Assembly (NCBI GenBank): GCA_964448095.1 | Contig: CAYUUT010000001.1 | Coordinates: 105,829-169,828 of the forward strand | DNA: 64,000 nt | Reading direction: 5' to 3' | From: an uncultured Candidatus Saccharibacteria bacterium | GTDB taxonomy: Bacteria > Patescibacteriota > Saccharimonadia > Saccharimonadales > UBA10212 | In this document: one piece after another, positions 1-64,000 of the stretch | How positions within the stretch are numbered: the first letter of the stretch is position 1 | How the letters are laid out: each line of letters opens with the position of its first letter | Translations under genes and position numbers: made by a program | Notes under the pieces: model-generated | What the model was told of the DNA's origin: nothing | What the model saw: only the letters and a program-made list of their open reading frames with translations | Databases searched by the model: none

Positions 1-409
1 TTGGAAAATCGCTGACTAGCTCCATAGACGGATTCATAATCGCGAAGCGGCCGCGCCCCAGCTGGTATTCGCCGGCGATAAAGTAGTCGGTACCGGCTTT
101 GATAGCGCCGGCGCGGTATGGCTGGTTAAACCAGATAAGCCGGACGCTGCCGGACTCGTCTGAAGCAATCGCTTCGGTGATATGCAGTCCGCGGCGTACA
201 TAGCGGCCGTTTATCTGGCCGACTTTGGCTTGGATAGTCACCGGACCAGGCCGCAGCTGAGCCACCGGCATAATCTGCGAATAATCTTCATAGCGCCGCG
301 GGAAATTATCAATCAAATCACCCAGCGTATGCACGCCAAGAATCGCCAGCTTTTTAGCCAGCTCATCTCCCACTCCCTTTAACTCAGTTATCGGCGAATC
401 AAGTGTCAC
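1..409 (-). CDS. recG: ATP-dependent DNA helicase RecG, N-terminal (wedge) portion only; the gene continues past the window start
   Basis: Minus-strand translation from a GTG at about 407-409 gives MTLDSPITELKGVGDELAKKLAILGVHTLGDLIDNFPRRYEDYSQIMPVAQLRPGPVTIQAKV...VRLIWFNQPYRAG. The PRRYED motif is characteristic of the RecG N-terminus. The ORF is open to position 1. The plus-strand ORF at 182..382 was rejected. Confidence 0.65.
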   Translation of the reverse strand, partial: MTLDSPITELKGVGDELAKKLAILGVHTLGDLIDNFPRRYEDYSQIMPVAQLRPGPVTIQAKVGQINGRYVRRGLHITEAIASDESGSVRLIWFNQPYRAGAIKAGTDYFIAGEYQLGRGRFAIMNPSMELVSDFP

Positions 410-430
410 TTACTACAGTTTAGCAAGCGA

Positions 431-1216
431 TTACTTCTTTTTGAGGCGGAGCCAGATGCTGGGGCCAAAGTAGACCGGAGCTAGCAGCGGTTGCATGCCC
501 TTTTCCAGGCCCAGCAAAACATTCTTGCCCAGGACTTTTTTGAGGCGCGGCGAACGCAGGTTAGATCCGGATAAGGCAGTTTCTACCTTGAATCCGGCAT
601 CATGCAATAGTTTGATAATGACTTTGGGGTGGTGGTTAACAAAGGGTATGTCGTCTTTGTTGGCTTCGGAGCGGATATCTACGGGGGTTTTTGGCACGCG
701 CTTGCCGCGCACCCCATAGCGCACCCGGTTCAAAAAGTGGGCATCGTTGGCGAATTCCAGAATAAACGTACCACCCGGTTTGAGCACCCGAGCAATTTCC
801 TTGAGCTCAGCAGCCGGATCCGGCAAATGGTGCAACACCCGCACAACTAGCACCAAGTCAGCGGATTCATCTGGCATTTTAAGGTCAGCCGCCTGCCACA
901 GCTTACTATGGACGGTCGGTGCGTCTTTGAGATAGATTTTGGAAATATCTAGCTGCTGGCGGCTAGGTTCGGCCAAAGTGACTTTATCGGCGAATTTAGT
1001 TAAAAACAGGCTCAGCCGGCCATAGCCGCCGCCGACATCCACAGCGTTGGCAAAATGCATGCCTTTAAGCAGCCGTTTGATAGCCATTTCTTCGGCGGCA
1101 TGTTCGTACTCCCGGCCGGCCCAGTAATCCTGATAATTATACTTAGGGTCATCGTACTGGTCGGCTTTTTTTAGAGCCTTCTTAACTGGTTTTTTGGCGG
1201 TTGTTTGTTTGGGCAT
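431..1216 (-). CDS. Class I SAM-dependent methyltransferase (Methyltransf_11/25-like), substrate unknown
   Basis: Motif I VDVGGGYGRLSLFL, then an acidic post-I residue and VLKPGGTFILE. 261 aa. Lies directly upstream of recG on the same strand. Confidence 0.6.
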   Translation of the reverse strand: MPKQTTAKKPVKKALKKADQYDDPKYNYQDYWAGREYEHAAEEMAIKRLLKGMHFANAVDVGGGYGRLSLFLTKFADKVTLAEPSRQQLDISKIYLKDAPTVHSKLWQAADLKMPDESADLVLVVRVLHHLPDPAAELKEIARVLKPGGTFILEFANDAHFLNRVRYGVRGKRVPKTPVDIRSEANKDDIPFVNHHPKVIIKLLHDAGFKVETALSGSNLRSPRLKKVLGKNVLLGLEKGMQPLLAPVYFGPSIWLRLKKK

Positions 1217-1217
1217 C

Positions 1218-2414
1218 CTATTCTAATTCTACCAGAGCCGAATTCTGCAGTTTTTTACCTTTTCTGAGTAGCAGTTTGCCATCTTCGAAGTCGCCAGCTT
1301 CTAATGTCTCTTTATCATAAGGCTGGTTATTCACGTAAACACCCTTGTCTTCAAGCAGACGACGGGCTTCCGAATTAGAATCGGCTAGGCCGGTTTTGAC
1401 CAGGGCATCCACAACAGATATACCGGTAGCCAGCTTAATGTGCTCGCCGTTCGACGGATCTGCCGAGCCGGTTATACGGCTCCTATGTTCTTGGGCAATA
1501 TTTAAGCCTTCTTGTCCGTGTACTAATATCGTAACCGCGTCAGCGAGCCTGACCTGAGCCATACGTTTTGCCGGATCTTCTGACTGTAACTTCATAATCT
1601 GTTCAATCTCATCTTGGCCAAGTAAAGTAAATACCTTTAAATAGTCCTCCACATCTGCATCATCGGTATTAATCCAAAATTGGTAGAACTGTTCAGGCGT
1701 GGTTTTGGCGGGATCCAGCCAAATGGCGCCCTCTTCACTCTTGCCAAACTTAACACCGGTGGCTTTGTTAACAACCAGCGGCATAGACAGCGCTTGGACT
1801 TCCTGGCTTTCCTTTTTACGAATGAGCGAAACCCCGGAGAGCATATTGCCCCACTGGTCGGAGCCGCCAATTTGCAATACCGTACTGTGGTTCTTAAACA
1901 GTTGAAGATAATCGTATCCCTGAATTAAGGAGTAGCTGAACTCGGCATAACTAATGCCGGAGTCCATGCGTTGGTTAACAAACTCGCGCTGCATCAGCTC
2001 GCTTACGGCGAAATTTTTGCCGATGTCGCGCAGAAAATCCAGGTATTTAACGTCGGCGAACCAGTCGTAATTATCTACCAACGCAAAATCTTTGCCAGCA
2101 AATAATTTATTGATTTGCTCTTTGATAGCCGCGACGTTTTTTTGGACTTCTTCGCGCGGTTTTAATTCGCGCTCTTCGGTGTCTTTGGGGTCACCAATCA
2201 AACTGGTAGCGCCGCCGGCCAGCAGCACAGCTTTCCAGCCGGCATCGATCAAACGCCGGGCCAGCAACATCGCCGCCAAATTGCCGATGGTCATACTGTC
2301 GCTGGAGGCATCTACGCCATGATAAAAAGTCCGTGGTTCATCCAACCACTTGGTATCGTTAAAAGTCTTATCCTTGATAAGGCCGCGCCAGGCCAGGTCT
2401 TCGCTTAAACTCAT
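1218..2414 (-). CDS. tyrS: Tyrosine--tRNA ligase
   Basis: 398 aa. Class I aaRS with a KMSKS-like KFGKSEE motif and a C-terminal S4-like region. TyrS-like throughout. Confidence 0.9.
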   Translation of the reverse strand: MSLSEDLAWRGLIKDKTFNDTKWLDEPRTFYHGVDASSDSMTIGNLAAMLLARRLIDAGWKAVLLAGGATSLIGDPKDTEERELKPREEVQKNVAAIKEQINKLFAGKDFALVDNYDWFADVKYLDFLRDIGKNFAVSELMQREFVNQRMDSGISYAEFSYSLIQGYDYLQLFKNHSTVLQIGGSDQWGNMLSGVSLIRKKESQEVQALSMPLVVNKATGVKFGKSEEGAIWLDPAKTTPEQFYQFWINTDDADVEDYLKVFTLLGQDEIEQIMKLQSEDPAKRMAQVRLADAVTILVHGQEGLNIAQEHRSRITGSADPSNGEHIKLATGISVVDALVKTGLADSNSEARRLLEDKGVYVNNQPYDKETLEAGDFEDGKLLLRKGKKLQNSALVELE

Positions 2415-2520
2415 AAGGTCTTTCTCAGATGAATAATCATAATTATGGGTATTAGTATACCTCAGCGCTGCCCCTGTTGGCGAACTTAACTATCATACTT
2501 ATGCTTTCGAAGGCTTTTGC

Positions 2521-2526
2521 TATAAT
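2521..2526 (+). promoter_or_regulatory. Candidate -10 box (TATAAT) upstream of the PBP gene
   Basis: A perfect TATAAT hexamer about 35 nt upstream of the ATG at 2561. No convincing -35 box. Confidence 0.25.
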
Positions 2527-2560
2527 AGTTGCAAGAGGGAATCCAAGAATACCACAGTTT

Positions 2561-5500
2561 ATGAGTGCCAAAAGCTCCAGCAATAGACCCAAGAAACCCA
2601 GTAAATATGTAACTACACGCAGTGGTAAACAGCTGAAGATTAACCGCTCTATGGGCGAAAAATTTACAGCCCTGAAAGAGGCTAAGAGCCTGCGCAAGGT
2701 CAATCGTTTGCGTGGTTTGCCTAAATCGCGCTTTAAACGTTTTTGGTGGCGTATGCGCCCTTCGCACCTGAAAGAATACTGGTTTAGCCGTGACGGTGGC
2801 ATTATGGCGCTAAAAATTGTGGGCATCGGCATTTTGGTAATGTTTATACTCACTTTGGCGGTTTTCGCCTATTTCCGCAAAGACCTGCCTGACGTAACTG
2901 ATATTTCCGGCAGCAACCTGGGGGGCAGCATTAGTTACTACGACCGCACCGGCAAAACCCTGCTTTGGCAGGATTATAACGCCGTTAAACGAGTTCCCGT
3001 ATCCGGTGATAGCATCTCCACTTACATGAAAGAGGCGACTATAGCCACCGAGGATCGTAATTTTTATAGTGAGCGGGGTTTTGACGTAAAAAGCGTCATC
3101 CGGGCGGCCTACGTTGATGTTTTTCACCGCGGCAGCACACAGGGCGGCAGTACTATCACGGAACAGTTAGTGAAGCTTACCCAGGATTTCAACCAAAGCC
3201 GCAGCATTAGCCTCAAGGCCAAAGAATTAATCCTGGCGGTGGAACTGGAACGCACCTATACCAAGGATGAGATTCTGACCGGCTATCTGAACGCCGCGCC
3301 ATATGGCGGCGTAGATTACGGCGTTCAAGCCGCGGCTTCCGATTATTTCCACAAAAACGCTAAAGACCTGACTTTGCCGGAAGCCGCGATGCTGGCGGCT
3401 ATCCCTAAATCGCCTTCGGTGTATTCGCCGTACGCCGGCAGTTATTTTGATAAGCCGGCCTTCATAGCCCGCTATGATTACGTGCTGGATTCCATGGAGC
3501 AAACCGGCAAGATTACCAAAGCCCAGGACGCAGCCGCTAAGAAGGTTGATATTTTAGCTGAGGTGCAACCGCAATCCACGAAATATGCCGGCATTAAGGC
3601 GCCATATTTTGTGCTGGCCGCCAAAACTCAGCTAGACCAGCAGTTTGCCGGCCAGACGGCTAAGGTTGGCGGTTGGAAAGTCATCACCACTTTGGATGTA
3701 GACCTGCAAAGCAAGGCCGAACAGGTTGTGGCCTCTAACCTACCCAACGTGCAGCGCTTGACCGGCGGCGCGGCGGACGAAGAAGCTACGGTTTTAGAGA
3801 ACGTGCCAACCGGCCAGATTGAGGCCTTAGTGGGAGGCGTTGACTTCAATGATCCGGACCACGGGCAGAATAACTATGCCGCCGGTATTTTGATACCGCC
3901 CGGCTCCAGCTTTAAGCCCTACGACTACACCACGCTGATTAATAACAATAATAATGTCGGTGCCGGCTCAGTCCTCTATGACAGCCAGGGGCCGTTGCCT
4001 GGCTATCCTTGTACCAACAAAGCCTTGCCCAAAAACGGCGGTAACTGCCTGGAAGACTATGACTTTATATACCCGGGACCACTCACCTTACGTTACGCAA
4101 TGGGCGGTTCGCGCAATGTGCCAGCCGTTAAAGCCATGCTAGAATCTTCGCCCACAGATAAAAGCACCGACCGCGTACAATCTATAAATTCAGTAATTAG
4201 CACTGCCTCGGCAATGATGGACAATAGTTACGACCAATCGAAGAGCCTCAAATCTTATAACTGCTATGCGGACACGGCTTTGACCCAGACCACCCAGTGT
4301 TACGGCGCTTCGGCCATTGGCGACGGTGCTTTCTTGCACCTGGACGACCACGTCAACGGCCTCGCTACGCTCGGCCGTCTAGGCAACGCCATCCCGCACA
4401 CCTATATCATGCAAATTCAGGACGCCGCCAATAAAACGCTCTACAAGTGGACACAGCCCAAAGGTACTCAGGTTGTCAAAAAAGATGCCGCTTACATCGT
4501 TGATAGCATGGCCTCGGACCCCAATGCCAGCTACCTGCCCGGCAGCTGCAGCGCCACCACTTGTACGCCGCTCAGCCGTGGCGGTTACAAGTTCCAGCGC
4601 GACAACGGTTGGGACTTTGCCGTCAAAACCGGTACCACCAACAATGGTTTCGATGGCTTGATGACCAGCTGGTCAACCCAGTTTGCCGTAGTTTCTTGGG
4701 TCGGTAATCACAAACGCAATGTCGATCTTTCGGCCGCCCACGGTGCAGCTATGGAAACCCTGACCGAGCCTATGACTCGCGGCCTGATGGAGGCCGCCGC
4801 CGCGACCATACCTACTCCTGTTAACTGGACGCAACCATCAGACATTAAGTCAGAGCCGGCATTTGTGGTCCATAATCACATCCACTATGGCGACATCGAA
4901 CCCAGTCCCAGCAATGACCTATTCCCGTCCTGGTACGTTGGCAAAGGCTCTGGCAGCAACAACTCCAACCAGACTATCGATAAAGTTTCCGGTAAAATAG
5001 CTAATAACTGCACGCCAGCATTGGCCAAAGATACTAGCACCAACTCTAATACTTCCACCTGGAATGTGGACATATTCTCTGGCGGCAGCCCTAATGTAGG
5101 AGAGACATCGGTCAGCAATAATGCTGCGGGCGGCACTACTGACAACGTACATATTTGCGGCGACATACTTCCATCCGTGGATGTTCCTTGGTTTATCAAC
5201 GGTCTGGACGCTACTGACCCTAATAATTTACCGATAAACTGCAATGATAGCTGCACTGTTACAGCCACAGTTTCAGCCGGCACCCATCCGTTAAATGATC
5301 CGAATTACCCGCAATTCCCAGGCACTATTAACCTCTTAGTCAATGGTCAGGTGGTTCAATCAAAGCCTGTGAGCGATCCAAGCGATTCAGTTACTTTCGA
5401 CCCGATTACAGGCAGCGGATCAGAGACTATATCGGTTCAAGTTATAGACAGCGTGCTTTACAGCGCCAACAGCGCCAATGCTACAGTTAATTTCACTGCT

Positions 5501-5719
5501 GCAGGGCCTACCGGCTTTACGGCAAGCAGATCTAATACAAGTATTAGTTTTAGCTGGTCAGGTGGTACTGCGCCATATACTATCTACAGAAACGGAACGG
5601 CGATAACCTGTAATAGTACTGGTCCTACTAGTTGCACAGCGACAGTGGCTAACACTAATGCGACTTACTACGTACAAGACGCCAATGGGAACCAGTCCAC
5701 AACTAGTCCTCCGGTATAG
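2561..5719 (+). CDS. Class A penicillin-binding protein (GT51 transglycosylase + transpeptidase) with a ~330-aa S/T/N/G-rich C-terminal extension ending in an Fn3-like segment
   Basis: GT51 motifs ATIATEDRNFYSERGFD and RGSTQGGSTITEQL. A TM helix IVGIGILVMFILTLAVFAYF. A transpeptidase SxxK-like region. The track ORF begins at a TTG at 2477; the first ATG in frame is 2561 (MSAKSS...). Later ATGs are also possible starts. Confidence 0.85.
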   Translation: MSAKSSSNRPKKPSKYVTTRSGKQLKINRSMGEKFTALKEAKSLRKVNRLRGLPKSRFKRFWWRMRPSHLKEYWFSRDGGIMALKIVGIGILVMFILTLAVFAYFRKDLPDVTDISGSNLGGSISYYDRTGKTLLWQDYNAVKRVPVSGDSISTYMKEATIATEDRNFYSERGFDVKSVIRAAYVDVFHRGSTQGGSTITEQLVKLTQDFNQSRSISLKAKELILAVELERTYTKDEILTGYLNAAPYGGVDYGVQAAASDYFHKNAKDLTLPEAAMLAAIPKSPSVYSPYAGSYFDKPAFIARYDYVLDSMEQTGKITKAQDAAAKKVDILAEVQPQSTKYAGIKAPYFVLAAKTQLDQQFAGQTAKVGGWKVITTLDVDLQSKAEQVVASNLPNVQRLTGGAADEEATVLENVPTGQIEALVGGVDFNDPDHGQNNYAAGILIPPGSSFKPYDYTTLINNNNNVGAGSVLYDSQGPLPGYPCTNKALPKNGGNCLEDYDFIYPGPLTLRYAMGGSRNVPAVKAMLESSPTDKSTDRVQSINSVISTASAMMDNSYDQSKSLKSYNCYADTALTQTTQCYGASAIGDGAFLHLDDHVNGLATLGRLGNAIPHTYIMQIQDAANKTLYKWTQPKGTQVVKKDAAYIVDSMASDPNASYLPGSCSATTCTPLSRGGYKFQRDNGWDFAVKTGTTNNGFDGLMTSWSTQFAVVSWVGNHKRNVDLSAAHGAAMETLTEPMTRGLMEAAAATIPTPVNWTQPSDIKSEPAFVVHNHIHYGDIEPSPSNDLFPSWYVGKGSGSNNSNQTIDKVSGKIANNCTPALAKDTSTNSNTSTWNVDIFSGGSPNVGETSVSNNAAGGTTDNVHICGDILPSVDVPWFINGLDATDPNNLPINCNDSCTVTATVSAGTHPLNDPNYPQFPGTINLLVNGQVVQSKPVSDPSDSVTFDPITGSGSETISVQVIDSVLYSANSANATVNFTAAGPTGFTASRSNTSISFSWSGGTAPYTIYRNGTAITCNSTGPTSCTATVANTNATYYVQDANGNQSTTSPPV

Positions 5720-5725
5720 TTAAAA

Positions 5726-7105
5726 CTATCTTTCTTTGATCTCTAATTTTGGCTTAGGCTGGTCTGACTCTAGGAATGTATTCAGAGCAGTTCTGATATC
5801 TGGTACCGATAAAAGCATTGGCGGTTTTTTACCGCTGCGGACTTTTGGTCCGATGGCGGCCTTGAAACCAAGCTTTTTGGCTTCAGCAATGCGCTTCTCT
5901 ATAAACGGCACGTGGCGGACCTCGCCGGACAGGCCAACTTCGCCAAATACTACAGCATTTTGTTTTAGCTGCATGCCCTTGGCGGCCGACGCGATGGCCA
6001 TGCAGATAGCCAGGTCGGCCGCCGGCTCGGTCAGCTTAATCCCGCCAACGATATTTATATAAATGTCTTTGTCGGCCAGCTTCAGCTTGGTTCGACGCTC
6101 CAGCATTGCCACCAATAGATTCACCCGGTTCAAATCGATGCCGCTAGCGGTGCGTTTGGGATAACCATAGCTGGTTGGGTTTACCAGAGCCTGGACTTCT
6201 ACCAATAATGGCCGGCTGCCCTCCATGGTTGCGTGCACGACGGAGCCGTCGCTGATTTGGCGCTCGGCCAATAAGGCGGCAGATGGGTTGTCTACGGCTT
6301 TTAGGCCATCGTCTAGCATTTCAAAAATTCCGGCTTCGTTGGTGCTGCCGTAGCGGTTTTTAACTGCCCGCAAAATCTTGAAGCCGCCGTAACGGTCGCC
6401 TTCCAGCTGCAGCACTACGTCGACGATATGTTCTAAAACCTTCGGTCCGGCAATCGAACCTTCTTTAGTTACGTGACCAACCAACAGCAGCGCCGTATTT
6501 GTCGCCTTAGCCGCAGCCGTTAGTAGCTGGGTGCTGTTGGTTATTTGGCTGACGTTGCCGGCGGCCGAATTAATTTCGTTAACGGCGATGGCTTGGATAG
6601 AATCCACGACCACCACGTCAAAGCCGCCGCTGGCGATAGTGGCGGCAATATCATTGGCTACATTAGAAACGGCCAGCTGCAAGTCTTTATGTTGGGCGCC
6701 CAAGCGTTCAGCCCGTAAACCAATTTGCCGGGCCGACTCCTCGCCGCTGACATACAAAACTTTGTATTTTTTGGATAAGTTATAAGCCAGCTGCAACAGC
6801 AAAGTGCTTTTGCCAATGCCAGGTTGTCCGGCCAGCAAATTAACACTGCCAGCCACGATACCGCCGCCCAGCACTTCATCCACTTCCGGCATTCCCGTCG
6901 CCAGGCGCGGTGTTTGGCTGGTCACGGCTTTAGTAACAGACTCTATTAATAAGCTTTTGCCGCTGCTGCCGGCTGTAGCCGTGCTGACTTCTACCTGCGG
7001 CTGCAGAGTATTCCACTCGCCACAATTGCTGCAGCGCCCGGTCCAACTGGCAGTCATATTGCCGCAATTGGAACATACGTATTTAACCCCTAGACTCTTA
7101 GCCAT
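5726..7105 (-). CDS. radA: DNA repair protein RadA/Sms
   Basis: N-terminal C4 zinc finger CSNCGNMTASWTGRCSNCGEW, Walker A GQPGIGKST, KNRYG motif, C-terminal Lon-like domain. Confidence 0.9.
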   Translation of the reverse strand: MAKSLGVKYVCSNCGNMTASWTGRCSNCGEWNTLQPQVEVSTATAGSSGKSLLIESVTKAVTSQTPRLATGMPEVDEVLGGGIVAGSVNLLAGQPGIGKSTLLLQLAYNLSKKYKVLYVSGEESARQIGLRAERLGAQHKDLQLAVSNVANDIAATIASGGFDVVVVDSIQAIAVNEINSAAGNVSQITNSTQLLTAAAKATNTALLLVGHVTKEGSIAGPKVLEHIVDVVLQLEGDRYGGFKILRAVKNRYGSTNEAGIFEMLDDGLKAVDNPSAALLAERQISDGSVVHATMEGSRPLLVEVQALVNPTSYGYPKRTASGIDLNRVNLLVAMLERRTKLKLADKDIYINIVGGIKLTEPAADLAICMAIASAAKGMQLKQNAVVFGEVGLSGEVRHVPFIEKRIAEAKKLGFKAAIGPKVRSGKKPPMLLSVPDIRTALNTFLESDQPKPKLEIKER

Positions 7106-7133
7106 ACTCCTAGTTTAACAGACCCCTGCGACG

Positions 7134-8096
7134 CTACTTATTATGGACAATTCCCTTGAATACACTCTCTAAGCTGAGTTTCTGCCAATACGTCACAAGC
7201 CATTCCATAGACTCGGCGCGCCTCATAGCTGCGGCTTTCTTTCTAGTGAAGTCCAAAACATCCTGCTGGACGCTGGCGTCATGTCTTTTGAGTAAGAACA
7301 TCGGGTGCGCTAGTAAATCTTCTTCACACGGCGTTACTTCGATTGCACCCCCGAGTGTTACAGTGCCCAGACCGTTCAGTTTTTGCAGTACCCGGGCAAA
7401 CTCCACCTGGCTACTGCCCGGACCGTCATTAATCCAGTCTATACCTTCAGGATGGTTCCGAGCCATCAGCTCTACCATTTTGTGTATTTTCTCATCGTCC
7501 TTTGGTCGCAGGCCGCTGATAGACCGAGTCATATAATTTAGGACGTTCGCGTAAGGGCCAGTAATCGGCAGGGAGTTATCGTCATCATATCCAAGTGCCA
7601 GTCGCCAGGGTTCCAGTGTTTCCAGGTTCATTTTCGCCGCGAATGGAATTAAGGCTTTTTTTGCTTCTATAATCTGGCCATCTTCTCTCGTGGTAACATA
7701 GCGATCTGCCAGTACCGTTTTCTTGGCACTCAACCCCTTAGGGCTGCGTATTTGGCGCTCGAGGACTGCCGCCGGCCTAAGGCCGAATACTGATCTTTTC
7801 AGACGTTTTCCAATCTCTGTATCAGCGAGGTCTTTTACTTCCCGGACTATTGTTCTGTCCGTGGTGGGAACCAGTACATCTATGTCTCGTTTAGTGCCAT
7901 CAGAGCGGACAGTGTATGATTCCAAATCAAAAGGCGCAATAACCCGTCTTTCGTCGGGGAGTATAACTGTACGTTCATCAATAAGTGCGTCTGTGAGTAC
8001 ACCGCCGAAAATTTGAATCGGGGCGACTTCTTCGGCCGCTTCAACGAAGGGCCTAATTACATCTACAGTCCGGAGTCTCTCACTTGACCTAGCCAT
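7134..8096 (-). CDS. Hypothetical protein, 320 aa, no family recognised
   Basis: Long ORF with an ATG start. No motif I can place. Codon usage is atypical for the window: frequent AGA/AGG/CGA Arg, ATA Ile and CTA Leu. Confidence 0.55.
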   Translation of the reverse strand: MARSSERLRTVDVIRPFVEAAEEVAPIQIFGGVLTDALIDERTVILPDERRVIAPFDLESYTVRSDGTKRDIDVLVPTTDRTIVREVKDLADTEIGKRLKRSVFGLRPAAVLERQIRSPKGLSAKKTVLADRYVTTREDGQIIEAKKALIPFAAKMNLETLEPWRLALGYDDDNSLPITGPYANVLNYMTRSISGLRPKDDEKIHKMVELMARNHPEGIDWINDGPGSSQVEFARVLQKLNGLGTVTLGGAIEVTPCEEDLLAHPMFLLKRHDASVQQDVLDFTRKKAAAMRRAESMEWLVTYWQKLSLESVFKGIVHNK

Positions 8097-8145
8097 CTAG
8101 AAATTGTGGCGTCTAGTCTGTAGTTTTGCAAGCATAAGCAAGGTG

Positions 8146-9129
8146 TTATTGGGCGGACTGGGTGCTAAGCCGAGTATCCAGCGCCTTGTCCAGGCTGGCC
8201 AAATCCTGGGCGATAGCATTGCGCGAGTTCACTAAGTCGTTGTAGCTGGCAATATCGTTTTTAAGCTGGTCAACTCCTTGGTTATAGGCACTAACTTCAT
8301 CATTAAAGGGACCAACCGCGGCGTTATAGGCATCGGTTTGGCCGGAACTGCGCAAACTATCCAGGTGCGCCCGGTCAGAATTAATTTGAGCAGATTGTTG
8401 GCTCAAAGATTGTTCCTCGCTGTCGATTTGCTGCTTTAGCCCTGCCAGTTGAGTATCATCGGCATTAACCTGATTTTCGCGGTTGGTAAACTCCCCCTGG
8501 TAGTTTTGCTCGAAGGTCACAATGGCCTGGCGATTAGAAAAGTACTGCTGGTAATATTTTTCCAGCGGCAATGGCAAACTGGCGATTTCGGTGCCAAAAG
8601 TCGAGTGCATTTCGTCCATCACGTCATTGGGCTCAGTCTGTTGGTAGAGTTTTACTTCGTCTAGCACGCGCGGGTCGTGCAGGTCATTTTTATAATAATT
8701 CTCCAGCAATCCGTCTACATAGTTACGCTGCTTGGTGCTAAGGCGGGCATAGACCGAGTGCAGCACTTCGTGGGCCGCGGTGACTTGCTGGACTCCGGCC
8801 AGCGCTGAATCCTGGACATTATAGATATAAATACCCTGCTGGCCGGAGTGATAACAGCCTAGGACGATAGTATTCTCGTTCTCCGGACAATCCTGGCGGA
8901 AACTAGCCACCGTATTAAGCAGTTGCGGGCGATTGACGTAAAACAAATGCCGAGTGTAGGGTTTGAACGTATCCTGGTTGGCTAAGCTGACAATGCTTGC
9001 GGGTGGCGTGTAATCGCGCAGGCGATACCAATCATAAAGAGCGTTGCTCTGCCACCATGCGACCAGAGGAGCCGCCAGCACCAGCAGTATCAATAAAAAC
9101 CCAATAAACTTTTTGGAGTTTTTCAACAC
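8146..9129 (-). CDS. Membrane-anchored protein with an HExxH (zincin-like) motif and a Q/N/S-rich C-terminal coiled coil; putative metallopeptidase
   Basis: N-terminal TM helix FIGFLLILLVLAAPLVAWW. TAAHEVLHSVY (HExxH) with Glu/Asp further downstream (DEMHS). About 110 C-terminal residues of low-complexity coiled-coil-like sequence. Codon usage is native. Confidence 0.45.
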   Translation of the reverse strand: MLKNSKKFIGFLLILLVLAAPLVAWWQSNALYDWYRLRDYTPPASIVSLANQDTFKPYTRHLFYVNRPQLLNTVASFRQDCPENENTIVLGCYHSGQQGIYIYNVQDSALAGVQQVTAAHEVLHSVYARLSTKQRNYVDGLLENYYKNDLHDPRVLDEVKLYQQTEPNDVMDEMHSTFGTEIASLPLPLEKYYQQYFSNRQAIVTFEQNYQGEFTNRENQVNADDTQLAGLKQQIDSEEQSLSQQSAQINSDRAHLDSLRSSGQTDAYNAAVGPFNDEVSAYNQGVDQLKNDIASYNDLVNSRNAIAQDLASLDKALDTRLSTQSAQ

Positions 9130-9151
9130 TTTAGATTATAGCAAGCTTGGC

Positions 9152-11650
9152 TTACTCAGCCGCGGCTGAATAGGTAAGTTCCGGTTCTTTGCTCTTAGCC
9201 GACTTTTTAGCGCTGACATTAACGATGTCGCCTTTATGGTAACTATCATCTAACAGGCCGGCGGCAATGGCGTCTTCTAGAGTCTCTTGCAGCAACCGGC
9301 GCATTGGCCGGGCGCCATTGTGAGCATCATAGCCCTCTTCTAGCAGATATTCTTTGGCGGCTTTGTTTACCTGCAGGCCAATGCCCTTTTTGACTAAGCG
9401 GGAGCGTAGATCTTCCAGCTGAATGTCCAAAATCTTCAGAGCGTCTTTTTTGGTCAAAGCGCGGAAGACAATAACTTTGTCAATACGGTTGAGCAGTTCC
9501 GGCCGCAACATTTTCTTTAGGTCGTCGCGAACCTTGTTTTGATTGGACTCATGCAGCTCATCAAGATTATTCATATCCTGCATGGTGGCCGCGCCGAAGC
9601 CGAAGCTGGCCTCTTTTTGCAGCTTTTCGGCACCGATGTTACTGGTCATAATTACGATAGTATTGGTGAAGTCAATTTTGCGGCCCTTAGCGTCGGATAA
9701 AACACCGTCCTCCAAAATTTGCAGCAACATATTAAATACATCCGGGTGGGCTTTTTCAATTTCGTCAAACAGCACCACACTGTACGGTTGGCGGCGGATT
9801 TTGTCGGTCAGTTGGCCGCCATCGTCATAGCCGACATAGCCTGCCGGGGCTCCGACTAACCTGGCTACTGTGTGATGCTCGCCAAACTCGCTCATATCAA
9901 TCTTGATTAAGGCGTCGTCCGAGCCAAAAAATTCACGAGCCAGAACCCTGGCCAACTCAGTCTTGCCTACTCCGGTAGGACCGAGGAAAACAAACGAACC
10001 AATGGGCCGTTTTTCGCTGGAAATACCCGAACGGCTGCGGCGCACGGCCTTGGCGACCGTCGTCACGGCCTCCTCCTGGCCAATCACATATTTGCCCAGG
10101 TTCTTTTCCAGATTTACTAAATAGGTAGCTTCGGAGCGAATGACTTTAGTAACCGGAATGCCGGTCATACGGGCGACGGTTTCAGCCACGTCGTCAGACG
10201 TGATAGTTATTGGTTTGCCGGTTTTGTGTTTGGTCTCCAGCTCCTTGATTTTGTCGGTTATTTGGCTGGCTTGCTGCTTTTCGCGGGCGGCTTTTTCGTA
10301 GTCTTCCGTGTCTACGGCATCTTCAATCCGGGTATTGATAAGTTTGAGTTGCTTTTGCAGCTGGCGCAGCTGGGGCGGAGTTTTACCCTTGTTTACGCGC
10401 AGATAGGCCGAGGTTTCGTCCAGCAAATCAATCGCTTTGTCCGGCATATAACGGTCGTTGATGTAGCGCCGGGCAAACTGTACGGTATCGGCCAGGACTT
10501 CATCGCTGACCTTTACACCATGGAATTCCTCGTAATGTTGGCGCAGGCCCTTTAAGATTGCCAGAGTTTCGGCGACATTAGTCTCCGGCACCTGTACCGG
10601 TTGGAAACGGCGCTCCAGCGCGGCATCTTTTTCTACGTAGCGCGTGTATTCGTCGGTGGTGGTGGCGCCAATCATGCGGATTCTGCCGCGGGCCAGCGAT
10701 GGCTTTAAGATATTGCCGGCGTCCATGCTGCCTTCAGCCGAACCGGCTCCCACAATTAGATGCAGCTCGTCGATAAAGATGATGGTGTTTTTGTCCTGCT
10801 CCAGCTCGGCGATGACTTTTTTCAAGCGGTCTTCAAATTCACCGCGGTATTTAGTACCGGCAATCATGCCGGCCAGGTCCAAAGTAATAATTCGCTTATC
10901 CAGCAAGCTATCGGGCACTTCTTCGCTAATAATTCGCTGCGCAATGCCTTCCACGATAGCGGTTTTACCAACGCCCGGCTCGCCAATCAGTACCGGGTTA
11001 TTTTTGGTACGGCGATTCAGGATAGTGATGACCCGCTTTATTTGAGCTTCGCGGCCAACTACCGGATCCAGCTTACCGTTTTTAGCCATCTCGGTTAAAT
11101 CAGTGCCGAAAAACTCCAGGGCGGATTTGCTGCGCGCGCCTTTACCGCGTCCACGTGTACCATTAGCCCGGTCAGTATCTTCGCTTTGTTGGCGACTCAA
11201 GAATTGTTCCACCTCGTTGCTAAGCCCATCAATATCCACACTCATGTCGCGCAGCAAAGTGGTAGCCCGGGCGTTCTTTTGGCTCAGAATACTATATAAA
11301 ATGTGCTCGGTGCCACAGTAGTCCTGGTTAAACTCCTGGGCGATTTCCCAAGCCATTTTCAGGGTAAGTTTGGCGGTTTCGGATAAACCTTTACCGCCAA
11401 TGTTGATAACTAAGGTCTTGGGCGTGAGATTTAACGCCAGACGCGCCCGGTCCAGAGTGATACCTGCGCCCTCTAAGATTTTGGCCCCCATTGATTCGTT
11501 CTGGGCCAAAACTCCCAGCAGCAGATGCTCGGTACCAATATAAGCACTGCCACTGGCCCTCGCGATTGCATCGGCGTGCTTTAAGCTCTGCAACGCGTTG
11601 TTGGTCAGGTGATTCAAAAACTCTTGAAAATCAGGACTATTTGGAATCAT
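9152..11650 (-). CDS. clpC: ATP-dependent Clp protease ATP-binding subunit ClpC-type (double AAA+)
   Basis: Clp_N repeats. Two Walker A boxes, [13 protein letters not shown] and [14 protein letters not shown] short middle domain (ClpC-like rather than ClpB-like). The track start at 11671 is GTG; the ATG at 11650 gives [11 protein letters not shown]. Confidence 0.85.
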
Positions 11651-11709
11651 ATTACGCAACCAGTATAGCACGCGTTAGCACTCTCATGTCAAGAGTGCCA
11701 ATTTCTCTT

Positions 11710-12090
11710 TTAAAAGCTTGTGAAGCTCTGGTTGAAGTTAATTAGTAAAAGTACAAAAAGCCATGGTATTACGCTCAAACAATATGTTAAGGAATGCACG
11801 ACTATATTTGGGTTTTTAAGCCTCCGGGCTGTTGTCAATGATACGATAAGAAGAATAACGTTAACCAAAAAAAATACCCAAAAGGCAACTACGAGGAGAG
11901 ATTGTAACGTTCCATCTTTCTTGTTTAAAATACTCAATATTAGAATAAAGACTTCAACGAACAAAAAACTCAGTCCGAAGAAACGAACTATTTTAAAAAG
12001 TTTTACTTTTTCTTCGAAATATTGAGGTGGCTGATTAGCCTGGTTGTCAGGGGCCAGGGCCGGCTCATTTGGACTAACAAATGGCTCCAT
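11710..12090 (-). CDS. Small 4-TM membrane protein encoded in a markedly AT-rich segment
   Basis: Hydrophobic helices FFGLSFLFVEVFILILSIL, LLVVAFWVFFLVNVILLIVSL and VIPWLFVLLLINF. The local GC of roughly 35% contrasts with ~50% in the flanks. The track start is GTG; the ATG lies 2 codons in. Confidence 0.45.
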   Translation of the reverse strand: MEPFVSPNEPALAPDNQANQPPQYFEEKVKLFKIVRFFGLSFLFVEVFILILSILNKKDGTLQSLLVVAFWVFFLVNVILLIVSLTTARRLKNPNIVVHSLTYCLSVIPWLFVLLLINFNQSFTSF

Positions 12091-12119
12091 TAGCACATTG
12101 TAGCATGAGGATTATATTG

Positions 12120-13313
12120 CTATTGCGACTGTCCGTGTTCTTCGATAGCCTTTAGCAGTGAATCTTCCAGCTCAGATTTTTTCTTTAACTTTTGCACAAC
12201 GGGCTTTGATTCAACTTCAACTTTAGAGGCTGGTTCATCGACAGCTGTTGTGTCGGCTTTTTCCTTTGGAGCCGCGTTGTCGGCATCAACGTCCAGCTCG
12301 TAGCCGGCAAGTTTGCCTGCCAGACGGACGTTTTGGCCGGATTTACCGATAGCAATACTCAGCTGGTCTTCGGCAACCACAACTTTGGCCTTGCCGCTAT
12401 CTTTGTTAATTTCCACGCGCTCGACGTTGGCCGGCTTCATGGCGTTAGCAATGAAAGTTTGCGGGTCTTCATCCCAAACTACGATGTCAATCATCTCTTG
12501 GCTGCCAATCTCATCACGGACAGCGTTAATTCGGGTACCGTGACCGCCCACAAAGGTGCCGACCGGATCTACGCCTTGCACATTGCTCTTAACGGCAATC
12601 TTGCTGCGCACGCCGGCTTCTCGGGCGATAGCCTTGATTTCTACGGCGTCGTTATCCATCTCCGGTACTTCCGAACGGAACAATTGTTCTACAAATTCTT
12701 TGGCGCCACGGCTGACAATCAGCTGCGGCCCGCGGAAGTTTTTCTCGACGTCTTTTAGGAAAAATTTCAGCCGTTGCCCCGGGTAGTAACGTTCGTTTTG
12801 GATTTGCTCGCTGGCGGGCATTAAACCTTGCCCCCGACCGAGCTCTACGCGCACCACCCGGCCTTCCACGCGGCTAACTACGCCGTTAACGACAGTGCCG
12901 ATTTTATCTTCGAACTCGGCCATAACAATCTCGCGTTCGGCTTCACGCAAACGCTGCAAAATAACCTGCTTAGCGGTTTGGGCGGCAACGCGGCCAAAAT
13001 CTTCGACTTTTTGCTCGATTTCAACGGTCTCGCCAACTTTGGCGTTTTTGCGCATTACTTTGGCGGCGGCTAGGCTGATTTGCGCCCGGTCGTCCTCAAC
13101 TTCTTCAACGATTTCTTTGGTGACAAAAGCTGTTACTTCACCGGTGTTCAGGTTCATAGTCACGCGCACTTCTTGCTCGCGGTCGCCGTAATCACGGCGC
13201 CAAGCGGCAGCCAGGGCCTGCTGGACAATGTCCTGAACTTGCTCTTCGGGCAGGTTTTTCTCTTCGGCAATCACCCTGATGGCGCCTGCCAGTTGTTTAA
13301 AATCCATTTCCAT
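12120..13313 (-). CDS. nusA: Transcription termination/antitermination factor NusA with an acidic C-terminal tail
   Basis: N-terminal NusA domain, S1 and two KH domains. A good Shine-Dalgarno site (GAAGGAG) upstream of the ATG. No rimP upstream. Confidence 0.9.
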   Translation of the reverse strand: MEMDFKQLAGAIRVIAEEKNLPEEQVQDIVQQALAAAWRRDYGDREQEVRVTMNLNTGEVTAFVTKEIVEEVEDDRAQISLAAAKVMRKNAKVGETVEIEQKVEDFGRVAAQTAKQVILQRLREAEREIVMAEFEDKIGTVVNGVVSRVEGRVVRVELGRGQGLMPASEQIQNERYYPGQRLKFFLKDVEKNFRGPQLIVSRGAKEFVEQLFRSEVPEMDNDAVEIKAIAREAGVRSKIAVKSNVQGVDPVGTFVGGHGTRINAVRDEIGSQEMIDIVVWDEDPQTFIANAMKPANVERVEINKDSGKAKVVVAEDQLSIAIGKSGQNVRLAGKLAGYELDVDADNAAPKEKADTTAVDEPASKVEVESKPVVQKLKKKSELEDSLLKAIEEHGQSQ

Positions 13314-13462
13314 ACTTTTCTCCTTCTCTAAATTGTGGTCTTTCTATGAAAAAATCCGACCTTTCGCGGCCGGACAACTGATAATCATTATAGCAACTTA
13401 TCAAAGAAATTAAAAGTTCTTTATGGAATTATAATAAAATTTTAACTATACTATTGCAAATA

Positions 13463-14158
13463 ATGACAGGTGCAGATAGAAGATTTGGTGAGCACGAAGG
13501 TCCGGCGGCGAGGTTTGTCTACGAAAAAAGCCATCGTTTTTTTAATAAGCTTGGCTCATTTGCGTTTGGCCTTTCCGCTGGAGGAGTGGAGAATATTCCC
13601 GAAGAAGGCGGCGCGATTTTAGCCCTGAATCATCTGCACTTTAGCGATGTCCTATGGGTCCCCGCGGTCGTACCAGACAGAGCAGTTGTCGTAATTGGGA
13701 GACGCGAAAAGGTATACATGCCCGTAATTGGAGCATATCTACGCTGGATGGGGGCCAAGGCTATAGACCGCCCTAAAGAAGGCGAACGGGCTTCACGGGA
13801 CGTAATACCAACGATGGTTGAGCCACTTGAGGCCGGCAGGCTTGAAGTCATTTATGGCTCGCCGAACACCCGCACACCAGGTATCAAACCCGGTTTTCCC
13901 ACCAGAGGTATTTTTGAGGCCGCCGAGCGTGCCCAGGTTCCCATTGTCCCCGGGGTGGTGGTCGGCTCGGACCGATTAGGTTCATTCCGAGGCGCTGAGG
14001 TCACGGTCAAGTTCGCCCCGGCAATGCCCTATCCGCAGCACCGACGGGAGCATCGAGAGATGCAATACCATCTGTGGGGAACGCAAACGGAATTATTTGA
14101 AAGTGTTCCATCAGTTGATGGCCATTATGCGGATGCGCCCAACCCTGAATCTCGCTAA
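13463..14158 (+). CDS. plsC: 1-acyl-sn-glycerol-3-phosphate acyltransferase-like (PlsC family)
   Basis: Acyltransferase HX4D motif (NHLHFSD). The track start is TTG at 13454; the ATG at 13463 gives MTGADRR. Confidence 0.7.
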   Translation: MTGADRRFGEHEGPAARFVYEKSHRFFNKLGSFAFGLSAGGVENIPEEGGAILALNHLHFSDVLWVPAVVPDRAVVVIGRREKVYMPVIGAYLRWMGAKAIDRPKEGERASRDVIPTMVEPLEAGRLEVIYGSPNTRTPGIKPGFPTRGIFEAAERAQVPIVPGVVVGSDRLGSFRGAEVTVKFAPAMPYPQHRREHREMQYHLWGTQTELFESVPSVDGHYADAPNPESR

Positions 14159-14182
14159 GCTCGTTCATCGCTTCCCGAATGT

Positions 14183-14527
14183 TTATAGCTCGATAATTTC
14201 TTCGATAATGTAGTTCAGGCCGTCAGTGGTTACGCTGGCGGCTAATAGGCTGTAGTCGCCATCCCAATTATTATGCTGAGTCCAGATTCTGGCTGCAAAG
14301 TGCAGTTTATTCAGTTTTTGCGGCGTGATATAGGCCAGGCCGTCGCCTTGGCCGGCTTGGGCGCGATATTTTACCTCCACAAAATAAATTACCTTATCTT
14401 TCCGGGCGATGACGTCAATTTCGCAGACTTTGGTCTTCCAGTTTTGGGCGAGGATGTCGTAGCCGTCGCGGAGCAACTGCTCCGCGACGGCGCTCTCCGC
14501 CTGTTTTCCTCTAATAGTCGTCTTCAT
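14183..14527 (-). CDS. yraN: YraN/UPF0102 family endonuclease-like protein
   Basis: 114 aa. AEQLLRDGYDILAQNW...EIDVIARKDKVIYFVEVKYR matches YraN. Overlaps rnhB by 4 nt (ATGA). Confidence 0.8.
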   Translation of the reverse strand: MKTTIRGKQAESAVAEQLLRDGYDILAQNWKTKVCEIDVIARKDKVIYFVEVKYRAQAGQGDGLAYITPQKLNKLHFAARIWTQHNNWDGDYSLLAASVTTDGLNYIIEEIIEL

Positions 14528-15081
14528 GATAATAATTGGATTGGCTTGAAACTGAGGCGGTGGATGCCTTCCAAAACACCGTTTTGCTCAATAGCCAGTT
14601 TGTGCGCTGCAGTGCCATAGCCCACATGCTTATCAAAACCGTAGGCCGGATGGGTATCTTTGAGCTTACTCATATAGGCGTCCCGCCGCACTTTAGCACA
14701 AATACTGGCAGCAGACACAAGCGGAACCATGGCGTCGGCATCTATTAAACATTTAGCATTAGTGAAGTGCTTTGGTAAGTAGTTGGCGTTGCCATCCAAG
14801 ACAATTTCTTCGTCGTCCCGGGCCTCCAACTCGGTTAGAGCTTTTTCTACGCCCAACCTCATGGCGCCTGCCAAACCCAGTTCGTCAATTTCTGTGGCGC
14901 TGACCCAGCCCTCACCGAACTCGCAAGAATTACTTAACTTGTTAAGTAATTTTTCACGCTGGGTCTTGCTTAATAACTTGGAGTCTTTGAGCCCGTCTGG
15001 CAATTTATCTTTCTCTCTGGCCGCGACTACCAGCAGCGGGCCAGCCCAGCATCCCCTCCCCACTTCATCTATACCAACCAT
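14524..15081 (-). CDS. rnhB: Ribonuclease HII
   Basis: MVGIDEVGRGCWAGPLLVVAA (DEVGRG motif) and a catalytic DxD...HK pattern. Confidence 0.9.
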   Translation of the reverse strand: MVGIDEVGRGCWAGPLLVVAAREKDKLPDGLKDSKLLSKTQREKLLNKLSNSCEFGEGWVSATEIDELGLAGAMRLGVEKALTELEARDDEEIVLDGNANYLPKHFTNAKCLIDADAMVPLVSAASICAKVRRDAYMSKLKDTHPAYGFDKHVGYGTAAHKLAIEQNGVLEGIHRLSFKPIQLLS

Positions 15082-15118
15082 ATGCTATAGATTATAGCTC
15101 AGGTCTAAATTTTAATAA

Positions 15119-15709
15119 TTACTCGGGTTTGCTTTGCGGTTCGGCTGCACCCTTGGCTTCGGCGCGCTCAACGGGTTGTTCTTCTAGCTTTTCGGCATCG
15201 GACTTGAGGGCTTCGGCATTGGCAGCTTCAGCTTCAGCCTTTTCTTCGGCTTTTTCGGCCTTAGCGGCCTCTGGGTCATAATTAGCCTCGGCATCGGCAT
15301 GTATTTTTGCCTCCTCGGCTTCAGCCTTTTCATCACGAACAGCGTTCACGGCTTCTTTATCAAACTCAACGCCAGTTAGACGGGTACTCTTGCCGGTTAG
15401 TTCGCGCATGTAAGTTAGGTAGTTGCGGCGGACATTTGTACGCTTGGTAACTTCCACTTTAAGAATGCCGGGTGAATGCAAAAGGAAGGTTTTTTCTACG
15501 CCCACGCCGCTGGCTACACGCCGGACAGCTATAGTGCTGGAAAGGCTACCGGTGCGGGAAACCCGGATAACCAGGCCTTCAAAAACCTGTACGCGCTCTT
15601 TACCGCCTTCGCGGATTTTTTGGTGTACGCGAACAGTATCACCGCTGCGCACGTCAACAATCTGCGATTTTTTATACTTGGCTTCAATTTTCCGGGCTGT
15701 ACTCTCCAT
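15119..15709 (-). CDS. rplS: 50S ribosomal protein L19 with an ~80-aa Ala/Glu/Lys-rich C-terminal extension
   Basis: The N-terminal 115 aa match L19 (GDTVRVHQKIREGGKERVQVFEGLVI). The C-terminal AEAEEAKIHADAEANYDPEAAKAEKAEEKAEAEAANAEALK is a low-complexity tail. Confidence 0.9.
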   Translation of the reverse strand: MESTARKIEAKYKKSQIVDVRSGDTVRVHQKIREGGKERVQVFEGLVIRVSRTGSLSSTIAVRRVASGVGVEKTFLLHSPGILKVEVTKRTNVRRNYLTYMRELTGKSTRLTGVEFDKEAVNAVRDEKAEAEEAKIHADAEANYDPEAAKAEKAEEKAEAEAANAEALKSDAEKLEEQPVERAEAKGAAEPQSKPE

Positions 15710-15754
15710 AAGACCTGTCTATATTACTCTATAACCCCTTAAAATACAACCCCT

Positions 15755-17359
15755 TTAGCCCACGACTCGATAAACTTCTTCCAGCGTAGTTTGGCCAGCA
15801 ATTACTTTCAGAATACCGTCCTGCAACATGGTGCGCATACCTTCTTGGGTGGCTTTGGCTTCGAGTTCTTCGGTAGTGATTTGATTGGGTGGTTTACGCA
15901 ATATTTCTTGTACGCCGGGGGTCATGACCAACTGCTCGCGCAGGGCGATTTGACCGGTATAGCCAAAGGGATTAGCTGAAGACGGAGTAGCCTTATATAA
16001 AGTCAGGCTATCTAGGTCTGGCCTTTGCAGGTGCGGCGGAAAAGTCTCGATAATTTCGCGCAACTGATTCTTGAGATTCTCGTCCGGTTGGTAGGACTGC
16101 TTGCTGCTCTCATCCAGCCGGCGCACTAGCCGTTGAGCCATAATCAGGTGCATGGCGCTAGCAAAAAGCGGGTTGATGCCGACCATGTCCAGCATGCGAG
16201 TCAGGGCGGCAGCGGCGCTGCTGGCGTGAAACGTACTGAGCACCAGGTGGCCGGTTAGCGCTCCCTGCAGCGCCGTTTTAGCAGTATCTTGGTCGCGGAT
16301 TTCGCCGACCATCACTACGTCCGGATCCAGGCGCAGCACGGCCCGCAGCTTGTCGGCGAAATCGTGGCCCTCCAGCTGGCCGGTTACCGGTATCTGCACA
16401 ACCCCAGGCATGTTGTACTCTACCGGATCTTCCAAGGTAATAATTTTTCGCTCCGGAGTATTTAGAGTATTAATAATCGAATAAAGCGTGGTGGTCTTAC
16501 CGGAGCCGGTCGGTCCGACGACTAAGACCAGGCCAGTCGGATGCTTGATGACATCCTGGACGACATCGGCTTCCTGTTGGCTCAAACCCAAGTTTTCTAA
16601 CTTGAAAAGCTCCAGCTTTAAATTAAACAGACGCATCACTACGTCCATGCCATAAACCGTCGGTACGGTTTCCACGCGTAAGTTAATCGCGATATCTTCG
16701 CCGGTAGCCAGTTTGTAATTGTGGCTGATGTGGCCGGTTTGGGCTTCTGTCGCATCAGTAGATACATCCGCCGAACTGGCTAGAGCAGCAATCAAATGCC
16801 GGTAACGGTCTTTGTCCATGGTGGCCACCGGGTGCAGTACGCCGTCTACCCTAAACCTTACGCGAACATTTTCACGCTGGTTTTCCAGGTGAATGTCGCT
16901 GGCTTTTAGCTCGTAGGCCTGCTGCACTAAATATGCCAGCATGTCATCGGGGCGTACTTGTTCGAGAGTAGCACTAACGTCGGTAACCATTTTTTCGGCG
17001 TCGGCTCCCTTGCCGGCAAACGATATGTCCTTATACTCAACCTGCTTGGGCGGATCATAAAGCTTCATGTATTCGTTGTAGCCGGTTTCGGAAATAACCG
17101 AAAAAGCCACCCGTTGATCAGTAAAGCGCTCCCGTAATTTAGTAATTGTCTGCTGGGGAGTAGTCGTAGTAATACCGAAATGGATATTATGGGCATCGGC
17201 GACCAAAGGTATAACATGCAGGCTATAGAGTTCGGCCACCGGCAGGACATCTTTAAATAGCTGCTTTTGCAGCTGGCTGCTATCCATGTAGTCCATGCCC
17301 AGAACACCTGCTCGGTGTTGGGTAATTGACTCCTCTTGTTGGCGGGCCTCTTGGGGCAT
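15755..17359 (-). CDS. pilB: Type IV pilus assembly / type II secretion ATPase (PilB/GspE family)
   Basis: Walker A VVGPTGSGKTTTLYS. GspE signature regions. An N-terminal GspII_E-like domain. Confidence 0.85.
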   Translation of the reverse strand: MPQEARQQEESITQHRAGVLGMDYMDSSQLQKQLFKDVLPVAELYSLHVIPLVADAHNIHFGITTTTPQQTITKLRERFTDQRVAFSVISETGYNEYMKLYDPPKQVEYKDISFAGKGADAEKMVTDVSATLEQVRPDDMLAYLVQQAYELKASDIHLENQRENVRVRFRVDGVLHPVATMDKDRYRHLIAALASSADVSTDATEAQTGHISHNYKLATGEDIAINLRVETVPTVYGMDVVMRLFNLKLELFKLENLGLSQQEADVVQDVIKHPTGLVLVVGPTGSGKTTTLYSIINTLNTPERKIITLEDPVEYNMPGVVQIPVTGQLEGHDFADKLRAVLRLDPDVVMVGEIRDQDTAKTALQGALTGHLVLSTFHASSAAAALTRMLDMVGINPLFASAMHLIMAQRLVRRLDESSKQSYQPDENLKNQLREIIETFPPHLQRPDLDSLTLYKATPSSANPFGYTGQIALREQLVMTPGVQEILRKPPNQITTEELEAKATQEGMRTMLQDGILKVIAGQTTLEEVYRVVG

Positions 17360-17425
17360 AACTTCTTAATATTATAGAGCATAAGCACTTACGGCGCGAG
17401 CGCTTAATCAGTTATAGTAGCCTTA

Positions 17426-17929
17426 GTGAATAAGTCTAAAATCGTTCTTGTCGTTCATAACATCCGCTCGGCGCTAAACGTTGGCAGCCTCCTGAGAACT
17501 GCCGACGGCTTGGGGGTTGAGATGGTTTATCTGACTGGTTATAGCCCCTACCCGGAAGCCCGCGGCGATGTCCGTTTGCCACACGTCCGGCTGCGAGCCA
17601 CCAAACAAATCCGCAAAACCGCGCTGGGCGCTGAAGAGACCGTAAAATGGGCACATTACCCTGGTGTTTCGGACTTAATCGACAGGCTTAAGGAAAACAA
17701 TTTTACTGTTGTCGCCTTGGAGCAAACTAAAAGTTCGCAAAAATTGCCGGACTTCAAACTTAAAGGGAACAGCGCTCTAATTGTCGGCAACGAAGTTGAT
17801 GGTCTGGACGAGGAAACCTTGAGTTTGGTAGATAGCCAGGTTGAGATCCCAATGCTCGGCCAAAAAGAGTCGTTTAACGTCGCCGTAGCCGCGGCAATAG
17901 CCCTTTATCATTTGCGATTCACAACCTAG
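17426..17929 (+). CDS. SpoU/TrmH-family RNA 2'-O-methyltransferase
   Basis: VVHNIRSALNVGSLLRTADGLGV and a C-terminal SpoU motif LIVGNEVDGL...SFNVAVAAAIALY. GTG start. Confidence 0.75.
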   Translation: MNKSKIVLVVHNIRSALNVGSLLRTADGLGVEMVYLTGYSPYPEARGDVRLPHVRLRATKQIRKTALGAEETVKWAHYPGVSDLIDRLKENNFTVVALEQTKSSQKLPDFKLKGNSALIVGNEVDGLDEETLSLVDSQVEIPMLGQKESFNVAVAAAIALYHLRFTT

Positions 17930-17977
17930 CTTGAATCTGGACAAAATGCTTATGTGAGTTTACAATAGGCGCTGTAA

Positions 17978-18964
17978 ATGACCGCTAAAATAAAAAGTGT
18001 CGGGTCGCATGGCCGAGAACGATTCAAACATAAACCCCGAGGGCTCAGTGATCGGGCCTTTGCTAAAGTTTACTGGCCGTATATTCCGGTAGTATTAATT
18101 GCCGGGGCTATCCTGACTTTTAGCGCCCAGGCTGGCGCGCTGCAGGCTGCCATGAGCAAACACCATGGCCGAGTCCTGGATTACGCCACCAGCATGAGCA
18201 TCAATAATCTGCTGGCCGACACTAACTCCGCCCGAGCCGCCAACGGCGTTGGGTCATTGAGTATTAATAATCAGTTGGACGCCGCGGCTCAGGCTCAAGC
18301 CAACGATATGGCAGCCCGTAACTACTGGAGCCACTATACGCCCCAGGGTCAACCGCCATGGATCTGGGTCGATGCTCAAAATTATTCTTACCAGGCGCTG
18401 GGTCAAAACCTGGCCGCCGGCTTTAATAACGAACAGGCCACGGTTGACGGCTGGCTAGCCAGCCCCGAGCACCGCACCAACATGCTAAACCCTGTCTATA
18501 CCGATGTTGGTTTCGCCTCAGCCAGCAATCCCAACTACACATCCGCGGGCGGCGGTCCAATGACCATAGTGGTAGCCTTTTACGGCGAACCAACGCCTTC
18601 GTACGCAGCATCGCAATCTATCCCTATTACGCCGGCAGCATCGACCCCAGCCTCAACCACTCCTTCCACCAGTTCAACTCCTACATCTAGCCCGAGTGAT
18701 TCCGGTATAACTTTGGCTTACCGCACTAGCCGAGCCCAATTGGCCTTTGCCCACCTGCCGGAAGCCACTTTTGCTACCAGTTTAGTAATAATCGCCGGGA
18801 TTGTTGCCATAGGTCTATGGGTTAGTCGGCATGTATTTGCCTTTAGGCGAGCGTGGGTTCACGGCGAAGAATTCGTGGTTCGTCACCCGTTAATCGACGT
18901 TGGGCTGCTGACTATAGCGGCGGCCTCATTCCTGCTGAGCCAAACTGCCGGCTTTATCCAGTAG
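17978..18964 (+). CDS. CAP/SCP/PR-1 domain protein with an N-terminal TM, an S/T/P-rich linker and two C-terminal TM helices
   Basis: CAP domain motifs (NDMAARNYWSHYTP, GQNLAAG, WLASPEHRTNMLNPVYTDVG). A PST-rich stretch. C-terminal hydrophobic helices. Confidence 0.65.
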   Translation: MTAKIKSVGSHGRERFKHKPRGLSDRAFAKVYWPYIPVVLIAGAILTFSAQAGALQAAMSKHHGRVLDYATSMSINNLLADTNSARAANGVGSLSINNQLDAAAQAQANDMAARNYWSHYTPQGQPPWIWVDAQNYSYQALGQNLAAGFNNEQATVDGWLASPEHRTNMLNPVYTDVGFASASNPNYTSAGGGPMTIVVAFYGEPTPSYAASQSIPITPAASTPASTTPSTSSTPTSSPSDSGITLAYRTSRAQLAFAHLPEATFATSLVIIAGIVAIGLWVSRHVFAFRRAWVHGEEFVVRHPLIDVGLLTIAAASFLLSQTAGFIQ

Positions 18965-21900
18965 CTATCTGACTACAACGTTGGTAGCACCAAAAACGGA
19001 GGCTAAATCGCGCAGGCTTTCTTCGTTGACATCGATTGTTTGCGGCAATTTGATGGCTTGCTTATCATCAGCGGCGCCGGTGACTAATACCACTTCGGTG
19101 CTGCCGCGGTAACCATCAAGTTTTTCTTTAAGGCTTATAAGCATTGGTTGGTTTTGACTGTCCTCCAACCTGATATAAAGACGCTTGGCGGCCGCGACCG
19201 AGATAGCCGGCGCCGGGGCGGAAGCCTGAACCGGCGCCGGCTGCTGGGGGCTGTTTTCCGATAAAATTCTGGCCTCATCGACCAGTATTTTAATTTCCGA
19301 ATCATCGCCGCCGGTTCGGCCGCGCCCACGGCCAATTTTTCCAATAGCAATAACTACCTGGTCGCGCTGCCACAGATTAGCCGTCGCCTGATATGTTTTT
19401 GGGAAGACTACGGCTTCAATTTCGCCGGTCAAATCAGCAATTTGGACGAAAGCCATCTTGGCGCCGTTTTTAGTGGTTATCTCGCGCATAGCAGTTATCG
19501 AGCCGCCGATTGTAACTGAACGGCCGTCAGTCAGACCACTACCCAAACTGTTGATTGGCGCCGCTTGTCTAGCTAGGATCTGTTCATAGGCTTTTAACGG
19601 GTGTTGGCTTAGATAAAGTCCGATTAGTTCTCTCTCCCATGATAGTAATTGGCCCGATGGGACCTCCGGTAGGCTTTCATCCAATACTAACCTGGGCGCC
19701 ATTTGCGCGGTTTGCGATCCATCGCCGAATAAGTCTACCTGGCCGGAACTGGCGTTTTTCTGCAGACGGTTAGACAGCGCTAGCAGATTATCCACATTAT
19801 TGACTATCAGACTACGGCTGCCAAAACTGTCTAGGGCGCCGCTTTTAGCTAGGCTTTCCAGGGACTTACGATTGACCACGCTGACGTTTACGCTGCGGCA
19901 AAAATCCTCCAGTGAGTTAAAACGTCCGCCCAGCTCCTCGCGGGCCCGCAGAATTTCCTCGGCGGCGCCATGTCCAACATTCTTGATGGCATCAAGGCCA
20001 AAGCGAATCTGACCGGACTCCTTAACCACGCCGAACTCGTGGAAAGATTCATTGACGTCCGGCGGCAGAACTTCGATACCCATGTGCTTACATTCGGTAA
20101 TTTCAATTGCCAGACGGTCAGTGTTGTCGTAGTCACTGGTCATAAGCGCAGCCATAAAAGCCTGAGGATAATGGGCTTTAAGATAGGCGGTTTGATAAGC
20201 AATTAGGCCGTAGCAAGCCGAGTGTACTTTGTTGAAGCAGTAGGCCGCGAAATCTTCCAGCTGCACCCAGAAGCGCTCCATGCTGCGACGGTCAGCGCCA
20301 GAGTGTTGGACGGCGCCGTCGATAAATTCTTTTTTCATTTTAGCCAGGACGGAGGGGATTTTTTTGGCCACGCCTTTGCGCAGCGTGTCTGCCTGGCCAC
20401 CGCTAAAACCGCACAGATCTTTACTAATTTGCATCACTTGCTCTTGGTAGACAATTACGCCGTAGGTATTTTCTAGGGCGTTTTTCATCACCGGATGAAT
20501 ATATTCAATCTGGCGCTGGCCATTCTTTCGCGCGATAAAGTCGTCAATCCACTGCATCGGGCCCGGGCGATATAGAGCCACCATAGCGATGATGTCTTCG
20601 AATTCCGTAGGTTTTAGCTGTTTAAGATAGCGGCGCATGCCGGCCGATTCCAACTGAAAAACTCCGGTGGTTTCGGCTTTTTGCAGAAGCTCGAAAGTCT
20701 TTTTGTCGTCCATTGGAATCTGGGCGATATCAATAGTTTGGCCGTAAACTTTTTTAACGATACGCAGGGCATTTTTGATGGTTGTTAAGTTAGAGAGGCC
20801 CAAAAAGTCCATTTTAAGCAGCCCCAGTTCTTCGACCGGATTCATCGAATATTGAGTCGCGACTCCGCCTTTTTGCGGCAGCTCCAGCGGCGCGTACTTG
20901 ACGATGTCATCAGGGGCGATGACCACACCGGCAGCGTGCACGCCGTGGCTGCGGATTGTACCTTCTAGTTTCATAGCCAGTTCAAAAACACGGTGTGATT
21001 GCGGGCTATTGGCATTTTCGGCCTTAAGCTCTGGCACTTGTTTTAAATGGGTTGATAACGGTGTGTGTCGGCCTTGGACTGGCGGCGGAATCATTTTAGC
21101 CAGGCGGTCGGCATCGGCATAAGGCACCTGCAGTACCCGGGCAACATCACGTACCGAATTGCGCGCTGCCATCGATCCGAACGTGACAATATTTGCCACC
21201 CGGTCGCGGCCGTATTTTTCCACACAATAATTAATGACTTCATCCCGCCGGGTGTCTTGGATGTCGATATCCATATCCGGCATGCTAATGCGGTCGGGGT
21301 TCAAGAAGCGCTCAAATAGTAAATCGTATTGCAGCGGGTCAATCTCGGTAATTCGCATGGCATAGGCCAGTATTGAACCGGCGGCACTGCCTCGGCCCGG
21401 TCCAAAAACGATGTCGTTGTCTTTGCCCCAGTTAATAAAGTCGGCGACAATCAAGAAATAACCGTTAAAGCCCATGCTATCGACTATTCCGAGCTCATAG
21501 GTGGCTCGTTCAATGGCCTGCTTGGTCAAGGTTTTTTTGGCTTCAGACATACTAAGTTTCTGGGCATGGGGCCGCGATTTTTTGCCGTAACGCCAAGCCA
21601 TACCCTGCCATACCTGTTTTTCCAGCAGACTTTTTTCGGTCTCACCCTTTGGTGTTGGGAATTTTGGAATCAGTATTTTGCCCAGCTCAATCTCTAGATT
21701 ACAGCGCTCAGCAATCTTTTTACTATTGGTTATTAACTCCGGATGCTCATGGCCCCAGCGTTTAATAATATCTTTGGGGTCGGCAACGTGCAGTTCAAAA
21801 TCCTTAAGTGTGAAACGGTTTTCGTCGGCAAGGAATGCGCCAGTCTGCACGCACAATAGAATCTCGTGGGCTTCCTGGTCCTCATGGTTTAGATAGTGTG

Positions 21901-22564
21901 CATCGCAAGTTACGACAGCGGGAATATCCAGTTCCTTTGCTAGTTTTAACAGCAACTCGTTGACTTGCTTTTGCTCTTGCCAAGCGGTTGGATGCGCCGG
22001 ATGACCGTGATCCATTAACTCAATGTAGTAACGGTCGCCGAAAAGTTCTTGGTACCATAGCGCGGTTTTTTTGGCTTGTTCGTATTGGCCTTGGCGCAAG
22101 GCATCGCTGACTTCGCCGCCCATGCAACCACTCAGAATGATCAGACCCTCGTTATATTTTTCCAACAGTTCGCGGTCAATACGCGGCCGATAGTAGAATC
22201 CGTCCAGATTGGCAATAGTCGATAGACGCATCAGGTTCTGATAACCCTTGGCGTTCATGGCCAACATTGTTAGGTGATAGTATTGGCGATCCTTGGCTGG
22301 ATCCCTGTCTTGATGCCCGCGCGCAGCAATATAAGCTTCCATCCCGATGATGGGCTTGATGCCGGAATCCTTAGCGGCGTTATAAAATTCAATCGCACCA
22401 CTCATAGTCCCGTGGTCGGTAACGGCTACAGAGCCCATGCCCATTTCTTTTATGCGATCAACCAATGCCGGAATCTTGGTTAAACCATCCAGCAAACTAT
22501 ATTGGGTGTGATTATGCAGATGCACATAATCAGACGACTTTAACTTTTCCCCCAGTTTGGCCAT
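18965..22564 (-). CDS. dnaE: DNA polymerase III alpha subunit
   Basis: 1199 aa. An N-terminal PHP domain (HLHNHTQYSLLDG), polymerase core and a C-terminal OB fold. Confidence 0.95.
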   Translation of the reverse strand: MAKLGEKLKSSDYVHLHNHTQYSLLDGLTKIPALVDRIKEMGMGSVAVTDHGTMSGAIEFYNAAKDSGIKPIIGMEAYIAARGHQDRDPAKDRQYYHLTMLAMNAKGYQNLMRLSTIANLDGFYYRPRIDRELLEKYNEGLIILSGCMGGEVSDALRQGQYEQAKKTALWYQELFGDRYYIELMDHGHPAHPTAWQEQKQVNELLLKLAKELDIPAVVTCDAHYLNHEDQEAHEILLCVQTGAFLADENRFTLKDFELHVADPKDIIKRWGHEHPELITNSKKIAERCNLEIELGKILIPKFPTPKGETEKSLLEKQVWQGMAWRYGKKSRPHAQKLSMSEAKKTLTKQAIERATYELGIVDSMGFNGYFLIVADFINWGKDNDIVFGPGRGSAAGSILAYAMRITEIDPLQYDLLFERFLNPDRISMPDMDIDIQDTRRDEVINYCVEKYGRDRVANIVTFGSMAARNSVRDVARVLQVPYADADRLAKMIPPPVQGRHTPLSTHLKQVPELKAENANSPQSHRVFELAMKLEGTIRSHGVHAAGVVIAPDDIVKYAPLELPQKGGVATQYSMNPVEELGLLKMDFLGLSNLTTIKNALRIVKKVYGQTIDIAQIPMDDKKTFELLQKAETTGVFQLESAGMRRYLKQLKPTEFEDIIAMVALYRPGPMQWIDDFIARKNGQRQIEYIHPVMKNALENTYGVIVYQEQVMQISKDLCGFSGGQADTLRKGVAKKIPSVLAKMKKEFIDGAVQHSGADRRSMERFWVQLEDFAAYCFNKVHSACYGLIAYQTAYLKAHYPQAFMAALMTSDYDNTDRLAIEITECKHMGIEVLPPDVNESFHEFGVVKESGQIRFGLDAIKNVGHGAAEEILRAREELGGRFNSLEDFCRSVNVSVVNRKSLESLAKSGALDSFGSRSLIVNNVDNLLALSNRLQKNASSGQVDLFGDGSQTAQMAPRLVLDESLPEVPSGQLLSWERELIGLYLSQHPLKAYEQILARQAAPINSLGSGLTDGRSVTIGGSITAMREITTKNGAKMAFVQIADLTGEIEAVVFPKTYQATANLWQRDQVVIAIGKIGRGRGRTGGDDSEIKILVDEARILSENSPQQPAPVQASAPAPAISVAAAKRLYIRLEDSQNQPMLISLKEKLDGYRGSTEVVLVTGAADDKQAIKLPQTIDVNEESLRDLASVFGATNVVVR

Positions 22565-22613
22565 TACTACTATTATAGCCCAATTATAATCGGCCTATTT
22601 GTAGTAAAAATGA

Positions 22614-23024
22614 TTAGCTTTTCAGAAACTTGCCAAGATTTTTCTTGGCTTGCTTGGCTTGCTTAATAGCCTTGTTGAGTTCTGGGTCGTCAGCCTCGCC
22701 AGCTTTGACGGCTTTCAGCACATAAGTTGCTTTGTTTTGGGCGTCTTTAGCCTTAACCACCGCTTCGTTATAGTCCTCGCGGGCTTGGGCGCTGAGCGCC
22801 ACGGTTTTAGATTTGGTTCTAGCCAATAGGTCACTCAAATCGCCTTCTAGGTCTTGAAGCTGATCCACAGTACTATCTTTAACATCAACCGCTTTGTCAG
22901 CGATGTCATCGCGTGTTTCTTTACCGCTTTTAGGCGCTGTCAGTAATCCAGCCAGATAACCAGTTACTCCGGCCACCGCCGCCCCAAGAGCTACGTTCCT
23001 CCCAGTATGCTTATTCCTTGCCAT
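22614..23024 (-). CDS. YtxH-like protein (DUF948-associated general stress family)
   Basis: N-terminal GAAVAGVTGYLAGLLTAPKSGKETRDD signature followed by a coiled coil. Confidence 0.55.
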   Translation of the reverse strand: MARNKHTGRNVALGAAVAGVTGYLAGLLTAPKSGKETRDDIADKAVDVKDSTVDQLQDLEGDLSDLLARTKSKTVALSAQAREDYNEAVVKAKDAQNKATYVLKAVKAGEADDPELNKAIKQAKQAKKNLGKFLKS

Positions 23025-23026
23025 GT

Positions 23027-23287
23027 CTATCCTTTCCTTTTACGAGAACGTGTCGCGTTCTCAACAATACCGCCCACTATTTTTAAAAACGCCAGCGGCG
23101 TAGCAGTCCTTTTGAATGTATTAGCCGCCGATTCCATAGATTCTGCAACATTCTCGGCGTGTCCGGTTATGTGTTTAACTTGCTTGCCTATTTTGATGAC
23201 ATAAACCATGGCGATAATTGCCACTACCAAAAAAACTGCCAGCACGGCACTGACGATAATAACTAAAATTTCTGCAGCTGTATCCAT
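23027..23287 (-). CDS. Small membrane protein (DUF948/YtxG-like), the partner of the YtxH-like gene
   Basis: 86 aa, with an N-terminal TM ILVIIVSAVLAVFLVVAIIAMV followed by an amphipathic helix. This is the pairing seen for ytxG/ytxH. Confidence 0.45.
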   Translation of the reverse strand: MDTAAEILVIIVSAVLAVFLVVAIIAMVYVIKIGKQVKHITGHAENVAESMESAANTFKRTATPLAFLKIVGGIVENATRSRKRKG

Positions 23288-23295
23288 GGCTTGAA

Positions 23296-24696
23296 TTATA
23301 CACCAAGTTGTTTTTTGATGAGTTGTTGAGCCACGCTGGGGTTGGCTTTGCCCTTGGATTTTGCCATCACCTGTCCGACCAAAAAGCTAATGGCTTTCAC
23401 CTCGCCGTTTTTGACGTCTTCGGCGGCTTGAGCATTTTCGCTCAAGACTTCAGCCACAATTTTGTCGATTTCAGCCTCATCCGAGACTTGTTTCTTACCT
23501 TCTGATAACTCCTCGACGCTTTTAGCCGGGTTTTTGGCTTTGGTCAGCAAGATTTCTTTGGCGGTATTGGAGCTGATTTCTTTGGCATTCAGCATCTCGA
23601 CTACTTTGATGTGCTCAGCCAAATCGACTTTAAGAGTGTCCGGCTCCTCCAGCGAGTCAAAGGCTAGACGCCGGATGGTTTCCGGCGCAGCGCGCGTGTC
23701 GGCGGCCTGCAAAACCTTTTTGCAGGCCGCCTGGTCGTCCAAAATATCCTCAATGACGTCCGCGGAAATACTTAACTTATTAAGTATTCTTCTGATGTCG
23801 CCGGGCAGTTGCGGCATTTTGGCTCGTTGCTCTTTGATAAACTCATCATCCAGCTCCAGCGGCGGAACATCCGGTTCGGGCATGTAGCGGTAGTCGTGGG
23901 CTTCTTCTTTACCACGCTGACTGACGGTTTCTTGTTTAGCTTCGTCCCAGCCACGGGTTTCTTGAACGACTTTTTCGCCTTTTTCCAATAGTTCAGTTTG
24001 GCGCTTGATTTCGTACTCCACTGCTGCCTCTACACTGCGGAAGCTGTTTAGATTTTTGATCTCACTGCGCGTGCCAAGCTTTCCAGACTCACTGCTTAGG
24101 CTGGTGTTCACGTCGAAGCGCACGTGGCCGTGATATAAATCCCCCTCGGTCACGCCGGCATATTTCATGGTTAGCCACAGCTCTCGGGCGTAGGCTTTAG
24201 CCTCGGCAGCGCTATGCAGTTCGGGCTTGCTAACGATTTCCAGCAACGGCGTGCCAGCCCGGTTAAAATCTACTAGACTGTAGTCCGCGCCCGCCGGATG
24301 AGTGTTCTTGCCAGCATCGGCTTCTAGATTGGCGCGTTCGACACCAATTTTCTTAGTCGCGCCGGCCTGATTAATCTCCACGTAGCCGCCAACAATAATG
24401 GACGATTGATACTGGGTTATTTGATAGCCCATGGGCAAATCCGGATAAAAGTAGTGCTTGCGCTCGAAATAGCTGTGCTTTTGCGGAACAGTATTTAGGG
24501 CGAAGGCCGCCCGGGCCGAAAGTTCTATAGCAGCTTTGTTCAGCACCGGCAACGCGCCGGGCAGACCAATGTCTATATGGCTGATCAGTGTGTTCGGCTT
24601 GGCCTCGCGAGCATCATTGTCTACGGCCGAAAATAGCTTGGTCTTGGTTCTAAGTTGCACGTGACACTCAATTCCAATAGTAGGTGTGTACTTCAT
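23296..24696 (-). CDS. gatB: Aspartyl/glutamyl-tRNA(Asn/Gln) amidotransferase subunit B
   Basis: MKYTPTIGIECHVQL... A GatB N-terminal domain and a C-terminal YqeY-like domain. Confidence 0.9.
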   Translation of the reverse strand: MKYTPTIGIECHVQLRTKTKLFSAVDNDAREAKPNTLISHIDIGLPGALPVLNKAAIELSARAAFALNTVPQKHSYFERKHYFYPDLPMGYQITQYQSSIIVGGYVEINQAGATKKIGVERANLEADAGKNTHPAGADYSLVDFNRAGTPLLEIVSKPELHSAAEAKAYARELWLTMKYAGVTEGDLYHGHVRFDVNTSLSSESGKLGTRSEIKNLNSFRSVEAAVEYEIKRQTELLEKGEKVVQETRGWDEAKQETVSQRGKEEAHDYRYMPEPDVPPLELDDEFIKEQRAKMPQLPGDIRRILNKLSISADVIEDILDDQAACKKVLQAADTRAAPETIRRLAFDSLEEPDTLKVDLAEHIKVVEMLNAKEISSNTAKEILLTKAKNPAKSVEELSEGKKQVSDEAEIDKIVAEVLSENAQAAEDVKNGEVKAISFLVGQVMAKSKGKANPSVAQQLIKKQLGV

Positions 24697-25097
24697 AACG
24701 CTCCCAGGTCGTGCAAGCCCTTTTTGAAACCAGCTAGGGCGTTTTGGGCTTCGTTCTTTTTGAGCTTTACGTCAGGCTCGTGTACCAGGCGGTTGCGCAA
24801 TTTGTGGGCGTACCAAACAGCGTCGTTATCCTTCATCGAGCGTTGGGCGGCCACCAGCCGCTCGCCCATAGTTTTGCCGGAAAAGCCGCGCTTTTTAAGC
24901 GCTTCATCCAGAAGCTTATCGGCATCAATTACCGCTAAAATCATGCCGTCGGGCGTTTTGACGCGGGCTAAAAGCTCCAGCCATTTATTCTGGAAATGTT
25001 CTTGGTTTAAGCCGCGGCGTACAACTCCGCCAAAGCGGTTGATGAGCGCCAGAACAATTACGCCCAGAATTATTATGCCAATCAGGAACTCAAACAT
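24693..25097 (-). CDS. Membrane-anchored hypothetical protein inserted between gatA and gatB
   Basis: 134 aa. TM FLIGIIILGVIVLALI. The start overlaps the gatA stop and the stop overlaps the gatB start. Confidence 0.5.
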   Translation of the reverse strand: MFEFLIGIIILGVIVLALINRFGGVVRRGLNQEHFQNKWLELLARVKTPDGMILAVIDADKLLDEALKKRGFSGKTMGERLVAAQRSMKDNDAVWYAHKLRNRLVHEPDVKLKKNEAQNALAGFKKGLHDLGAL

Positions 25098-26503
25098 CAG
25101 GCCAGCTCCTCAAAAGCCCGGGCGGCTGCCAACAGCCGGCGGTCGGCGCTCATTGGCGCAATAATTTGCAAACCTACAGGCAAGTTATCTGCCATACCTG
25201 CCGGCACGCTAATCGCCGGATTACCGGAAATGTTGGCGGCCACCGTCATGATGTCAGTTAGATACATTTGCAGCGGATCGCCGGTCTTTTCGCCGATTTT
25301 GAATGCCGTCGTGGGCGAAGTTGGTCCCACTAGCAAGTCAAATTTTTCAAAAGCTGCTGCAAATTCGTTAATAATTTTGGTGCGAACCATTTGGGCCTTC
25401 TTATAATAAGCATCGTAGTAGCCGCTGGATAAAACATAAGTACCAATCATAATGCGGCGCTTGGCCTCGGCGCCAAAGCCTTGTTCGCGGCTGAGCTCAT
25501 AGCTCTCTTCTAAGTCATTGGCTTCTTTGGCACTGAAGCCGTAGCGCTGGCCATCGTAACGCGCCAGATTGCTGCTGACCTCGGCCGGACAAACAATATA
25601 ATAAACAGCCAGCGCCAGCGGTAAGCTAGGCAAACTAACCTCTAAGACTTCGGCGCCGGCGGCTTTGAATTTTTCGATGGCCGCATCTACAACTTTTTTA
25701 ACTTCACTGTTCAGGCCTTCATCGAAATACTCCTTAATAACACCGACTTTTTTACCCTGCAAATTGCCGTCCAGATCGCCATACGATTTTCCATCGCGCT
25801 CGATAGTCGTGCCGTCCAGCTCGTCGCGCCCGGACATAACGTCCAGTACCAGCGCGGCGTCCTCGACGTTAGTCGCTAGCGGCCCAATAACATCGGTACT
25901 GGAGGCCATAGCGATTACTCCACTACGACTAACCAGTCCATAGGTCGGCTTAAGCCCCACAGCGCCACAAAAGCTGGCTGGTAATCGGATGGAGCCGCCG
26001 GTATCTGTACCCAGGGCAAAGGGCGCCAAGCCTAAAACTACGGACGCCGCCGAACCGCCGCTGCTGCCACCGGGCACACGTTCTTTATCGTGCGGATTTT
26101 TAGTCACAAAAAAGTCGCTGTTCTCGGTGCTGCTGCCATGGGCAAAGGCGTCAAGATTGGCCTTAGCCACACAAATAGCGCCCTCGGCTTCCAGTCTTTC
26201 GATAGCTGTCGCCTGATAAAACGCTTCATAAGGTTTGAGGATATTACTGGCGGCCGTAGTTTTGCCTCCCAGAGTAAGGAAATTATCCTTGGCGATAAAC
26301 GGCACGCCGGCCAAGCGGCCTTTGGGATTTTTGTCGATTTCGACCGCGCGCTGCCGCGCGCGGTCGGCCAAAGTTGAAATAATCGCATCAAATTCTTTAT
26401 TGTCATCGATAGCTTTCAGTGCCTGCTCGACTAAATCAGCGGCTTTTAGCTTCCCAGCTTGAACGTCACGAGCAATATCGGCAACCGCCGGCCATTGGCT
26501 CAT
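25097..26503 (-). CDS. gatA: Glutamyl-tRNA(Gln) amidotransferase subunit A (amidase signature family)
   Basis: Amidase signature GGSSGGSAA and the catalytic Ser-cisSer-Lys context. Confidence 0.9.
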   Translation of the reverse strand: MSQWPAVADIARDVQAGKLKAADLVEQALKAIDDNKEFDAIISTLADRARQRAVEIDKNPKGRLAGVPFIAKDNFLTLGGKTTAASNILKPYEAFYQATAIERLEAEGAICVAKANLDAFAHGSSTENSDFFVTKNPHDKERVPGGSSGGSAASVVLGLAPFALGTDTGGSIRLPASFCGAVGLKPTYGLVSRSGVIAMASSTDVIGPLATNVEDAALVLDVMSGRDELDGTTIERDGKSYGDLDGNLQGKKVGVIKEYFDEGLNSEVKKVVDAAIEKFKAAGAEVLEVSLPSLPLALAVYYIVCPAEVSSNLARYDGQRYGFSAKEANDLEESYELSREQGFGAEAKRRIMIGTYVLSSGYYDAYYKKAQMVRTKIINEFAAAFEKFDLLVGPTSPTTAFKIGEKTGDPLQMYLTDIMTVAANISGNPAISVPAGMADNLPVGLQIIAPMSADRRLLAAARAFEELA

Positions 26504-26506
26504 GAT

Positions 26507-26800
26507 TTAGCCCAATACCCTTTTTACTTTGAACTGGCCAGCCTGCTTATCCGGCGCGCCCTTCAGTAAGTCTTCGGTTTTATAGCCATAATCACGTGTG
26601 GAGTCAGTTCGCATCACATTTTTGAGGCCGGTGACTTGATAAGTCGGTTCTAAGCCGGCGGTGTCGGCCTTATCTAAAACCTCTACATATTCCAGGATGG
26701 ATGACAGCTCGGTTCTGAAGCGCTCGACTTCCTCGTCGCTTAAGCGTAAACGGCTAAGTTTAGCCAACTTTAAAACATCGTCCCGGCTCAATTTACTCAT
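26507..26800 (-). CDS. gatC: Glu-tRNA(Gln) amidotransferase subunit C
   Basis: 97 aa. LSRDDVLKLAKLSRLRLSDEEVERF is typical of GatC. Confidence 0.85.
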   Translation of the reverse strand: MSKLSRDDVLKLAKLSRLRLSDEEVERFRTELSSILEYVEVLDKADTAGLEPTYQVTGLKNVMRTDSTRDYGYKTEDLLKGAPDKQAGQFKVKRVLG

Positions 26801-26843
26801 AGTTATTAGCTAAGTATAGCAAATCCTCAACCCCGTGAACTCG

Positions 26844-26872
26844 TTGACAAAGTGCTTTTGTTATTATAGTAT
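26844..26872 (+). promoter_or_regulatory. Sigma70-like promoter: a perfect TTGACA -35 box, with a -10 box either TATAGT (15-nt spacer) or TAGTAT (17-nt spacer)
   Basis: TTGACA at about 26844-26849. The candidate -10 hexamers lie 15-17 nt downstream. It points toward the GC-rich ORF at 26959. Confidence 0.35.
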
Positions 26873-26958
26873 GCAATTAACCAATAATACTCTGTCTGAA
26901 GAGCAGTTGTTTATTTGGCGTTCTTTAAGCAGAGTTAAAAACCCGAACGGAGGCACAG

Positions 26959-27429
26959 ATGTCAGACGGCACGCTGGTTGTGTGTGAAGTGGAGACCCCA
27001 GGCTTCGGCCGCTGCCGAACGCTGCAGTTGTCCGACAGGGCTCGCGGATTCGAGACCGAGAGGCCTCTGTCCGATCTGACGGACGTTCGCGTCGTCAAGC
27101 GCGGTCCCGACCTGGTGGCTCTGCTGATCCACCAGCATCACTGCCGTGTTCCCCTCGAAGAGCTCGGGAGCACCGGGCTCGGCCTCGCGGAGAGGATCCA
27201 CGCCCACGGCCACGTCCAGGGCATCCTTTTCGAGGAGCGCAATCTGATCGTCGTCACGGCGACGATTTCGTTCTACTGGGAGACACTGCTCGACCACGTC
27301 CTGGGGTGCCTCGGCTCCCAAGCCCACCAGCGGCGCGTCGCCCTGCACGAGGAGGCAAGGCGCCGCAGGACAGAAGCGGTACTGCCGCTCGGCCTATACC
27401 CAGGCGGCTCCAAGCCGCTCCCGGCGTAG
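26959..27429 (+). CDS. Hypothetical 156-aa protein in a ~65% GC islet, with codon usage typical of high-GC organisms
   Basis: A GGAGG Shine-Dalgarno site 5 nt upstream of the ATG. GC3 about 85%, against first-position GC far lower. The antisense ORF at 26962..27348 shares the same codon register but has a low-GC third position, so the plus frame is the coding one. No family recognised. Confidence 0.45.
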   Translation: MSDGTLVVCEVETPGFGRCRTLQLSDRARGFETERPLSDLTDVRVVKRGPDLVALLIHQHHCRVPLEELGSTGLGLAERIHAHGHVQGILFEERNLIVVTATISFYWETLLDHVLGCLGSQAHQRRVALHEEARRRRTEAVLPLGLYPGGSKPLPA

Positions 27430-27451
27430 TCGACACGCCACGCTTCCTCCT

Positions 27452-27487
27452 GGAGAGGCCGGCCAGCACTATAGGGCCGGCCTCTCC
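27452..27487. terminator. Perfect 13-bp GC-rich hairpin (GGAGAGGCCGGCC-10 nt loop-GGCCGGCCTCTCC) with no U-tract; candidate I-shaped/bidirectional terminator
   Basis: Sits 23 nt after the stop of the GC-rich ORF and about 115 nt beyond the convergent uvrB stop. Confidence 0.45.
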
Positions 27488-27600
27488 CACACGCATGAAA
27501 TCGTCAAGGATTACTTCTTGGCCTACTAAGTTTCATGCCCTTCGAGCATTAACTCTGCTCTTTCCCGGACTGCTCAAGTTTTGAGCGTTGCGGAAAAGAT

Positions 27601-29559
27601 TTACAATTTAGCTTTAACCTCTTCTATAAGATCACGGAGCTCGGCGGCTTTTTCGAATTCCAGGTTGGCCGCCGCCAAATCCATTTGTGAAGTTAAATCA
27701 CGTATAAGATAACTATATTCTTCTCTGGGAATCTTTTTGAGATCCAATTTGGGCTTATCTGACTTTTCTGAGCGCGGCAGCATCTGGTCTACGGCACGGC
27801 TAATGCTGCGCGGTTTAATTTTATGGTCTTTGTTGTACTTCTCCTGGATTTGGCGACGGCGGTTAGTCTCGTCAATTGTCCGCTGCATGCTGCCGGTGAC
27901 GCGGTCAGCATACATTATTACGTGGCCCTCCAGATGGCGGGCCGCCCGCCCAACCGTTTGAATCAGTGCCTGCTGACTGCGCAAAAAGCCTTCTTTATCG
28001 GCGTCCAGAATCGCCACTAGGCTAACTTCCGGCAAGTCCAAGCCTTCGCGCAACAGGTTAATTCCGACTAGCACGTCATAAACCCCCAGGCGCAAATCGC
28101 GCAGAATATCTGTTCGCTCCAGTGTGTCGACTTCACTATGCAGATAAGCCACCTTCAACTTGAGCTCCTGCAGGTACTCCGCCAGGTCTTCGCTCATGCG
28201 TTTAGTCAGGGTTGTCACCAGAACCCGCTGGCCCTTACTGACGGTGTCACGGATTTCGGCAATCAGGTCATCGATTTGGCCCTCAATCGGCCGGACTTCA
28301 ATCGGCGGATCCAGCAGGCCGGTGGGACGAATAACCTGCTGCACCGGCTCCGGACTATGTGTTAGTTCATATTCGGCCGGGGTGGCGCTGACGTAGATTG
28401 TCTGGTTCATGTGCCTTTCAAATTCCGTAAATGTCAGCGGTCGGTTATCGAGAGCGCTGGGCAGCCTAAAGCCGTGCTCGACTAATACTTCTTTACGCGA
28501 GCGGTCGCCGTGATACATACCCCTCACTTGGGGAATACTCATATGCGACTCGTCGATTATTAATAGGTAGTCGTCCGGAAAGTAATCCATGAGCGTGGCC
28601 GGCTGCTCGCCCTCTTCGCGGTTGGTCAGGTAACGGCTGTAGTTTTCAATGCCTTTAACAAAGCCGGTTTGCTCTAACATTTCCAGGTCGAACTTGACGC
28701 GCTGCTCGAGGCGCTGCGCTTCTAGCAATTTACCTTGATCCTTAAACCACTTTCCGCGTTCCTCAGCCTCATCGCGAATTTTGCCAAGCGCGGCTTTGAG
28801 CTTTTCCTCCGGCGTCACGTAGTGGCTCCCTGGAAAAATACTTAACACGTCAAGTAATTTTTCAACTTCGCCGGTAAGCGGATTAATTTGTTGCATGCGC
28901 TCAATTTCGTCGCCAAAAAACTCAATGCGGTAAGCGGTCTCTTCGCCAGCCGGAAAAACATCTACTACGTCTCCTCTGACCCGGAAATTGCCGCGCTCAA
29001 AGGCCATATCATTGCGGCGGTACTGGATGTCGGTCAACTGGCGCAGCAGTTTGTCCCGAACCCGCCGTTCGCCTTTTTTGAGCCGCACCGCCATATTGTC
29101 GTAATCCTCCACCGAACCAATGCCGTAGATACAGGACACGCTGGCAACAATAATTACGTCCTTGCGCGAAAGCAGCGCCGCTGTGGCAGCGTGGCGCAGC
29201 CGGTCAATCTCCTCATTAATATCACTGTCTTTCTCTATATAGGTATCGCTGCGCGGCACGTAGGCTTCGGGCTGATAGTAATCAAAATAGCTGACAAAAT
29301 AATGCACGGCGTTATCCGGAAAGAATAGCCTGAACTCGTTATAAAGTTGGGCGGCTAGGGTTTTGTTGTGGCTTAGGACCAGCGTGGTCTTTTGGGTGTT
29401 TTGAATTAAATTGGCCATGGTAAAAGTTTTGCCAGAGCCAGTCACGCCCAAAAGCGTTTGGTTTTTGGCGCCCTTCTGTAAACCCTCCGTCAATGCGGCA
29501 ATTGCCCGTGGCTGGTCGCCAGTGGGCTGATAATCACTCTTTAGATGGAATTTAGCCAT
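27601..29559 (-). CDS. uvrB: Excinuclease ABC subunit B
   Basis: Walker [11 protein letters not shown], helicase motifs and a C-terminal UVR domain ([19 protein letters not shown]). Confidence 0.95.
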
Positions 29560-29596
29560 CCTTTAATTGTAAGGTCTAGAGGCTAATTTGGTCTAT

Positions 29597-30274
29597 CTAT
29601 TCAATGTTGTAAACAACTAACTGCCCCTTGTCGTTGCCACAAAGAGGAGCGGTCGTATTGGTGTCGGTATTGGCCGTAAGAATTTCTGAAGGCACACGAT
29701 ACTGCTGGAGATTTAAGCAACTTGCCAAGTCCCACACGACACTGCCATTCTTAGCGCCCACAGAACTTGTACTAATGGATACCCAGCCGCCGTTAGACTT
29801 TGCTAAAAGTAGCCCGCCAGCGCCCTCTCCGCCGCATGTGTAAATAAGGTTAAAGTATTGGGCATCTTTAGTCATGTTAATTTCCGTCAAATTGTCTGAA
29901 CTAAAGCTAGCACCTGGAGCGCAATTAGCGCTCCAGGCCATCCGTACTGCTTCCTGCAAATCAGCAGGCAGATCCTGCCAATCAGTTTTAACGGTGTTGT
30001 TTTCTATTATGGGGAGTTTTTGATAACTACCCGAAAGCGTTACACAATAATAGTCGCTGCCAACTAATTTAGTACTTGAACATACCGTACCGTTTTTGGC
30101 AACAACAGAGCTAACTATAGGAGTACTTTGGCTAGCTTGAGAAGAGTTTGAGGTCGCCTTAGCTTTGTGTTGGTTGTGCCAAACAGCGTAGCCGGCCAAG
30201 CCTACCACCGCCAGGATTAGAATTACTAGAAGTGTTTCAACGAGTCCAAAACCTTTTTGTTTTTGGTTTTTCAT
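29597..30274 (-). CDS. Type IV pilin-like protein (prepilin N-terminal methylation domain)
   Basis: KGFGLVETLLVILILAVVGLAGYAV, a class III signal motif (G/F-x-L-V-E). Cysteines in the C-terminal half. Confidence 0.7.
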   Translation of the reverse strand: MKNQKQKGFGLVETLLVILILAVVGLAGYAVWHNQHKAKATSNSSQASQSTPIVSSVVAKNGTVCSSTKLVGSDYYCVTLSGSYQKLPIIENNTVKTDWQDLPADLQEAVRMAWSANCAPGASFSSDNLTEINMTKDAQYFNLIYTCGGEGAGGLLLAKSNGGWVSISTSSVGAKNGSVVWDLASCLNLQQYRVPSEILTANTDTNTTAPLCGNDKGQLVVYNIE

Positions 30275-30295
30275 AAGTTGATAATACGCTTAGGC

Positions 30296-30871
30296 TTAGT
30301 TGTTGTAAATCTCGCGGTACGGGGCGTGGATTTTGTCTAGAATTTTGGTGAGCTTTTCTATCAATACGTCCGGGTCCTTTTCAAAGATAATTAAATCCGG
30401 GTCGGTGTTGGGTAGCATCTCCATTAGTTTCTCTATCTGTTCACTAATACCGCCGGCGCCTTCTAGGATGCCGATGGGCGTGTGCGTTTCCATAGCTACG
30501 GTGAATTCGTGCAATGTACCGAGCCGGCCGCCGATGCTGACCACAGCATCGGCGGAGTTAACCAGCAGCGCGTCGCGGCCGCTGTAGTGCAGCCCAGTAA
30601 AAAGAATGACGTCATAATCTCTGGTTGGCAGCCGGTATTTTAGGACGTGCTCAACCTTAGTTGAGGCTGGGCTAATGCCCAGGCTCATTTTGCCGCCGGC
30701 TTTTTTATAACCCTCAGCAGCCGTGTTAGGTAGTCCGGTAGTCGCTCCGGTCATTAGACTGTGACCAGCCTTGGCCAGCGCCGCACCCACTTGCAGCGCT
30801 AGTTCCCGTCCTTGCTCTACAGATTCACCTCTGGCGGCGCCGGAAACACAAATCTGATACTTAGAACTCAT
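30296..30871 (-). CDS. LOG-family / TIGR00725-like Rossmann-fold protein (putative nucleotide 5'-monophosphate phosphoribohydrolase)
   Basis: ICVSGAARGE...GHSLMTGATTG...SGRDALLVNSADAVVSIGGRLGTLHEF matches the LOG/SLOG signature. The track start at 30889 would overlap the upstream gene by 29 nt; the ATG at 30871 (MSSKYQICVSG) is likelier. Confidence 0.6.
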   Translation of the reverse strand: MSSKYQICVSGAARGESVEQGRELALQVGAALAKAGHSLMTGATTGLPNTAAEGYKKAGGKMSLGISPASTKVEHVLKYRLPTRDYDVILFTGLHYSGRDALLVNSADAVVSIGGRLGTLHEFTVAMETHTPIGILEGAGGISEQIEKLMEMLPNTDPDLIIFEKDPDVLIEKLTKILDKIHAPYREIYNN

Positions 30872-31916
30872 TGGCAATGGCCTCGGCATACTCTACAGCA
30901 AGATTCTTGGGCATCGACTGCCTGACGGTGGTCGCGGCCACATTTTCAGCACTGGCTAGCGACTCTTCAAGCTGCTCGGTTTGTTTTTGGTAACGGCCTG
31001 ATAATTCCCCCCACAGAGAAGTCTGAGCGGCGTTAGCTGTTCGTTCTTTAAAAGCCGACTGCTTCAGATGATCAATGGAAATGTCTTTATAATTTAACGA
31101 CACCGCTTCGCCGGCGCAGTTGGCCACCAGTGTTTTGGCTTGTTCCCACCACGATAAAGCCGGGTTGATATTGGCAATCGTACCGGCAGCTTGGGAGTGG
31201 GTCAAACTCTCTAGTCCGTCTAAAAACATCAGGCATAGAGTCAAGACCGGGGCATTTTGCCGGGCGGACTCCGGGCTTATGGCTACAGCGCCAATCAAGC
31301 TATTCGAGATAGGATACTGAATTTTAGTTGCTGGCAAGAATTTGTTCTGGATAATCACCACCTCTGGAGCACGCATTTCATAGTTAGTGCTTGGCAGCTG
31401 TGAGACGCTTTTCCCAAAGGCTCGAAGCCAACTCGCCGATTCGAAAAATGGCAGCGCTAAATAAATTTCGGCGATATTCTCACGCTTTACAAGTGAGTCT
31501 ACCGAACGATAATGAAGCTGTTTCATCAGTTTCTTGGGGATTTGTTCGTGCATAATCTTCTTAGCGACGTTGGTTTTTAGAACCCAGATGTCATCGGTTT
31601 GGACAAGCGCCGCGACCAGTTTAACCGCTTGGGATAGTCGTTTATCGGCCGACGCACTTGGGTCAATGCCCAGCGCCTTGTCTAAAAGCAACCCATCCTT
31701 AGTAAATTTTGCCAAGAGCGCCTGATAAAGTTCTTCACCGGTGGTATCATCGGGATCCAATCCTAAATCTGACAGCTTGCGGCGTACCGCTTGGCCGGTT
31801 TCCGCCAGCAAGCGTACGTCTTCGCTAGGGCTGCCGTTTAGCTTTTCTAGCTTGGTAACTGCCCTTGTTACCAGCCGCTCCGGCTGGTTTAAGAGTTTTG
31901 CCAGGCTCTGGGACAT
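30861..31916 (-). CDS. Hypothetical protein, 351 aa, no family recognised; translationally coupled to pfkB upstream and the LOG gene downstream
   Basis: Long ORF with an ATG start. Its stop overlaps the LOG gene start, and its start abuts the pfkB stop. Confidence 0.5.
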   Translation of the reverse strand: MSQSLAKLLNQPERLVTRAVTKLEKLNGSPSEDVRLLAETGQAVRRKLSDLGLDPDDTTGEELYQALLAKFTKDGLLLDKALGIDPSASADKRLSQAVKLVAALVQTDDIWVLKTNVAKKIMHEQIPKKLMKQLHYRSVDSLVKRENIAEIYLALPFFESASWLRAFGKSVSQLPSTNYEMRAPEVVIIQNKFLPATKIQYPISNSLIGAVAISPESARQNAPVLTLCLMFLDGLESLTHSQAAGTIANINPALSWWEQAKTLVANCAGEAVSLNYKDISIDHLKQSAFKERTANAAQTSLWGELSGRYQKQTEQLEESLASAENVAATTVRQSMPKNLAVEYAEAIANEF

Positions 31917-32924
31917 CTAGCGCAACCTTTCGGGGTGATAAGACGCTGGCGCTTCCCGCAGGAACTTATTTATTCCTCGGGGAGTGAGCAGGCCGGCTTG
32001 GGCGCCGACTTCCTGTACCACGCTCATAGAATTAATCGGCGCCCACAACAGCGCGCTCTGAATATCGGCGCCGTGCATAATAGCCGCCACGAACGTGGAA
32101 GTAAAAGCGTCGCCGGCGCCGGTGCGCTCGTACGGCGGCTTAGGGTCGGGATAAATCGGCATCCGATAACGACTCTGACCGTCACTGGCATAAGCGCCGG
32201 CGTGGCCGTCGCTAATTACCACAATCCGCGGACCTAAACCATGCAAGCGGTCTAGTAAATCGTGGATATCCCCGTGATCGCCACCGGAGATCGTGGTGGC
32301 CTCTTCGCGATTGACGGCTAGAATTTCACTCCTTTTATATATACTGGCCAACCGGTGCACGCCAGCTTCAATCTGAAATGTCCCGGGCTGAAAAGCCAGT
32401 TTTACCGGCGGGTGGGCTTCCAGCCACGCCGCCAACTCATCGTGATATTCCATAGCGTGCTTACTGATAGAACTGAAGTAAACCCATTTGGGGATATCAA
32501 CTACTCTGAATCGTGGCCAGTGGTAATCATACTCTTCGTGCTTAATCAAAATTGTGCGCTCAGCTTTGTACCACAGAACGTAGTGGTAATTGCTGATTTT
32601 GCCGGTGTTGATGTGCACAAAACGGTTATCTACACCCGATTTTTCCAGTGTACTAATAATTTCCCGGCCGTAGTAATCACTGCCCACGTTTGCTACTAGA
32701 CCCGAGTTGAAGCCCAGTTTCGCGAATGCCACGGAGGCATTGGCGGCATTACCAACACCCGGAATTACCTGAGCAAAATCAAACGGCAGCTTAGTGCCAA
32801 AAGGCAGCGCCAGCCAGTTCCCGTCTGGCCGTTTTTCTACGCGCTCACTTTCATCGAACAGCTTAATAAAAGCATCTGTAACAACATCGCCCACGCTTAG
32901 TACATCTAGCTGTTTTTGTGCCAT
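31917..32924 (-). CDS. PfkB-family carbohydrate/nucleoside kinase (ribokinase-like fold)
   Basis: N-terminal GDVVTDAF and the C-terminal PfkB signature GAGDAFTSTFVAAIMHG. Confidence 0.8.
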   Translation of the reverse strand: MAQKQLDVLSVGDVVTDAFIKLFDESERVEKRPDGNWLALPFGTKLPFDFAQVIPGVGNAANASVAFAKLGFNSGLVANVGSDYYGREIISTLEKSGVDNRFVHINTGKISNYHYVLWYKAERTILIKHEEYDYHWPRFRVVDIPKWVYFSSISKHAMEYHDELAAWLEAHPPVKLAFQPGTFQIEAGVHRLASIYKRSEILAVNREEATTISGGDHGDIHDLLDRLHGLGPRIVVISDGHAGAYASDGQSRYRMPIYPDPKPPYERTGAGDAFTSTFVAAIMHGADIQSALLWAPINSMSVVQEVGAQAGLLTPRGINKFLREAPASYHPERLR

Positions 32925-32959
32925 AGCTCTTACGCTAATTTTAGCATAAATACCAGGGA

Positions 32960-33871
32960 TTAAGGCTGAGCTTTTCCAGAAGAATTAAAGTTATCAAGTT
33001 TGGACTCTACGACTTTTTGTACCGCGTCGATGACTGTACCCATCAGCTTGACTACGGCGTACTCTTCTTTATTCTCAGCCAGCACCTTCTCTAGAGTGTC
33101 ACGGTAAGCCATACGCATATCGCTGTTAATGTTTATCTTGGTCACACCGATTTTGACGGCCTCAATGAAGTAGTGGCCGGGAGTATCGCTGCCGCCGTGC
33201 AGCGATATATTGCAATCAATGGCCTGACGGATGCGTTGCAGCAATTCCAAGTCCAGGACTTTTGGCACCGGGTAGTGGCCATGGAGGTTGCCTACGGCCG
33301 CGGCGAAAGTATCGATGCCGGTGGCATCGACAAAGGCTTTGGCGCCTTCCGGCGTGGAGAAGGTTTTTTTAATTTCATCGTAATTTATATCTTCGGTGTG
33401 CACGTTACTGCTACCGCCAAAGTAATGTGGTTCGGCTTCCACCAACGCGCCGGTGAATTTAGCCGCCTGGACTACTTCTTTAGTTTTGGCGATAATTTCT
33501 TCGTCTGTGGCATCGTGGTTGGCCTGAGAGATATCGATGTGGATACATTCAAAACCGGCTTCAATACCGGCAATCGCATCCTCTACCGTCGGGCTGTGGT
33601 CCAGGTTGATGTACATCTCCAGGCCGTACTGATACTTGTAGTTGTCTACCAAATCGCGAATATTATCCAGGCCCAGAGCGTCTACCTCGCCTTTGCTGAC
33701 TTCCACCAGCACCGGAGCTTTTTTGGCGGCCGCGGCTTTAGCTACAGCAACCAGGGTCTCCTGGTTATCCAGATTAAAGGCGCCAAGGGCGAAATGTTCG
33801 GCCCGGGCCCGGGCAAAAGCGCCTCTGGCCAACTGGCAATTTTTTCTGATTTGGTTGAGGGTAACTGGCAT
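32960..33871 (-). CDS. fba: Class II fructose-bisphosphate (or tagatose-bisphosphate) aldolase
   Basis: GAFN..N.E metal-binding region, INLDHS and HGGS motifs. Confidence 0.85.
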   Translation of the reverse strand: MPVTLNQIRKNCQLARGAFARARAEHFALGAFNLDNQETLVAVAKAAAAKKAPVLVEVSKGEVDALGLDNIRDLVDNYKYQYGLEMYINLDHSPTVEDAIAGIEAGFECIHIDISQANHDATDEEIIAKTKEVVQAAKFTGALVEAEPHYFGGSSNVHTEDINYDEIKKTFSTPEGAKAFVDATGIDTFAAAVGNLHGHYPVPKVLDLELLQRIRQAIDCNISLHGGSDTPGHYFIEAVKIGVTKININSDMRMAYRDTLEKVLAENKEEYAVVKLMGTVIDAVQKVVESKLDNFNSSGKAQP

Positions 33872-33879
33872 AGTTTTCC

Positions 33880-34860
33880 TTAATGCTTATGTTTTGAGTG
33901 GTCAGATAAAAGGTGGTTGGCGGCCATGGCGATGTGATTGCCGTCTAGGCCAAAGTGCTTTATCAGTTCGGCTGGTTGGCCGGACTCGCCAAAGCGGTCA
34001 CGCATGCCAATGCGTAGCATTGGCGTCGGTAGGTTTTCTGCTAACAGCTCGGCTATGGCTCCGCCCAAGCCACCGTTTATCTGGCCTTCTTCGGCAGTAA
34101 TAACATGCCTGGTTCGGGCGGCGCTAGCCAAAATTGTCTCGCCATCCAGCGGTTTGATAGTCGGCACATGTACGACTTCGGTATAAATACCGGACTTTAC
34201 TAGCTGCCTGGCAGCCATCATCGCCTGATAAGTCATGGTGCCGGTGGCGGCTATAGTCACATCCGCACCGCGCCTAAAAATATAAGCCTTGCCGATCTCG
34301 AATGGAGTTTGTTCGGTAGTGATAACGGGGGTATCGGCACGCGATAAACGCATATAATTAGGCCGGCTATCCGCAACCATGGCGGCAGTTGCTTTAGCGG
34401 CCTCGATACTGTCGCACGGCGAAATAACTACCATATTCGGCAGCGCCCGCATCAACGTGATATCTTCCAACATCTGATGGGTAGCGCCATCCGGACCAAC
34501 GCTTACGCCGGCATGTGAGCCAATGATCTTAACCGGACGGTCATTCAAACAAATAGTGGTGCGGATTTGTTCCCAATTACGTCCGGGGCTGAAAGCGGCA
34601 TAGCTGCTGACAAACGGGATTTTACCCATGGCGGCCAGGCCAGCGCCAACCGTAACCAGGTTTTGCTCGGCCACGCCAATCTCTACAAAACGCTCCGGGA
34701 AGGCCTCAGCGAACAAATACATTTGCGTTGATTCGGTCAAGTCGGCACAAACCGCTACCACATTTTCCCAACGTTTACCGGCCTCCAGCAGCCCGCGGCC
34801 AAAGCCTTTGCGCATCGATTCCTGAGTTAGCGCCGTACTCACCAAACTTATCTCACTCAT
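33880..34860 (-). CDS. tktB: Transketolase, C-terminal subunit (pyrimidine-binding + C-terminal domains)
   Basis: Tkt Pyr-domain motifs (RKGFGRGLLEAG, DLTEST, GVAEQNLV). The track start at 34908 overlaps the upstream subunit by 56 nt. The ATG at 34860 (MSEISLV) gives the classic ATGAGTGA coupling overlap. Confidence 0.85.
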   Translation of the reverse strand: MSEISLVSTALTQESMRKGFGRGLLEAGKRWENVVAVCADLTESTQMYLFAEAFPERFVEIGVAEQNLVTVGAGLAAMGKIPFVSSYAAFSPGRNWEQIRTTICLNDRPVKIIGSHAGVSVGPDGATHQMLEDITLMRALPNMVVISPCDSIEAAKATAAMVADSRPNYMRLSRADTPVITTEQTPFEIGKAYIFRRGADVTIAATGTMTYQAMMAARQLVKSGIYTEVVHVPTIKPLDGETILASAARTRHVITAEEGQINGGLGGAIAELLAENLPTPMLRIGMRDRFGESGQPAELIKHFGLDGNHIAMAANHLLSDHSKHKH

Positions 34861-35746
34861 GTTCGCTCCGGATTTTACCGCCCAGAGTCCTGAGTTCGCG
34901 GAGCGCATCTTTCGGAACGTCTTTTATATCGGGACCGCCCGGATTCTGCACAAAGTAGCCATGCCAGTGAAAATCGTATTCCATAAAGTCCACGCCTTTA
35001 CCCGGCACAGTATGGGCAATAATCATCACCGGTTTTTCCACGATGGCTTTGGCCATGGCGCAGGCGTCGATTACAGCGTCGATGTCATTGCCGTCAATCT
35101 CCAGTACGTGCCACCCAAAGGCTTCCCATTTATCGCGCAGATTCTCCAGCGGCATGATAGTTTCGGTCGGACCGTCAATCTGGATGTTATTCCTATCTGT
35201 TATAGCGATGATGTTATTGAGCTTGTATTTGCCGGCCAACATCGCCGCCTCCCAGACATTGCCCTCGTCTTGCTCACCATCACCCACGGTTACATATACC
35301 CAGCGGGTGTGCACCTTATCCATGCGCATGGCCAAGGCAATGCCACAGGCCTGACTGAGGCCACTACCCAGCGGGCCGCTGGTCGTTTCCAACCCGGGCA
35401 ATCGCAGACGTTCCGGATGACCTTGCAACCGGCTGCCGAATTGGCGCAGCGTCATCAATTCTTTTTTAGGAAAATAGCCGGCCTCGGCCATAGCGGCATA
35501 GCGCACCGGCACGCAGTGGCCGTTGGACTGAATCAGAATGTCCCGTTCAGGCCAATCGGGGTTTTTGGGATCGTGCTTTAAGACCTGAAAATATAACGCT
35601 GTAAAAATATCTGCCTGTCCCAGTGGCCCAGCCGAATGTCCGCTGCCAGCCTGTTCCAGCATTTTAATAATATCCTCACGGATGTCGTTGGCCTTAATTT
35701 CCAGCTGTTTGAGCGAGTATTTTTTAGGGTCGGATTTTTTAACCAT
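34853..35746 (-). CDS. tktA: Transketolase, N-terminal subunit (thiamine diphosphate-binding)
   Basis: GHSAGPLGQADIF and the TPP-binding GDGEQDEGNVWEA motif. Split (archaeal-type) transketolase. Confidence 0.85.
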   Translation of the reverse strand: MVKKSDPKKYSLKQLEIKANDIREDIIKMLEQAGSGHSAGPLGQADIFTALYFQVLKHDPKNPDWPERDILIQSNGHCVPVRYAAMAEAGYFPKKELMTLRQFGSRLQGHPERLRLPGLETTSGPLGSGLSQACGIALAMRMDKVHTRWVYVTVGDGEQDEGNVWEAAMLAGKYKLNNIIAITDRNNIQIDGPTETIMPLENLRDKWEAFGWHVLEIDGNDIDAVIDACAMAKAIVEKPVMIIAHTVPGKGVDFMEYDFHWHGYFVQNPGGPDIKDVPKDALRELRTLGGKIRSEHE

Positions 35747-35764
35747 TACGCTTAAGATTATAAC

Positions 35765-36412
35765 CTAAGTAGTACCGGTTTCGTCGGCGATACGCTGCAG
35801 GCCATGAAAAGCTCGTGCCGGATCGTCGGCATTTTGGATATAGCCGCCGACATTCAAGACATCCACGCCGCCGTTAACCAGTTCGGCGACATTTTGGTCG
35901 TTGACACCTCCGTCCCAGCCAATTTCCAGCTGCGGCTGGTGCTGCTTCAAGAGTTTAACTTTTTCCAGCAAGCTAAAGTCGACATGGCTGCCGCCTTGGT
36001 ATCCCAGGTTACCGCTAAAGATTAGTACGTGCTCAACCAGTTCTAAGCCCGGCAATATTCTCTCCGCCGGAGTATCCTGGAGCAAAGCTAAACCCACCCG
36101 TACCTGGTGCTGGTGGCAAAGGTCGGCAATGGACTTAATGCTGCCCTCCGACTCGGCATGGACAATTATTAAGTTGGGTTGGTGTGGCAGAATGATCTTA
36201 ATCGCAGCTTCCGGATTTTTGTACATTAAATGAAAGTCGGCTCTGAAACCCACTGGCCACCAAGCCTGTTCCGGCAGGACAGTTTTTTCTTTGGTAAAAA
36301 TCCCGTCCGTTAGGTCAATCTGTAGCCGTTGAGCCAGATGAACTATCTTATCAATCTGGCTTTTATAGTCTTCCTCGCTATAAGCCGTAATCGTTGGACA
36401 GATGGTTGGCAT
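35765..36412 (-). CDS. rpe: Ribulose-phosphate 3-epimerase-like (divergent)
   Basis: ICPTITA, DLTDGIFT, FHLMY and IGWDGGVN align with the Rpe motifs IAPSILSAD, DVMDGHFVPN, DVHLMV and IEVDGGV. Lies between rpiB and tkt. Confidence 0.65.
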   Translation of the reverse strand: MPTICPTITAYSEEDYKSQIDKIVHLAQRLQIDLTDGIFTKEKTVLPEQAWWPVGFRADFHLMYKNPEAAIKIILPHQPNLIIVHAESEGSIKSIADLCHQHQVRVGLALLQDTPAERILPGLELVEHVLIFSGNLGYQGGSHVDFSLLEKVKLLKQHQPQLEIGWDGGVNDQNVAELVNGGVDVLNVGGYIQNADDPARAFHGLQRIADETGTT

Positions 36413-36906
36413 TAGGCCTCCTCGTCGAGTTTTTGGTCGCGGCGGCGGTGGCGCTCTTCATTAGAAAATGGTGTTTCCAGCCAAAGCTTTACAGCAAATT
36501 TCATATCTTCCAAAGATACAAAGCGCGCTGCCAGGCTGAGCATGTTGGCATCGTTATGCTGGCGGCTTAGTTTGATTATTTCGTAAGGGTTGTTGCTGGT
36601 GTGACCTTCGACGTCGATCACTTTGCGGGTGGATGCCGGTCCATAAAAAACCGCGCAGCGAGCGCCTTTAACGCGGTTGGCGGCCATAGCTTCGCCTTGG
36701 CCGCTGCCGCCCATGATCACACCCATTTCGCACTCACCGCCGGCCACGGCTTTAGCCGCTGGAATTATAAAGTCCGGATAGTCATCACTGGGTTGCAGGT
36801 TGCTGGGTCCGTAATTCCGGCACTCGTGACCGAGGTCTTCAAGATACTCCTGCAATTGTTTCAATTGCTCAAATCCGGCGTGGTCGGTGGCCAGGGCAAT
36901 TTTCAT
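36412..36906 (-). CDS. rpiB: Ribose-5-phosphate isomerase B
   Basis: MKIALATDHAGFE...IMGGSGQGEAMAANRV is the RpiB/LacAB signature. Confidence 0.85.
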   Translation of the reverse strand: MKIALATDHAGFEQLKQLQEYLEDLGHECRNYGPSNLQPSDDYPDFIIPAAKAVAGGECEMGVIMGGSGQGEAMAANRVKGARCAVFYGPASTRKVIDVEGHTSNNPYEIIKLSRQHNDANMLSLAARFVSLEDMKFAVKLWLETPFSNEERHRRRDQKLDEEA

Positions 36907-36921
36907 AGACTATTTCCAGAC

Positions 36922-38157
36922 TTAGGAACTGTGAGCGTCTTCGTTTAGCTTAGCTTCAGCATCCGGGTCGTCAGCTTTATAGTCAGAAAAGAAAGTTGCC
37001 GGCGCCGAAGCATCTTGATTCTCGCCCTCGGGTGCTGGCAGCAACTCTTCCTTTGCCGATTCCGGCGCCGGCAGCATTGGCTCGTCATCGGTCTCTGGCT
37101 GCGGGCCTGGGGCGTCCTGGTCACTAGGCTTTACTGGTGCTTCACCGCCTTCCAGCAAACGGGCGACATCAGCTGTTACCTCAACCAAGCGGTTGCTATA
37201 ACCCCATTCGTTATCGTACCAGGCGACCACTTTTAATAGATTGCCGCCAACTACGGCAGTTAGGGCCAAATCCACGATGGCCGAATGGCTGTTACCAATA
37301 TAGTCGCTGCTGACTAACGGCTCGTTGCTGACCGCCAAAATTCCCTGGAAGTAAGGATCAGCGGCAGCCTTTTTGAAGACTTCGTTTACTTCTTCGACTG
37401 TAACGTCTTTTTTGGTGACCACCGCGAAGTCGCTCAAAGAAACCACTGGGGTTGGTACGCGTACGCTCATACCGCCAAATATGCCTTTAAGGGCCGGTAG
37501 TGCTTGGGCGGCGGCAATGCTGGCACCGGTTGTTGTTGGCACAATGTTCTCGGCAGCGTTCCGGGCTTCACGTAAATCTTTGGCCGGCGCGTCCTGCAGG
37601 GCCTGGCTGGCTGTGTAGCTGTGAACCGTGGTCATCATGGCCTTCTCGATGCCAAAGTTATCTTCGATAATTGCCATCACCGGCGTAATGCAGTTAGTGG
37701 TACAGGAAGCATTACTGATAATCTCACCGGCGTCTTTGAGGCTGTCCTCATTTACGCCAATCACGATAGTGTTGGCCCCTTCGCCCTTTGCCGGCGCGCT
37801 GATAACAACCTTCTTGGCGCCGCCGGTTATGTGGGCCTTGGCTTTTTCCGGGTCAACAAAATGGCCGGTCGATTCAATGACTACCTGCACTCCCAGGTCT
37901 TTCCATGGCAGCGCCGCCGGATCCTTCTCGGCCAGGACTCTGATTTTTTGGTCGTCGACTATAATATTTTGCTCATCAAAATCCACTTTGTGACTGTAAG
38001 CGCCATAGTTTGTATCGTGCTTAAGCAGATGCGCCAGAGTTTTGGTATCGGTTAAATCATTAACGGCTACGACTTCTAGATCCGGTCGCTCAAAAGCAAT
38101 TTTAAAAGCATTGCGGCCGATTCGTCCGAAACCATTTATAGCAATCTTGGTTTTCAT
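36922..38157 (-). CDS. gap: Type I glyceraldehyde-3-phosphate dehydrogenase with a ~75-aa acidic/Pro-rich C-terminal tail
   Basis: NGFGRIGR NAD-binding motif and the catalytic SNASCTTNC. The tail PSDQDAPGPQPETDDEPMLPAPESAKEELLPAPEGENQD... lies beyond the normal C-terminus. Confidence 0.9.
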   Translation of the reverse strand: MKTKIAINGFGRIGRNAFKIAFERPDLEVVAVNDLTDTKTLAHLLKHDTNYGAYSHKVDFDEQNIIVDDQKIRVLAEKDPAALPWKDLGVQVVIESTGHFVDPEKAKAHITGGAKKVVISAPAKGEGANTIVIGVNEDSLKDAGEIISNASCTTNCITPVMAIIEDNFGIEKAMMTTVHSYTASQALQDAPAKDLREARNAAENIVPTTTGASIAAAQALPALKGIFGGMSVRVPTPVVSLSDFAVVTKKDVTVEEVNEVFKKAAADPYFQGILAVSNEPLVSSDYIGNSHSAIVDLALTAVVGGNLLKVVAWYDNEWGYSNRLVEVTADVARLLEGGEAPVKPSDQDAPGPQPETDDEPMLPAPESAKEELLPAPEGENQDASAPATFFSDYKADDPDAEAKLNEDAHSS

Positions 38158-38205
38158 TTACCCACCTTTATGATTAGCATTTAACTATATTGTAAGGTTT
38201 TACGC

Positions 38206-38757
38206 TTAAGCTTTCAACCGCAACAGGGGATTTAAGCGTCGGATCACCTCTTGAATATTGTTATCGGTAACCTTATCCACAGCGACCCACTTAACTTCTT
38301 TTATCACCTTGTCTTCGATTTTTATATCTTCTGACTCGGCCACGAAGCCGTACCAAAAGGCGTGGTGATAATGCACCGGTTCATTTTTGGGTGGTTTGCT
38401 AGGCACCAGGTGAGATTCCAGCAGCACCGGAATTCTTTTATCTTTTTTGAATAGTTGGCGGCTGAACTTAACACCAGTTTCCTCGGCTGACTCCCGTGCG
38501 GCGGTTATCCAGGGACCGGCTTCGTCCGGTTCCAAATGGCCGCCGGGTTGCATCCAACGTTTAAAAGTCGGGTGATAGATTAAAATAATCTTCTTTAAAT
38601 CCGGCGAGAATATAGCGCCGCTGCCGGCAATATGGCCACGGTAATTATTCCTGTCAGCCAGATTTTCGCTGTCCTCGAGCTGCTGAAGCAAAAGTTTCAA
38701 CCCTTTCCTCTCTGCCGGATAGAGGCTCAGGTACTTATTGACAACTTCGGCAAGCAT
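38206..38757 (-). CDS. NUDIX hydrolase
   Basis: Nudix box GGHLEPDEAGPWITAARESAEETGV. Confidence 0.8.
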   Translation of the reverse strand: MLAEVVNKYLSLYPAERKGLKLLLQQLEDSENLADRNNYRGHIAGSGAIFSPDLKKIILIYHPTFKRWMQPGGHLEPDEAGPWITAARESAEETGVKFSRQLFKKDKRIPVLLESHLVPSKPPKNEPVHYHHAFWYGFVAESEDIKIEDKVIKEVKWVAVDKVTDNNIQEVIRRLNPLLRLKA

Positions 38758-39311
38758 TACTTCTTAGCGCGGGTGATGGATTCGGCGATGACTTTTTTAG
38801 CATCCTCGGCGTTGCCCCAGCCCTTATATTCTACGGGTGTACCTTGCCAGTCATTCTTCCAAGCTTTGTAGTTCTTGTAAAAATGCTCGACGCGTTTTTT
38901 GAAGTTGGGGTCATAGTCTTCAACCTCTTTGATGCGGTCTTTGCTGATGTCTTTAGCTGGTACGCAGATAAGCTTCTCGTCGCCCTCGCCATCATCAATC
39001 ATGTAAAGCACGCCGATTGGCCGGGCCGGCACGACTGCGCCGTGTACCACAGGTTCGTCAATGATTAATAGCGCGTCCAGGGGGTCGCCATCATCGCAGA
39101 GGGTTCCAGGAATGTAACCATAGTCTGCCGGGTAAGTAGCGGTAGTGCCGTTGACCCGGTCAAGCGTTAAATAGCCGGTCTTTTTGTCCATTTCGTATTT
39201 ATTCTGGCCACCGCCTTTTTGAATCTCAACAATTACATTGACTATTTCAGGGGCTTCATCGCCAGCTGCGACAGGTTCGTACTGCATAGATTGAATCTCC
39301 GTTCGTTTCAT
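38757..39311 (-). CDS. ppa: Inorganic pyrophosphatase (family I)
   Basis: DGDPLDALLI and DYGYIPGT motifs. 184 aa. Confidence 0.9.
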   Translation of the reverse strand: MKRTEIQSMQYEPVAAGDEAPEIVNVIVEIQKGGGQNKYEMDKKTGYLTLDRVNGTTATYPADYGYIPGTLCDDGDPLDALLIIDEPVVHGAVVPARPIGVLYMIDDGEGDEKLICVPAKDISKDRIKEVEDYDPNFKKRVEHFYKNYKAWKNDWQGTPVEYKGWGNAEDAKKVIAESITRAKK

Positions 39312-39398
39312 CTATTATTGTACACCAATGCCAGATGTAGGATTCTACATTCTTGGCAACCTTTGGTTTATTGAGTTTTTACTGTAAACTCATGGTTA

Positions 39399-40079
39399 GT
39401 GAAAATCATCGGCCACCGCGGTGCGCGCGGCCTAGAAATAGAAAATACTTTAGAGTCAATCCAGCGAGCAATCGACTTAGGGGTTGACGGTGTTGAAATC
39501 GATGTCTGGACATCTAAGGACCAGGTGCCGATAGTCATCCACGACAGTAGTTTGGTCAAGACCACAGGATACAAGGGCCAAATATTTAATATGACCCACC
39601 AGGAGATCCTTCAGCTGCCCACTTTTAGCGGCCAAACCATTCCCACCGCCCGAGAGGCACTCTCAACCGCCAAAAATACCATGGTTTTTTTGGATATTAA
39701 GGATTTCTATTTGAGCGATGGCATCCGCGGCCTGCTGCACGATTTTAAGAGTTCGGATATTCTGGTCACTTCGGCAAATCATTCTGTGCTGCTAGATCTG
39801 CATAAGTTCCGCCCCGACATACCGCTATCACCGAGCACGCTCTGGCACCCGCTGGAGACTATAGAGTTTATAAAAAAGAACGGTTTTTACGGACTGAGCC
39901 TCTATTACCAGTCGTTCAATCCAATTGTTTATTGGTTAGCCCGCAAGAATGGCATAAATATCCGATTATATACCGTGAATAACACCAGCTACGCCAACCT
40001 GCTGCGACGGCTTAACTTCGAGGTTGATCTGACCACCGACCACCCGCACCGGCTGCTGCCGCTGTTATCTAGAGTCTAG
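39399..40079 (+). CDS. Glycerophosphodiester phosphodiesterase (GDPD family)
   Basis: IIGHRGARGLEIENTLESIQRAIDLGVDGVEIDVWTSKDQVPIVIHD is the GDPD catalytic N-terminus. GTG start. Confidence 0.8.
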   Translation: MKIIGHRGARGLEIENTLESIQRAIDLGVDGVEIDVWTSKDQVPIVIHDSSLVKTTGYKGQIFNMTHQEILQLPTFSGQTIPTAREALSTAKNTMVFLDIKDFYLSDGIRGLLHDFKSSDILVTSANHSVLLDLHKFRPDIPLSPSTLWHPLETIEFIKKNGFYGLSLYYQSFNPIVYWLARKNGINIRLYTVNNTSYANLLRRLNFEVDLTTDHPHRLLPLLSRV

Positions 40080-41059
40080 TTACCGTAAAGCGTTGCAACC
40101 GCGGTAGCACTGATTTTTTCATGATTTTCAAGATGTTCACGGATCATTAGGGCTGCTGTGGCGCCCTCACCACTGGCGCTGGCAATCTGTAGGGTTGATC
40201 CGGAACGCACATCACCGGCTACAAAGACTCCTGGCACATTGGTCATTAACTTGGCATCGGACATTACAAAATGTCGTTCGTCCAGCTCAACGCCACTGCC
40301 CTCCAGGAATTTAGTATTGGGGTCGAGGCCGACAAAAACAAATACGCCATCAGTTTCAACTTCAACTTTTTTGCCGGTAGTCTTATCGGTACCCATAACT
40401 TTACTGACCTTGTTGTCCTGGCCAACAATCTCGTCAGTCGAGGTATTAAAATGGATCGTGATTTTGTCTTTGTGCTTTTCCAGCTCTTTTTGCAGAACGT
40501 CACTAGCCCGCAACTTATCGCCGCGGACTAACATGTCAATGTGGCTGGCAAATTTAGTCAAAAACATGCCTTCCTGGACCGCCGAATTGCCGCCACCCAC
40601 TACTACCAGTCTTTTATCACGGTAAAACGCGCCATCGCAAGTAGCGCAGTAATGCACGCCGCGGGCGTAATATTCCATTTCGCCCGGGACGCCAATCTTG
40701 CGGTATTCGCTGCCGGTGGCAATCAGCACGGCTTTGGTTTTAAGCTCGCCGCTGGTGGTTTCTAATTTAATAAGTTTGTCTTCCTTGGTGAGCTTTTGGA
40801 CCTCGCCCAATTCTATTTTGGCACCGAAGCGCTCGGCTTGCTTGCGCATGGCCTCTGATAAGTCCAGCCCGGCAACGCCGTCGGCAAAACCTGGGTAATT
40901 ATCTACCCAGTCAGTGACTGCCGCCAGGCCGCCAATAGCGCCTTTTTCAAATAATAAAGTGTCTATGTCTTCGCGGCAGGTGTATATAGCCGCGCTCAAA
41001 GCCGCCGGACCGGCTCCCACAATTACCAGATCATGAACCGCTTTAGTGTCTAGCTCCAT
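40076..41059 (-). CDS. trxB: Thioredoxin-disulfide reductase
   Basis: FAD motif LVIVGAGPAALSAAIY, redox-active CATCDG and an NADPH motif. Confidence 0.9.
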   Translation of the reverse strand: MELDTKAVHDLVIVGAGPAALSAAIYTCREDIDTLLFEKGAIGGLAAVTDWVDNYPGFADGVAGLDLSEAMRKQAERFGAKIELGEVQKLTKEDKLIKLETTSGELKTKAVLIATGSEYRKIGVPGEMEYYARGVHYCATCDGAFYRDKRLVVVGGGNSAVQEGMFLTKFASHIDMLVRGDKLRASDVLQKELEKHKDKITIHFNTSTDEIVGQDNKVSKVMGTDKTTGKKVEVETDGVFVFVGLDPNTKFLEGSGVELDERHFVMSDAKLMTNVPGVFVAGDVRSGSTLQIASASGEGATAALMIREHLENHEKISATAVATLYGN

Positions 41060-41064
41060 TTGTT

Positions 41065-41316
41065 TTAGGCGATAGCTGGGGCGAGGCGGGCCAGGTTGTA
41101 ACCCACGACTACTTCTTTAGTATCGTCTTGCTTAGTAATGACAGTGATTGGCACGGTCAAAGCGCCGCCGCTGACATCCAGGGCTTCCTGGTTGCGTTCC
41201 GGGTGTTCGTCTAAATTGACCACGTCGTAGTGCTGACCTTTCATGTCCAGAAACCGCTTGACCATGACGCAGTAGCTGCAGGTGTTAGTCGTGAAGATAG
41301 TAATATCCTTAGCCAT
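41065..41316 (-). CDS. Glutaredoxin-like / NrdH-like small redoxin
   Basis: 83 aa, CSYC active site, thioredoxin fold. Directly upstream of trxB. Confidence 0.7.
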   Translation of the reverse strand: MAKDITIFTTNTCSYCVMVKRFLDMKGQHYDVVNLDEHPERNQEALDVSGGALTVPITVITKQDDTKEVVVGYNLARLAPAIA

Positions 41317-41434
41317 TGTTCCCTCCTTTTTGGTGTTTTTGTTTGGCTACTTATGTACTGGCACTTAGTGTAGCCTAGTGTTACAGCCTAAGTCAATACC
41401 ACTAGATGTAGTGTTTTTAGCAGCGTTTTTAGCC

Positions 41435-42013
41435 CTATTGGACAGCTAAAACGGTTACGTCAAAGACCAGGTCGGCGTTGGCCGGGATGCCGGAGTTGGC
41501 CGGCGGATTAGCGCCATAAGCCAGTGCCGCCGGAACGTAAAGACGCCGCTCGCCGCCGGCCTTCATACCCAGTAGGCCCTGCTGCCAACCGGGGATCACA
41601 CCACTAAGAGCGGTTGTAAACGGTTGGCCGTTGTTATCCAGGGAGCTTTGGAATATCACGCCGGTGGCAGCCACCGCGCCGGTATAGTTGGCAGTTATGC
41701 TGCTACTGGACTTAACGGCCTGGCCAATAGTGCCAACTTTTACGTCGGTACATTCCACAGCCGCCATTTTAGCTACCAGTGTGTAGTCTGATAACTTGAC
41801 GCCGGCCAGTTTAGCGCTGCCGGTCGAGGAGTTGAATTGGATAGACGGGTCGTTAGCGCATTTAATCGCCTGCGTCGTTGAGGTTTGAGAATTTTGGCTA
41901 TTCTTGGCCGGATGCGTTGCTTGCCAGAAGGCCAACAGTCCTACTCCCAAACCGGTGACTACGAATAATCCTGCTAAAAGCGCCCAGCCGGCGCGTCTAA
42001 GAAAGTCTCTCAA
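41435..42013 (-). CDS. Membrane-anchored FKBP-type peptidyl-prolyl cis-trans isomerase
   Basis: FKBP domain NYTGAVAATGVIFQSSLDN...GVIPGWQQGLLGMKAGGERRLYVPAALAYG...IPANADLVFDVTVLAV. N-terminal TM. TTG start in the track. Confidence 0.75.
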   Translation of the reverse strand: MRDFLRRAGWALLAGLFVVTGLGVGLLAFWQATHPAKNSQNSQTSTTQAIKCANDPSIQFNSSTGSAKLAGVKLSDYTLVAKMAAVECTDVKVGTIGQAVKSSSSITANYTGAVAATGVIFQSSLDNNGQPFTTALSGVIPGWQQGLLGMKAGGERRLYVPAALAYGANPPANSGIPANADLVFDVTVLAVQ

Positions 42014-42015
42014 TT

Positions 42016-44505
42016 TTATACCCTCTCTGCGTTTAGTTTATCTTTGGCGCGTTTTGCTAACTCATCCAGCAGACTATTAGTCTCCTGGGTAGTCAGCGTA
42101 CGCTCCGGATGAGATAAGATTATACGCCATGTCGTTTGCTTGCGCGCTTTGTCTGCCGGTTTCTGGAAAATATCCAGCGGACTTATCTCGTAAAGGTAGC
42201 CGTGAGGCTTGACTAGCTCTTTTAGGTTAGCGGAGATGAACTCCGTGAGTTGCTCATAGCTGTGCCCGGCTGCCGAGCGCAAACAAAAGTCCTGCTCAAG
42301 TTCCGGGAAGCGATTTAACGGCTGATAGGTGTCGTGCGGTGGCATGACAGTTAGCAATTGCTCAATGCCGATCTCAAAGCCAGCGCTGTAAGGGGGTAGC
42401 TTGAGGTTAGAGATAACTGACTGTTTGTACTCACCAACACAGCCCAGCGGCACTTTGCCGCTGCTATCCCAGACCTGAGCAGAACGCGTCTGGTCGAAGG
42501 GCTGCATTACGGGATAATTTTCCTCGGCCTTGAACGGCCGATATTCCAGAACGACGCCCAGCTCGCTGGCCAGGTAATCCAGAAGTGTCCGGGCTTGGTA
42601 AAGCGGCGAGCCATGGGGTTTGGCTGATTTCTCGGTAGAGGTAACAACCAGTGACAGCATTTGGAATTCTTTGGGCAGATTTTTGTCGGTTTGGTCTTTC
42701 ATTTTTTGGTTATGGCCTTTGCCGATTTCAAAGAGCGCAAATTTGTCAAAGCCGGCGCGAATATTCGGATATATCTTTTCCAGCAGGCTCGGGGTAATGC
42801 TCAGGCGATAATATTGTAAATCCGGGCTGAGGGCGTTGGCGAGTTGGTAGGCGTTTCTAGGGTCTTGGCCGACTTTTTCCATCAACGAGCTGTGGACGAA
42901 ACTGTAGGTCAGGACTTCGTTGGCGCCGGCCGTACGCAGGAGGTCGCGCAAGCGGGCTTTGAAATCTAGCATCTGGTTGCGCGCGGCTGGCGCCAAATCC
43001 CGCGCCGGCAGTTTCAGCGGCAATCCGTCATAGCCATACAGCCGGCCAACCTCTTCCACGATGTCTTCCGAAATTTCAATGTCAGTACGCCAGAAAGGCA
43101 CGCTAATTTTTAGAATCCCGCCGCTAAGTTCGACTTTAAACTCCACATTTTCCAGCAGTTTCTTCATCTCTTTAGCTGCCAGCTCCAGCCCCAAACGCCG
43201 GTTAACGAATTCGGCGTTGAGCTTTAGCTCGGGCTGCCTTCTTAGCGGCTGATGGATATCAATTGCCTCGCTAGCTTGGCGGCCACCGGCAAACTGTTTG
43301 ATAAGGCCTGCCGCCCGTGCAACCGCGGTCATGTTTTGCAGCGGCGACTGGCCTTTGGTGAACCGGGTCGCCGCGTCCGTAAATAGGCCGTAAGCCATGG
43401 CCGTGCGACGGGTGGCATTCATGTCAAAGGTAGCGGCTTCTAAAATAATATTCTTGGTGTGCTTGTCGACTTCAGTATCCGCGCCGCCCATTACACCGCC
43501 CAGACCGACGGGCTTGCTACCGTTAGTTATGACTATTGCTTCGTGCTCCAGTTTGATGGTTTTGCCGCCGATGATTTTCAGCTCCTCATTTTTTTTGCTT
43601 AGACGAACACCGAGGATACCGGTTTTGAGCTTGTCATAATCATAGGCGTGCAACGGCTGGCCAGTTTCCAACATCACTAAGTTGGTGATATCCACAATGT
43701 TATTGATTGGCCGCACTCCCACGCGCGCCAGGAAACTTTGCAGCCACGCCGGGCTGGGTCCAACTTTGACGTCCTTAAAGGCTACGACGCAAAAACGCGG
43801 GACCAGTTCTGGCAGCTCATTTTTAACCGCTAACTTTAGCACGTTTTTGCGCCCGTCAGTCGGCAGGCCGGCATTAGCCCGGTACCAATCCGGGCTCTTG
43901 AAAACTTGATGGTTGATGCCGGCAATTTCCCGAGCCACGCCCAGCTGGCCAAAGCAATCCGGTCGATGCGTAAACATTTTATTTTCAATATCAATGACGT
44001 AATCGTCCAGCCACAATGTCTTAACAAAGCTATCACCAGGTTTGCCGCTGTCCAAGAGCAAAATGCCATCATGATTATCGCCTAGGTCCAATTCTTTGGA
44101 GCTAGCTAACATCCCATGGCTGGTTTTACCCCTTATATCACGCGCTTCGATAACAAACGGTTCTTTATCAAAAGTACTCGGTACAGTATTCCCTGGCGGA
44201 ACCCAGACCGCCAGTTGGCCAGCCTTAACGTTGGGCGCGCCGCAGACTACTTCAACCAAGCCATCGGCATTGCGCTTAACTTTCTTATTCTTGCCGCCGT
44301 CATCTACCAGACAAAAGCTTAGGTGGTCAGAGTTTTCCATTTTTTGGCTCTCAACAACTTTGACTACCAAAATGCCTTCGTACTTCTTGCCGAGGTCTAC
44401 TATTTCTTCCACCGCACCCAGCTGGCTGCCAATTTTCTCCACCAGCTCATTAATTGGCAGCGTAATCTGGCCAAACTCCCGCATCCAATTCAAACTGACT
44501 CTCAT
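42016..44505 (-). CDS. pheT: Phenylalanine--tRNA ligase beta subunit
   Basis: 829 aa with B3/B4, B5, tRNA-binding and FDX-ACB-like regions. Lies downstream of pheS. Confidence 0.9.
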   Translation of the reverse strand: MRVSLNWMREFGQITLPINELVEKIGSQLGAVEEIVDLGKKYEGILVVKVVESQKMENSDHLSFCLVDDGGKNKKVKRNADGLVEVVCGAPNVKAGQLAVWVPPGNTVPSTFDKEPFVIEARDIRGKTSHGMLASSKELDLGDNHDGILLLDSGKPGDSFVKTLWLDDYVIDIENKMFTHRPDCFGQLGVAREIAGINHQVFKSPDWYRANAGLPTDGRKNVLKLAVKNELPELVPRFCVVAFKDVKVGPSPAWLQSFLARVGVRPINNIVDITNLVMLETGQPLHAYDYDKLKTGILGVRLSKKNEELKIIGGKTIKLEHEAIVITNGSKPVGLGGVMGGADTEVDKHTKNIILEAATFDMNATRRTAMAYGLFTDAATRFTKGQSPLQNMTAVARAAGLIKQFAGGRQASEAIDIHQPLRRQPELKLNAEFVNRRLGLELAAKEMKKLLENVEFKVELSGGILKISVPFWRTDIEISEDIVEEVGRLYGYDGLPLKLPARDLAPAARNQMLDFKARLRDLLRTAGANEVLTYSFVHSSLMEKVGQDPRNAYQLANALSPDLQYYRLSITPSLLEKIYPNIRAGFDKFALFEIGKGHNQKMKDQTDKNLPKEFQMLSLVVTSTEKSAKPHGSPLYQARTLLDYLASELGVVLEYRPFKAEENYPVMQPFDQTRSAQVWDSSGKVPLGCVGEYKQSVISNLKLPPYSAGFEIGIEQLLTVMPPHDTYQPLNRFPELEQDFCLRSAAGHSYEQLTEFISANLKELVKPHGYLYEISPLDIFQKPADKARKQTTWRIILSHPERTLTTQETNSLLDELAKRAKDKLNAERV

Positions 44506-44939
44506 CTTACATGCTCCACGAATTCGTCTACGGTCGGGAAGATTCCGTCAAATATGAAATAGAGGGTCTCGGCTTTTTCGGGGATGCCGATGCCGTAGCA
44601 TTTCTTGCCCATGCCATAAGCCGCACCCAGTTCTGTATGCGCGGAGAAGCCAAGAGGGAAAACCGCAACTATCGCGTCCGAATCGCGCAATGCCTGCATA
44701 TCGGTTTCGAAGATTTTGCGGAAAGTTGGATTATTTTGCCAGTCCTTGATACTCTCGTTATCTTTCATCTGGCTTTCAACGTCCTTTGGCTCCAGCTCGT
44801 TTTTAACACCGTGACCATCGTATTCGTTTTCTATGAAACAATAAGCAGTCTTGCCGGTAGCTCGGATTTTAGCCGCAACCGGCCGGATATTTTTAAAGTT
44901 TCGCCATCTTCCGGCAACAAAATAATCGTATTGGCTCAC
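44502..44939 (-). CDS. Nucleoside 2-deoxyribosyltransferase-like protein (PF05014-like)
   Basis: DYFVAGRW near the N-terminus and the conserved Glu context SAHTELGAAYGMGKKCYGI. GTG start overlapping the pheS stop (GTGA). Inserted between pheS and pheT. Confidence 0.5.
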   Translation of the reverse strand: MSQYDYFVAGRWRNFKNIRPVAAKIRATGKTAYCFIENEYDGHGVKNELEPKDVESQMKDNESIKDWQNNPTFRKIFETDMQALRDSDAIVAVFPLGFSAHTELGAAYGMGKKCYGIGIPEKAETLYFIFDGIFPTVDEFVEHVR

Positions 44940-45961
44940 GAAAATTGCCTCAGGAATTTTAGGTTGCCGCTATGGAAATAGCGGACGTCTTCAATGCCGT
45001 ACTTAATCATCACCAGTCGCTCAATGCCGCCGCCCCAGGCGAAACCGGTGTATTCTTTGGCGTCGATACCGCCTTCTTTTAGAACGTTGGGGTGAATCAT
45101 ACCGCAGCCGAGTAGTTCTATCCAACCGGTATAGCTGCAGATATTGCAGCCCTTTTCGTCACAGAACGGGCAAGATGCCGCAAATTCAAAACTCGGTTCC
45201 GTAAATGGAAAGTAAAAGGGCTGAGTCTTGACCTTAACGTCCTTCTGGAAGTACTCGCTGAAGAAGGTTTTGAGCGTAGCTATGAGATTGCCGGCGTTAA
45301 TATCTTTATCTATATATACGCCTTCCAGTTGGTAGAAGGTGTGTTCGTGGCGGGCATCCAGGTCTTCATTGCGAAAAACCCGCCCGGGGATTACCGCTCG
45401 GATGGGCGGTTTTTGGCTCTTCATCACCCGGTTTTGCATAATGGAAGTGTGTGCCGGCGCAATCAAACCCTCGGTCGTCATGAAGGTGTCGTATTCATCG
45501 CGCGCTGGGTGGCCCGGCGGAAAGTTCAGGCTGGTGAACATGTGGTAATCGTCGTCGATTTCGCGCGATTCCACAGCTATGAAGCCCATACGGCCAAAAA
45601 TGTCTAAGATAATGCTTAGTTCGGTGTTGATGGGGTGGATGCTGCCATTTTTGGCCGGCAGCAGCTGCGGACGGTCTTCCGGCGCGACGTTGACATCAAA
45701 AGGCGCGGTGACATCGATGGGCTTGAGTTTGGCGGCTTTTGGCTGCGAAGCTGCTTTGACCATTTTTTCAAGTTCATTCTTTAAGGCATTTACTTCCTTG
45801 CCAAAAGCCGCCCGCTTTGTGCCCGCCGGCAGGGTTTTTAGCCTTTCATACAAGGCTCCCATTTCCGGCGCGCGCATAATCGACCGTTTGTCATCCAGTG
45901 ATTCAAACTTCTCTCTCAGCTGCTTAGCAGCCTTGGCAATTTCGGGATTTTCAAACTCCAT
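44936..45961 (-). CDS. pheS: Phenylalanine--tRNA ligase alpha subunit
   Basis: Class II aaRS motifs (FRNEDLDARHEHTFYQLEG, GWIELLGCGMIHPNV). Confidence 0.9.
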   Translation of the reverse strand: MEFENPEIAKAAKQLREKFESLDDKRSIMRAPEMGALYERLKTLPAGTKRAAFGKEVNALKNELEKMVKAASQPKAAKLKPIDVTAPFDVNVAPEDRPQLLPAKNGSIHPINTELSIILDIFGRMGFIAVESREIDDDYHMFTSLNFPPGHPARDEYDTFMTTEGLIAPAHTSIMQNRVMKSQKPPIRAVIPGRVFRNEDLDARHEHTFYQLEGVYIDKDINAGNLIATLKTFFSEYFQKDVKVKTQPFYFPFTEPSFEFAASCPFCDEKGCNICSYTGWIELLGCGMIHPNVLKEGGIDAKEYTGFAWGGGIERLVMIKYGIEDVRYFHSGNLKFLRQFS

Positions 45962-45996
45962 AATTCGTTAATAAGTATACCAGTTTCCCGCCCCTG

Positions 45997-47349
45997 ATGG
46001 GCAATCAGTTATACTTAAGAAGTATGGCTGAAGAGAACATTGACCAGTTGCTGAAGGAAGCCGCTCGAGTCCTAAAACATAATGACCGCGGCCAGTGGAT
46101 TGTGCCGGCCGCCGATTTGTACCCGCATCAGTGGCTGTGGGACAGCTGCTTTATCGCCATTGGTCTGCGCCATCTTGATGTAGGGCGCGCCCAAGTAGAA
46201 CTCAAGAGTCTACTCCGAGGCCAGTGGAGCAACGGCATGCTACCCAACATCATTTTTGTGCCCGATAAAAAGTACCGCCGCGACCGCGAAATTTGGCGCA
46301 GCTATGTCAGCCCGTATGCGCCGGATGATGTAGCCACCACCGGCTTAACCCAGCCGCCGATGCTGGCCGAGGCCGTCGTGCAGGTGGGCAAGAAGCTTAA
46401 AATGCCCGAGCGCCGGAGCTGGTATCAACAGATGTACCCGGCATTGGTCGGCTATCATGAGTGGCTGTACCGTGACCGCGATCCGCACAAAGAGGGTCTA
46501 ATTATTTTGATTCACCCATATGAGTCAGGCCTAGACAGCTCGCCGCCCTGGCTCAGCGAACTGCGCAAACATAACATGCCGCTTTGGATAAAAGCGGTTG
46601 AAAAAGCCCATCTGGACTGGATTGCCAGCGTGGTGCGGCGCGACACGCAACATGTTACGCCCGGCCAACGCATGGGCAACATTGACGCCATGGCTTATTG
46701 GGCCGCTTTGCATCGAATTCGCCGTAAAGCTTACAACTCGGAGGCGATTTTGAGCCGCTCGTTGTTTGCCGTCGAGGATTTGGCGTTCAATTCCATCCTG
46801 ATTCGAGCTAACACCTTGCTGCGCGATATCGCCAAAAATATTAAGCGGGAACTGCCGCCGGAACTGGTCGCCGATATGACCCGGACCGAAAAGGCGCTAG
46901 CTGGATTATGGGATGAAACCACCGGCCAGTATTATTACCGCAGTTTTGTCGGCCATCACTTGATAGAAGAATCAACCGTGGCCACCCTGCTGCCGCTTTA
47001 CGCCGGGACAATCAGCAAAGAGCGCGCCGAACGCCTGGTGGAATTGATGAAAAAATCCAAATGGTTCGGCGCCAGTTGGCCGGTGCCCAGCGTGCCCCTT
47101 AATTCACCCTATTTTGACCCCTTTAAGTACTGGCAGGGACCGACCTGGGTAAATATAAACTGGCTGATAATTGATGGCCTGCGGCGTAACGGTTTTGAGA
47201 TTGAAGCCCGGCAGCTGCGAGAGCGGACACTGCAAATGGTGACTAAAGGCGGGTTCGCCGAATATTTCAACCCACTCACTGGCGAACCCGCCGGCGCCGA
47301 GAACTTCTCCTGGACCGCCGCCCTGACCATCGACCTGCTTAAAACTTAG
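45997..47349 (+). CDS. (alpha/alpha)6-barrel glycoside hydrolase, GH63-like (mannosyl-/glucosylglycerate hydrolase or debranching-enzyme-like)
   Basis: YPHQWLWDSCFIAIGL and a C-terminal GPTWVNINWLIIDGL...AEYFNPLTGE are reminiscent of GH63/MGH-type enzymes. The family assignment is tentative. Confidence 0.5.
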   Translation: MGNQLYLRSMAEENIDQLLKEAARVLKHNDRGQWIVPAADLYPHQWLWDSCFIAIGLRHLDVGRAQVELKSLLRGQWSNGMLPNIIFVPDKKYRRDREIWRSYVSPYAPDDVATTGLTQPPMLAEAVVQVGKKLKMPERRSWYQQMYPALVGYHEWLYRDRDPHKEGLIILIHPYESGLDSSPPWLSELRKHNMPLWIKAVEKAHLDWIASVVRRDTQHVTPGQRMGNIDAMAYWAALHRIRRKAYNSEAILSRSLFAVEDLAFNSILIRANTLLRDIAKNIKRELPPELVADMTRTEKALAGLWDETTGQYYYRSFVGHHLIEESTVATLLPLYAGTISKERAERLVELMKKSKWFGASWPVPSVPLNSPYFDPFKYWQGPTWVNINWLIIDGLRRNGFEIEARQLRERTLQMVTKGGFAEYFNPLTGEPAGAENFSWTAALTIDLLKT

Positions 47350-48416
47350 TCGTCTAGGGTTGGGCGTTCGAGCAAGATTGGTTCAACAGTCGGTTCGGTG
47401 TCGGCGATTTTGACGACGTCCTTATCGATTTTACCGAGTTCTTTGTAGGTAGTGTTGAAGTGGCCAACCGTCGTCCCAAGTGAGTTACCGAGTTTTTGCA
47501 TGTAGCCATTGTGCGCTAGCAAATGCTTGCTAAGCTGCTCGATATTCTTGCGGATTTTTTCGGTGTCTTTATGGATTTCTACGCTGCGCAGCCCCTGCAC
47601 GATAACCTGCAACATGGCGCTCAAGGTGCTGGGCCCGACAATCGTCACCTTTTTATCTTTGGCGGCGTACTGCATTAAGTTGCGGCCGCTGACGCCGGCG
47701 GCGCCAACTTTGTTGGCCAGCAAATCATAATAAATCGCCTCGGACGGGATGAACATTAGCGCCTGGTCCAGCGTGCCATGGTTGGTGTTGATATATTTGG
47801 CAGTCTCGTCGATCCGGCGCTTTAAGTCTTCTTTGAACGCCCGTTCCAGCGCCGGACGTTCGGCTTCCTTGGCGTCGATTAAACGGTTGTAGTTTTCCAG
47901 GCTGAACTTGCTGTCGATGGGCAGCAACTTATCGTCCAGCTTAATTACAGCGTCAACAGTCATTGCCGGCCCCATTTTGTACTGCAGCTCATAGGTGCCG
48001 GGCGGTAGGAGGTTCTTAAGAATTTGGTCCAGATAATATTCACCCAGCACACCACGCTGTTTGGGATTTTGCAGGACGTTTTGCAATGTTTTGAGCTCGG
48101 CTGCCACGTCGCCGACGCTTTTGTTGGTTCTATCCAGTTCGGTCAGTTTTTGGGTTACATCGGCGATAATTTTGGCACTAGCCGTAAACTGAGCCTGCAT
48201 TTGTTTGTTACTGGTGCCCAATTGCTCGGTCAATTGCTTTTGCAGTCCTTGCTGCAAGCTGCCCATGGCCTTAGTTAGCTCGGTCATGTCAGCTTTGAGC
48301 AGCATCGTGGCGTCGGAATCGGTGGAGTCCTTTTTCTTAGGCTGCACTAGAGTCCAAAAAACAAACCCCGCCAGGGCAACAACCAAAACTGCTAAAACAA
48401 TAACCGCCACAATCAT
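47346..48416 (-). CDS. rmuC: DNA recombination protein RmuC
   Basis: N-terminal TM, a long coiled coil and a C-terminal RmuC nuclease-like domain (MFIPSEAIYYDLL). Confidence 0.8.
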   Translation of the reverse strand: MIVAVIVLAVLVVALAGFVFWTLVQPKKKDSTDSDATMLLKADMTELTKAMGSLQQGLQKQLTEQLGTSNKQMQAQFTASAKIIADVTQKLTELDRTNKSVGDVAAELKTLQNVLQNPKQRGVLGEYYLDQILKNLLPPGTYELQYKMGPAMTVDAVIKLDDKLLPIDSKFSLENYNRLIDAKEAERPALERAFKEDLKRRIDETAKYINTNHGTLDQALMFIPSEAIYYDLLANKVGAAGVSGRNLMQYAAKDKKVTIVGPSTLSAMLQVIVQGLRSVEIHKDTEKIRKNIEQLSKHLLAHNGYMQKLGNSLGTTVGHFNTTYKELGKIDKDVVKIADTEPTVEPILLERPTLDD

Positions 48417-48733
48417 ACTTACTAACTACCTTGAGATTTTAATTTATAAAAACATGGGCAAAGAAGCGGTGATCGGCCGCTTCTTTGCGTTGGAGGGTTC
48501 GTGCGTTTCGATAGCTTTCGGCGAGAGTACGCTCTCTTATAACAATTATATGTACCTAGGCGACTTCTAATTTGCCACGAGTTTTCCAAGAACCCAGACC
48601 TCAGATCGTCATATAGTATTGACGGCCAGTGACCTCATGAAATGCAGTTTAACCGTTAGTCGTACCTATCCTATTCCACTTATTGGTCCAGCTTAAATTA
48701 TAACTCGCACTACTTTAACTGAGTGTTGTGATT

Positions 48734-49354
48734 TTAGCTCACTATGTTGACTGTAGTGCCAACGGAGGCCCAGTCGTAGAGCCATTTCATGGCGGCTAAC
48801 GGCATTTCCACGCAGCCGTGGCTGGCGTGCTTGGCAGCGGTGTATGGCGCGTTGATATCAATATTGCCAAAGTCGCTATCGGCCCGGCCGTTGGCACCAT
48901 TGGCGGCCTGAGTCAGGTCGTGAAAACCGTAAGAGCCATATTGGTTATATAAGAATGGCATCCAATAGTTCACGAAGTCGTTCCAGTGGCCGGTACTGTC
49001 CGAGCCGGCCAAAGTCTGGTCAGTCAGTTTGCCGGTGATTTTATAAGTACCCGTTGGGGTCAGGTCTGCCGGATATAATTCCATGCCGGTTATCACCGGG
49101 TTGTTGTAAGCAACTGTTGAGCCATCACAGGCCCACAGATGCTGGGCACTAATACTGACTATAATTTCCTGGTCAGTCGCCCCGGCGCAGTGGCTAGCCA
49201 GTTCAGCCGCGGCTTTTTTAGTTGCGTCAGCTTTAGCAGTGACCGCAGCTTTTTGGGCATCTTGCGTTATTGTCGTCTGATGGTGGCGGTTATAAACAAA
49301 ATAGCCAACCAGTACGACGGCCAAAATGCCAATGAGTAATTTTATTTTGAGCAT
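48734..49354 (-). CDS. L,D-transpeptidase (YkuD family), membrane-anchored
   Basis: Catalytic HGCVEM motif. N-terminal TM. Confidence 0.75.
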   Translation of the reverse strand: MLKIKLLIGILAVVLVGYFVYNRHHQTTITQDAQKAAVTAKADATKKAAAELASHCAGATDQEIIVSISAQHLWACDGSTVAYNNPVITGMELYPADLTPTGTYKITGKLTDQTLAGSDSTGHWNDFVNYWMPFLYNQYGSYGFHDLTQAANGANGRADSDFGNIDINAPYTAAKHASHGCVEMPLAAMKWLYDWASVGTTVNIVS

Positions 49355-49374
49355 GTCCAGCCATTATATCGGAC

Positions 49375-50112
49375 TTATACAAAACGAGTCACTAGGAATA
49401 TGAAGGCTACGCCTAGCAGTGTTAGGCCGAAGGAGTTGCGTGAACTGTTTTTGGAGTGGGCTTGCGGTAATAGGTTGCTGGCCGCCACATATAGAATAAG
49501 CCCGGCAAAAAACGCTAGATAAATTCCCAGAACCTTCTCGCTTAAATTAAACGCCAGGCTTAGCAGGCCACCCACTATCGGCATTAGAACCACTAGCCAC
49601 AGCCAGCCTTTGATCTGGCGTAGTTTGTTTTTATGGAAGACCATAAAAGTGGTGGTATCAAAGCCGTCTGCAAAACGGTGTCCAACTACCGCCAGGGCTA
49701 CAGCCAACCCCACCGATGAGCTGGCTTGAAAAGCTACGCCAATGCTTAGCCCGTCCATAAAACTATGCCCGGTAAGCGCGACTGCCCGTACTGTACCCAG
49801 GCGCGGATGGCGGTGCGGGCCATAGGCTTCTTCGCTCGCTTCGTGCACCGGCACCCAGCGTTCAAACGTGTGGAACAGCAAAAATCCCGTAGTCATAGCT
49901 ATCATCGGATAAACTGAATCTAGGTTGTCGTTTTTAACGATATCGAAAATTTCGGGTAGTAGATCGAACATTACCAAACCCAACACCAGTCCGGCAGTTA
50001 AGGCCAATGCACGGTTTAGCCACTTGCGGCTACGCAGAGCCGTTATACCGCCGGCCAGAGCCGCAATAGACGCGGCAACCGTAAATAAGAAAACTTCCAT
50101 GCGTCCAATCAT
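49375..50112 (-). CDS. zupT: ZIP-family divalent metal (zinc) transporter
   Basis: HSFMDGLSIGVAFQ and HRFADGF motifs. About 8 TM helices. Confidence 0.8.
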   Translation of the reverse strand: MIGRMEVFLFTVAASIAALAGGITALRSRKWLNRALALTAGLVLGLVMFDLLPEIFDIVKNDNLDSVYPMIAMTTGFLLFHTFERWVPVHEASEEAYGPHRHPRLGTVRAVALTGHSFMDGLSIGVAFQASSSVGLAVALAVVGHRFADGFDTTTFMVFHKNKLRQIKGWLWLVVLMPIVGGLLSLAFNLSEKVLGIYLAFFAGLILYVAASNLLPQAHSKNSSRNSFGLTLLGVAFIFLVTRFV

Positions 50113-50128
50113 AATTAAGCTTTATTAT

Positions 50129-50138
50129 ATTTGCAAAT
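50129..50138. promoter_or_regulatory. 10-bp perfect palindrome ATTTGCAAAT in the AT-rich divergent promoter region between the ZIP transporter and the Fur-family regulator; candidate Fur/Zur operator half-sites
   Basis: Palindrome in the 54-bp intergenic region ttatatttgcaaatttgtcgcaatt. Confidence 0.3.
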
Positions 50139-50166
50139 TTGTCGCAATTAACTGTATTATTGATAC

Positions 50167-50583
50167 ATGCATCACGATAACCTTAAGGCAATTTTAAAGA
50201 AAAACGGCTCTAGCCTAACTAAAACCCGGCGGATGGTTTTTGACCTGCTTATAGGTGAGGATCCGCAAAGCATGCAGGTACTTATCAAACGAGCCGGCGA
50301 TAAATTGGATCGGGCGACAATCTACCGCACAATAGATTTATTTGAACAATTGGGTATAGTGCACCGGCTTAACGTCGGTTGGAAATATAAAATCGAACTT
50401 AGTGACTTATTTGTTAGTCACCACCACCACTTTTATTGCACCAACTGCGGAGCGACTTTTAACCTATCGCCCGGGACTATGCTGGAGAAAATGATAGATT
50501 CAACCGCCGCTAAAGAAGGCTTGTCAACCCGTTCGCACCAGCTAGAGATTTACGGCCTGTGCAGCCAGTGCTCTAAACCCTAA
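50167..50583 (+). CDS. zur: Fur-family metalloregulator (likely Zur)
   Basis: Winged-helix N-terminus. C-terminal HHHHFYCTNCG...CSQC metal sites. Divergent from the ZIP transporter. Confidence 0.75.
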   Translation: MHHDNLKAILKKNGSSLTKTRRMVFDLLIGEDPQSMQVLIKRAGDKLDRATIYRTIDLFEQLGIVHRLNVGWKYKIELSDLFVSHHHHFYCTNCGATFNLSPGTMLEKMIDSTAAKEGLSTRSHQLEIYGLCSQCSKP

Positions 50584-52034
50584 ACACCGGCAGTAATATC
50601 GGGTTTAACTTTTTCGTTTTTGACAACCAGCAGCGCAACAACTGCCGCCACCGCGGCCAGGCCGCAGCCTACAAGCAAACCGTCATGGAAGCCACTAACT
50701 TGGGCATGGGCGTACGAAACGCCGGTGGCAATTTGGCTCTTGAATGTCGAGGCGTAAACCGCTGATAGAATTGCCAGGCCAATGGCGCCGCCAATTTGTT
50801 GGCTGGTGTTTAGAATACCCGAAGCAATCCCGGAAAAGTGTTTGGGTACGCCCGAGGTAGCGGCCAAGGTCATCGATATGAATGATAGCCCCATGCCGAA
50901 CGCGCAAAGCGCCAAACCGGGGAAGACGTTGTGCCAATAGTTGCCGCCGACTTCCATGGTGGTGCTGATGGTATAGAGGCCTAGGCTAAGGACTATCGGG
51001 CCGGCAACCAAAAATGGTTTGTAGCCGATTTTATTGACCAGATTTGAAACTACGCCCGAAGTAATTGCGATAATTATGGTTACCGGCAAGAAAGACACGC
51101 CGGCCTTAGCTGGGCCATAACCCAGTACGGTCTGAACGTAAAGGGTCATGAAGAAAAACATAGAAAACAAAGTACAGGCAATGGCCAAAGCCGTGGCGTT
51201 GCCTCCGGCCACGTTTCTGATCCTAAATAACTTGAGCGGTAACAATGGCTGGTCGGTGCGGGATTCGTTGATAACAAACGCTATCAACAGTATGGCGCTG
51301 GCTGCCAAAAAACTTATCACCCTGGAGGAACCCCAACCGTGCTTTGGTGCCTCAGACAAACCGTAGACCAAGGCCATCAAACCGGTTGTGGCCAGTACTG
51401 CTCCCGGTAAATCGAGCTTGAGCTTCTTATTTTCCTCACCGATTTGGTGCGCCAGCAGACGCATCGACGCCAAAACTACGAAAATGCCAACCGGCACATT
51501 CACAAAGAAGTTCCAGCGCCAGCTCAGATACTGAGTTAGAATACCGCCCAAAAGCACGCCAACGGCCGCACCGCCGGCGGCCACGGCTGCCCAAACTCCC
51601 AGTGCGGTATTGCGTTCTTTGCCTTCCCTGAACTCAGATAGCACAATCGATAGGGCCGCCGGCGACATGAAAGCCGCCGCCAAACCCTGAAATGCCCGGG
51701 CGATAATTACTTGGGTATCGGTGGCAGCCATCCCGCACAAAAAGGACATTAGAACAAAGAAGGATACGGCGGCAATAAAGATTTTACGGCGCCCGTAAAG
51801 GTCGGCGGCTCGGCCGCCAAGCAGTAAAAAGCCGCCGAAGGTCAGAGTATAAGCAGTCACCACCCACTGCAATGAACTGGGCGCAAAGTGCAGGTCGCGG
51901 GCCATAGAAGGCAGCGCCACGTTAACAATCGATACGTCCAGTACAACCATGAACTGGGCCAGTGCCAGCAACGCCAAAATCACCCATTTATTTTCCGAAT
52001 GCTTAGATAGTTCTTTTTTGACTTTAGCGACCAT
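50580..52034 (-). CDS. MFS transporter, 14-TMS DHA2 (EmrB/QacA-like) drug:H+ antiporter family
   Basis: MFS motif A GRAADLYGRRK. About 14 predicted helices. The ATG lies one codon inside the track TTG start. Confidence 0.8.
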   Translation of the reverse strand: MVAKVKKELSKHSENKWVILALLALAQFMVVLDVSIVNVALPSMARDLHFAPSSLQWVVTAYTLTFGGFLLLGGRAADLYGRRKIFIAAVSFFVLMSFLCGMAATDTQVIIARAFQGLAAAFMSPAALSIVLSEFREGKERNTALGVWAAVAAGGAAVGVLLGGILTQYLSWRWNFFVNVPVGIFVVLASMRLLAHQIGEENKKLKLDLPGAVLATTGLMALVYGLSEAPKHGWGSSRVISFLAASAILLIAFVINESRTDQPLLPLKLFRIRNVAGGNATALAIACTLFSMFFFMTLYVQTVLGYGPAKAGVSFLPVTIIIAITSGVVSNLVNKIGYKPFLVAGPIVLSLGLYTISTTMEVGGNYWHNVFPGLALCAFGMGLSFISMTLAATSGVPKHFSGIASGILNTSQQIGGAIGLAILSAVYASTFKSQIATGVSYAHAQVSGFHDGLLVGCGLAAVAAVVALLVVKNEKVKPDITAGV

Positions 52035-52136
52035 CAAACCTCCCTAATTTAGACTTACAACTATCATAACTAAGTTAGAGTCAGCCACCAAATCAAAACT
52101 TACTTTAGACTGAAAAATCGGCTAAACTAAAGCGTG

Positions 52137-53318
52137 ATGGACGATCCTAAGAAAAAAGTATTAATTCTAGGTGGTGGCTTTGCCGGCATTAAAGCCGCGC
52201 TAGAGCTATCCAGAGACCTCGATTTTGAAGTCACACTGCTGTCTGACCAGTCCAGTTTCCGCTACTATCCTACGCTGTTTCACGCCGCTACCGGCGGCAA
52301 AATGTCTGCTTCGTCGATAGCGTTGGATGAAATCTTTGAAGGCAAGCCGGTAAAAATAGTTAAGGGTAGCGCTAAGTCTTTGGACGGCTCAGCTAAAAAA
52401 GTCAGCTCTGCTGGCGGCAAGGTTTACGATTACGACATTTTGATTGTCGCTCTGGGCGTGATTACTAATTATTTTGGTATCAAAGGTCTGGAAAAATACG
52501 CCTACGGTATTAAGACTCAGGACGAGGCCAGCAGACTGCGTGACCATATTCACAGGCAAATAGTCGACGACAAAAAACCGGACGTTAACTATGTGGTGAT
52601 TGGTGGTGGTCCGACCGGCGTGGAGTTGGCCGGAGCCCTGCCAACTTATATAAAGCATGTGATGCAGCGCCACAATTTGCCAGACACCCGTTTGCACATA
52701 GATTTGGTCGAAGCCGCTCCGCGGCTGATGGCCCGTATGCCCGGCAGCTATTCTTATGCCGCGCAAAAGCATCTGCGCAAACTGGGTATTAAACTCTACC
52801 TGGGCCAAACCGTAGAGGCCGAGACAGTGGACGGGCTGACGGTCAGCGGCCATTCAATCGATAGCCATACGGTCATTTGGACTGCCGGCGTCACCAACCA
52901 CCCCTTTTTGAAAGACAACAATTTTGTGCTGGATAACCATGGTAAAGCGGTGGTGGATGAATTTTTGCAAAGTGAGCATGATATTTACGTGATTGGCGAT
53001 AATGCCTCGACCCAGTATTCAGGTATGGCCCAGACCGCGCTGTATGACGCCAGTTTTGTAGCCGCGAATATCAAACGCCTGGCGGCGGGCAAAAATCCAA
53101 AAGCTTACAAGCCCAAACGACCGGTCTACGTAACGCCGGCCGGACCGCGCTGGGCAGCTGTACAGTGGGGCGGCCTGCACCTTTACGGCTGGATTGGCTG
53201 GGCGCTGCGCAGCGCCGCCGATTTAATGGGCTTTCACGATTACGAGCCCTGGTGGAAGGCCTCACAGCTATGGCTGGACGAAAACGAAGAAGAAAAGATC
53301 TGCACTATTTGCTCTTAG
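52137..53318 (+). CDS. ndh: Type II NADH:quinone oxidoreductase (NDH-2)
   Basis: Two dinucleotide folds: VLILGGGFAGIKAA and VVIGGGPTGVELAGAL. Confidence 0.75.
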   Translation: MDDPKKKVLILGGGFAGIKAALELSRDLDFEVTLLSDQSSFRYYPTLFHAATGGKMSASSIALDEIFEGKPVKIVKGSAKSLDGSAKKVSSAGGKVYDYDILIVALGVITNYFGIKGLEKYAYGIKTQDEASRLRDHIHRQIVDDKKPDVNYVVIGGGPTGVELAGALPTYIKHVMQRHNLPDTRLHIDLVEAAPRLMARMPGSYSYAAQKHLRKLGIKLYLGQTVEAETVDGLTVSGHSIDSHTVIWTAGVTNHPFLKDNNFVLDNHGKAVVDEFLQSEHDIYVIGDNASTQYSGMAQTALYDASFVAANIKRLAAGKNPKAYKPKRPVYVTPAGPRWAAVQWGGLHLYGWIGWALRSAADLMGFHDYEPWWKASQLWLDENEEEKICTICS

Positions 53319-53359
53319 CCGGTTCTCAGCTTGGCGTGCTGATATGATTTAGGTAAGTT

Positions 53360-54856
53360 ATGAATACTTTAGCGAAATTCTACCAGCGGCCAATGGATAT
53401 GATTGATGGGCTGCTCGATGGCCTGACGTCTTACAGACTGCTGCTGTATTTTCTTATAACGCTCCTGGGCTGGGCGACGCTAATTAGTTTTGACCATAAA
53501 TTACCCTATAACTGGCATGCGATTCTGTTGTCGGCGCTATTACTCGTAGTTGTTTGCCGGGCTTTTGGCGAGTTATTCGCCCGGGTTTTAAATATCCCCC
53601 GAAACTTTGAGTCAGATTACATCACGGCTTTGATTTTAGCTCTGATTTTGTCACCGACTACTGGCCGTGTCGGCTTCGCGGTGTTAGCTGGCGCCGGTTT
53701 TGCGGCTATCGCTTCAAAATATCTGTTGATAATCCATCGGCAGCACATTTTTAATCCGGCAGCTTTTGGCGCAGCAGTAGCCGGTATTTTATTCCATCAG
53801 TATGCCAGTTGGTGGGTTGGCACGGCCTCGCTTGCCCCGCTGGTGTTAGTTGGCGGCCTTCTAATAATGCGTAAAATGAAGCGTTTTTGGATGATAACTA
53901 TTTTTACGTTGGTCTATGGTGTGTTTTTACACCAACAATTTGACGGCGCTCCGCCGCTGCACACTATCTGGCTGGCAGCCTCCGCTACCGGTGTGATGTT
54001 CTTCGCGTTTGTTATGTTAACCGAACCACTGACTTCGCCCGACGCGTTTAGCAAATATCTGCCCTACAGTATTCTGGTCGGAGTATTGTACAGCGTAACT
54101 AAATTGCGTCTCAGCCCCGAAGAGGCTTTGCTGATTGGCAATGCCTTCGCCTACGCGCTAGTGCGCGGCAAACGCTTGCAACTTTATGCTAGCAACGCAG
54201 TCAAAGAGGCTGAAGGCATTTACAGCTTTAGCTTCGAATATCATGGCCTGTTCGATTTCAATCCTGGACAATATATGGAATGGACCCTGCCGCTGCGTCA
54301 CAGCGACAGCCGCGGCAACCGCCGCTATTTCACATTGTCATCTTCACCTACCGAGCACCAGCTGGCGTTCACTGTCCGGATACCCAAAGACTCCAGCCAC
54401 TTCAAACAGGCCCTAAAGAGCTTCCAGCCGAATGACAAAATGTTGGCCTCACATCTTGGCGGTTCATTCTTGCTGCCTAAAAACCAGCAACAAAAGTTGG
54501 CGTTTGTTGCTGGCGGCATCGGCGTCACGCCATTCCGCTCAATGATTAAATACCTAATAGATAAACGCCAGGAACGCGACGTTAGTCTGATTTACGCGGC
54601 CAATAAAGAAAGTGAGTTCGCCTTTACGGAGATTTTTGCCCAGGCAAAAAATATTGGCCTCAAGACTAACTACTTGTTGACTGCTCGGCAGCCGCTGCGG
54701 GCACCGGACATCACCGCCGCCATTCCGGATTATCATGAAAGGCTGTTTTATTTGTCCGGGCCTTACGGCTTTGTAAAATCTGCCAGAGAGTCGTTGCTAG
54801 GGGTCGGCGTTAGCGTGAAAAATATCAAATCAGACTACTTCCCGGGCTACAATTAG
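53360..54856 (+). CDS. Fusion protein: N-terminal NqrB/RnfD-like polytopic membrane domain + C-terminal NqrF/FNR-like FAD/NAD(P)H oxidoreductase domain
   Basis: YITALILALILSPTTG and HIFNPAAFGAAVAGILF match the RnfD/NqrB signatures (SALLTGLLLA...PP, NPFNPAM). MLTEPLTSP resembles the RnfD flavinylation motif (LTDPVTAST). The C-terminus carries RRYFTLSSSP (the RxYS FAD site) and GGIGVTPF (the NAD site). Confidence 0.6.
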   Translation: MNTLAKFYQRPMDMIDGLLDGLTSYRLLLYFLITLLGWATLISFDHKLPYNWHAILLSALLLVVVCRAFGELFARVLNIPRNFESDYITALILALILSPTTGRVGFAVLAGAGFAAIASKYLLIIHRQHIFNPAAFGAAVAGILFHQYASWWVGTASLAPLVLVGGLLIMRKMKRFWMITIFTLVYGVFLHQQFDGAPPLHTIWLAASATGVMFFAFVMLTEPLTSPDAFSKYLPYSILVGVLYSVTKLRLSPEEALLIGNAFAYALVRGKRLQLYASNAVKEAEGIYSFSFEYHGLFDFNPGQYMEWTLPLRHSDSRGNRRYFTLSSSPTEHQLAFTVRIPKDSSHFKQALKSFQPNDKMLASHLGGSFLLPKNQQQKLAFVAGGIGVTPFRSMIKYLIDKRQERDVSLIYAANKESEFAFTEIFAQAKNIGLKTNYLLTARQPLRAPDITAAIPDYHERLFYLSGPYGFVKSARESLLGVGVSVKNIKSDYFPGYN

Positions 54857-55513
54857 CGCCCGATAATCCTTCTGCTTTTTCATGAAATTCTCGGCCCTCA
54901 AACCCATGGCAAAACAAGCCGTGGCCAGCGCATCAGCCGTGATAATATCCGGGCCAACGACTGTCACACTTAATAGTTCATCAGCCGGCCGGCCGGTCTT
55001 TGGATTGATGATGTGCTGGCCACGTTCGTAGTTGCCGCTGGTAGCAACCGCTCCGGAAAAAATACTTAACTTGTTAAGTATTTTTTTACTATCGGTTGGA
55101 TCCTGAATGCCTATCTTCCACTCTTTGTTGCCGTCGCTTCTGGCCAGAATATCGCCGCCAATACTCATGCAAAATGTCTTAATTCCTTTTTTGTCCAGAA
55201 GCTTCCCTGCCTCAGCGATGGCCCAACCTTTGACATAGCCGGTTGGATCAAATTTGCCGGAAAAATAAGCCGAGAAATATCCATCCGTCAGTCTTTCGAA
55301 CTTGGTGCAGGCTTTTTTAATGGTTGCCATTTCCTCGCTCAAACCAACTTCTCCCCGCTGATACCTCGCCAGCTCGCTATTTTTTTTGTAAGAGCTAAAG
55401 CGTTCGTCAATTTTTCTTAATAATTTAAAGACTTCTTCGAATATGGCTTCATCCTTAGCCGCGGGGACGTCCAGGCTCACTCCTGTCCCCATAATAACTC
55501 GGTTGCGACGCAT
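54830..55513 (-). CDS. apbE: FAD:protein FMN transferase (ApbE family), short form lacking a signal peptide
   Basis: IMGTGVSL N-terminal motif, FDPTGYVKGWA, SIGGDI and AVATSGNYERGQHIINPKTG. Convergent with, and overlapping the 3' end of, the NqrB-FNR fusion gene. Confidence 0.75.
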   Translation of the reverse strand: MRRNRVIMGTGVSLDVPAAKDEAIFEEVFKLLRKIDERFSSYKKNSELARYQRGEVGLSEEMATIKKACTKFERLTDGYFSAYFSGKFDPTGYVKGWAIAEAGKLLDKKGIKTFCMSIGGDILARSDGNKEWKIGIQDPTDSKKILNKLSIFSGAVATSGNYERGQHIINPKTGRPADELLSVTVVGPDIITADALATACFAMGLRAENFMKKQKDYRALIVAREVV

Positions 55514-55518
55514 AAGTT

Positions 55519-56007
55519 TTACGAGCTAGCGGCTTTATCTAACGCTGCTTGAAGAGACTGCTCAAAGCCATAGCTGTCGCTGGTAGCTCCAGAGACAAAA
55601 TCGATATGCGCACTTTGTTTTTGCAGGGCTGTTTGCTTTAGGAGTGGCTCGGCCGCGGCTGCGATGGCACGCGAATTTCCCAAATCATTGGGCATCTGCA
55701 AGAAATTGATATCGGTTATTTTGCCACCGCTGATTACGGCCGCAACTTGGACGGTACCATAGGGCGTTTGAGCGGCAGAGCCTATATAGTTGCCGTCCTT
55801 GTAGCCTTGGCCTGAGGCAGCGTTACTTGAATTACTGGACGCCACGGTTGAGACTGCGCTGCCACCCTGATTAGTGGCTATGACTGCCGGCGTATTAGTT
55901 TTGGGACTACTTATTAGCAAAGCGCTGGTATTCCCGCTCTTATTAACGTAAAGCCCAAGGCCGCCTAAAATGGCTATAGTCATAACTACTAGGAGTGATC
56001 TTTTCAT
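55519..56007 (-). CDS. Secreted/membrane-anchored FMN-binding domain protein (FMN_bind, an ApbE substrate type)
   Basis: Signal anchor LLVVMTIAILGGLGL. YKDGNYIGSAAQTPYGTVQVAAVISGGKITDINF and a C-terminal DFVSGATSDS flavinylation motif. Confidence 0.7.
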   Translation of the reverse strand: MKRSLLVVMTIAILGGLGLYVNKSGNTSALLISSPKTNTPAVIATNQGGSAVSTVASSNSSNAASGQGYKDGNYIGSAAQTPYGTVQVAAVISGGKITDINFLQMPNDLGNSRAIAAAAEPLLKQTALQKQSAHIDFVSGATSDSYGFEQSLQAALDKAASS

Positions 56008-56114
56008 CTACCTAATTCTAGCAAGTTCTTGCTGAGATTTAACTTAGGCTAATGTAAGTTCAGTCTGCCGGAAAAAGCGTCGTCTAAGCTTCAGCCCGTT
56101 ATAATAAAGCTAGC

Positions 56115-57095
56115 ATGAGATTTATATTACTTTTGCTAGAAATTATTTTCCTGTTGAGCCTGTCGGCTATCTGCTCCGGTCTGAATGTATCCTTCACTTC
56201 GTTGGATATGGCCGATTTGGAGCGCAAGAGCAAATTGGGCAACAAGGGCGCTCAGAGGATTCTGGCTTTGCGGCGGAACAGCCACCTAACGCTGGCCAGT
56301 ATTCTAATGACCAATGTGGCAGTTATTTCGACGACTTCGCTGGTTCTGCATAGCTGGGTCAACAGCATCGCCGCCGGAATTATCAGCACGCTTCTGATTG
56401 TCGTCTTTGGCGAAGTTATACCTCAGGCCTTCTTCACTCGCTACGCCCTGGGCTTCACAGCCTTCTTCGCGCCATTCCTAAGGCTAATTACCGTCATCAC
56501 CTACCCTGTATCCAAGCCTCTGCAGCTGGTACTGGATAGACTCATCGGCCAGGAAAAGATGCAGCTTCAAAGCCGGGCCGAGTTAGGCTTGCTCATAACC
56601 CAGCACAGCGGACGGCACGGCAGCGAATTGGATGAGGACGAAATTGAAATTATCCGCGGCGCCCTGAGACTGAGCCAGCGGCGCGTCAAGGACATCATGA
56701 CGCCCATTGAGAAGGTTTATTGGCTGACACCTGACACCGTCATTGACGGCGTTAAAATCGACCAACTGAAGCTTAAGGGTCATAGCCGGATACCAATTTT
56801 CAATGGAGCCAAAACTAGAGCCTTCGGCGTCTTGATGATGAAGGACTTAGTGGATATAGATTTCGACGACGAAAAACATACGGCTAGTGATTTACCGCAA
56901 CGGCCGACTACGATGGTCGGCAGTCTGACGGCTCTGGATACCATGTTTCGTAAGTTCATCAGCGCCCACAGTCACTTGATGGCAGTTGAGCGCGATGATA
57001 AGATCGTCGGCATCATAACGATTGAGGACTTGCTGGAAGAGATTATCGGCCACGAGATTGAGGATGAGTCCGACCGCAGTCGCAGACTTAGCTAA
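56115..57095 (+). CDS. CNNM/CorC (HlyC/CorC) family protein: DUF21 membrane domain + CBS pair
   Basis: N-terminal 4-TM DUF21. CBS domains (IMTPIEKVYWL..., ...VGIITIEDLLEEIIG). Confidence 0.8.
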   Translation: MRFILLLLEIIFLLSLSAICSGLNVSFTSLDMADLERKSKLGNKGAQRILALRRNSHLTLASILMTNVAVISTTSLVLHSWVNSIAAGIISTLLIVVFGEVIPQAFFTRYALGFTAFFAPFLRLITVITYPVSKPLQLVLDRLIGQEKMQLQSRAELGLLITQHSGRHGSELDEDEIEIIRGALRLSQRRVKDIMTPIEKVYWLTPDTVIDGVKIDQLKLKGHSRIPIFNGAKTRAFGVLMMKDLVDIDFDDEKHTASDLPQRPTTMVGSLTALDTMFRKFISAHSHLMAVERDDKIVGIITIEDLLEEIIGHEIEDESDRSRRLS

Positions 57096-57141
57096 AGAAA
57101 CTTATTTCGTTCAGCTCAGGTGGTAAGAAGCCGTTCTCGTG

Positions 57142-57312
57142 CTAGAAATTGGCTTGCCATTTATAGCCTTTGTTGTAGCCCAGGTCTTTCATCAACTTGG
57201 TTGGGGCGTTGCGCAACGGATTGTAGCTCTTCGGCAGAAAATGCAGATAAACCAGGAAGGCCGTACTAATGCCGATAAAGAGCAGTATAAAAGCTCCTAG
57301 CAAAGGGTCCAT
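57142..57312 (-). pseudogene. 56-codon ORF: an N-terminal hydrophobic helix fused to a diverged copy of the RarA C-terminus ([20 protein letters not shown]); likely a displaced 3' remnant of rarA
   Basis: The translation [56 protein letters not shown] matches RarA residues encoded at about 60690-60830 ([20 protein letters not shown]) at 18 of 20 positions. Nucleotide identity is only ~73%. Same orientation as rarA. Confidence 0.4.
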
Positions 57313-57478
57313 GCTCAATGTACTACTCCAATCCTAGCCGCCCGCTTGTTTCATATCGCATACTTGTAATCTAGACGAGAAAGTTTAAAATGTTGTTTAT
57401 GATTCGTTTATTCTCCGCCAAAAACTATTACGAGGCTTCCTTAATCTGACGAGAAGCCAGCTTTTAATTTGCATGATG

Positions 57479-57510
57479 AAATCTGCCTTCTCGGGCAGAT
57501 TTTTTAATTT
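57479..57510 (+). terminator. Rho-independent terminator (9-bp stem AAATCTGCC/GGCAGATTT, 6-nt loop, then a T-tract)
   Basis: Canonical hairpin followed by a U-tract, about 390 nt downstream of the CNNM stop. May end a long 3' UTR or a short plus-strand transcript. Confidence 0.5.
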
Positions 57511-57554
57511 GTTCGAGAGCACCTAACCCTACTACGGAAAGTGAGGCACTGCGC

Positions 57555-57935
57555 GTGACCACTTTTAAGGCTCTCATCAAGAGGGCTAGAAAGTTCGCCT
57601 GGTACTACAACCGGGCGGTGGTACTGGGAACTCTCCAGCGTGACATGACGCCGCACATCGTCTTCGCGGATTTGCGTGAAGGCGATGTCATCGGCTTCGA
57701 GCTGCCGGGAACACTGGTAAGTGTGAGAGTGGTGGACACAGCCCTGCAGCTAGTGGTGCCGTGTAGGTGGCACTACAAGTCAGGCAAGATGCAGTTCCGC
57801 GGCCATGCCATTGCCGCTGGACGCCACACCACCTTTGGCAGCTCCCGCTGGGCTGGCAACTACATCACGCTAGCGCCGGCCCGGAGAATCCTACTCAATG
57901 GGAAGCCCATCCCTGAAGGCAGGTTGCTACGGTAG
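57555..57935 (+). CDS. Hypothetical basic 126-aa protein, GTG start, elevated GC (~58%, GC3 ~75%)
   Basis: A GTGAGG Shine-Dalgarno-like element upstream. No family recognised. Confidence 0.4.
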   Translation: MTTFKALIKRARKFAWYYNRAVVLGTLQRDMTPHIVFADLREGDVIGFELPGTLVSVRVVDTALQLVVPCRWHYKSGKMQFRGHAIAAGRHTTFGSSRWAGNYITLAPARRILLNGKPIPEGRLLR

Positions 57936-57943
57936 GGCAAATA

Positions 57944-57973
57944 GGGGCTGCGGTGGCACACCACCGCAGCCCC
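57944..57973. terminator. Perfect 13-bp GC hairpin (GGGGCTGCGGTGG-CACA-CCACCGCAGCCCC) with no U-tract; candidate bidirectional/I-shaped terminator
   Basis: Sits between the convergent 126-aa ORF and the methyltransferase gene. Confidence 0.45.
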
Positions 57974-58020
57974 TACTCAAACTGACCGCCCGCTTGGTTT
58001 TTCTCGGGTTTATAAGAGCC

Positions 58021-58698
58021 CTACTTGGGCAGGTTGGCGCGAGGAATCACGATAGTATCCATTTTATCGGGCCGGTCAGGGTCAAAATGCCTCGTTAGGG
58101 GCGGAAAGTAGCTATGGAACTCAATGTCATTATCAAAACAAACTGTTCTGGCGGCTTCCATGGTTTGAGGATCAGAGGTTACCAGAAACTTACCATTTTC
58201 ATCTAGGGCCGGCCCGACCTCGTGCAACAATCGTCCTATTCTGCTACCAAAATAGTCCGGGCCAAACATAAAGGCAGCCACTAAATCGAACCTTTTGCCT
58301 TTGCGATTCAATTGCCTTAAAGTCCATGCACCGTCGCCTATGTGGATATTCTCGGGCGGTAGGATGCCGCTTATAGCGATCTCTGCAGCGTGCTCCGGCT
58401 CTAATTCGGCCGCTTCTACACTACCGCCGTTCAGTGTCGCCAAGCGCCCCAATGCATAGGTGGCTCCGCCCGTGCCGGCGCCATATTCAAATATTCTTTT
58501 AGATGCCCGTAAATCAAGTTGCCCCTGTATCGCCATAACGTTGAGCGAATGTTGAGCTCTTACTGCGGCCAGCTGCTGCCAGGGGTGCAGTTCTGTGAAA
58601 TCAAGGTAAGCTTCTACGCATAAGCGCAAATCCCCGACTTCATGCGATGTTTTAGAAGTGCTCGCCATAATATATAAGTTTAATTGATAATTATACAA
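58021..58698 (-). CDS. Class I SAM-dependent methyltransferase (not an obvious DNA MTase; no DPPY/NPPY motif)
   Basis: Motif I IFEYGAGTGGATYAL. Motif II/III-like DLVAAFMFGPD. Confidence 0.6.
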   Translation of the reverse strand: MYNYQLNLYIMASTSKTSHEVGDLRLCVEAYLDFTELHPWQQLAAVRAQHSLNVMAIQGQLDLRASKRIFEYGAGTGGATYALGRLATLNGGSVEAAELEPEHAAEIAISGILPPENIHIGDGAWTLRQLNRKGKRFDLVAAFMFGPDYFGSRIGRLLHEVGPALDENGKFLVTSDPQTMEAARTVCFDNDIEFHSYFPPLTRHFDPDRPDKMDTIVIPRANLPK

Positions 58699-58789
58699 TA
58701 GTTTTTGATTTATGCAACGGAAACCGCCCGCCCCATACCATAAAGCTACGAGGTAAACTTATTTTGAGCGTTAGATATAAAATAAGGGT

Positions 58790-60031
58790 ATGGGGACCGA
58801 TTATCGGCGCAACCACTATGTTCCTGAGTGGTATCAAAAAAACTTTATCCCGCCCGATGGTTCGGGGAAGCTATTTTATTTAAGACTAAAGCCGAAGGAG
58901 TTCAGAGACTCAAAGGGAGGGATTCATCTTGAACCCGCCCTGCGCGAGTCTAGTCCAGGACAGTGCTTCTACCAAAAGGATCTTTATACCACGAGGTTTG
59001 GCGCAAATGTATCCCGAGATATTGAGAGGTACTTCTTCGGCCTGATGGATACAAATGGTCAAAAAGCAGCCAATCACTTCGCTAACTACGTTTTCCCTAA
59101 CTGGGATGGTAAGCCGGTTCAAGACCTCATAACTTACCTGAGTACCCAGAAACTAAGAACCCCCAAAGGATTAGACTGGTTAGCAAACACGCTGGGTACT
59201 ACAGACGGAAACCGGACCTTAATCGAGATGCAAAGATTCCAGGATGTTTTTTGTGCCACATGGGTAGAGTGTGTGTGGCAAATAGCAGACGCTGAAAGTT
59301 CCGATACTAAGTTCATTATTTCTGACCACCCCGTGACTATATACAATCGCGAATGCGGCCCACGGAATAAGAAGTGGTGTCGAGGCTCCAATGACCCTGA
59401 CATTCGCCTTCAAGGCTCGCATACTGTTTTTCCTCTCAGTCTGAATAAAGTCTTGATATTGACGAATATGTCTTGGGTGCGCAACCCATATCAATCAGCA
59501 GTTGGCGAACGTCCCAACCCGACTCTCTACCACAGTACCGTATTTGACTTCCACCGGTTACAAATTAATAGACGCCTGTCGGAGCAAGAAGTCAGAGAAA
59601 TTAATTTCGTTATTAAAAGTCGGGCTTATGACTACATAGCCGCTGGTAAAGAAGAGTGGCTGTACCCTGAGAAATTCATCACGAAATCAAATTGGAATGT
59701 TTACGGCGATGGTTTGCTATTTATGCCCGATCCTCGCTCATTCAATTATGGCGGTGAGGTATATGGAGGTAATAATAGTGGCCCGACCTTTGCAGTGGAT
59801 TCATATGGGCGAAAGCCTGGGGACCCAAATTTCGGAAAGGAAGATATCCCCCCGAACCAAAGCACTCTGCCACTTTATCGATTCCAGGGGGATTTTGCTC
59901 GCAAATTTGGCACACACCGACGAGGAGTAGCTATGGAGTTTGGGGAGCTTGAGGACGAGGTAGACACTGAAACCTACCACGAGTATCACCTTGGCTTGGG
60001 GAAGCAAAAGAAATCAAAAAACATAATTTAA
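58790..60031 (+). CDS. DUF4238-like protein (413 aa)
   Basis: The N-terminal RNHYVPEWYQKNF resembles the DUF4238 signature (HY[VI]PQFYL[KR]NF) as I recall it. Atypical codon usage (AGA, AGG, CTA, TTA). Confidence 0.5.
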   Translation: MGTDYRRNHYVPEWYQKNFIPPDGSGKLFYLRLKPKEFRDSKGGIHLEPALRESSPGQCFYQKDLYTTRFGANVSRDIERYFFGLMDTNGQKAANHFANYVFPNWDGKPVQDLITYLSTQKLRTPKGLDWLANTLGTTDGNRTLIEMQRFQDVFCATWVECVWQIADAESSDTKFIISDHPVTIYNRECGPRNKKWCRGSNDPDIRLQGSHTVFPLSLNKVLILTNMSWVRNPYQSAVGERPNPTLYHSTVFDFHRLQINRRLSEQEVREINFVIKSRAYDYIAAGKEEWLYPEKFITKSNWNVYGDGLLFMPDPRSFNYGGEVYGGNNSGPTFAVDSYGRKPGDPNFGKEDIPPNQSTLPLYRFQGDFARKFGTHRRGVAMEFGELEDEVDTETYHEYHLGLGKQKKSKNII

Positions 60032-60237
60032 TATTGGGTCCGGGCATCGGCTCAAACAGAAGACTGAGTGCAGCCAAAAAGATGTCGGCCAAACGTATGT
60101 TTGAGCGAAGCGAGGCCGGCTTGGCCCACTTTTTGGCAAGCGAAGTCGCTCTGCTTTGAACGCAGCCCGGCGGTTTGCCACACTTTGCCGTTCAAAGTGT
60201 GAAAATTTTAGGACTTTTGAAAAAAAGACCAGTAGCC

Positions 60238-60678
60238 TTATCGCCTGTTTGCAAAATTATCGAGTTTCTTGCCAATCACATACCCCAAAGCTGCTAGTGT
60301 GACTATAGGCCCGACAAGAATAGAAATCTCTGCTAGCTCCGCATGAGTGCTGAAATCAGCATTCTGGACTTCTCTCTGCGTAGGGACATATCCAACATAT
60401 TGTCGATCTATTCCGTAGTGGCCGTATCTATCAACCCCCATGACTCCAAGAATGATGCCGCCAATCATGCCACCGACACTGAGGACAAGGTCAGCTCCTT
60501 CAATCGGTTCTTCGTCGTCATTGCCCCATCTCCTGCCGCCTTCGCCGCCTCTGTCATTGCCATTATTGCCGCCGTTCCCACCGCCACCACCAAACTGTCT
60601 CTCAAACTCTGTCAAGTCTGTTAGTCTAATCTCTCCACCAGCGGGTCGCTCTAATGTAGCCGTCATCTTATCGAACAT
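60238..60678 (-). CDS. Glycine-rich membrane protein (146 aa)
   Basis: GGGGGNGGNNGNDRGGEGG low-complexity segment followed by 2-3 hydrophobic helices. Immediately downstream of rarA on the same strand. Confidence 0.45.
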   Translation of the reverse strand: MFDKMTATLERPAGGEIRLTDLTEFERQFGGGGGNGGNNGNDRGGEGGRRWGNDDEEPIEGADLVLSVGGMIGGIILGVMGVDRYGHYGIDRQYVGYVPTQREVQNADFSTHAELAEISILVGPIVTLAALGYVIGKKLDNFANRR

Positions 60679-60684
60679 TATTCA

Positions 60685-61881
60685 CTATTTCGCAAAAAAG
60701 TCTAGGTTCTGCAGTTCATCTGGCAAAAATCCTTTGGGGTGCTTAAACCCGGCCTCCCACTTTGTGCCTTTGCCGTAGCCTAAATCTTTCATAAGTTTGG
60801 TTGGCGCGTTACGCAGGTGAATCGGCACAGGCAAATCCGGGTATTGCCGAGCTGTGGTTTGCGCGGCACTCATGGCGCTAGCAACCTCGCGTGACTTAGG
60901 CGCTTTGGCCATCACAGTTGCGCAGTGAAACAGATTATATTGGCATTCTGGCATGCCAATGCGCTCCACCGCCAGGAACGTCGAAACAGCCAGGTTTAGC
61001 GCGGCCGGGGCGGCCATGCCAATATCTTCACTGGCAAAAACTACCATCCGCCGTGCAATAAACTTGGGGTCTTCGCCGGCCTGCAGCATCCGTGCCATAT
61101 AATAAAGCGCCGCCGTGGCGTCGCTGCCGCGCATCGATTTTATAAAGGCGCTGATGATGTTGTAGTGGTTTTCGCCGGCTTTGTCGTAACCCGGCACCCG
61201 TTTTTGGGCGGCGCTCTGCACAACTTCCGGCGTAATGGCGCCCCGCGTCAGCTGCAGCGCTAGCTCTAAATTGCTTAGCGCAATGCGGCCGTCGCCGCCG
61301 GAAACTTCTGCCAGCATGTCAACGCCGGCGGCTGGCAAGCGCTTAGCACTGAGCTTTTCGGCCTTGGCGGCGCGTTTAATAATCTTTACGATGTCAGCTT
61401 TGGTCAGTGGCTCCAGCACAACTACCCGGCTGCGCGACAAAAGAGGAGTGATTACTTCAAAGCTGGGATTCTCGGTTGTCGCGCCAATCAATGTAATGAG
61501 CCCGGACTCGACGTGCGGCAAAAAAGCGTCCTGCTGGGCTTTATTGAAACGGTGGATTTCATCAACAAACAGGACGGTTTGAGTCGGAGCCTTGGTGGTA
61601 TTACCCTGCTGGTTGGCCCGGGCGCGCTCAACAACTTTAGTAACATCGGCTTTACCAGCGGTTACGGCAGAAATTTCTACAAAGTCGGCCTCTAGCTCAT
61701 TAGCGATAATCCGCGCCAATGTGGTTTTGCCACTGCCCGGCGGCCCCCAAAAAATCAAAGAAAACGGCTGACCGGCTTTAACCAGCTGGCTAATCATTTT
61801 ACCTTCGCCCAAGATGTGTTCTTGGCCAACCACCTCCGACAATTTACGCGGGCGCATGCGCTCCGCTAACGGCTGCTCCAT
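60685..61881 (-). CDS. rarA: Replication-associated recombination protein A (RarA/MgsA AAA+ ATPase)
   Basis: Walker [10 protein letters not shown], Walker [11 protein letters not shown] and the C-terminal [17 protein letters not shown]. The track start at 62016 would overlap gnd by 116 nt; the ATG at 61881 ([11 protein letters not shown]) is the likely start. Confidence 0.85.
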
Positions 61882-61900
61882 AGGCCTTATTATATATCTA

Positions 61901-62818
61901 TCACTTCGCCGGTTGGTCGGGGTTAATCTCGTGGCCGCCAAACTTGTTACGCATAGCGGATAATAGTTTGGTGGCGAAGTTGATCTCGCCATTTTGGCTA
62001 GCAATACGAATGTCAAAGGCCGTTTGGATGGCTGGCATCGGAATATTCATTTCCTTGGCGACTTCCAGCGTCCAACGAGCTTCGCCGGATTCAGCTACAA
62101 CGCCGTCGATGCCTGCCAGCTGGGGATTTTCGGCCAGAGCTTTTTGTGACAACTCATTCAACCAGGAAGTCACCACGCTGCCGTGCTGCCAAACTTCGCC
62201 AGCCGCCGCTAAATCCAACTCTTTATATGGACCTTCTTTTAGGATACGGTAGCCTTCTGCCAAGCTCTCCATCATGCCGTACTCAATGGCGTTGTGGACC
62301 ATCTTTACAAAATGACCGCTGCCGCTGGGTCCAAAATACTGATAGGCGCCGCTAGGCTTGGCCAGAGTTTTGAGCACCGGCTCGACCACTTTAAAAGCTG
62401 TGTTGTCGCCACCAGCCATCATCGAAAAGCCATTTTTGTAGCCCCAGACACCGCCGCTGGTACCAACATCCAGAAGTGTTGAACGGGCAGCCGCAACCTT
62501 ATCAGAGCGTTTTTGGGTTAGCCGAAAATCAGAATTACCGCCGTCAATTATCAAGCTGCCCTCCGGCGCTAAAGCTAGCCAAGCGCCTAGCTCCTCGTCT
62601 ACCACGTTCGCTGGTATCATCAGCCACAGCATTAACTGCTCGCCCACAAAGGCTTTAATTACATCTTCTTTTTTATAGGCGGCTTTGGCGCCATAAGTAA
62701 CGGCCTCGTCAACCTTCTCCGGGCTGCGGTTTTGGGCGTAGACCTCGTGTCCGTCTTCGGCTAGTTTGCGGGCGATTTGCATGCCCATCCGGCCCAAGCC
62801 GGCAATTGCGATTTTCAT
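61901..62818 (-). CDS. gnd: 6-phosphogluconate dehydrogenase, decarboxylating, short (~300 aa) form
   Basis: MKIAIAGLGRMGMQIARKL NAD(P) fold and the 6PGD C-terminal domain. The track start at 62836 is TTG; the ATG is at 62818. Confidence 0.8.
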   Translation of the reverse strand: MKIAIAGLGRMGMQIARKLAEDGHEVYAQNRSPEKVDEAVTYGAKAAYKKEDVIKAFVGEQLMLWLMIPANVVDEELGAWLALAPEGSLIIDGGNSDFRLTQKRSDKVAAARSTLLDVGTSGGVWGYKNGFSMMAGGDNTAFKVVEPVLKTLAKPSGAYQYFGPSGSGHFVKMVHNAIEYGMMESLAEGYRILKEGPYKELDLAAAGEVWQHGSVVTSWLNELSQKALAENPQLAGIDGVVAESGEARWTLEVAKEMNIPMPAIQTAFDIRIASQNGEINFATKLLSAMRNKFGGHEINPDQPAK

Positions 62819-63477
62819 AGTGCTTCTCCTATCCAATTATTAAATACTATAAACCTTGGCAGCTTTTTTAGCAGCTGGGCCGGCATTTTTTCAATCGTTA
62901 TATCCTGCTGCAGCTGCGCTACTATGGGTTTTTTCTTGTCGTCGCTCAGGCTAACGACAGCCTCGTCCAATAACTCCAAGGCCTTAGGGGTAGTAGTTAT
63001 ACGCTGATAATCTGGACCTTGGTAGTGAGTAACTAAGCCTTTTGCGCTTAGCGCCGGGCTGTCTGGCAAAATGCCCGAAGTGTGACCATCCGGGCCAATA
63101 CCTGCTAGGGCGATTTTGAAATCAGCCTGTTTGAGTTGCTTTGACAGCTCGTCCTGAAATTTAGCGGTTGTTTCTTCTAGTCCAAGTCCGCGCAAAACCG
63201 GTACGGTGTTCAGGCCGGAAAAGTCAAAGCCGGAGTCGAGTAATTGTTGCCAGTTGGAATCGGCGTGGCCATCAGGACCGTAACGTTCGTCAATCAGAGT
63301 TACAGTAAGATTGCTCAGGTTCTTGCCCTCCAGCCGCTTACGGGTCGCTACCGCCAGGCCAATGGAGCTGCCGCCGGACAACAACCACAAAACCTTTTCA
63401 TCTAATAAAAGGTGCTCGTTTATAACCTGGGCTAAGTACTCCGCCGCCTGACCGGGCGTTTGTTTGATAAAAGTCAC
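62815..63477 (-). CDS. pgl: 6-phosphogluconolactonase
   Basis: VLWLLSGGSSIG...IALAGIGPDGHTSGILP is the Pgl/DevB signature. Confidence 0.8.
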   Translation of the reverse strand: MTFIKQTPGQAAEYLAQVINEHLLLDEKVLWLLSGGSSIGLAVATRKRLEGKNLSNLTVTLIDERYGPDGHADSNWQQLLDSGFDFSGLNTVPVLRGLGLEETTAKFQDELSKQLKQADFKIALAGIGPDGHTSGILPDSPALSAKGLVTHYQGPDYQRITTTPKALELLDEAVVSLSDDKKKPIVAQLQQDITIEKMPAQLLKKLPRFIVFNNWIGEAL

Positions 63478-64000
63478 GGCTGCTCTTCCCCTATAACTTC
63501 TGCAACTGTGCTACCAGGCTTATAAAAACGTAAGTCCGCCGAGGTCTTAGACCAGGTATCCAGCAGCGGCTGCAGCACCCGCCAGCTTTCAATAATCTCC
63601 GGACTGCTAGCAAACAAGCTGTGGCTGCCGCGCATGGCATCCACCAGCACTTGCTCGTAAGCATTCGGCAGCCGGGCAAAGTCTTTTTCGTAATCAAAAC
63701 TCAGGGGTTTTTCCTCCAGATTAGGCTCGTAGCCTGGTTTCTTAATCCACAGCTCCAGCTCAATGCCTTCATTGGGCTGAATGCGCAGCTTCAGGGTATT
63801 AGCCTCCGAAGCTTCGGTTTTCTTAAAATGCACGGTGATTTCGCTCAGACGTTCGTTAAGATTCTTGCCGGTGACCAAATGTATGGGCACACCCTGCCAG
63901 CGGGGATTTTTAGAGCTCAGTTCGATAGCCACGAAGGTTTCGATTTCCGAGCCAGGATTTTTTACTTCTTCGCAGTAGCCGTCGTACTGGGCGCGCAAGG
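63474..64000 (-). CDS. zwf: Glucose-6-phosphate dehydrogenase, C-terminal domain only; the gene's 5' end lies beyond the window
   Basis: RAQYDGYCEE, ETFVAIEL and RWQGVPIHLVTGK... match the G6PD C-terminal domain. The ORF is open at the window end. Confidence 0.8.
   Translation of the reverse strand, partial: LRAQYDGYCEEVKNPGSEIETFVAIELSSKNPRWQGVPIHLVTGKNLNERLSEITVHFKKTEASEANTLKLRIQPNEGIELELWIKKPGYEPNLEEKPLSFDYEKDFARLPNAYEQVLVDAMRGSHSLFASSPEIIESWRVLQPLLDTWSKTSADLRFYKPGSTVAEVIGEEQP

Follow-up and report, generated by a model that had tools for sequence, protein, structure and literature searches.

Why does a short GC-rich islet lie between gatC and uvrB of an uncultured Saccharibacteria bacterium, and did it come from elsewhere? 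In the 64-kb stretch of DNA analysed here (i.e. the window), positions 26955-27490 have a GC content of 66.6% (0.666) as compared to 50.7% (0.507) for the whole stretch. This segment is the maximum among all 540-bp windows (mean 0.507, sd 0.033; ~4.8 sd), confirming the GC-rich islet of an initial annotation as the most extreme part of the window. The GC content rises from 0.34 (26850-26949) to 0.64 (26950-27049) and comes down to 0.46 at 27500-27599. The same annotation had read the islet as a complete expression unit, and all its parts were found, from promoter and Shine-Dalgarno site to ORF and stem-loop. It had attributed this unit to a gene acquired from a high-GC donor.

The ORF (i.e. 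ORF156; 26959..27429, plus strand) encodes 156 aa and has GC1/GC2/GC3 values of 0.72/0.45/0.82. Among 54 non-overlapping ORFs of ≥120 aa in the window, GC3 has a mean of 0.56 and an sd of 0.06, and none apart from ORF156 exceeds 0.65. The annotated third-position bias of about 85% was thus upheld by computation, but GC1, supposed to be much lower, lies below GC3 by a small margin, and the low position is GC2. An antisense ORF (26962..27348) has a codon register in common with ORF156 and GC1/2/3 values of 0.83/0.43/0.72. As its GC1 exceeds its GC3, a weaker coding pattern, it is regarded as a shadow ORF; it had rightly been called an artefact, although its third position is not low in GC. The predicted product of ORF156 is soluble, rich in His and Arg and has a pI of 6.7, with no transmembrane segment predicted anywhere in the protein. 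Structure prediction from the single sequence was uninformative (pLDDT 38.6). By our own estimate, a 156-codon open frame has a p of ~0.02 in 66% GC DNA and is weak evidence taken alone; the strong coding evidence is comparative, as all 15 of the other fully read first ORFs in related loci start behind the same leader. ORF156 is probably a protein gene without known relatives. The islet showed zero variation in the three strains read and so gives no measure of selection on ORF156; pairs of nearly identical loci in relatives have 0-2 differences over the region.

Both neighbours are encoded on the minus strand. The gatC gene (26507..26800; Pfam GatC, E 9e-21) is transcribed away from the islet, while uvrB (27601..29559; Pfam UvrB_inter, UvrB, Helicase_C and UVR) is convergent with ORF156. 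An extended -10 box (TGCTATACT, 26813..26821, minus strand) lies 12 nt upstream of the gatC ATG. Almost every species has the pattern TGnTATAMT at 12-18 nt upstream of the gatC ATG, even where the spacer is empty, and this box was therefore assigned to gatC. It marks the left limit of the unit under study. Back-to-back with the gatC promoter, a putative promoter on the plus strand (26844..26872) combines TTGACA (26844-26849), a 17-nt spacer and TAGTAT (26867-26872), with 10/12 matches to consensus, in agreement with the strong promoter annotated upstream of the ORF. The same pattern was recognised in 29 loci, with an invariant TTGAC, a spacer of 16-19 nt and a -10 box of TAnnnT (mostly TAnnAT) that is immediately preceded by TG in most of them.

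The 5' leader contains a hairpin at 26897..26927 (plus strand) that is weak in the window (MFE -8.2 kcal/mol, z -0.28, no better than shuffles). In relatives, the corresponding hairpin is long, A-rich in the 5' arm and U-rich in the 3' arm, and reached z-scores of -2.1 to -5.3 against shuffles in 12 of the 13 that were folded, the stem sequences being unrelated. Leader folding was judged by these per-sequence z-scores instead of by RNAalifold on a MAFFT alignment, which returned no structure because the alignment is not structural. An A/C-rich tract (AAACCCGAAC) is followed by GGAGG and a 5-nt spacer (26939..26958, plus strand), and the tract plus GGAGG recurs in relatives. The GGAGG, at 26949-26953, stands 5 nt ahead of the ATG at 26959, exactly as annotated.

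Three stem-loops follow ORF156 on the plus strand. The first is a GC stem-loop (27452..27487) with a perfect, 100% complementary 13-bp stem and a 10-nt loop, whose arms GGAGAGGCCGGCC (27452-27464) and GGCCGGCCTCTCC (27475-27487) form the end of the GC-rich stretch in the window. It had been noted as a perfect 13-bp hairpin without a U-tract; no T-run was found behind it, and it begins 22 nt (not 23) past the stop codon. Perfect hairpins of ≥11 bp whose arm matches GGAG(R)(R)nCC(R)GC exactly or nearly so were found 3' of the last ORF in 13 further distinct loci, at ~10-30 nt from the stop codon in the modules whose 3' region was folded, and nothing similar was found elsewhere in 1.7 Mb of relatives' loci. 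This motif has 26 matches in IMG/VR, which give no evidence of a phage origin, a rough chance estimate being a few to a few tens. The second is an AU-rich hairpin of the 3' UTR fold (27493..27538; inner stem CAAGGAttacTTCTTGG), and similar CAAGRA..TCTTGG hairpins were found in loci L019 and L092. The third, the terminal hairpin (CTTTCCCGG...CGGAAAAG, 27560..27598; MFE -15.4 kcal/mol), lies 2 nt from the uvrB stop codon and is a probable terminator, as AUUUACAAUUU follows it on the plus strand.

Comparison with related loci changed the picture of a solitary insertion. The uvrB-gatC spacer is a hotspot that varies from 22 bp to 4.6 kb. In ~30 loci it is <100 bp and holds essentially the gatC -10 box and little else, in others it holds different genes, and an equivalent of the window's unit (i.e. 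the module) was found in 16 complete loci and in five that end at a contig end. The presence/absence check suggested at the outset was thereby answered, with the same site empty, filled or differently filled in relatives. Judged by sequence comparison, a scaffold is common to at least 16 Saccharimonadales species beside gatC. It consists of a near-consensus promoter that points away from gatC, a 5' hairpin, a left inverted repeat (IR-L), an A/C-rich leader with GGAGG, a GC stem-loop with a GGAGRR..CCRGC arm, a right inverted repeat (IR-R) and, in most loci, a terminal hairpin. A hairpin stands directly 3' of IR-R in 11 of 13 loci examined (absent there in L007 and L015), and it stays beside IR-R even when other genes lie between module and uvrB (L004, L019 and L111). 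No second copy of the module was found in the 64-kb window or in any of the 163 loci, and its site is always the one at gatC. No relevant description of the uvrB-gatC locus in Saccharibacteria was found in the literature.

The scaffold encloses a slot of one to four GC-rich small ORFs that are mostly unrelated among themselves; most species carry a different gene there, mostly beyond recognition. Wherever the first ORF was fully read (16 modules), it begins behind the conserved GGAGG and is 79-207 aa long. In 15 of the 16 with codon positions computed, GC is lowest at the second position (GC2 0.40-0.57), with a GC3 of 0.60-0.85. The GC content of the ORF slot exceeds that of the surrounding locus in every species, by 2 to 16 points and by at least 7 in all but one, indicating that the excess is a property of the slot and not the trace of one transfer. 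The slot interior showed no sequence conservation even between species with UvrB ~90% identical. The cassettes of L004 and L005 align without gaps over 81 aa (E 5e-20), while their DNA is unalignable. Kinship of ORF156 with the cassette family L004/L005/L038/L021 was explored with a profile, which gave 5.6 bits, a score that 11 of 5000 shuffles reach (E 0.43 for 432 spacer ORFs); the similarity is suggestive at most.

The module also contains an inverted repeat. In the window, IR-L (AGCAGAGTTAA, 26928..26938, plus strand) is an 11-nt sequence, and IR-R (TTAACTCTGCT, 27549..27559, plus strand), 610 nt downstream and abutting the terminal hairpin, is its perfect reverse complement (100% complementary). 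A perfect pair of 8-15 nt flanks the start and stop codons in 16 of 16 complete modules, and the motif G(C/T)AG(A/G)G, which lies within IR-L, is present in all modules. The two arms covary across 13 species, with a score of 0.322 as compared to 0.144 ± 0.023 after shuffling (reached by 0 of 500 shuffles) and ≤0.10 when the partner was slid. Cells changed on both sides numbered 31, against 13.9 in shuffles. Minimum-energy folding predicted the IR-L:IR-R helix for 12 of 12 species, with pair probabilities of 0.74-1.00, and predicted it equally well on the opposite strand. Both strands of the window transcript folded better than shuffles, with z-scores of -5.3 and -6.4, the former being that of the transcript itself. 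The 10 core columns of the repeat contain zero G-U pairs, which fits strict identity at the DNA level at least as well as selection on RNA. G-U pairs were also tried as a strand test, in which the minus strand seemed favoured (12 of 13 duplexes more stable, p 0.0007); the non-cognate control gave the same minus-strand bias, so that the bias was ascribed to flank composition and the claim about strand was dropped. IR-L ends 10 nt upstream of GGAGG, and the helix leaves the Shine-Dalgarno site uncovered. A clamp that locks the ribosome-binding site was rejected as a model, the predicted accessibility being 0.42 with IR-R and 0.43 without it.

Our preferred explanation, which we hold to be somewhat better than an even bet, is that the islet (ORF156 plus the GC stem-loop) is the variable coding slot of a self-contained, lineage-specific expression module for a fast-evolving protein, whose mRNA has clamped ends. 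The module, between uvrB and gatC, would be transcribed divergently from gatC, giving a transcript that is predicted to run from ~26879, as placed by the promoter, to the terminal hairpin at ~27600. ORF156 would be translated into a small soluble protein that either undergoes very rapid evolution or is exchanged between modules of this kind. In the RNA, IR-L and IR-R may pair and so clamp the 5' and 3' untranslated regions between the two end hairpins, leaving the ribosome-binding site unlocked. [quoted passage not shown] The GC stem-loop could act as a terminator upstream of IR-R, which would leave an mRNA without the clamp. A role of the protein in conflict or host interaction is a guess, which would account for its turnover. 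A more far-reaching version, which we consider unlikely, is that the scaffold (strong fixed promoter, end-clamped mRNA and conserved 3' stem-loop) is dedicated to hypervariable small proteins, new GC-rich coding sequence arising in it or being swapped into it time and again. The products would be conflict- or host-directed factors of these epibionts. Their codon usage, unlike the genome's own and resembling that of a high-GC genome, would be kept on purpose, either to stabilise the message or, as a more speculative idea, to be used in a high-GC host.

An origin of the slot in foreign DNA, either by a single transfer from a high-GC donor (e.g. an actinobacterial host) or by repeated import into the scaffold, is on the unlikely side but has several observations in its favour. 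Composition and codon usage deviate, and ORF156 is an extreme GC3 outlier; its GC, GC1, GC2 and GC3 are those expected of a native gene in a genome of ~65% GC. Presence at the site is patchy, as expected of a hotspot. Species with UvrB ~91% identical carry unrelated cassettes, and leader types and terminal-hairpin types, sorted by eye, do not track the uvrB identities, so that modules appear to recombine between lineages. A donor, however, was not found. Two protein searches for relatives of ORF156 (5.8 billion clusters at 90% and 1.84 billion representatives at 50% identity) returned self-matches only, and no relatives were found in plasmids, phages, Pfam, PHROGs, PADLOC or PDB, in keeping with the annotated lack of a recognisable family. 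The islet had no DNA or protein match in plasmids or phages, and the L004 cassette had no homologue in a word-indexed protein search. Signatures of mobility were likewise absent: the genes ≤10 kb away have no integrase or other recombinase family on record, no tRNA was found in the 64-kb window and no direct repeats were found flanking the module. Moreover, the GC-rich part spans exactly the interval from the Shine-Dalgarno site to the conserved stem-loop, so that an exchange partner needs the same scaffold and would be another Saccharimonadales module and not an actinobacterium. As the databases searched hold zero relatives while the GC excess recurs in every species, the islet does not appear to be a recent import, and the high-GC donor proposed initially is not supported. 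Nor was the promoter newly placed before an acquired gene, since it is part of the unit conserved in at least 16 species.

The repeats themselves raise a different reading, namely that IR-L and IR-R are DNA recombination sites bounding a 610-bp inverton that switches ORF156 on and off relative to a fixed promoter. Inverted repeats flank the segment, with the promoter outside the repeats and the ORF inside, and the repeats are perfect, Watson-Crick only, 8-15 bp in length and covarying around a conserved core without G-U intermediates. Yet the ORF had the 'on' orientation in all loci read from promoter to ORF (17 distinct loci, ~24 contigs), where an inverton would be expected to show both orientations in populations, and no second ORF with a ribosome-binding site was found at the opposite end. 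The arms are short for a recombinase site, and a search for longer terminal repeats showed the outer flanks to be unmirrored (11.7 for cognate, 11.6 for non-cognate and 11.5 for shuffled flanks). The genes ≤10 kb away have no recombinase family on record; an enzyme encoded elsewhere in the genome may still act in trans. We consider switching by inversion decidedly unlikely.

More improbable still is that the GC-rich stretch is a structured non-coding RNA with paired ends, of which ORF156 is a by-product of high GC. Structural RNAs are commonly above the genome-average GC, the closing helix covaries, both strands fold far better than shuffles, and an open frame of this length has a chance of ~2% by our estimate. 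Against this, Rfam 15 gave no match for the whole window at the gathering threshold, only chance-level matches for 26700-27700 at E ≤10 and none for eight relatives' loci at E ≤0.1. The surplus of folding energy, ~40 kcal/mol, can be ascribed more or less wholly to the three hairpins plus the closing helix. The interior is unconserved even at ~90% UvrB identity, and its composition is periodic over three bases, with the minimum at GC2. In every species, the start codon and a consensus GGAGG stand at a fixed place, and there is protein-level similarity in two cassette groups. Finally, despite the abrupt composition change at both borders, a chimeric assembly or contamination from a co-assembled high-GC genome is very unlikely, with a probability close to nil, as the islet and both junctions are identical in independently assembled contigs of 5.5-23.7 kb from three sources and two strain backgrounds (ENA ERZ27245399, Logan SRR8465028 and JGI 3300028800; a 530-kb contig is also reported for the protein) and the borders coincide with functional elements conserved in other species.

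The preferred reading, i.e. a clamped expression module with a variable coding slot, was compared with known systems. Same-strand complementary segments with compensatory changes, predicted to lie in one transcript, fit a 5'UTR-3'UTR pairing. As in hbs, the helix spares the ribosome-binding site, but hbs encodes a conserved protein (HU) whereas the module protein differs between species, and each arm of the module adjoins an end hairpin and has a conserved core, GCAGAG; the clamp here is a prediction. In the Staphylococcus aureus icaR mRNA, a 3'-UTR anti-SD motif pairs with the SD and RNase III is involved (PMC3868564). Pairing of 5' and 3' UTRs inside one mRNA is likewise predicted here, and a C-rich CCUCC arm, complementary to GGAGG, is conserved in the GC stem-loop of the module's 3' UTR. 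Pairing of the icaR type over the Shine-Dalgarno site was nevertheless rejected, since the covarying repeat lies 10 nt upstream of that site and not on it; the CCUCC arm, moreover, is taken up by pairing inside the hairpin to which it belongs.

Type I toxin mRNAs such as hok of hok/sok are locked by folding, and the end-joining helix of the hok family was inferred from covariation. The aapA1/IsoA1 system provides a further toxin mRNA locked by its own folding (PMC5416894). The fold of the full-length transcript is proposed to matter for expression in the module as well. Type I toxins, however, are hydrophobic peptides of 30-50 aa, and the 79-207 aa cassette products do not have the size of a small hydrophobic membrane peptide (<~60 aa). 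They are soluble (GRAVY -0.66 to -0.01; top 19-residue hydropathy 1.49; no predicted membrane segment), and the ribosome-binding site of the module is not predicted to be sequestered, unlike that of type I toxin mRNAs. On the opposite strand, a single, weak promoter-like match was found near the 5' end (9/12 matches, 26913-26884), and no antisense RNA gene was seen.

Among mobile units, phage morons (Hendrix, Juhala and colleagues, 2000) are reportedly autonomous units of promoter, small ORF and terminator with deviant composition. The module resembles them as a unit of deviant composition between two genes that are adjacent in relatives, but it is chromosomal, lies between housekeeping genes at one fixed site and has a conserved scaffold with end-pairing repeats; no phage context and no PHROG match were found for it. 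Minimal mobile elements of Neisseria place different whole-gene inserts between two conserved genes in different lineages. The uvrB-gatC site is similarly flanked by conserved genes and holds different inserts by lineage; for the Neisseria elements, Saunders and Snyder 2002 is taken as cited in PMC1538595. Correia repeat-enclosed elements, short units with inverted repeats, can provide promoters and can also bind RNase III (PMC2649163). They are multi-copy and non-coding, whereas neither the window nor any locus read has more than one copy of the module. Three further classes did not fit. For a diversity-generating retroelement, the rest of the 64-kb window has no islet repeat of >16 nt (i.e. 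no template repeat), and the genes ≤10 kb away include no recorded reverse-transcriptase family. A MITE or transposon does not agree with a single-copy unit that has no evident target duplication and has its promoter and both end hairpins outside the repeats. An integron cassette does not agree with the lack of a recorded integrase ≤10 kb away or, by our own reading, with GCAGAG/CTCTGC cores, which misfit the attC consensus (RYYYAAC/GTTRRRY).

Patescibacteria have small genomes that are full of genes of unknown function, and the dealings of these epibionts with their hosts are largely unknown. The module presents a rare combination of a fixed and strongly conserved regulatory scaffold, covarying pairing of its ends, turnover of the slot at ~90% UvrB identity and a slot GC content 2-16 points above that of the locus. 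Should the repeat act in DNA, it would represent a new switch. Should the clamp act in RNA, the locus would offer a clear example of 5'-3' UTR pairing, with phylogenetic support, in a lineage without genetics. In either case, a 'GC island' need not imply a recent transfer, and the locus, divergent from gatC, is a defined and easily found marker for the birth and exchange of orphan genes in uncultured bacteria.

The GC-rich islet between gatC (26507-26800, minus strand) and uvrB (27601-29559, minus strand) represents a hitherto undescribed module of Saccharimonadales, confined to a single locus, in which the scaffold is conserved and the GC-rich coding slot is hypervariable. In the window, the slot is occupied by ORF156 (26959-27429, plus strand), the single long sense ORF of the islet. 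GC content was 66.6% across 26955-27490 as compared to 50.7% for the whole window, the top value among all 540-bp windows and ~4.8 sd over the mean. The GC1, GC2 and GC3 values of ORF156 were 0.72, 0.45 and 0.82, respectively, while GC3 was ≤0.65 in every other ORF of ≥120 aa (54 ORFs in the window). A promoter (TTGACA-17-TAGTAT, 26844-26872, plus strand) was located within 34% GC DNA upstream of ORF156, a GGAGG Shine-Dalgarno site 5 nt before the ATG and a perfect 13-bp stem (27452-27487), with no T-run behind it, beginning 22 nt past the stop codon. These elements had all been reported in the initial annotation, whose description of the islet was accurate overall and needed only small numerical changes: the GC3 bias was present at 0.82 instead of ~85%, GC1 was not much lower than GC3, and the third position of the antisense frame, which had been called low in GC, was measured at 0.72.

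The exact ORF156 protein was recorded on five contigs, with the three places shown being ENA, Logan and JGI samples. The gatC-ORF156-uvrB order was the same in these three contigs and no differences were observed over ~26230-28040 among them and the window, making a chimeric assembly very unlikely. Two of the three contigs differed from the window by a replaced segment past uvrB (29572-30248), indicating that the islet occurs in two or more strain backgrounds. At this strain-variable position, the window and L002 (L001-L003 are other strains with the islet) had a 225-aa ORF with a type IV pilin-like methylation motif at its N-terminus (29597-30274), in place of which L001 and L003 had a different 179-aa ORF. 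Additionally, 24 differences from L001 were packed into 95 bp (18571-18665) inside a CAP-domain ORF (17978-18964), the surrounding alignment being otherwise 99.7% identical; this cluster looks like a short recombination tract.

Loci of relatives were fetched via GatC from both species-representative genomes and metagenomes (80 loci each), and nearly all were labelled Saccharibacteria or Saccharimonadales. Most loci having both uvrB and gatC carried them adjacent and on the same strand. The spacer ranged from 22 bp to 4.6 kb: 'empty' short spacers contained an extended -10 box (TGnTATAMT), 12-18 nt upstream of the gatC ATG, and only a few further bases, and longer ones contained several unrelated gene families. 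This variability in length and content indicates that the site is a hotspot. Cargo other than the module included a 289-296-aa family in the uvrB sense (five loci), three opposite-strand families of ~290-390 aa and a 247-349-aa family in the uvrB sense that was hydrophobic by eye; one opposite-strand family (~285-325 aa) was S33 hydrolase-like, and most of the non-module families were without a Pfam match. No Shine-Dalgarno sequence was seen between the extended -10 box and gatC in either the window (26801-26821) or ~30 short-spacer loci, which suggests that the gatCAB message may be leaderless or near-leaderless across Saccharimonadales. A 134-aa ORF without a Pfam match was present between gatA and gatB (24693-25097), overlapping each by a few bases, and was also called as a gene in public contigs.

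When the gatC upstream DNA was read in the direction of ORF156, the module was recovered end to end in 16 loci (i.e. the window and relatives L004, L005, L007, L015, L019, L021, L038, L085, L090, L092, L103, L105, L111, L117 and L121), with five further loci interrupted by a contig end. The module starts with a promoter, TTGAC(A), 16-19 nt and TAnnnT (mostly TAnnAT), situated ~45 nt from the gatC ATG, directed away from gatC and with a TG immediately 5' of the -10 in most loci; what had been described as a host-type promoter upstream of an import thus belongs to the conserved unit. There follow a hairpin with an A-rich 5' arm and a U-rich 3' arm, whose stem sequences are unrelated among species, a G(C/T)AG(A/G)G motif with a few species-specific bases, an A/C-rich tract with GGAGG, and one to four ORFs. 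The stability of the 5' hairpin exceeded that of shuffles in 12 of 13 relatives folded (z -2.1 to -5.3) but not in the window (z -0.28). Behind the ORFs lie a perfect GC stem, with the arm GGAG(R)(R)nCC(R)GC or a near variant, a perfect reverse complement of the motif (8-15 nt) and, directly after this repeat in 11 of 13 loci examined, a ~40-nt hairpin. The 13-bp hairpin of the window is one such GC stem, and stems of this type were confined to the module within 1.7 Mb of relatives' DNA. The terminal hairpin mostly extends to within a few bases of the stop codon of uvrB, but other genes separate the two in L004, L019 and L111, indicating that the module belongs with gatC and not uvrB. In the window, GC-rich DNA begins precisely at the Shine-Dalgarno site and ceases where the conserved stem-loop ends; the DNA beyond is conserved and low in GC. 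A weak promoter-like site (TAAACA-18-TATTAT, 9/12 matches; 26884-26913, minus strand), antisense to the 5' leader, could produce a candidate short antisense RNA.

In all 16 modules with a fully read first ORF, this ORF was 79-207 aa long and started behind the conserved GGAGG; the last ORF stopped ~10-30 nt 5' of the GC stem in modules with a folded 3' region. By our estimate, the chance of an open frame of ≥79 codons from a fixed start in such DNA is roughly 0.05-0.1, so that 16 in a row are not due to chance and the slot ORFs are, as judged from sequence, genes. GC2 was the lowest position (0.40-0.57) and GC3 was 0.60-0.85 in 15 of 16 first ORFs with codon positions computed. The GC of these ORFs exceeded the locus average by 2-16 points (≥7 in all but one), and as this excess recurred in every species whatever the genome GC (0.42-0.54), it is a property of the slot. 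The cassettes (i.e. the slot ORFs) of L004 and L005 gave a gapless 81-residue protein alignment (E 5e-20) while their DNA did not align; L038 and one L021 ORF belonged to the same family, and the L084 and L090 cassettes were related (E 9e-6). The remaining cassettes, including ORF156, had no significant mutual similarity, even at 88-92% UvrB identity, and no Pfam families were found in cassette proteins. All were predicted to be soluble, with Arg far exceeding Lys and a threefold enrichment of Cys. ORF156 was His-rich (5.8%), as were several further cassettes (4-5%), and its HQHHC and HAHGH clusters (27113-27118 and 27191-27196) may bind metal. Ala-rich tails (-FAAV, -AAVA, -SAVA, -AAAS, -LVAA, -PAAA, -MAAA) were present on seven cassette proteins (L004, L005, L084, L090, L007, L121 and L038), comprising six of 17 first ORFs and the second ORF of L038; ORF156 ends in -PLPA. 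These tails are reminiscent of ssrA-type degradation tags or may simply reflect GC-rich codons.

The two repeat arms, IR-L and IR-R, are complementary in the window (AGCAGAGTTAA, 26928-26938, and TTAACTCTGCT, 27549-27559), and the distal copy varied in step with the motif between species (GTAGAG, GTAGGG; inner bases CAAT, TAGT, CATAC etc.). When 13 species were aligned in a fixed register, covariation scored 0.322 as compared to 0.144 ± 0.023 for shuffles (0/500) and ≤0.10 for slid partners, with both-side changes in 31 cells versus 13.9 in shuffles. When the inferred full-length transcripts were folded, the minimum-energy structure included the IR-L:IR-R helix in all 12 species (pair probability 0.74-1.00). 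Fold z-scores were -5.3 for the window transcript and -6.4 for its complement, and the excess folding of ~40 kcal/mol was roughly supplied by the named hairpins and this helix. We commit to a reading in which IR-L and IR-R would operate within the mRNA. Transcription would start at ~26879 and yield a message with the 5' hairpin, a helix tying both untranslated regions, a strong ribosome-binding site, the ORF, the GC stem, the terminal hairpin and then AUUUACAAUUU; we infer that selection against AU-rich ribonuclease sites would keep synonymous positions GC-rich in any slot ORF. [quoted passage not shown] The module resembles the icaR type (PMC3868564) and the type I toxin mRNAs locked by folding (PMC5416894) less closely, because its repeat ends 10 nt before the Shine-Dalgarno site and its products are not membrane peptides. 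Counting against action within the mRNA, the helix contained no G-U pair in its 10 core columns across the 13-species alignment and was predicted equally on the opposite strand, and the GC stem may end transcription ahead of IR-R. The main competing explanation of the repeats is a DNA inversion switch, but every module locus with sequence continuing from the promoter into the ORF (17 distinct loci, ~24 contigs) had the same orientation, no recombinase family was recorded among genes within 10 kb, and the repeat flanks were not mirrored.

ORF156 retrieved only itself, both when 5.8 billion protein clusters (90% identity) were searched with a word index and when HMMER was run exhaustively against 1.84 billion cluster representatives (50% identity). 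There was no match in Pfam, PHROGs, PADLOC or PDB sequences, consistent with the initial statement that the product has no recognisable family, nor in plasmid and phage collections searched with DNA and protein, nor with Rfam and ARAGORN across the window; the structure predicted from the sequence alone gave no usable information (pLDDT 38.6). Repeated cassette exchange among modules is possible: by our sorting, the types of leader and of terminal hairpin did not track uvrB identity, a pattern that points to inter-lineage recombination, and the partners would be other Saccharimonadales modules. The single transfer from an actinobacterium initially proposed had no homology support in the protein, plasmid or phage searches and needs an insertion exactly between two conserved elements. 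The islet is not an artefact, corresponds to no known element and is not a simple foreign gene; for the slot protein, our guess, based solely on its turnover, is a role in conflict or host interaction.

Follow-up and report, generated by a model that had tools for sequence, protein, structure and literature searches.

Introduction

The closest described counterpart of the locus reported here is the NQR/RNF-like flavinylation-associated system. It was noticed in soil Saccharibacteria (Starr et al., 2018), defined by comparative genomics (Méheust et al., 2021, eLife; PMC8238504), and modelled by Huang et al. (2024, mSystems; PMC11334425). No experimentally characterised member was found in the searchable literature. 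Partial resemblance also exists to the Na+-NQR (NqrABCDEF) and RNF (RnfABCDGE) complexes, to the extracellular electron transfer (EET) system of Listeria monocytogenes (Ndh2, EetA/B, DmkA/B, FmnA/B, PplA), and to the NOX/FRE/SpNOX enzymes of the ferric-reductase superfamily.

Here we analysed a window of 64,000 nucleotides, the whole stretch of DNA under study, from an uncultured Candidatus Saccharibacteria bacterium. An earlier note had read four of its genes as a chain from NADH to a surface flavoprotein. We found that three of them, encoding an NqrB/RnfD-FNR fusion protein, an ApbE flavin transferase and an FMN_bind protein, constitute a member of the NQR/RNF-like system, and to this extent the proposal stands; the fourth, a type II NADH dehydrogenase-like protein (NDH-2), is not a required part of the module. 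Locus and system share their defining protein, in which a PF00175 FNR domain follows a PF03116 membrane domain. They also share the ApbE and anchored FMN_bind partners and have both lost the flavinylation Thr of NqrB/RnfD (PMC8238504, PMC11334425).

Results

All four genes were present as ORFs where the earlier note had placed them: NDH-2 (52134-53318, plus strand, 394 aa), the fusion (53360-54856, plus strand, 498 aa), ApbE (54830-55513, minus strand, 227 aa) and FMN_bind (55519-56007, minus strand, 162 aa). Only the start of NDH-2 had to be moved, to a GTG at 52134, since position 52137, used before, is the next ATG. Every peptide motif quoted earlier was found in the translated ORFs, and the domain assignments hold, with Pfam matches above gathering scores for all four proteins. 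A single operon of four genes was rejected; the genes form two convergent units, with the 3' ends of ApbE and the fusion overlapping by 27 nt (54830-54856). In the Saccharimonadales clade of the window these genes close a conserved seven-gene block, ZIP–Fur–MFS–NDH-2–fusion–ApbE–FMN_bind. Its first gene, which belongs to the context and not to the core, encodes a ZIP/ZupT-like metal transporter (49375-50112, minus strand; Pfam Zip 1.1e-17; NCBIfam ZupT 2.1e-18, under its cut-off). It is followed by a Fur-family metalloregulator (50167-50583, plus strand; Pfam FUR 6.3e-17), for which NCBIfam ranked the candidate subtypes Fur > PerR > Zur, all under their cut-offs, and, again as context, by a DHA2/EmrB-family MFS efflux permease (50580-52037, minus strand; Pfam MFS_1 5e-55; TIGR00711 287.9 bits against a cut-off of 230.2). 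The ZIP gene adjoins the Fur gene in related loci L001-L004 and L085-L090, and in L001 the Fur gene lies directly upstream of the fusion gene on the same strand. As noted earlier, no quinone-biosynthesis genes were visible in the window, and none emerged when about 50 further ORFs were annotated with Pfam. The sole quinone-related match was a SAM methyltransferase of generic type that weakly resembles the UbiE family (431-1216).

Residues 1-272 of the fusion (53360-54175, plus strand) form a polytopic membrane domain that was correctly recognised before as RnfD/NqrB type. It matched NQR2_RnfD_RnfE (PF03116) with 35.3 bits against a cut-off of 27.7, and in a sequence-profile search of the PDB the RnfD chain 8ahx_D was the only match. 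When its AlphaFold2 model (pLDDT 84) was compared with the PDB by Foldseek, the top 15 matches were all RnfD/NqrB chains (probability 1.00, E 2e-5 to 5e-3, TM-score 0.57-0.70), and the next matches had E values of at least 0.9. The segment TEPLTSP (54020-54040), proposed earlier as an FMN-attachment motif, proved to be the counterpart of another RnfD motif, aligning in hhalign with TDPVTAS of E. coli RsxD. The loop of about 70 residues that bears the flavinylated Thr in RnfD, including T187 of RsxD (GISQATPLD), is deleted in the fusion, so that the expected flavinylated Thr is missing from this domain, in agreement with Huang et al. (PMC11334425). An invariant SWWVG (W151-W152-x-G154, 53810-53821) stands in its place. 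K+R content is high at the N-terminus (4.1), in loop 6 (3.9) and in the FNR linker (2.4), and low in the SWW loop (0.8) and in loop 7 (0.1). By this charge bias and by homology to RsxD, the pocket left by the deleted loop is predicted to lie on the face opposite the FNR domain.

The remainder of the fusion, residues 273-498 (54176-54856, plus strand), is an FNR-type FAD/NAD(P)H dehydrogenase domain (NAD_binding_1, PF00175, 32.5 bits against a cut-off of 22). It carries RRYFTLSS, GGIGVTPF, SGP and a C-terminal DYFPGY, which bears out its earlier identification as an NqrF/FNR-type reductase. The RxY[ST], GGxGxTP and C-terminal aromatic motifs were invariant in 24 homologues, and the domain matched flavohaemoprotein reductase, NqrF and SpNOX dehydrogenase domains, with those of SpNOX and DUOX among the structural matches. 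The NOX/FRE/SpNOX enzymes share this architecture, in which a cytoplasmic FNR-type dehydrogenase follows a polytopic membrane domain, and the same predicted job, sending NAD(P)H electrons across the membrane. However, the membrane domains are unrelated, an RnfD/NqrB fold here and a six-helix di-haem ferric-reductase domain there, and the predicted relay is flavin here but haem there. The likeness is analogy and not homology.

In Na+-NQR the quinone site lies in NqrB, and NqrB is implicated in ion translocation. Together with the NqrB/RnfD fold of the membrane domain, this counts in favour of a miniature ion-pumping NQR, in which the NqrF-like domain would oxidise NADH and the NqrB-like domain would translocate Na+ or H+, with scavenged quinone possibly being reduced, so that a membrane potential is built up. 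The module does share with Na+-NQR and RNF a homologous membrane subunit, an NqrC/RnfG-type FMN_bind subunit, an NqrF-like FAD/NAD(P)H domain and ApbE maturation. It has, however, only two subunits, lacking NqrA/D/E or RnfA/B/C/E and all Fe-S centres, including the one associated with NqrA, NqrD and NqrE and the 2Fe-2S domain of NqrF; its membrane subunit is predicted not to be flavinylated, and its electron flow is predicted to run one way outward and not in a semicircle. Such a pump has been proposed for a soil Saccharibacterium (Starr et al., 2018), but the FeS domain claimed there was unsupported in our analysis: Pfam gave no Fer2 match in the fusion, and its family has a single near-invariant Cys (C66). 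The genes of the module give no sign of ion pumping or of a quinone or ferredoxin partner, and the strict linkage to an anchored FMN_bind protein and ApbE points to an outward path ending at an outer flavin. We therefore consider a miniature pump improbable.

The FMN_bind subunit (55519-56007, minus strand; PF04205, 31 bits against a cut-off of 22) is NqrC/RnfG-like. It begins with MKR and a transmembrane signal anchor, and its FMN_bind domain is C-terminal. The SGATSDS motif reported earlier is present, although not at the very end as had been stated; it occupies residues 139-145 of 162, within DFVSGATSDS (55573-55602). The conserved Thr is kept: in an alignment, T142 (codon 55582-55584) falls on the SGAT of two solved FMN-binding domains (8p2a and 3o6u), and it is the predicted flavinylation site of the module. 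Motif and anchor were conserved in 75 loci. Nearly all FMN_bind partners start with MKK and a transmembrane anchor and carry D-x-[VI]-[ST]-G-A-[TS] about 26 residues from the C-terminus.

The ApbE (54830-55513, minus strand; PF02424 7.7e-45), whose identity as a flavin transferase was upheld, is unusually short at 227 aa. It aligns with the ApbE structure 6nxi and keeps the catalytic His in RGQHIINP. We found neither a signal peptide, the stop-to-stop ORF leaving only four codons upstream of the ATG, nor a hydrophobic segment by hydropathy. Because the ApbE of the module is leaderless in 69 of 70 loci, a topological puzzle arises as to how an extracytoplasmic FMN_bind domain is flavinylated. 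One answer would be that the whole system faces the cytoplasm, with FMN_bind flavinylated and kept inside as part of a membrane-bound NAD(P)H oxidoreductase. Cytosolic ApbEs serving cytosolic FMN_bind domains are known from Klebsiella, and charge is only mildly biased around the FMN_bind anchor, where the helix is typically preceded by 2 K/R and followed by 0-2. Against this, MKK followed by a transmembrane helix is a typical N-in/C-out signal anchor, NqrC and RnfG have their homologous domains in the periplasm, and the pocket of the deleted loop, at which a published AlphaFold-multimer model docks the FMN_bind subunit (PMC11334425), is predicted to lie away from the FNR domain. We give this arrangement little credence.

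NDH-2 (52134-53318, plus strand; Pyr_redox_2 2.3e-41) is a type II NADH dehydrogenase-like flavoprotein whose closest solved structures were B. subtilis YjlD (8e-38), C. thermarum NDH-2 (3e-34) and S. aureus NDH-2 (4e-33). An NDH-2-family gene beside genes for an ApbE-family protein and a surface FMN_bind protein recalls Listeria EET, with which the locus shares the idea that NADH-derived electrons are exported to a covalently bound extracytoplasmic flavin. A Listeria-like flavin EET or minimal respiratory chain would run from NDH-2 through quinone and the membrane module to the surface FMN protein. NDH-2 indeed immediately precedes the fusion gene on the same strand, with a 41-nt gap that holds no convincing terminator. 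Of the 9 Saccharimonadales lineages sampled, 8 keep the two genes adjacent, with fusion identities as low as about 52%. Yet 78 of the 80 loci outside the clade lack NDH-2, as does the closest relative, in which the fusion–ApbE–FMN_bind module is intact, and the regulatory-looking motif between the two genes persists where NDH-2 is absent. Méheust et al. (PMC8238504) operationally recognise EET by an Ndh gene within a flavinylation cluster, and soil Saccharibacteria have been reported with NDH-2 and cytochrome bo3 but without quinone synthesis. None of the tested defining features of Listeria EET, however, was found here. NDH-2 lacks both a transmembrane helix and a C-terminal extension (maximum 19-mer hydropathy 1.49), and UbiA- or polyprenyl-synthase-type Dmk genes were not found among the Pfam-annotated ORFs of the window. 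Neither ApbE nor the FMN protein is a lipoprotein, the latter being single-domain and helix-anchored without a lipobox Cys. The membrane would be crossed through the NqrB/RnfD-like and FNR protein instead of quinone and EetA/B, and no quinone step is needed because the fusion carries its own NAD(P)H-oxidising domain. A Listeria-like chain thus has only a slim chance of being correct. NDH-2 is a separate NADH:quinone-type enzyme, a clade-specific neighbour that the module does not require.

A 16-nt direct-repeat motif, CTTAGCCGGTTCTCAG (consensus CTTAGCTAAATCTCAG; 53314-53329, plus strand), lies 31 nt upstream of the fusion start, overlaps the NDH-2 stop codon, and is kept in 7 related loci. 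Among these are L001, where NDH-2 is missing, and L004, a locus left out when the pattern was derived. A second copy, CTAAGTTAAATCTCAG (56032-56047, minus strand), lies in sense orientation 24 nt upstream of the FMN_bind start. Seven related loci have it in the same place (L001, L004, L085, L087, L088, L090, and L089, the last ambiguous by eye). The related loci contained 17 matches where 3.15 were expected, 13 of the 17 upstream of the fusion or FMN_bind. The motif looks regulatory, and its sharing suggests that the two units may be co-regulated. The module's own promoters showed no Fur-type operator in common. In the divergent ZIP-Fur intergenic region, an operator-like TTTGCAAATTTGTCGCAAT (50129-50147, plus strand) overlaps a -35-like TTGCAA, and there is a promoter-like match at 50131-50160. 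It occurs once in the window and is nearly identical in all 8 lineages compared, whereas the flanking intergenic sequence diverges. Neither PMC8238504 nor PMC11334425 mentions the leaderless ApbE or the shared direct-repeat motif.

We compared 83 loci spanning Patescibacteria, Chloroflexota, Proteobacteria and Spirochaetia. FMN_bind was present in 75 and ApbE in 70. In 62 of 80 loci the genes run FMN_bind -> ApbE -> fusion, tightly packed on one strand; the locus of the window differs in its two convergent units, and its clade differs in having the module embedded in a ZIP-Fur-MFS-NDH-2 block. The fusion family is very large. The earlier note had called the system unexpected in a reduced genome; this does not hold, as the system is reported to be enriched in the candidate phyla radiation and its homologues are abundant in Patescibacteria.

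Discussion

Taken together, our results are probably best explained by a transmembrane NAD(P)H dehydrogenase of two subunits that relies on flavins only and runs one way, and from which NDH-2 is separate and dispensable. NAD(P)H would be oxidised in the cytoplasm by the FNR domain of the fusion on a non-covalent FAD. Electrons would then pass through the NqrB/RnfD-like domain, which has lost its own flavinylated loop and probably uses a non-covalent flavin, to the FMN that ApbE would attach covalently at T142 of the signal-anchored FMN_bind subunit. The latter would dock at the pocket on the outer face, which the invariant SWWVG loop lines. Finally, the outer FMN would pass electrons to an extracytoplasmic acceptor. 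The same electron-transfer mechanism has been proposed in prior literature (PMC8238504, PMC11334425).

As to the acceptor, all 9 Saccharimonadales lineages sampled keep ZIP and Fur. Housekeeping genes on the flanks are likewise syntenic in the clade, so the linkage of ZIP, Fur and NDH-2 could be plain synteny. Outside the clade, ZIP, Fur and CopA each occur in a minority of loci, and two-component systems and MacB/HlyD efflux genes are commoner neighbours. Because ZIP and Fur accompany the module throughout the Saccharimonadales clade, CopA neighbours it in 10 loci of other lineages, and a link of the NQR/RNF-like system to VIT1 has been reported (PMC8238504), the gene neighbourhood hints that the acceptor may be a metal ion, in which case the module would serve reductive Fe or Cu handling.

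Organization and distribution of the gene cluster

Four adjacent genes form the cluster, and all four products exceeded their Pfam gathering scores. An NDH-2-like gene (52134-53318, + strand; 394 aa; Pyr_redox_2, 2.3e-41) is followed by the gene for a 498-aa fusion protein (53360-54856, +) with the domains NQR2_RnfD_RnfE (PF03116) and NAD_binding_1 (PF00175). On the opposite strand lie the genes for ApbE (54830-55513, -; 227 aa; PF02424, 7.7e-45, 153.9 bits) and for an FMN_bind protein (55519-56007, -; 162 aa; 31 bits against a cut-off of 22). The cluster described in an earlier note on this DNA is therefore real, its ORFs and Pfam domains being in place with three factual corrections, and every peptide motif quoted there was found in the sequences. 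The four genes do not make up a single operon: NDH-2 and the fusion are read rightward and FMN_bind and ApbE leftward, as two convergent units that overlap by 27 nt.

The fusion, ApbE and FMN_bind genes correspond to the NQR/RNF-like system of Méheust et al. 2021 (PMC8238504), a PF03116 + PF00175 fusion within a flavinylation gene cluster, for which the operational definition asks for ApbE and/or FMN_bind no more than five genes away and a predicted export signal on one or more of these. In the window, PF03116 precedes PF00175 in one protein, and the genes for ApbE and FMN_bind follow directly, the latter with an N-terminal anchor. In a protein collection search the fusion had one identical entry, and its closest named relatives were from Candidatus Saccharimonadales / Saccharibacteria. 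Of 8,000 candidates scored, over 7,000 reached significance, and the top 120 were nearly all full-length, with about 500 aa and 49-71% identity. With each GTDB species represented by one genome, a pattern scan gave at least 586 confirmed loci, which span many Patescibacteria classes, Chloroflexota (Ktedonobacteria, Dictyobacter), Alpha- and Gammaproteobacteria, and Spirochaetia. Loci were compared using the best 80 of these at least 586, where the clade of the window is represented by one genome. An NqrF/NqrB-domain protein had already been pointed out in a soil Saccharibacterium whose genome has NDH-2 and cytochrome bo3 and lacks quinone synthesis (Starr et al. 2018), and similar observations were made by Nicolas et al. 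2021. The module had been called unexpected in a reduced genome; it belongs to a described and very widespread class.

The fusion protein

PF03116 covers residues 59-252 of the fusion with 35.3 bits (cut-off 27.7), and PF00175 covers residues 382-431 with 32.5 bits (cut-off 22), so that the N-terminal domain does match RnfD/NqrB in the HMM assignment. AlphaFold2 gave confident models, with a pLDDT of 88.9 for the full-length fusion and 84.1 when residues 1-272 were modelled separately. Since Foldseek with the whole model returned FNR-type dehydrogenase domains only (flavohaemoglobin, NqrF, SpNOX), a separate model of the N-terminal domain was made. Each of its 15 best PDB matches was an RnfD or NqrB chain (E 2e-5 to 5e-3, TM 0.57-0.70), and all matches beyond these had E values of 0.9 or more. 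A family profile of this domain found RnfD as its sole, weak match in the PDB (E 0.039), and phmmer with the single sequence gave chance matches only.

The hhalign alignment of the fusion with E. coli RsxD had a low probability (12%; E 0.0025) and was kept since its motifs agree with Pfam and the fold. It pairs NFESD...ILSP with KDNSA...IPPL, FNPAA with FNPAM, and MLTEPLTSP with ILTDPVTAS. The RsxD loop of about 70 residues that contains GISQAT187PLD has no counterpart, and SW and WVG are joined directly in the fusion. As TEPLTSP pairs with TDPVTAS and the flavinylated loop is gone, TEPLTSP represents the conserved TDPxT motif of RnfD/NqrB, and not the FMN-attachment motif that it had been said to resemble. 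From this alignment, the membrane domain of the fusion is predicted not to be an ApbE substrate. Huang et al. 2024 (PMC11334425), who modelled a Ktedonobacter complex, likewise found the NqrB/RnfD flavinylation site not to be conserved in the fusion, and loss of the flavinylated Thr, evident here against RsxD, marks the NQR/RNF-like system. A flavinylation target on the cytoplasmic side of the fusion was also considered and rejected, as no [ST]GA[ST]-type motif is present.

Among 24 homologues, the invariant residues of the membrane domain are W151-W152-x-G154, N132-P133-A134-A135 and E222-P223-x-T225-x-P227. Those of the FNR domain are R321-R322-Y323-x-T325, G385-G386-x-G388-x-T390-P391, S466-G467-P468 and a C-terminal D-Y-F-P-G-Y. 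C66 is the only near-invariant Cys in these homologues, which show no conserved Cys cluster, and Pfam gave no Fer2 match in the fusion. The FeS domain proposed in 2018 is therefore unsupported, and the relay must be from flavin to flavin. On average, K+R were plentiful at the N-terminus (4.1), in the MRKMKRF loop (3.9) and in the FNR linker (2.4), and scarce in the SWW loop (0.8) and loop 7 (0.1); this charge bias fits an FNR domain inside and an SWW loop outside.

The FMN_bind subunit and a leaderless ApbE

The FMN_bind protein consists of MKR and a hydrophobic helix (hydropathy 1.94), a low-complexity linker and the FMN_bind domain. Its export signal was judged from MKR and the helix, and its N-terminus, MKRSLLVVMTIAILGGLGLYVNK, has no lipobox Cys. 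The earlier note made its reading depend on a conserved flavinylation Thr, and this residue is present as T142 in DFVSGAT142SDS (55573-55602), a motif that aligns with SGAT in two FMN-binding domains of solved structure, 8p2a and 3o6u. In 75 related loci (mostly from the best 80 of at least 586), the FMN_bind partners share an MKK + transmembrane start, and D-x-[VI]-[ST]-G-A-[TS] stands about 26 residues before their C-terminus. The protein thus corresponds to the NqrC/RnfG-like partner with an ApbE target motif in the system of Huang et al. 2024 (PMC11334425), in whose model this subunit docks its flavinylated residue beside the vacated flavin pocket.

The window ApbE has the fold, the catalytic His and the FAD/Mg motifs of its family. 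Compared with structure 6nxi, which we take to be V. cholerae ApbE, it keeps the His in RGQHIINP, where 6nxj, presumably the H257G mutant of that enzyme, has Gly; judged by these residues, the catalytic core is intact. The enzyme is compact and has no leader: between the preceding stop and the ATG there is room for four codons, and a hydropathy scan found no hydrophobic segment in it. Across phyla, 69 of the 70 ApbEs beside NQR/RNF-like fusions (loci L006-L083; best 80 of at least 586) lack both a signal peptide and a lipobox. In 36 of the 70 operon ORFs from the same best 80, the conserved MG[MT] comes after fewer than 20 in-frame codons, and a hydrophobic in-frame extension occurs in one, at locus L037. 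By its sequence, the leaderless ApbE is a family trait.

ApbEs for extracytoplasmic targets typically carry an export signal or a lipoprotein anchor, both absent here, whereas cytosolic ApbEs are known for cytosolic targets. The only visible target of the window ApbE, the FMN_bind domain, is signal-anchored and presumably extracytoplasmic. The most economical idea, we infer, is that the C-terminal FMN_bind domain receives its flavin in the cytoplasm and is translocated afterwards. This is possible in principle because the recognition element of ApbE is a short linear motif, and, if true, it would remove the need to export FAD. The combination of a leaderless ApbE with an outside target is not discussed by Méheust et al. 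2021 or Huang et al. 2024 in describing the system.

NDH-2 and the gene neighbourhood

The NDH-2-like protein is a Pyr_redox_2 flavoprotein with two Rossmann folds (GGGFAG, GGGPTG). Its best PDB matches were the NDH-2 of B. subtilis (YjlD), C. thermarum and S. aureus, with SQR and other families behind, and it aligns end to end with ordinary NDH-2 structures. The AQ of the quinone-site motif AQxAxQ was recognized by eye (AQTALY). The protein reaches no NCBIfam equivalog cut-off, and the assignment is sound at the family level.

In the earlier note NDH-2 was a component of the chain. Across 83 loci, among them the best 80 of at least 586 from the scan, the fusion is accompanied by FMN_bind in 75, ApbE in 70 and NDH-2 in 2, a count that understates clade-specific linkage because the clade of the window is one genome in the scan; a tight FMN_bind -> ApbE -> fusion operon is found in 62 of the 80. 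The sampling gap was met with a targeted look-up of seven closer relatives. Six of them (52-66% fusion identity; L085-L090), together with the locus L004 of the same clade, have the block ZIP(-) Fur(+) MFS(-) NDH-2(+) fusion(+) ApbE(-) FMN_bind(-), which lies at 49375-56007 in the window with an MFS gene of the DHA2 type. The closest relative (L001-L003, 71% fusion identity) has ZIP, GIY-YIG, Fur, fusion, an unknown 272-aa gene, ApbE and FMN_bind, and thus lacks both MFS and NDH-2. Being rare across loci and missing from the closest relative, NDH-2 is a clade-specific and dispensable neighbour of the module. As housekeeping synteny of the left flank (glycoside hydrolase, RmuC) is likewise conserved in the clade, its linkage to the module may be partly inertia.

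Beyond FMN_bind, the stretch 56115-60678 begins with a CNNM/CBS transporter gene and ends before an MgsA-like ATPase. It includes a DUF4238 protein (58790-60031) and three ORFs without Pfam match (57555-57935, 58021-58698 and 60238-60678), and its GC content is slightly lower (0.473). These approximately 4.6 kb look like an insertion because MgsA directly follows FMN_bind in L087, one of the closer relatives. A few kb from the module, at 61901-63998 (-), lie genes for 6-phosphogluconate dehydrogenase, 6-phosphogluconolactonase and the C-terminal part of G6PD; in L087 the oxidative pentose-phosphate genes are directly beside the module. From this synteny, they could be a local NADPH source for the FNR domain.

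The remainder of the window encodes Saccharibacteria housekeeping functions: tRNA synthetases, DnaE, a ClpB-like protein, type IV pilus parts, glycolysis and the pentose-phosphate pathway. A GAPDH ORF of 411 aa (36922-38157, -) has a C-terminal extension of about 97 residues, its Pfam domains stopping at residue 314. Two adjacent ORFs of 320 and 327 aa (7134-8096 and 8146-9129, both -) have no Pfam match at E <= 1e-5, as do several small ORFs, none within the four-gene cluster. Among the roughly 60 annotated ORFs of the window there are no cytochrome oxidase, ATP synthase or quinone-synthesis genes, so that the statement that no quinone-biosynthesis genes are visible holds after Pfam annotation. 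The sole quinone-related match, a class I SAM methyltransferase (431-1216, -), has weak UbiE/COQ5 similarity (7e-9) under stronger generic methyltransferase matches and is not evidence for quinone synthesis.

Candidate regulatory elements

The divergent ZIP-Fur intergenic region contains TTTGCAAATTTGTCGCAAT (50129-50147, +), which overlaps a -35-like TTGCAA and is nearly invariant in 8 lineages, with the intergenic sequence around it diverged. It is probably an autoregulatory operator of the Fur-family protein, whose subtype (Fur, PerR or Zur) NCBIfam did not tell apart. As no second copy is found elsewhere in the window, direct Fur control of the module is unsupported.

A second candidate is a 16-nt direct repeat, YTWAG-N6-YTCAG (consensus CTTAGCTAAATCTCAG), with half-sites 11 nt apart. 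One copy (53314-53329, +) overlaps the NDH-2 stop codon in sense orientation, 31 nt from the fusion start codon, and the other (56032-56047, -) lies 24 nt upstream of the FMN_bind start codon. Relatives (L001, L004, L085-L090) keep both copies upstream of fusion and FMN_bind, at varying distances. In eight related loci the pattern occurred 17 times against 3.15 expected (shuffle maximum 8), 13 of the 17 at these two positions, a statistic that is partly circular because the pattern was derived from most of the same sequences; the set includes L004, which is outside the derivation, and L001, which is without NDH-2. The repeat resembles OmpR/PhoB-type boxes, and outside this phylum the gene directly downstream of the operon encodes a histidine kinase at 18 loci and an OmpR-type regulator lies there at 16 (best 80 of at least 586), which suggests that fusion and FMN_bind-ApbE form their own regulon. 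A generic repeat search gave nothing meaningful. Predicted promoters and terminators in 49.3-57.2 kb did not exceed chance, and we draw no operon boundaries from these scans.

Comparison with known electron-transfer systems

Na+-NQR has six subunits, NqrA-F, including NqrD/E and the 2Fe-2S of NqrF, and this set is absent from the approximately 60 annotated ORFs of the window. RNF has RnfA, RnfB, RnfC and RnfE with Fe-S centres, which are likewise missing in the window; the conserved core of the related loci (best 80 of at least 586) is three genes without these subunits. Both systems carry covalent FMN on NqrB/RnfD, whereas the target loop is deleted in the fusion.

The analogy to the Listeria extracellular electron-transfer locus also falls. 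There, NDH-2 has a transmembrane helix or a C-terminal membrane domain, the marker used by Méheust et al.; the window protein has no transmembrane segment (maximum 19-mer hydropathy 1.49). DmkA (UbiA-type) and DmkB (polyprenyl synthase) have no Pfam match in the window. In place of the lipoproteins FmnB and PplA, the locus has an ApbE without room for a signal peptide and an FMN_bind protein that is no lipoprotein by its N-terminus. As to the membrane proteins EetA and EetB of Listeria, the cluster holds none of the small window ORFs that lack a Pfam match. The earlier interpretation stands for the module itself. It fails on four points: what NDH-2 does, where the membrane domain would be flavinylated, the likeness to Listeria, and how surprising the find is.

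Proposed mechanism and its meaning

In the proposed mechanism, NAD(P)H would reduce FAD in the cytoplasmic FNR domain of the fusion. Electrons would then cross the membrane via the RnfD/NqrB-like domain, probably through a non-covalent flavin, and reach the FMN that is held covalently by T142 in the anchored FMN_bind subunit, which would dock at an outer pocket lined by W151/W152. The outer FMN would pass them on to an external acceptor. We consider this core mechanism likely. As for the acceptor, recurrent metal genes are the only clue: ZIP and Fur are neighbours throughout the clade, CopA is found at 10 loci (best 80 of at least 586), and a VIT1 link is in the literature (PMC8238504). They tentatively favour metal reduction, and we keep this idea low because genes for MacB/HlyD efflux and for ECF sigma factors occur beside the module just as often (best 80 of at least 586). 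Still more speculative, and in our view rather improbable as a whole, is a haem-free, quinone-free all-flavin transmembrane NAD(P)H:metal (ferric/cupric) reductase, its FMN_bind subunit flavinylated by ApbE in the cytoplasm before translocation, which in Saccharimonadales would serve as the reductive arm of a Fur-family-controlled ZIP metal-uptake island and as an NAD(P)H electron outlet. Such a module would be a bacterial counterpart in function to NOX/FRE/STEAP on an RnfD/NqrB scaffold.

We found no experimental characterization of the NQR/RNF-like system in the searchable literature; the class is known from comparative genomics and AlphaFold models alone. The locus leaves the current picture of the system unchanged and adds a clean example in which T142, the SWWVG loop and the real counterpart of TEPLTSP are mapped, NDH-2 as a clade-specific add-on, and two small new points: the leaderless ApbE, with the flavinylation-site puzzle it poses, and the shared upstream motif, a conserved regulatory candidate. 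All these are concrete handles for a first biochemical characterization. To our knowledge, Patescibacteria/Saccharibacteria are without haem and quinone synthesis and most respiratory machinery, so that a widespread and self-contained flavin relay, taking NAD(P)H electrons over the membrane, is among the few candidates by which they could balance redox, acquire metals or carry out redox chemistry in the envelope. If the metal-reductase reading were true, these fermentative cells, auxotrophic for haem and quinone, could discharge NAD(P)H electrons through the module.

Follow-up and report, generated by a model that had tools for sequence, protein, structure and literature searches.

Na+-NQR is a complex of six subunits, NqrA to NqrF, in which NqrD and NqrE form a membrane pair and NqrF carries a 2Fe-2S ferredoxin domain. 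The ion pathway of Na+-NQR is formed in part by the NqrB/RnfD fold. Covalent FMN sits on a threonine of an outside loop of NqrB (T236) or RnfD (T187), and structures of Na+-NQR and Rnf place this FMN site on the outside. ApbE proteins usually carry an N-terminal lipoprotein signal.

Méheust et al. (2021, eLife 10:e66878; PMC8238504) described an NQR/RNF-like system, i.e., a fusion of PF03116 and PF00175 within an ApbE/FMN_bind cluster (ApbE and/or FMN_bind within five genes), which they detected chiefly in Actinobacteria and in the candidate phyla radiation (CPR). Huang et al. (2024, bioRxiv 2024.03.13.584918; PMC10979944) modelled it as a two-subunit complex: the NqrB/RnfD flavinylation Thr is not conserved in the membrane subunit, an NqrC/RnfG-like partner bears the flavinylation site, and in an AlphaFold-multimer model this partner occupies the vacated FMN site on the extracytosolic side. 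The system is described from genomes, and in the literature searched we found no biochemical characterisation of any member.

We analysed a locus from a member of the Saccharimonadales (CPR), within a 64-kb stretch of DNA hereafter called the window. The features relevant to the comparison are as follows:

52134..53318, + strand: NDH-2-like flavoprotein, 394 aa (PF07992, E=2.3e-41), 41 nt upstream of the fusion gene and on the same strand
53360..54856, + strand: fusion gene, probable large subunit of an NQR/RNF-like system (ORF of 498 aa; PF03116 and PF00175)
53360..54169, + strand: NqrB/RnfD-fold membrane domain, aa 1-270, about 10 helices (Pfam, Foldseek, RsxD alignment)
53795..53842, + strand: short outside loop, aa 146-161, HQYASWWVGTASLAPL, replacing the ~80-residue RnfD/RsxD loop with flavinylated Thr187
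54170..54856, + strand: FNR-type FAD/NAD(P)H-binding domain, aa 271-498, predicted to be cytosolic (Pfam, PDB profiles, Foldseek)
54830..55513, - strand: predicted ApbE-family FAD:protein FMN transferase, 227 aa, compact and leaderless (PF02424, E=7.7e-45)
55519..56007, - strand: NqrC/RnfG-type FMN_bind small subunit, 162 aa (PF04205, E=4e-7), directly upstream of apbE
55579..55602, - strand: predicted flavinylation site DFVSGATS, aa 136-143, acceptor Thr142 (motif scan)

This locus has the same make-up as the published NQR/RNF-like system. PF03116 (N-terminal) and PF00175 (C-terminal) lie on one polypeptide, FMN_bind and ApbE are adjacent, the membrane subunit no longer has the flavinylation Thr, the partner has DFVSGATS (the motif is present in 55 of 59 partners), and the host belongs to the CPR, one of the two main host groups. 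The fusion is probably the large subunit of a two-subunit, flavin-based NQR/RNF-like transmembrane electron-transfer system. A preliminary description of this DNA had taken the architecture to be undescribed and novel, a view to be given up if it proved common and already described. Both papers describe the same fusion, so the claim of novelty fails: this architecture was already published in 2021, and nothing essential sets the present locus apart. What it adds is the manner in which the site was lost (deletion of a loop of ~80 residues), a compact leaderless ApbE and, in the present clade, a convergent gene layout.

The ORF has exactly the coordinates first assigned to it, on the + strand and with 498 codons for amino acids, and the fusion is genuine. 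The region around 54250-54300 had been proposed for an artefact check, but the domain junction actually lies at aa ~268-272 (nt 54161-54175), where there is no linker and the FAD barrel continues straight from the last membrane helix. Only 2 of the 51 alignment columns around the junction contain gaps (49 homologues), and the membrane and FNR domains share a single ORF in 85 of 85 related loci, 80 of which come from the species-representative genomes that were scanned. We therefore exclude that two genes were joined by a frameshift or by an error of assembly; the identical protein on independent contigs from several sources and a confident full-length AlphaFold2 (AF2) model (pLDDT 90.8, pTM 0.85) also speak against it, and we put its probability at practically nil. 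The fusion has more than 100 full-length homologues, with 49-71% identity.

The N-terminal 270 aa match PF03116 (NQR2_RnfD_RnfE; 37.8 bits, gathering score 27.7, E=1.9e-9). When the membrane domain is modelled alone with AF2 (pLDDT 82.9) and compared with the PDB, Foldseek ranks 13 RnfD/NqrB chains first (E 2.9e-5 to 1.2e-3, TM 0.54-0.69), followed by urea transporters at E~0.5. The domain is colinear with E. coli RsxD in a MAFFT alignment, and FNPA and T(E/D)P(L/V)T motifs are common to both. At sequence level the domain resembles solved RnfD only marginally (E=0.044 and 0.012); its homology rests on Pfam and the predicted fold. A PDB profile search with the full-length alignment returned FNR-type matches only, and the marginal RnfD match (E=0.044) came from a separate membrane-domain profile. 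The TIGR01946 (RnfD) model gives the fusion 18.1 bits against a cut-off of 207.

The C-terminal ~228 aa match PF00175 (E=2.8e-8; 34.8 bits, gathering score 22), and their NAD-binding region fits the ferric-reductase-type PF08030 as well (E=1.2e-4). Profile matches in the PDB are to flavohemoprotein, FNR and the NqrF FAD domain, with flavohemoprotein reductase domains as the best solved relatives, and this part of the full-length AF2 model matches FNR-type modules. RGNRRY.T..S.P, GG.G.TPFRS and a C-terminal DYFPGY are invariant. The domain thus has the FAD barrel motif, G-G-x-G-x-x-P and C-terminal aromatic of the FNR-like superfamily, with one residue extra in the FAD motif (RRYFT) compared with the R-x-Y-(S/T) type. 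Pfam, AF2 and Foldseek therefore agree with the preliminary description that an NqrB/RnfD-like membrane domain is fused to an FAD/NADH reductase domain. Its term "NqrF-like" is accurate at the level of the FNR superfamily only, given that there is no 2Fe-2S domain (no Fer2) and that TIGR01941 (nqrF) gives 27.8 bits against a cut-off of 295, over aa 352-438 only.

The membrane domain has lost the loop that carries covalent FMN in its relatives. RsxD residues ~145-224, T187 included, are replaced by ~8 residues in the fusion, as mapped with MAFFT --add (hhalign against E. coli RsxD anchored the C-terminal helices only). The residue aligned to T187 is Ala159, with uncertain residue-level placement within the short loop. 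In the AF2 model, only a 13-residue loop lies between helices 133-145 and 159-173. No [ST]GA[ST] flavinylation motif occurs in the fusion protein or in the 85 family members examined. Because the loop with the modified Thr is deleted and the motif is missing across the family, the fusion chain is probably not covalently flavinylated, contrary to what had been proposed for it. With 9 K/R in its inside loops and 3 in the outside ones, the charge bias places aa 146-158 on the outer face and the FNR domain on the inner. Neither Cys pairs nor His pairs are conserved in the membrane domain, which suggests a flavin-only path; H129, its single invariant His, belongs to a conserved polar cluster with K120, Y121, N132 and E222.

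The predicted ApbE substrate is instead the FMN_bind partner, a conserved NqrC/RnfG-type protein that the preliminary description, with its single-chain system lacking NqrC, did not include. It has an N-terminal membrane anchor (hydrophobic aa 1-19), an S/T/N-rich linker and an FMN-binding domain. Among 59 partner proteins, 56 have the N-terminal anchor and 55 have [ST]GA[ST] ~23 residues from the C-terminus. K/R residues occur on both flanks of the anchor, so the charge bias is small; it favours N-in/C-out in 46 of the 56 anchored partners. Linkers after the anchor are uncharged, acidic (strongly so in locus L027) or Pro-rich (long in L024). BLASTP found no significant similarity between this protein and RsxG; its kinship to RnfG rests on PF04205.

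ApbE aligns to V. cholerae ApbE and keeps the GQHIINPKTGRP His and TADALAT (TAD.LAT). Its gene is convergent with the fusion gene, and the overlap at the apbE 3' end, earlier put at about 27 nt, is exactly 27 nt. The protein has no hydrophobic N-terminus, and no lipobox was found in it or in the FMN_bind protein. ApbE is compact in nearly all of the 61 loci (of 85) where it was found, and no signal peptide or lipobox occurs in any of the 61, even with the longest possible ORFs and with non-CPR metagenome-assembled genomes (MAGs) included.

Linkage was counted in a 6-kb neighbourhood of the fusion in the 85 related loci: ApbE is present in 61 and FMN_bind in 62. At least 34 loci have a same-strand fmn_bind-apbE-fusion operon, and 14, the present one among them, have the convergent layout. 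The three genes are kept together in two layouts, and their linkage has therefore survived rearrangement, in line with the tie between fusion and ApbE that had been proposed from this locus. The scan of species-representative genomes gave at least 566 matching loci for the fusion, and ~1,300 clusters at 50% identity match its membrane domain; the NQR/RNF-like family in CPR is much larger than the 127 genomes reported earlier.

The rest of the neighbourhood is less constant. The NDH-2-like gene adjoins the fusion in 15 Saccharimonadales loci and is missing beside a 71%-identical relative (L004) and in other CPR lineages; it encodes a protein with no membrane helix and is a clade-specific accessory, outside the core system. 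When neighbours were clustered in search of a conserved acceptor enzyme, no other family recurred in more than 14 of 82 loci, and the neighbourhood thus points to no particular acceptor. Six ORFs in the window are polytopic: ZIP, MFS, the fusion, CNNM, a CAP-domain protein and an ORF of 128 aa. This last ORF has no above-threshold Pfam match. Scans of the window for tRNAs and Rfam families were empty, and conserved 8-mers upstream of ndh2 and fmn_bind yielded nothing convincing.

Several other systems resemble this one in part. Na+-NQR shares the NqrB fold (Foldseek E=2.6e-4 to 7xk3_B), an NqrC-type FMN_bind partner with SGAT, an FNR-type NADH module and ApbE dependence. It differs in that the fusion system is without NqrA, NqrD, NqrE, a 2Fe-2S domain and, probably, covalent FMN in the NqrB-like domain, and has no semicircular electron path and no quinone-site evidence. 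For Rnf, RnfD is the best structural match (8rbq_D, from the A. vinelandii structures 8rbq/8ahx; E=2.9e-5, TM 0.69), and the colinear alignment with E. coli RsxD extends the likeness. However, the T187 segment of RsxD (~145-224) is replaced, and RnfA, B, C and E are absent from the window. A phmmer search of all window ORFs with E. coli RsxA-G found nothing, but this says little about absence because the RsxD query missed the fusion itself. The other subunits had been described as absent, and for NqrA, NqrD and NqrE this stands within the 64 kb of the window, whereas an NqrC-type partner is present.

Members of the NOX/FRE family have a bis-haem membrane domain of six helices (PF01794), in which two His pairs are conserved. 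They and MsrQ-like/PepSY-like PF00175 fusions (e.g., S. pneumoniae SpNOX, 8qt6) also join a membrane conduit for electrons to a C-terminal, cytosolic FNR-type dehydrogenase for NAD(P)H, and the dehydrogenase domain of the fusion matches that of SpNOX with a TM of 0.81 (normalised to the target). However, the conduit of the fusion is of the RnfD/NqrB fold, lacks conserved His pairs, is not a bis-haem domain of six helices and has no PF01794 match. The Listeria locus for flavin-based extracellular electron transfer (Ndh2, EetA/B, PplA, FmnB) likewise groups genes for an NDH-2-type protein, a transferase of the ApbE family and an FMN_bind protein with an anchor. It differs in that the fusion locus has neither EetA/B nor demethylmenaquinone genes, its membrane step is the RnfD-FNR fusion, and its NDH-2-like protein is helix-free and clade-specific.

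The domain folds and motifs are observed here, as are the missing flavinylation loop, the anchored partner with its motif and the conserved linkage of the three genes; the cofactor content, direction of electron flow, topology and acceptor of the path are inferred. The cytosolic FNR-type domain would oxidise NAD(P)H, thereby reducing its FAD. Electrons would then cross the membrane through the RnfD/NqrB-fold domain, presumably via non-covalent flavin, to the FMN that ApbE is predicted to place covalently on Thr142 of the anchored FMN_bind subunit, and from this FMN an extracytosolic acceptor would be reduced. The preliminary description's stripped-down, NAD(P)H-oxidising relative of NQR and RNF agrees with this and with the published hypothesis.

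It is difficult to see how a leaderless ApbE would flavinylate a domain that is exported. If it is the sole ApbE of these reduced genomes, its consistent form may mean that flavinylation occurs in the cytosol, before or without export, or that the FMN domain faces the cytosol; we hold this reading, in either form, to be doubtful. ApbE could modify a cytosol-facing FMN_bind subunit (N-out/C-in), making the system a membrane-bound NAD(P)H:acceptor reductase and not an electron exporter: electrons would pass from FAD to covalent FMN, to a cytoplasmic-side site of the RnfD-like domain and then to a quinone or other lipophilic acceptor. The uniform lack of an ApbE export signal, non-CPR MAGs included, is the natural argument for this, along with the K/R on both anchor flanks and the adjacent NDH-2-like gene in the present clade. 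Klebsiella offers a precedent, having cytosolic ApbEs that serve cytosolic substrates (review PMC12052999). However, in 46 of the 56 partners the flank on the N-terminal side of the anchor is the more positive one, and linkers that are S/T/N-rich, strongly acidic or long and Pro-rich are typical of exported tethers. The FMN site of NqrB/RnfD is also known to be outside, and the published AlphaFold-multimer model has the partner extracytosolic, at that vacated site (PMC10979944). We therefore consider a wholly cytosolic arrangement quite unlikely.

Another reading is an assimilatory reductase of ferric iron or another metal: the flavinylated partner would reduce extracellular Fe(III) and ZIP would import the ion under Fur-family control. 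This is a hypothesis about the acceptor, compatible with the transmembrane electron-transfer reading. It is suggested by ZIP and Fur genes 2.8-3.3 kb upstream in 16-18 Saccharimonadales loci, by the 71%-identical relative, whose Fur gene is on the same strand and just 62 nt upstream, by VIT1 iron transporters in 6 NQR/RNF-like clusters (PMC8238504) and by the PF08030 match. However, the conserved putative Fur-family operator TTGCAAATTTGTCGCAA is confined to the gap between ZIP and Fur; ndh2/fusion and fmn_bind/apbE have no upstream copy even at 3 mismatches, and the window contains no second copy, so co-regulation by Fur is not supported. ZIP and Fur are also missing from the neighbourhood of nearly all non-Saccharimonadales loci, and the ZIP substrate could be Zn or Fe, so we rate a role in metal reduction as rather unlikely. 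Lower still is the probability of a redox-driven ion pump, the "mini-NQR" of the preliminary description, in which oxidation of NAD(P)H would drive Na+ or H+ out of the cell. The membrane domain does have the fold that is part of the Na+-NQR ion pathway, but there is no NqrD/E (RnfA/E) pair with intramembrane Fe-S (none of the window's six polytopic ORFs matches PF02508) and no 2Fe-2S domain. There is also no return path to a cytosolic acceptor, and semicircular NQR/RNF coupling therefore cannot operate (PMC8238504). We regard such a pump as very improbable.

If an anchored FMN_bind protein is indeed flavinylated in the cytosol, this would be a new maturation route. Under either outcome, cytosolic flavinylation or a cytosol-facing FMN domain, the published model of "extracytosolic electron export" by the NQR/RNF-like system would fall. 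With just two subunits and ApbE, the system lends itself to study by heterologous expression. The genomes of CPR/Patescibacteria are very small and encode few recognisable redox enzymes. Because it is conserved in hundreds of CPR species, the three-gene module is probably one of their main routes for disposing of NAD(P)H electrons or for reduction at the cell surface.

The preliminary description had read one gene as a fusion of a membrane domain and a reductase domain, and its boundaries proved exact:

53360..54856, + strand: fusion ORF, 498 aa (ORF call)

The architecture was read correctly and is genuine, with both Pfam domains on one ORF. The N-terminal part matches PF03116 (NQR2_RnfD_RnfE) at 35.3 bits for the whole protein and 37.8 bits for aa 1-270, exceeding the 27.7-bit gathering score in both cases, and the C-terminal part matches PF00175 (NAD_binding_1) and, more weakly, PF08030 (ferric-reductase-type). 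NCBIfam has no dedicated model for the fusion, which falls short of the nqrF equivalog (27.8 bits vs a cut-off of 295) and the rnfD equivalog (18.1 bits vs 207); over the last ~220 residues it is similar to the flavohemoprotein, Hcr and BenC reductase modules. The gene is not the product of a frameshift or assembly join, since each of the 85 loci examined has both domains on a single ORF, an alignment of 49 homologues shows hardly any gaps at the domain junction (aa ~268-272, nt 54161-54175), and a 100% identical protein is present in several public sources. In the AlphaFold2 model and the alignment, the first strand of the FAD barrel continues directly from the last membrane helix.

By sequence alone, the membrane domain is only marginally similar to solved RnfD, so the RnfD/NqrB homology call rests on Pfam and the predicted fold. 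The full-length AlphaFold2 model (pLDDT 90.8, pTM 0.85) gave Foldseek matches to FNR-type modules, i.e., flavohemoglobins, the SpNOX dehydrogenase domain and the NqrF FAD domain. When aa 1-272 were modelled separately (pLDDT 82.9), the 13 best PDB matches were all RnfD/NqrB chains (8rbq_D, E=2.9e-5, TM 0.69; 7xk3_B, E=2.6e-4), followed by urea transporters at E of about 0.5. The FNR hallmarks RGNRRY.T..S.P, GG.G.TPFRS and C-terminal DYFPGY are invariant across the family. No conserved Cys or His pairs occur in the membrane domain in the family alignment, which argues against Fe-S or bis-haem cofactors.

The gene fits every testable element of the published definition of NQR/RNF-like systems (Méheust et al. 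2021) and is therefore of an already described kind, genuine though its architecture is. The claim of novelty thus falls, the same exact protein also being in public databases, and the interpretation as a whole is supported in part. Huang et al. (2024) presented an AlphaFold-multimer model of a two-subunit NQR/RNF-like complex from Ktedonobacter racemifer; no biochemical study of any member was found in the literature searched.

Two further genes accompany the fusion:

54830..55513, - strand: ApbE, compact, 227 aa (Pfam match)
55519..56007, - strand: FMN_bind protein, 162 aa, directly upstream of apbE (PF04205)

The apbE gene is convergent with the fusion, and the overlap, put earlier at about 27 nt, is exactly 27 nt at the fusion's 3' end. 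NqrC and RnfG contain an FMN_bind domain. The same domain is present here, so the preliminary description was wrong that there is no NqrC equivalent. This partner begins with a hydrophobic anchor, continues through an S/T/N-rich linker free of charged residues and bears a canonical DFVSGATS site. The anchor is present in 56 of 59 partner proteins and the flavinylation motif in 55, some 23 residues before the C-terminus; in 46 of the 56 anchored proteins, the N-flank of the anchor carries more positive charge than the C-flank. Public gene calls give both genes shorter starts (FMN_bind 154 aa, ApbE 220 aa); family comparison favours the longer ones, in which the FMN_bind anchor starts MKRSLLVV... 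and ApbE starts MRRNRVIMGT....

The fusion chain itself had been proposed to carry covalent flavin, and this was not borne out. Our reference for loop mapping was E. coli RsxD (NC_000913.3), aligned to the fusion family; its Thr187, in the context DGISQATPLD, is annotated as a covalent-FMN carrier by similarity to V. cholerae RnfD. Fusion aa 75-153 are colinear with RsxD 67-144 (FNPA motif in common) and aa 162-267 with RsxD 225-340 (T(D/E)P.T in common), and RsxD's outside loop 145-224, which bears T187, is reduced in the fusion to about 8 residues, GTASLAPL. In the AlphaFold2 model, the loop at that point has only 13 residues. Ala159 aligns to T187, at a position variable within the family, and the membrane half contains an [ST]GA[ST] motif in none of the 85 family members. 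With the loop deleted and the motif missing, the fusion chain is very unlikely, from its sequence, to be an ApbE substrate.

Within 6 kb of the fusion, ApbE is encoded in 61 of 85 loci and FMN_bind in 62. At least 34 loci have a same-strand fmn_bind-apbE-fusion operon with apbE overlapping the fusion start, and 14, the window's clade, are convergent and overlap 3' to 3'; tight overlap was evidently kept through an inversion. That the three-gene linkage survives rearrangement is a good argument for the genes acting as a unit.

Solved ApbEs have about 325-370 aa, whereas the fusion-linked enzymes are shorter, mostly about 230-310 aa outside the window even as longest possible ORFs. Most start at the first core strand (M-R/K-x-x-x-x-I-M-G-M/T-P), and a minority have an F-E-A-I-G-T type of start. 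The catalytic core of the window's ApbE is intact in sequence. At the 61 loci with ApbE, non-CPR MAGs included, even the longest possible ApbE ORFs show neither a signal peptide nor a lipobox. A leaderless ApbE is at odds with its predicted substrate, an FMN_bind protein with a predicted N-in/C-out anchor. Flavinylation could precede export, or the partner's FMN_bind domain could face the cytosol; cytosolic ApbEs are known, with cytosolic substrates (PMC12052999). Alternatively, ApbE could be exported unconventionally, or a second ApbE could be encoded elsewhere in the genome. In the published survey, a predicted signal peptide was required for a cluster to be retained, and leaderless ApbE is not taken up.

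The folds, motifs, loop deletion, partner site and anchor, and conserved three-gene linkage are shown here. In the inferred mechanism, NAD(P)H would reduce FAD in the cytosolic FNR domain, and electrons would cross the membrane by way of flavin bound non-covalently in the RnfD-like domain, reach the covalent FMN on partner Thr142 and pass to an acceptor outside the cell. The charge bias of the fusion's loops (9 K/R inside vs 3 outside) fits a cytosolic FNR domain and an exterior position for loop 146-158. Synteny points to no acceptor, every other gene family being limited to 14 or fewer of 82 loci. An ion pump is unlikely because NqrD/E-type subunits are missing from the window and there is no return electron path. 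Metal reduction is hinted at in Saccharimonadales by the ZIP, Fur, MFS and NDH-2-like genes beside the module, but no copy of the conserved, putative ZIP-Fur operator lies close to the flavin genes:

49375..50112, - strand: ZIP transporter gene
50131-50147: 17-bp imperfect palindrome TTGCAAATTTGTCGCAA, ZIP-Fur divergent promoter region
50167..50583, + strand: Fur-family regulator gene
52134-53318, + strand: NDH-2-like flavoprotein gene, 41 nt upstream of the fusion (PF07992)

The palindrome is conserved, exactly or almost so, at 10 of 11 orthologous Saccharimonadales loci, where the encoded proteins share only about 50% identity, and occurs once in the 64-kb window with up to 3 mismatches allowed; it is probably the operator through which ZIP is regulated and the Fur-family gene regulates itself. 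The NDH-2-like protein ends in ...KICTICS and lacks a membrane helix. Its gene adjoins the fusion in 15 Saccharimonadales loci and is absent from related loci in other CPR lineages and from L004, whose fusion is 71% identical. The NDH-2-like protein and the fusion, both NAD(P)H-oxidising flavoenzymes, may share a transcript. Across the whole window (1-64000), there were no tRNA genes and no Rfam families at gathering score.

More than 100 full-length homologues (about 497-510 aa, 49-71% identity) were found, those named being almost all Candidatus Saccharimonadales or Saccharibacteria. The membrane-domain query matched 1,318 clusters (50% identity level) at E<=1e-3 and 691 at E<=1e-10, with 97 of the best 150 having fusion-sized members (435-542 aa), and a scan of species-representative genomes gave at least 566 loci. 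Hosts among the matches listed were Saccharibacteria, Paceibacterota, Kaiser-, Adler-, Doudna-, Gracili-, Peregrini-, Levy- and Daviesbacteria, plus a few MAGs labelled Alpha- or Gammaproteobacteria or Spirochaetia. Seven loci (L024, L044, L062, L075, L079, L021 and L031) are in MAGs labelled Alphaproteobacteria (Devosia, Phyllobacterium), Gammaproteobacteria or Spirochaetia, with fusions about 40% identical to CPR proteins; these could reflect horizontal transfer or mis-binned CPR contigs. The value of the finding lies in the wide spread of this module across the CPR and in the puzzle of where its ApbE acts.
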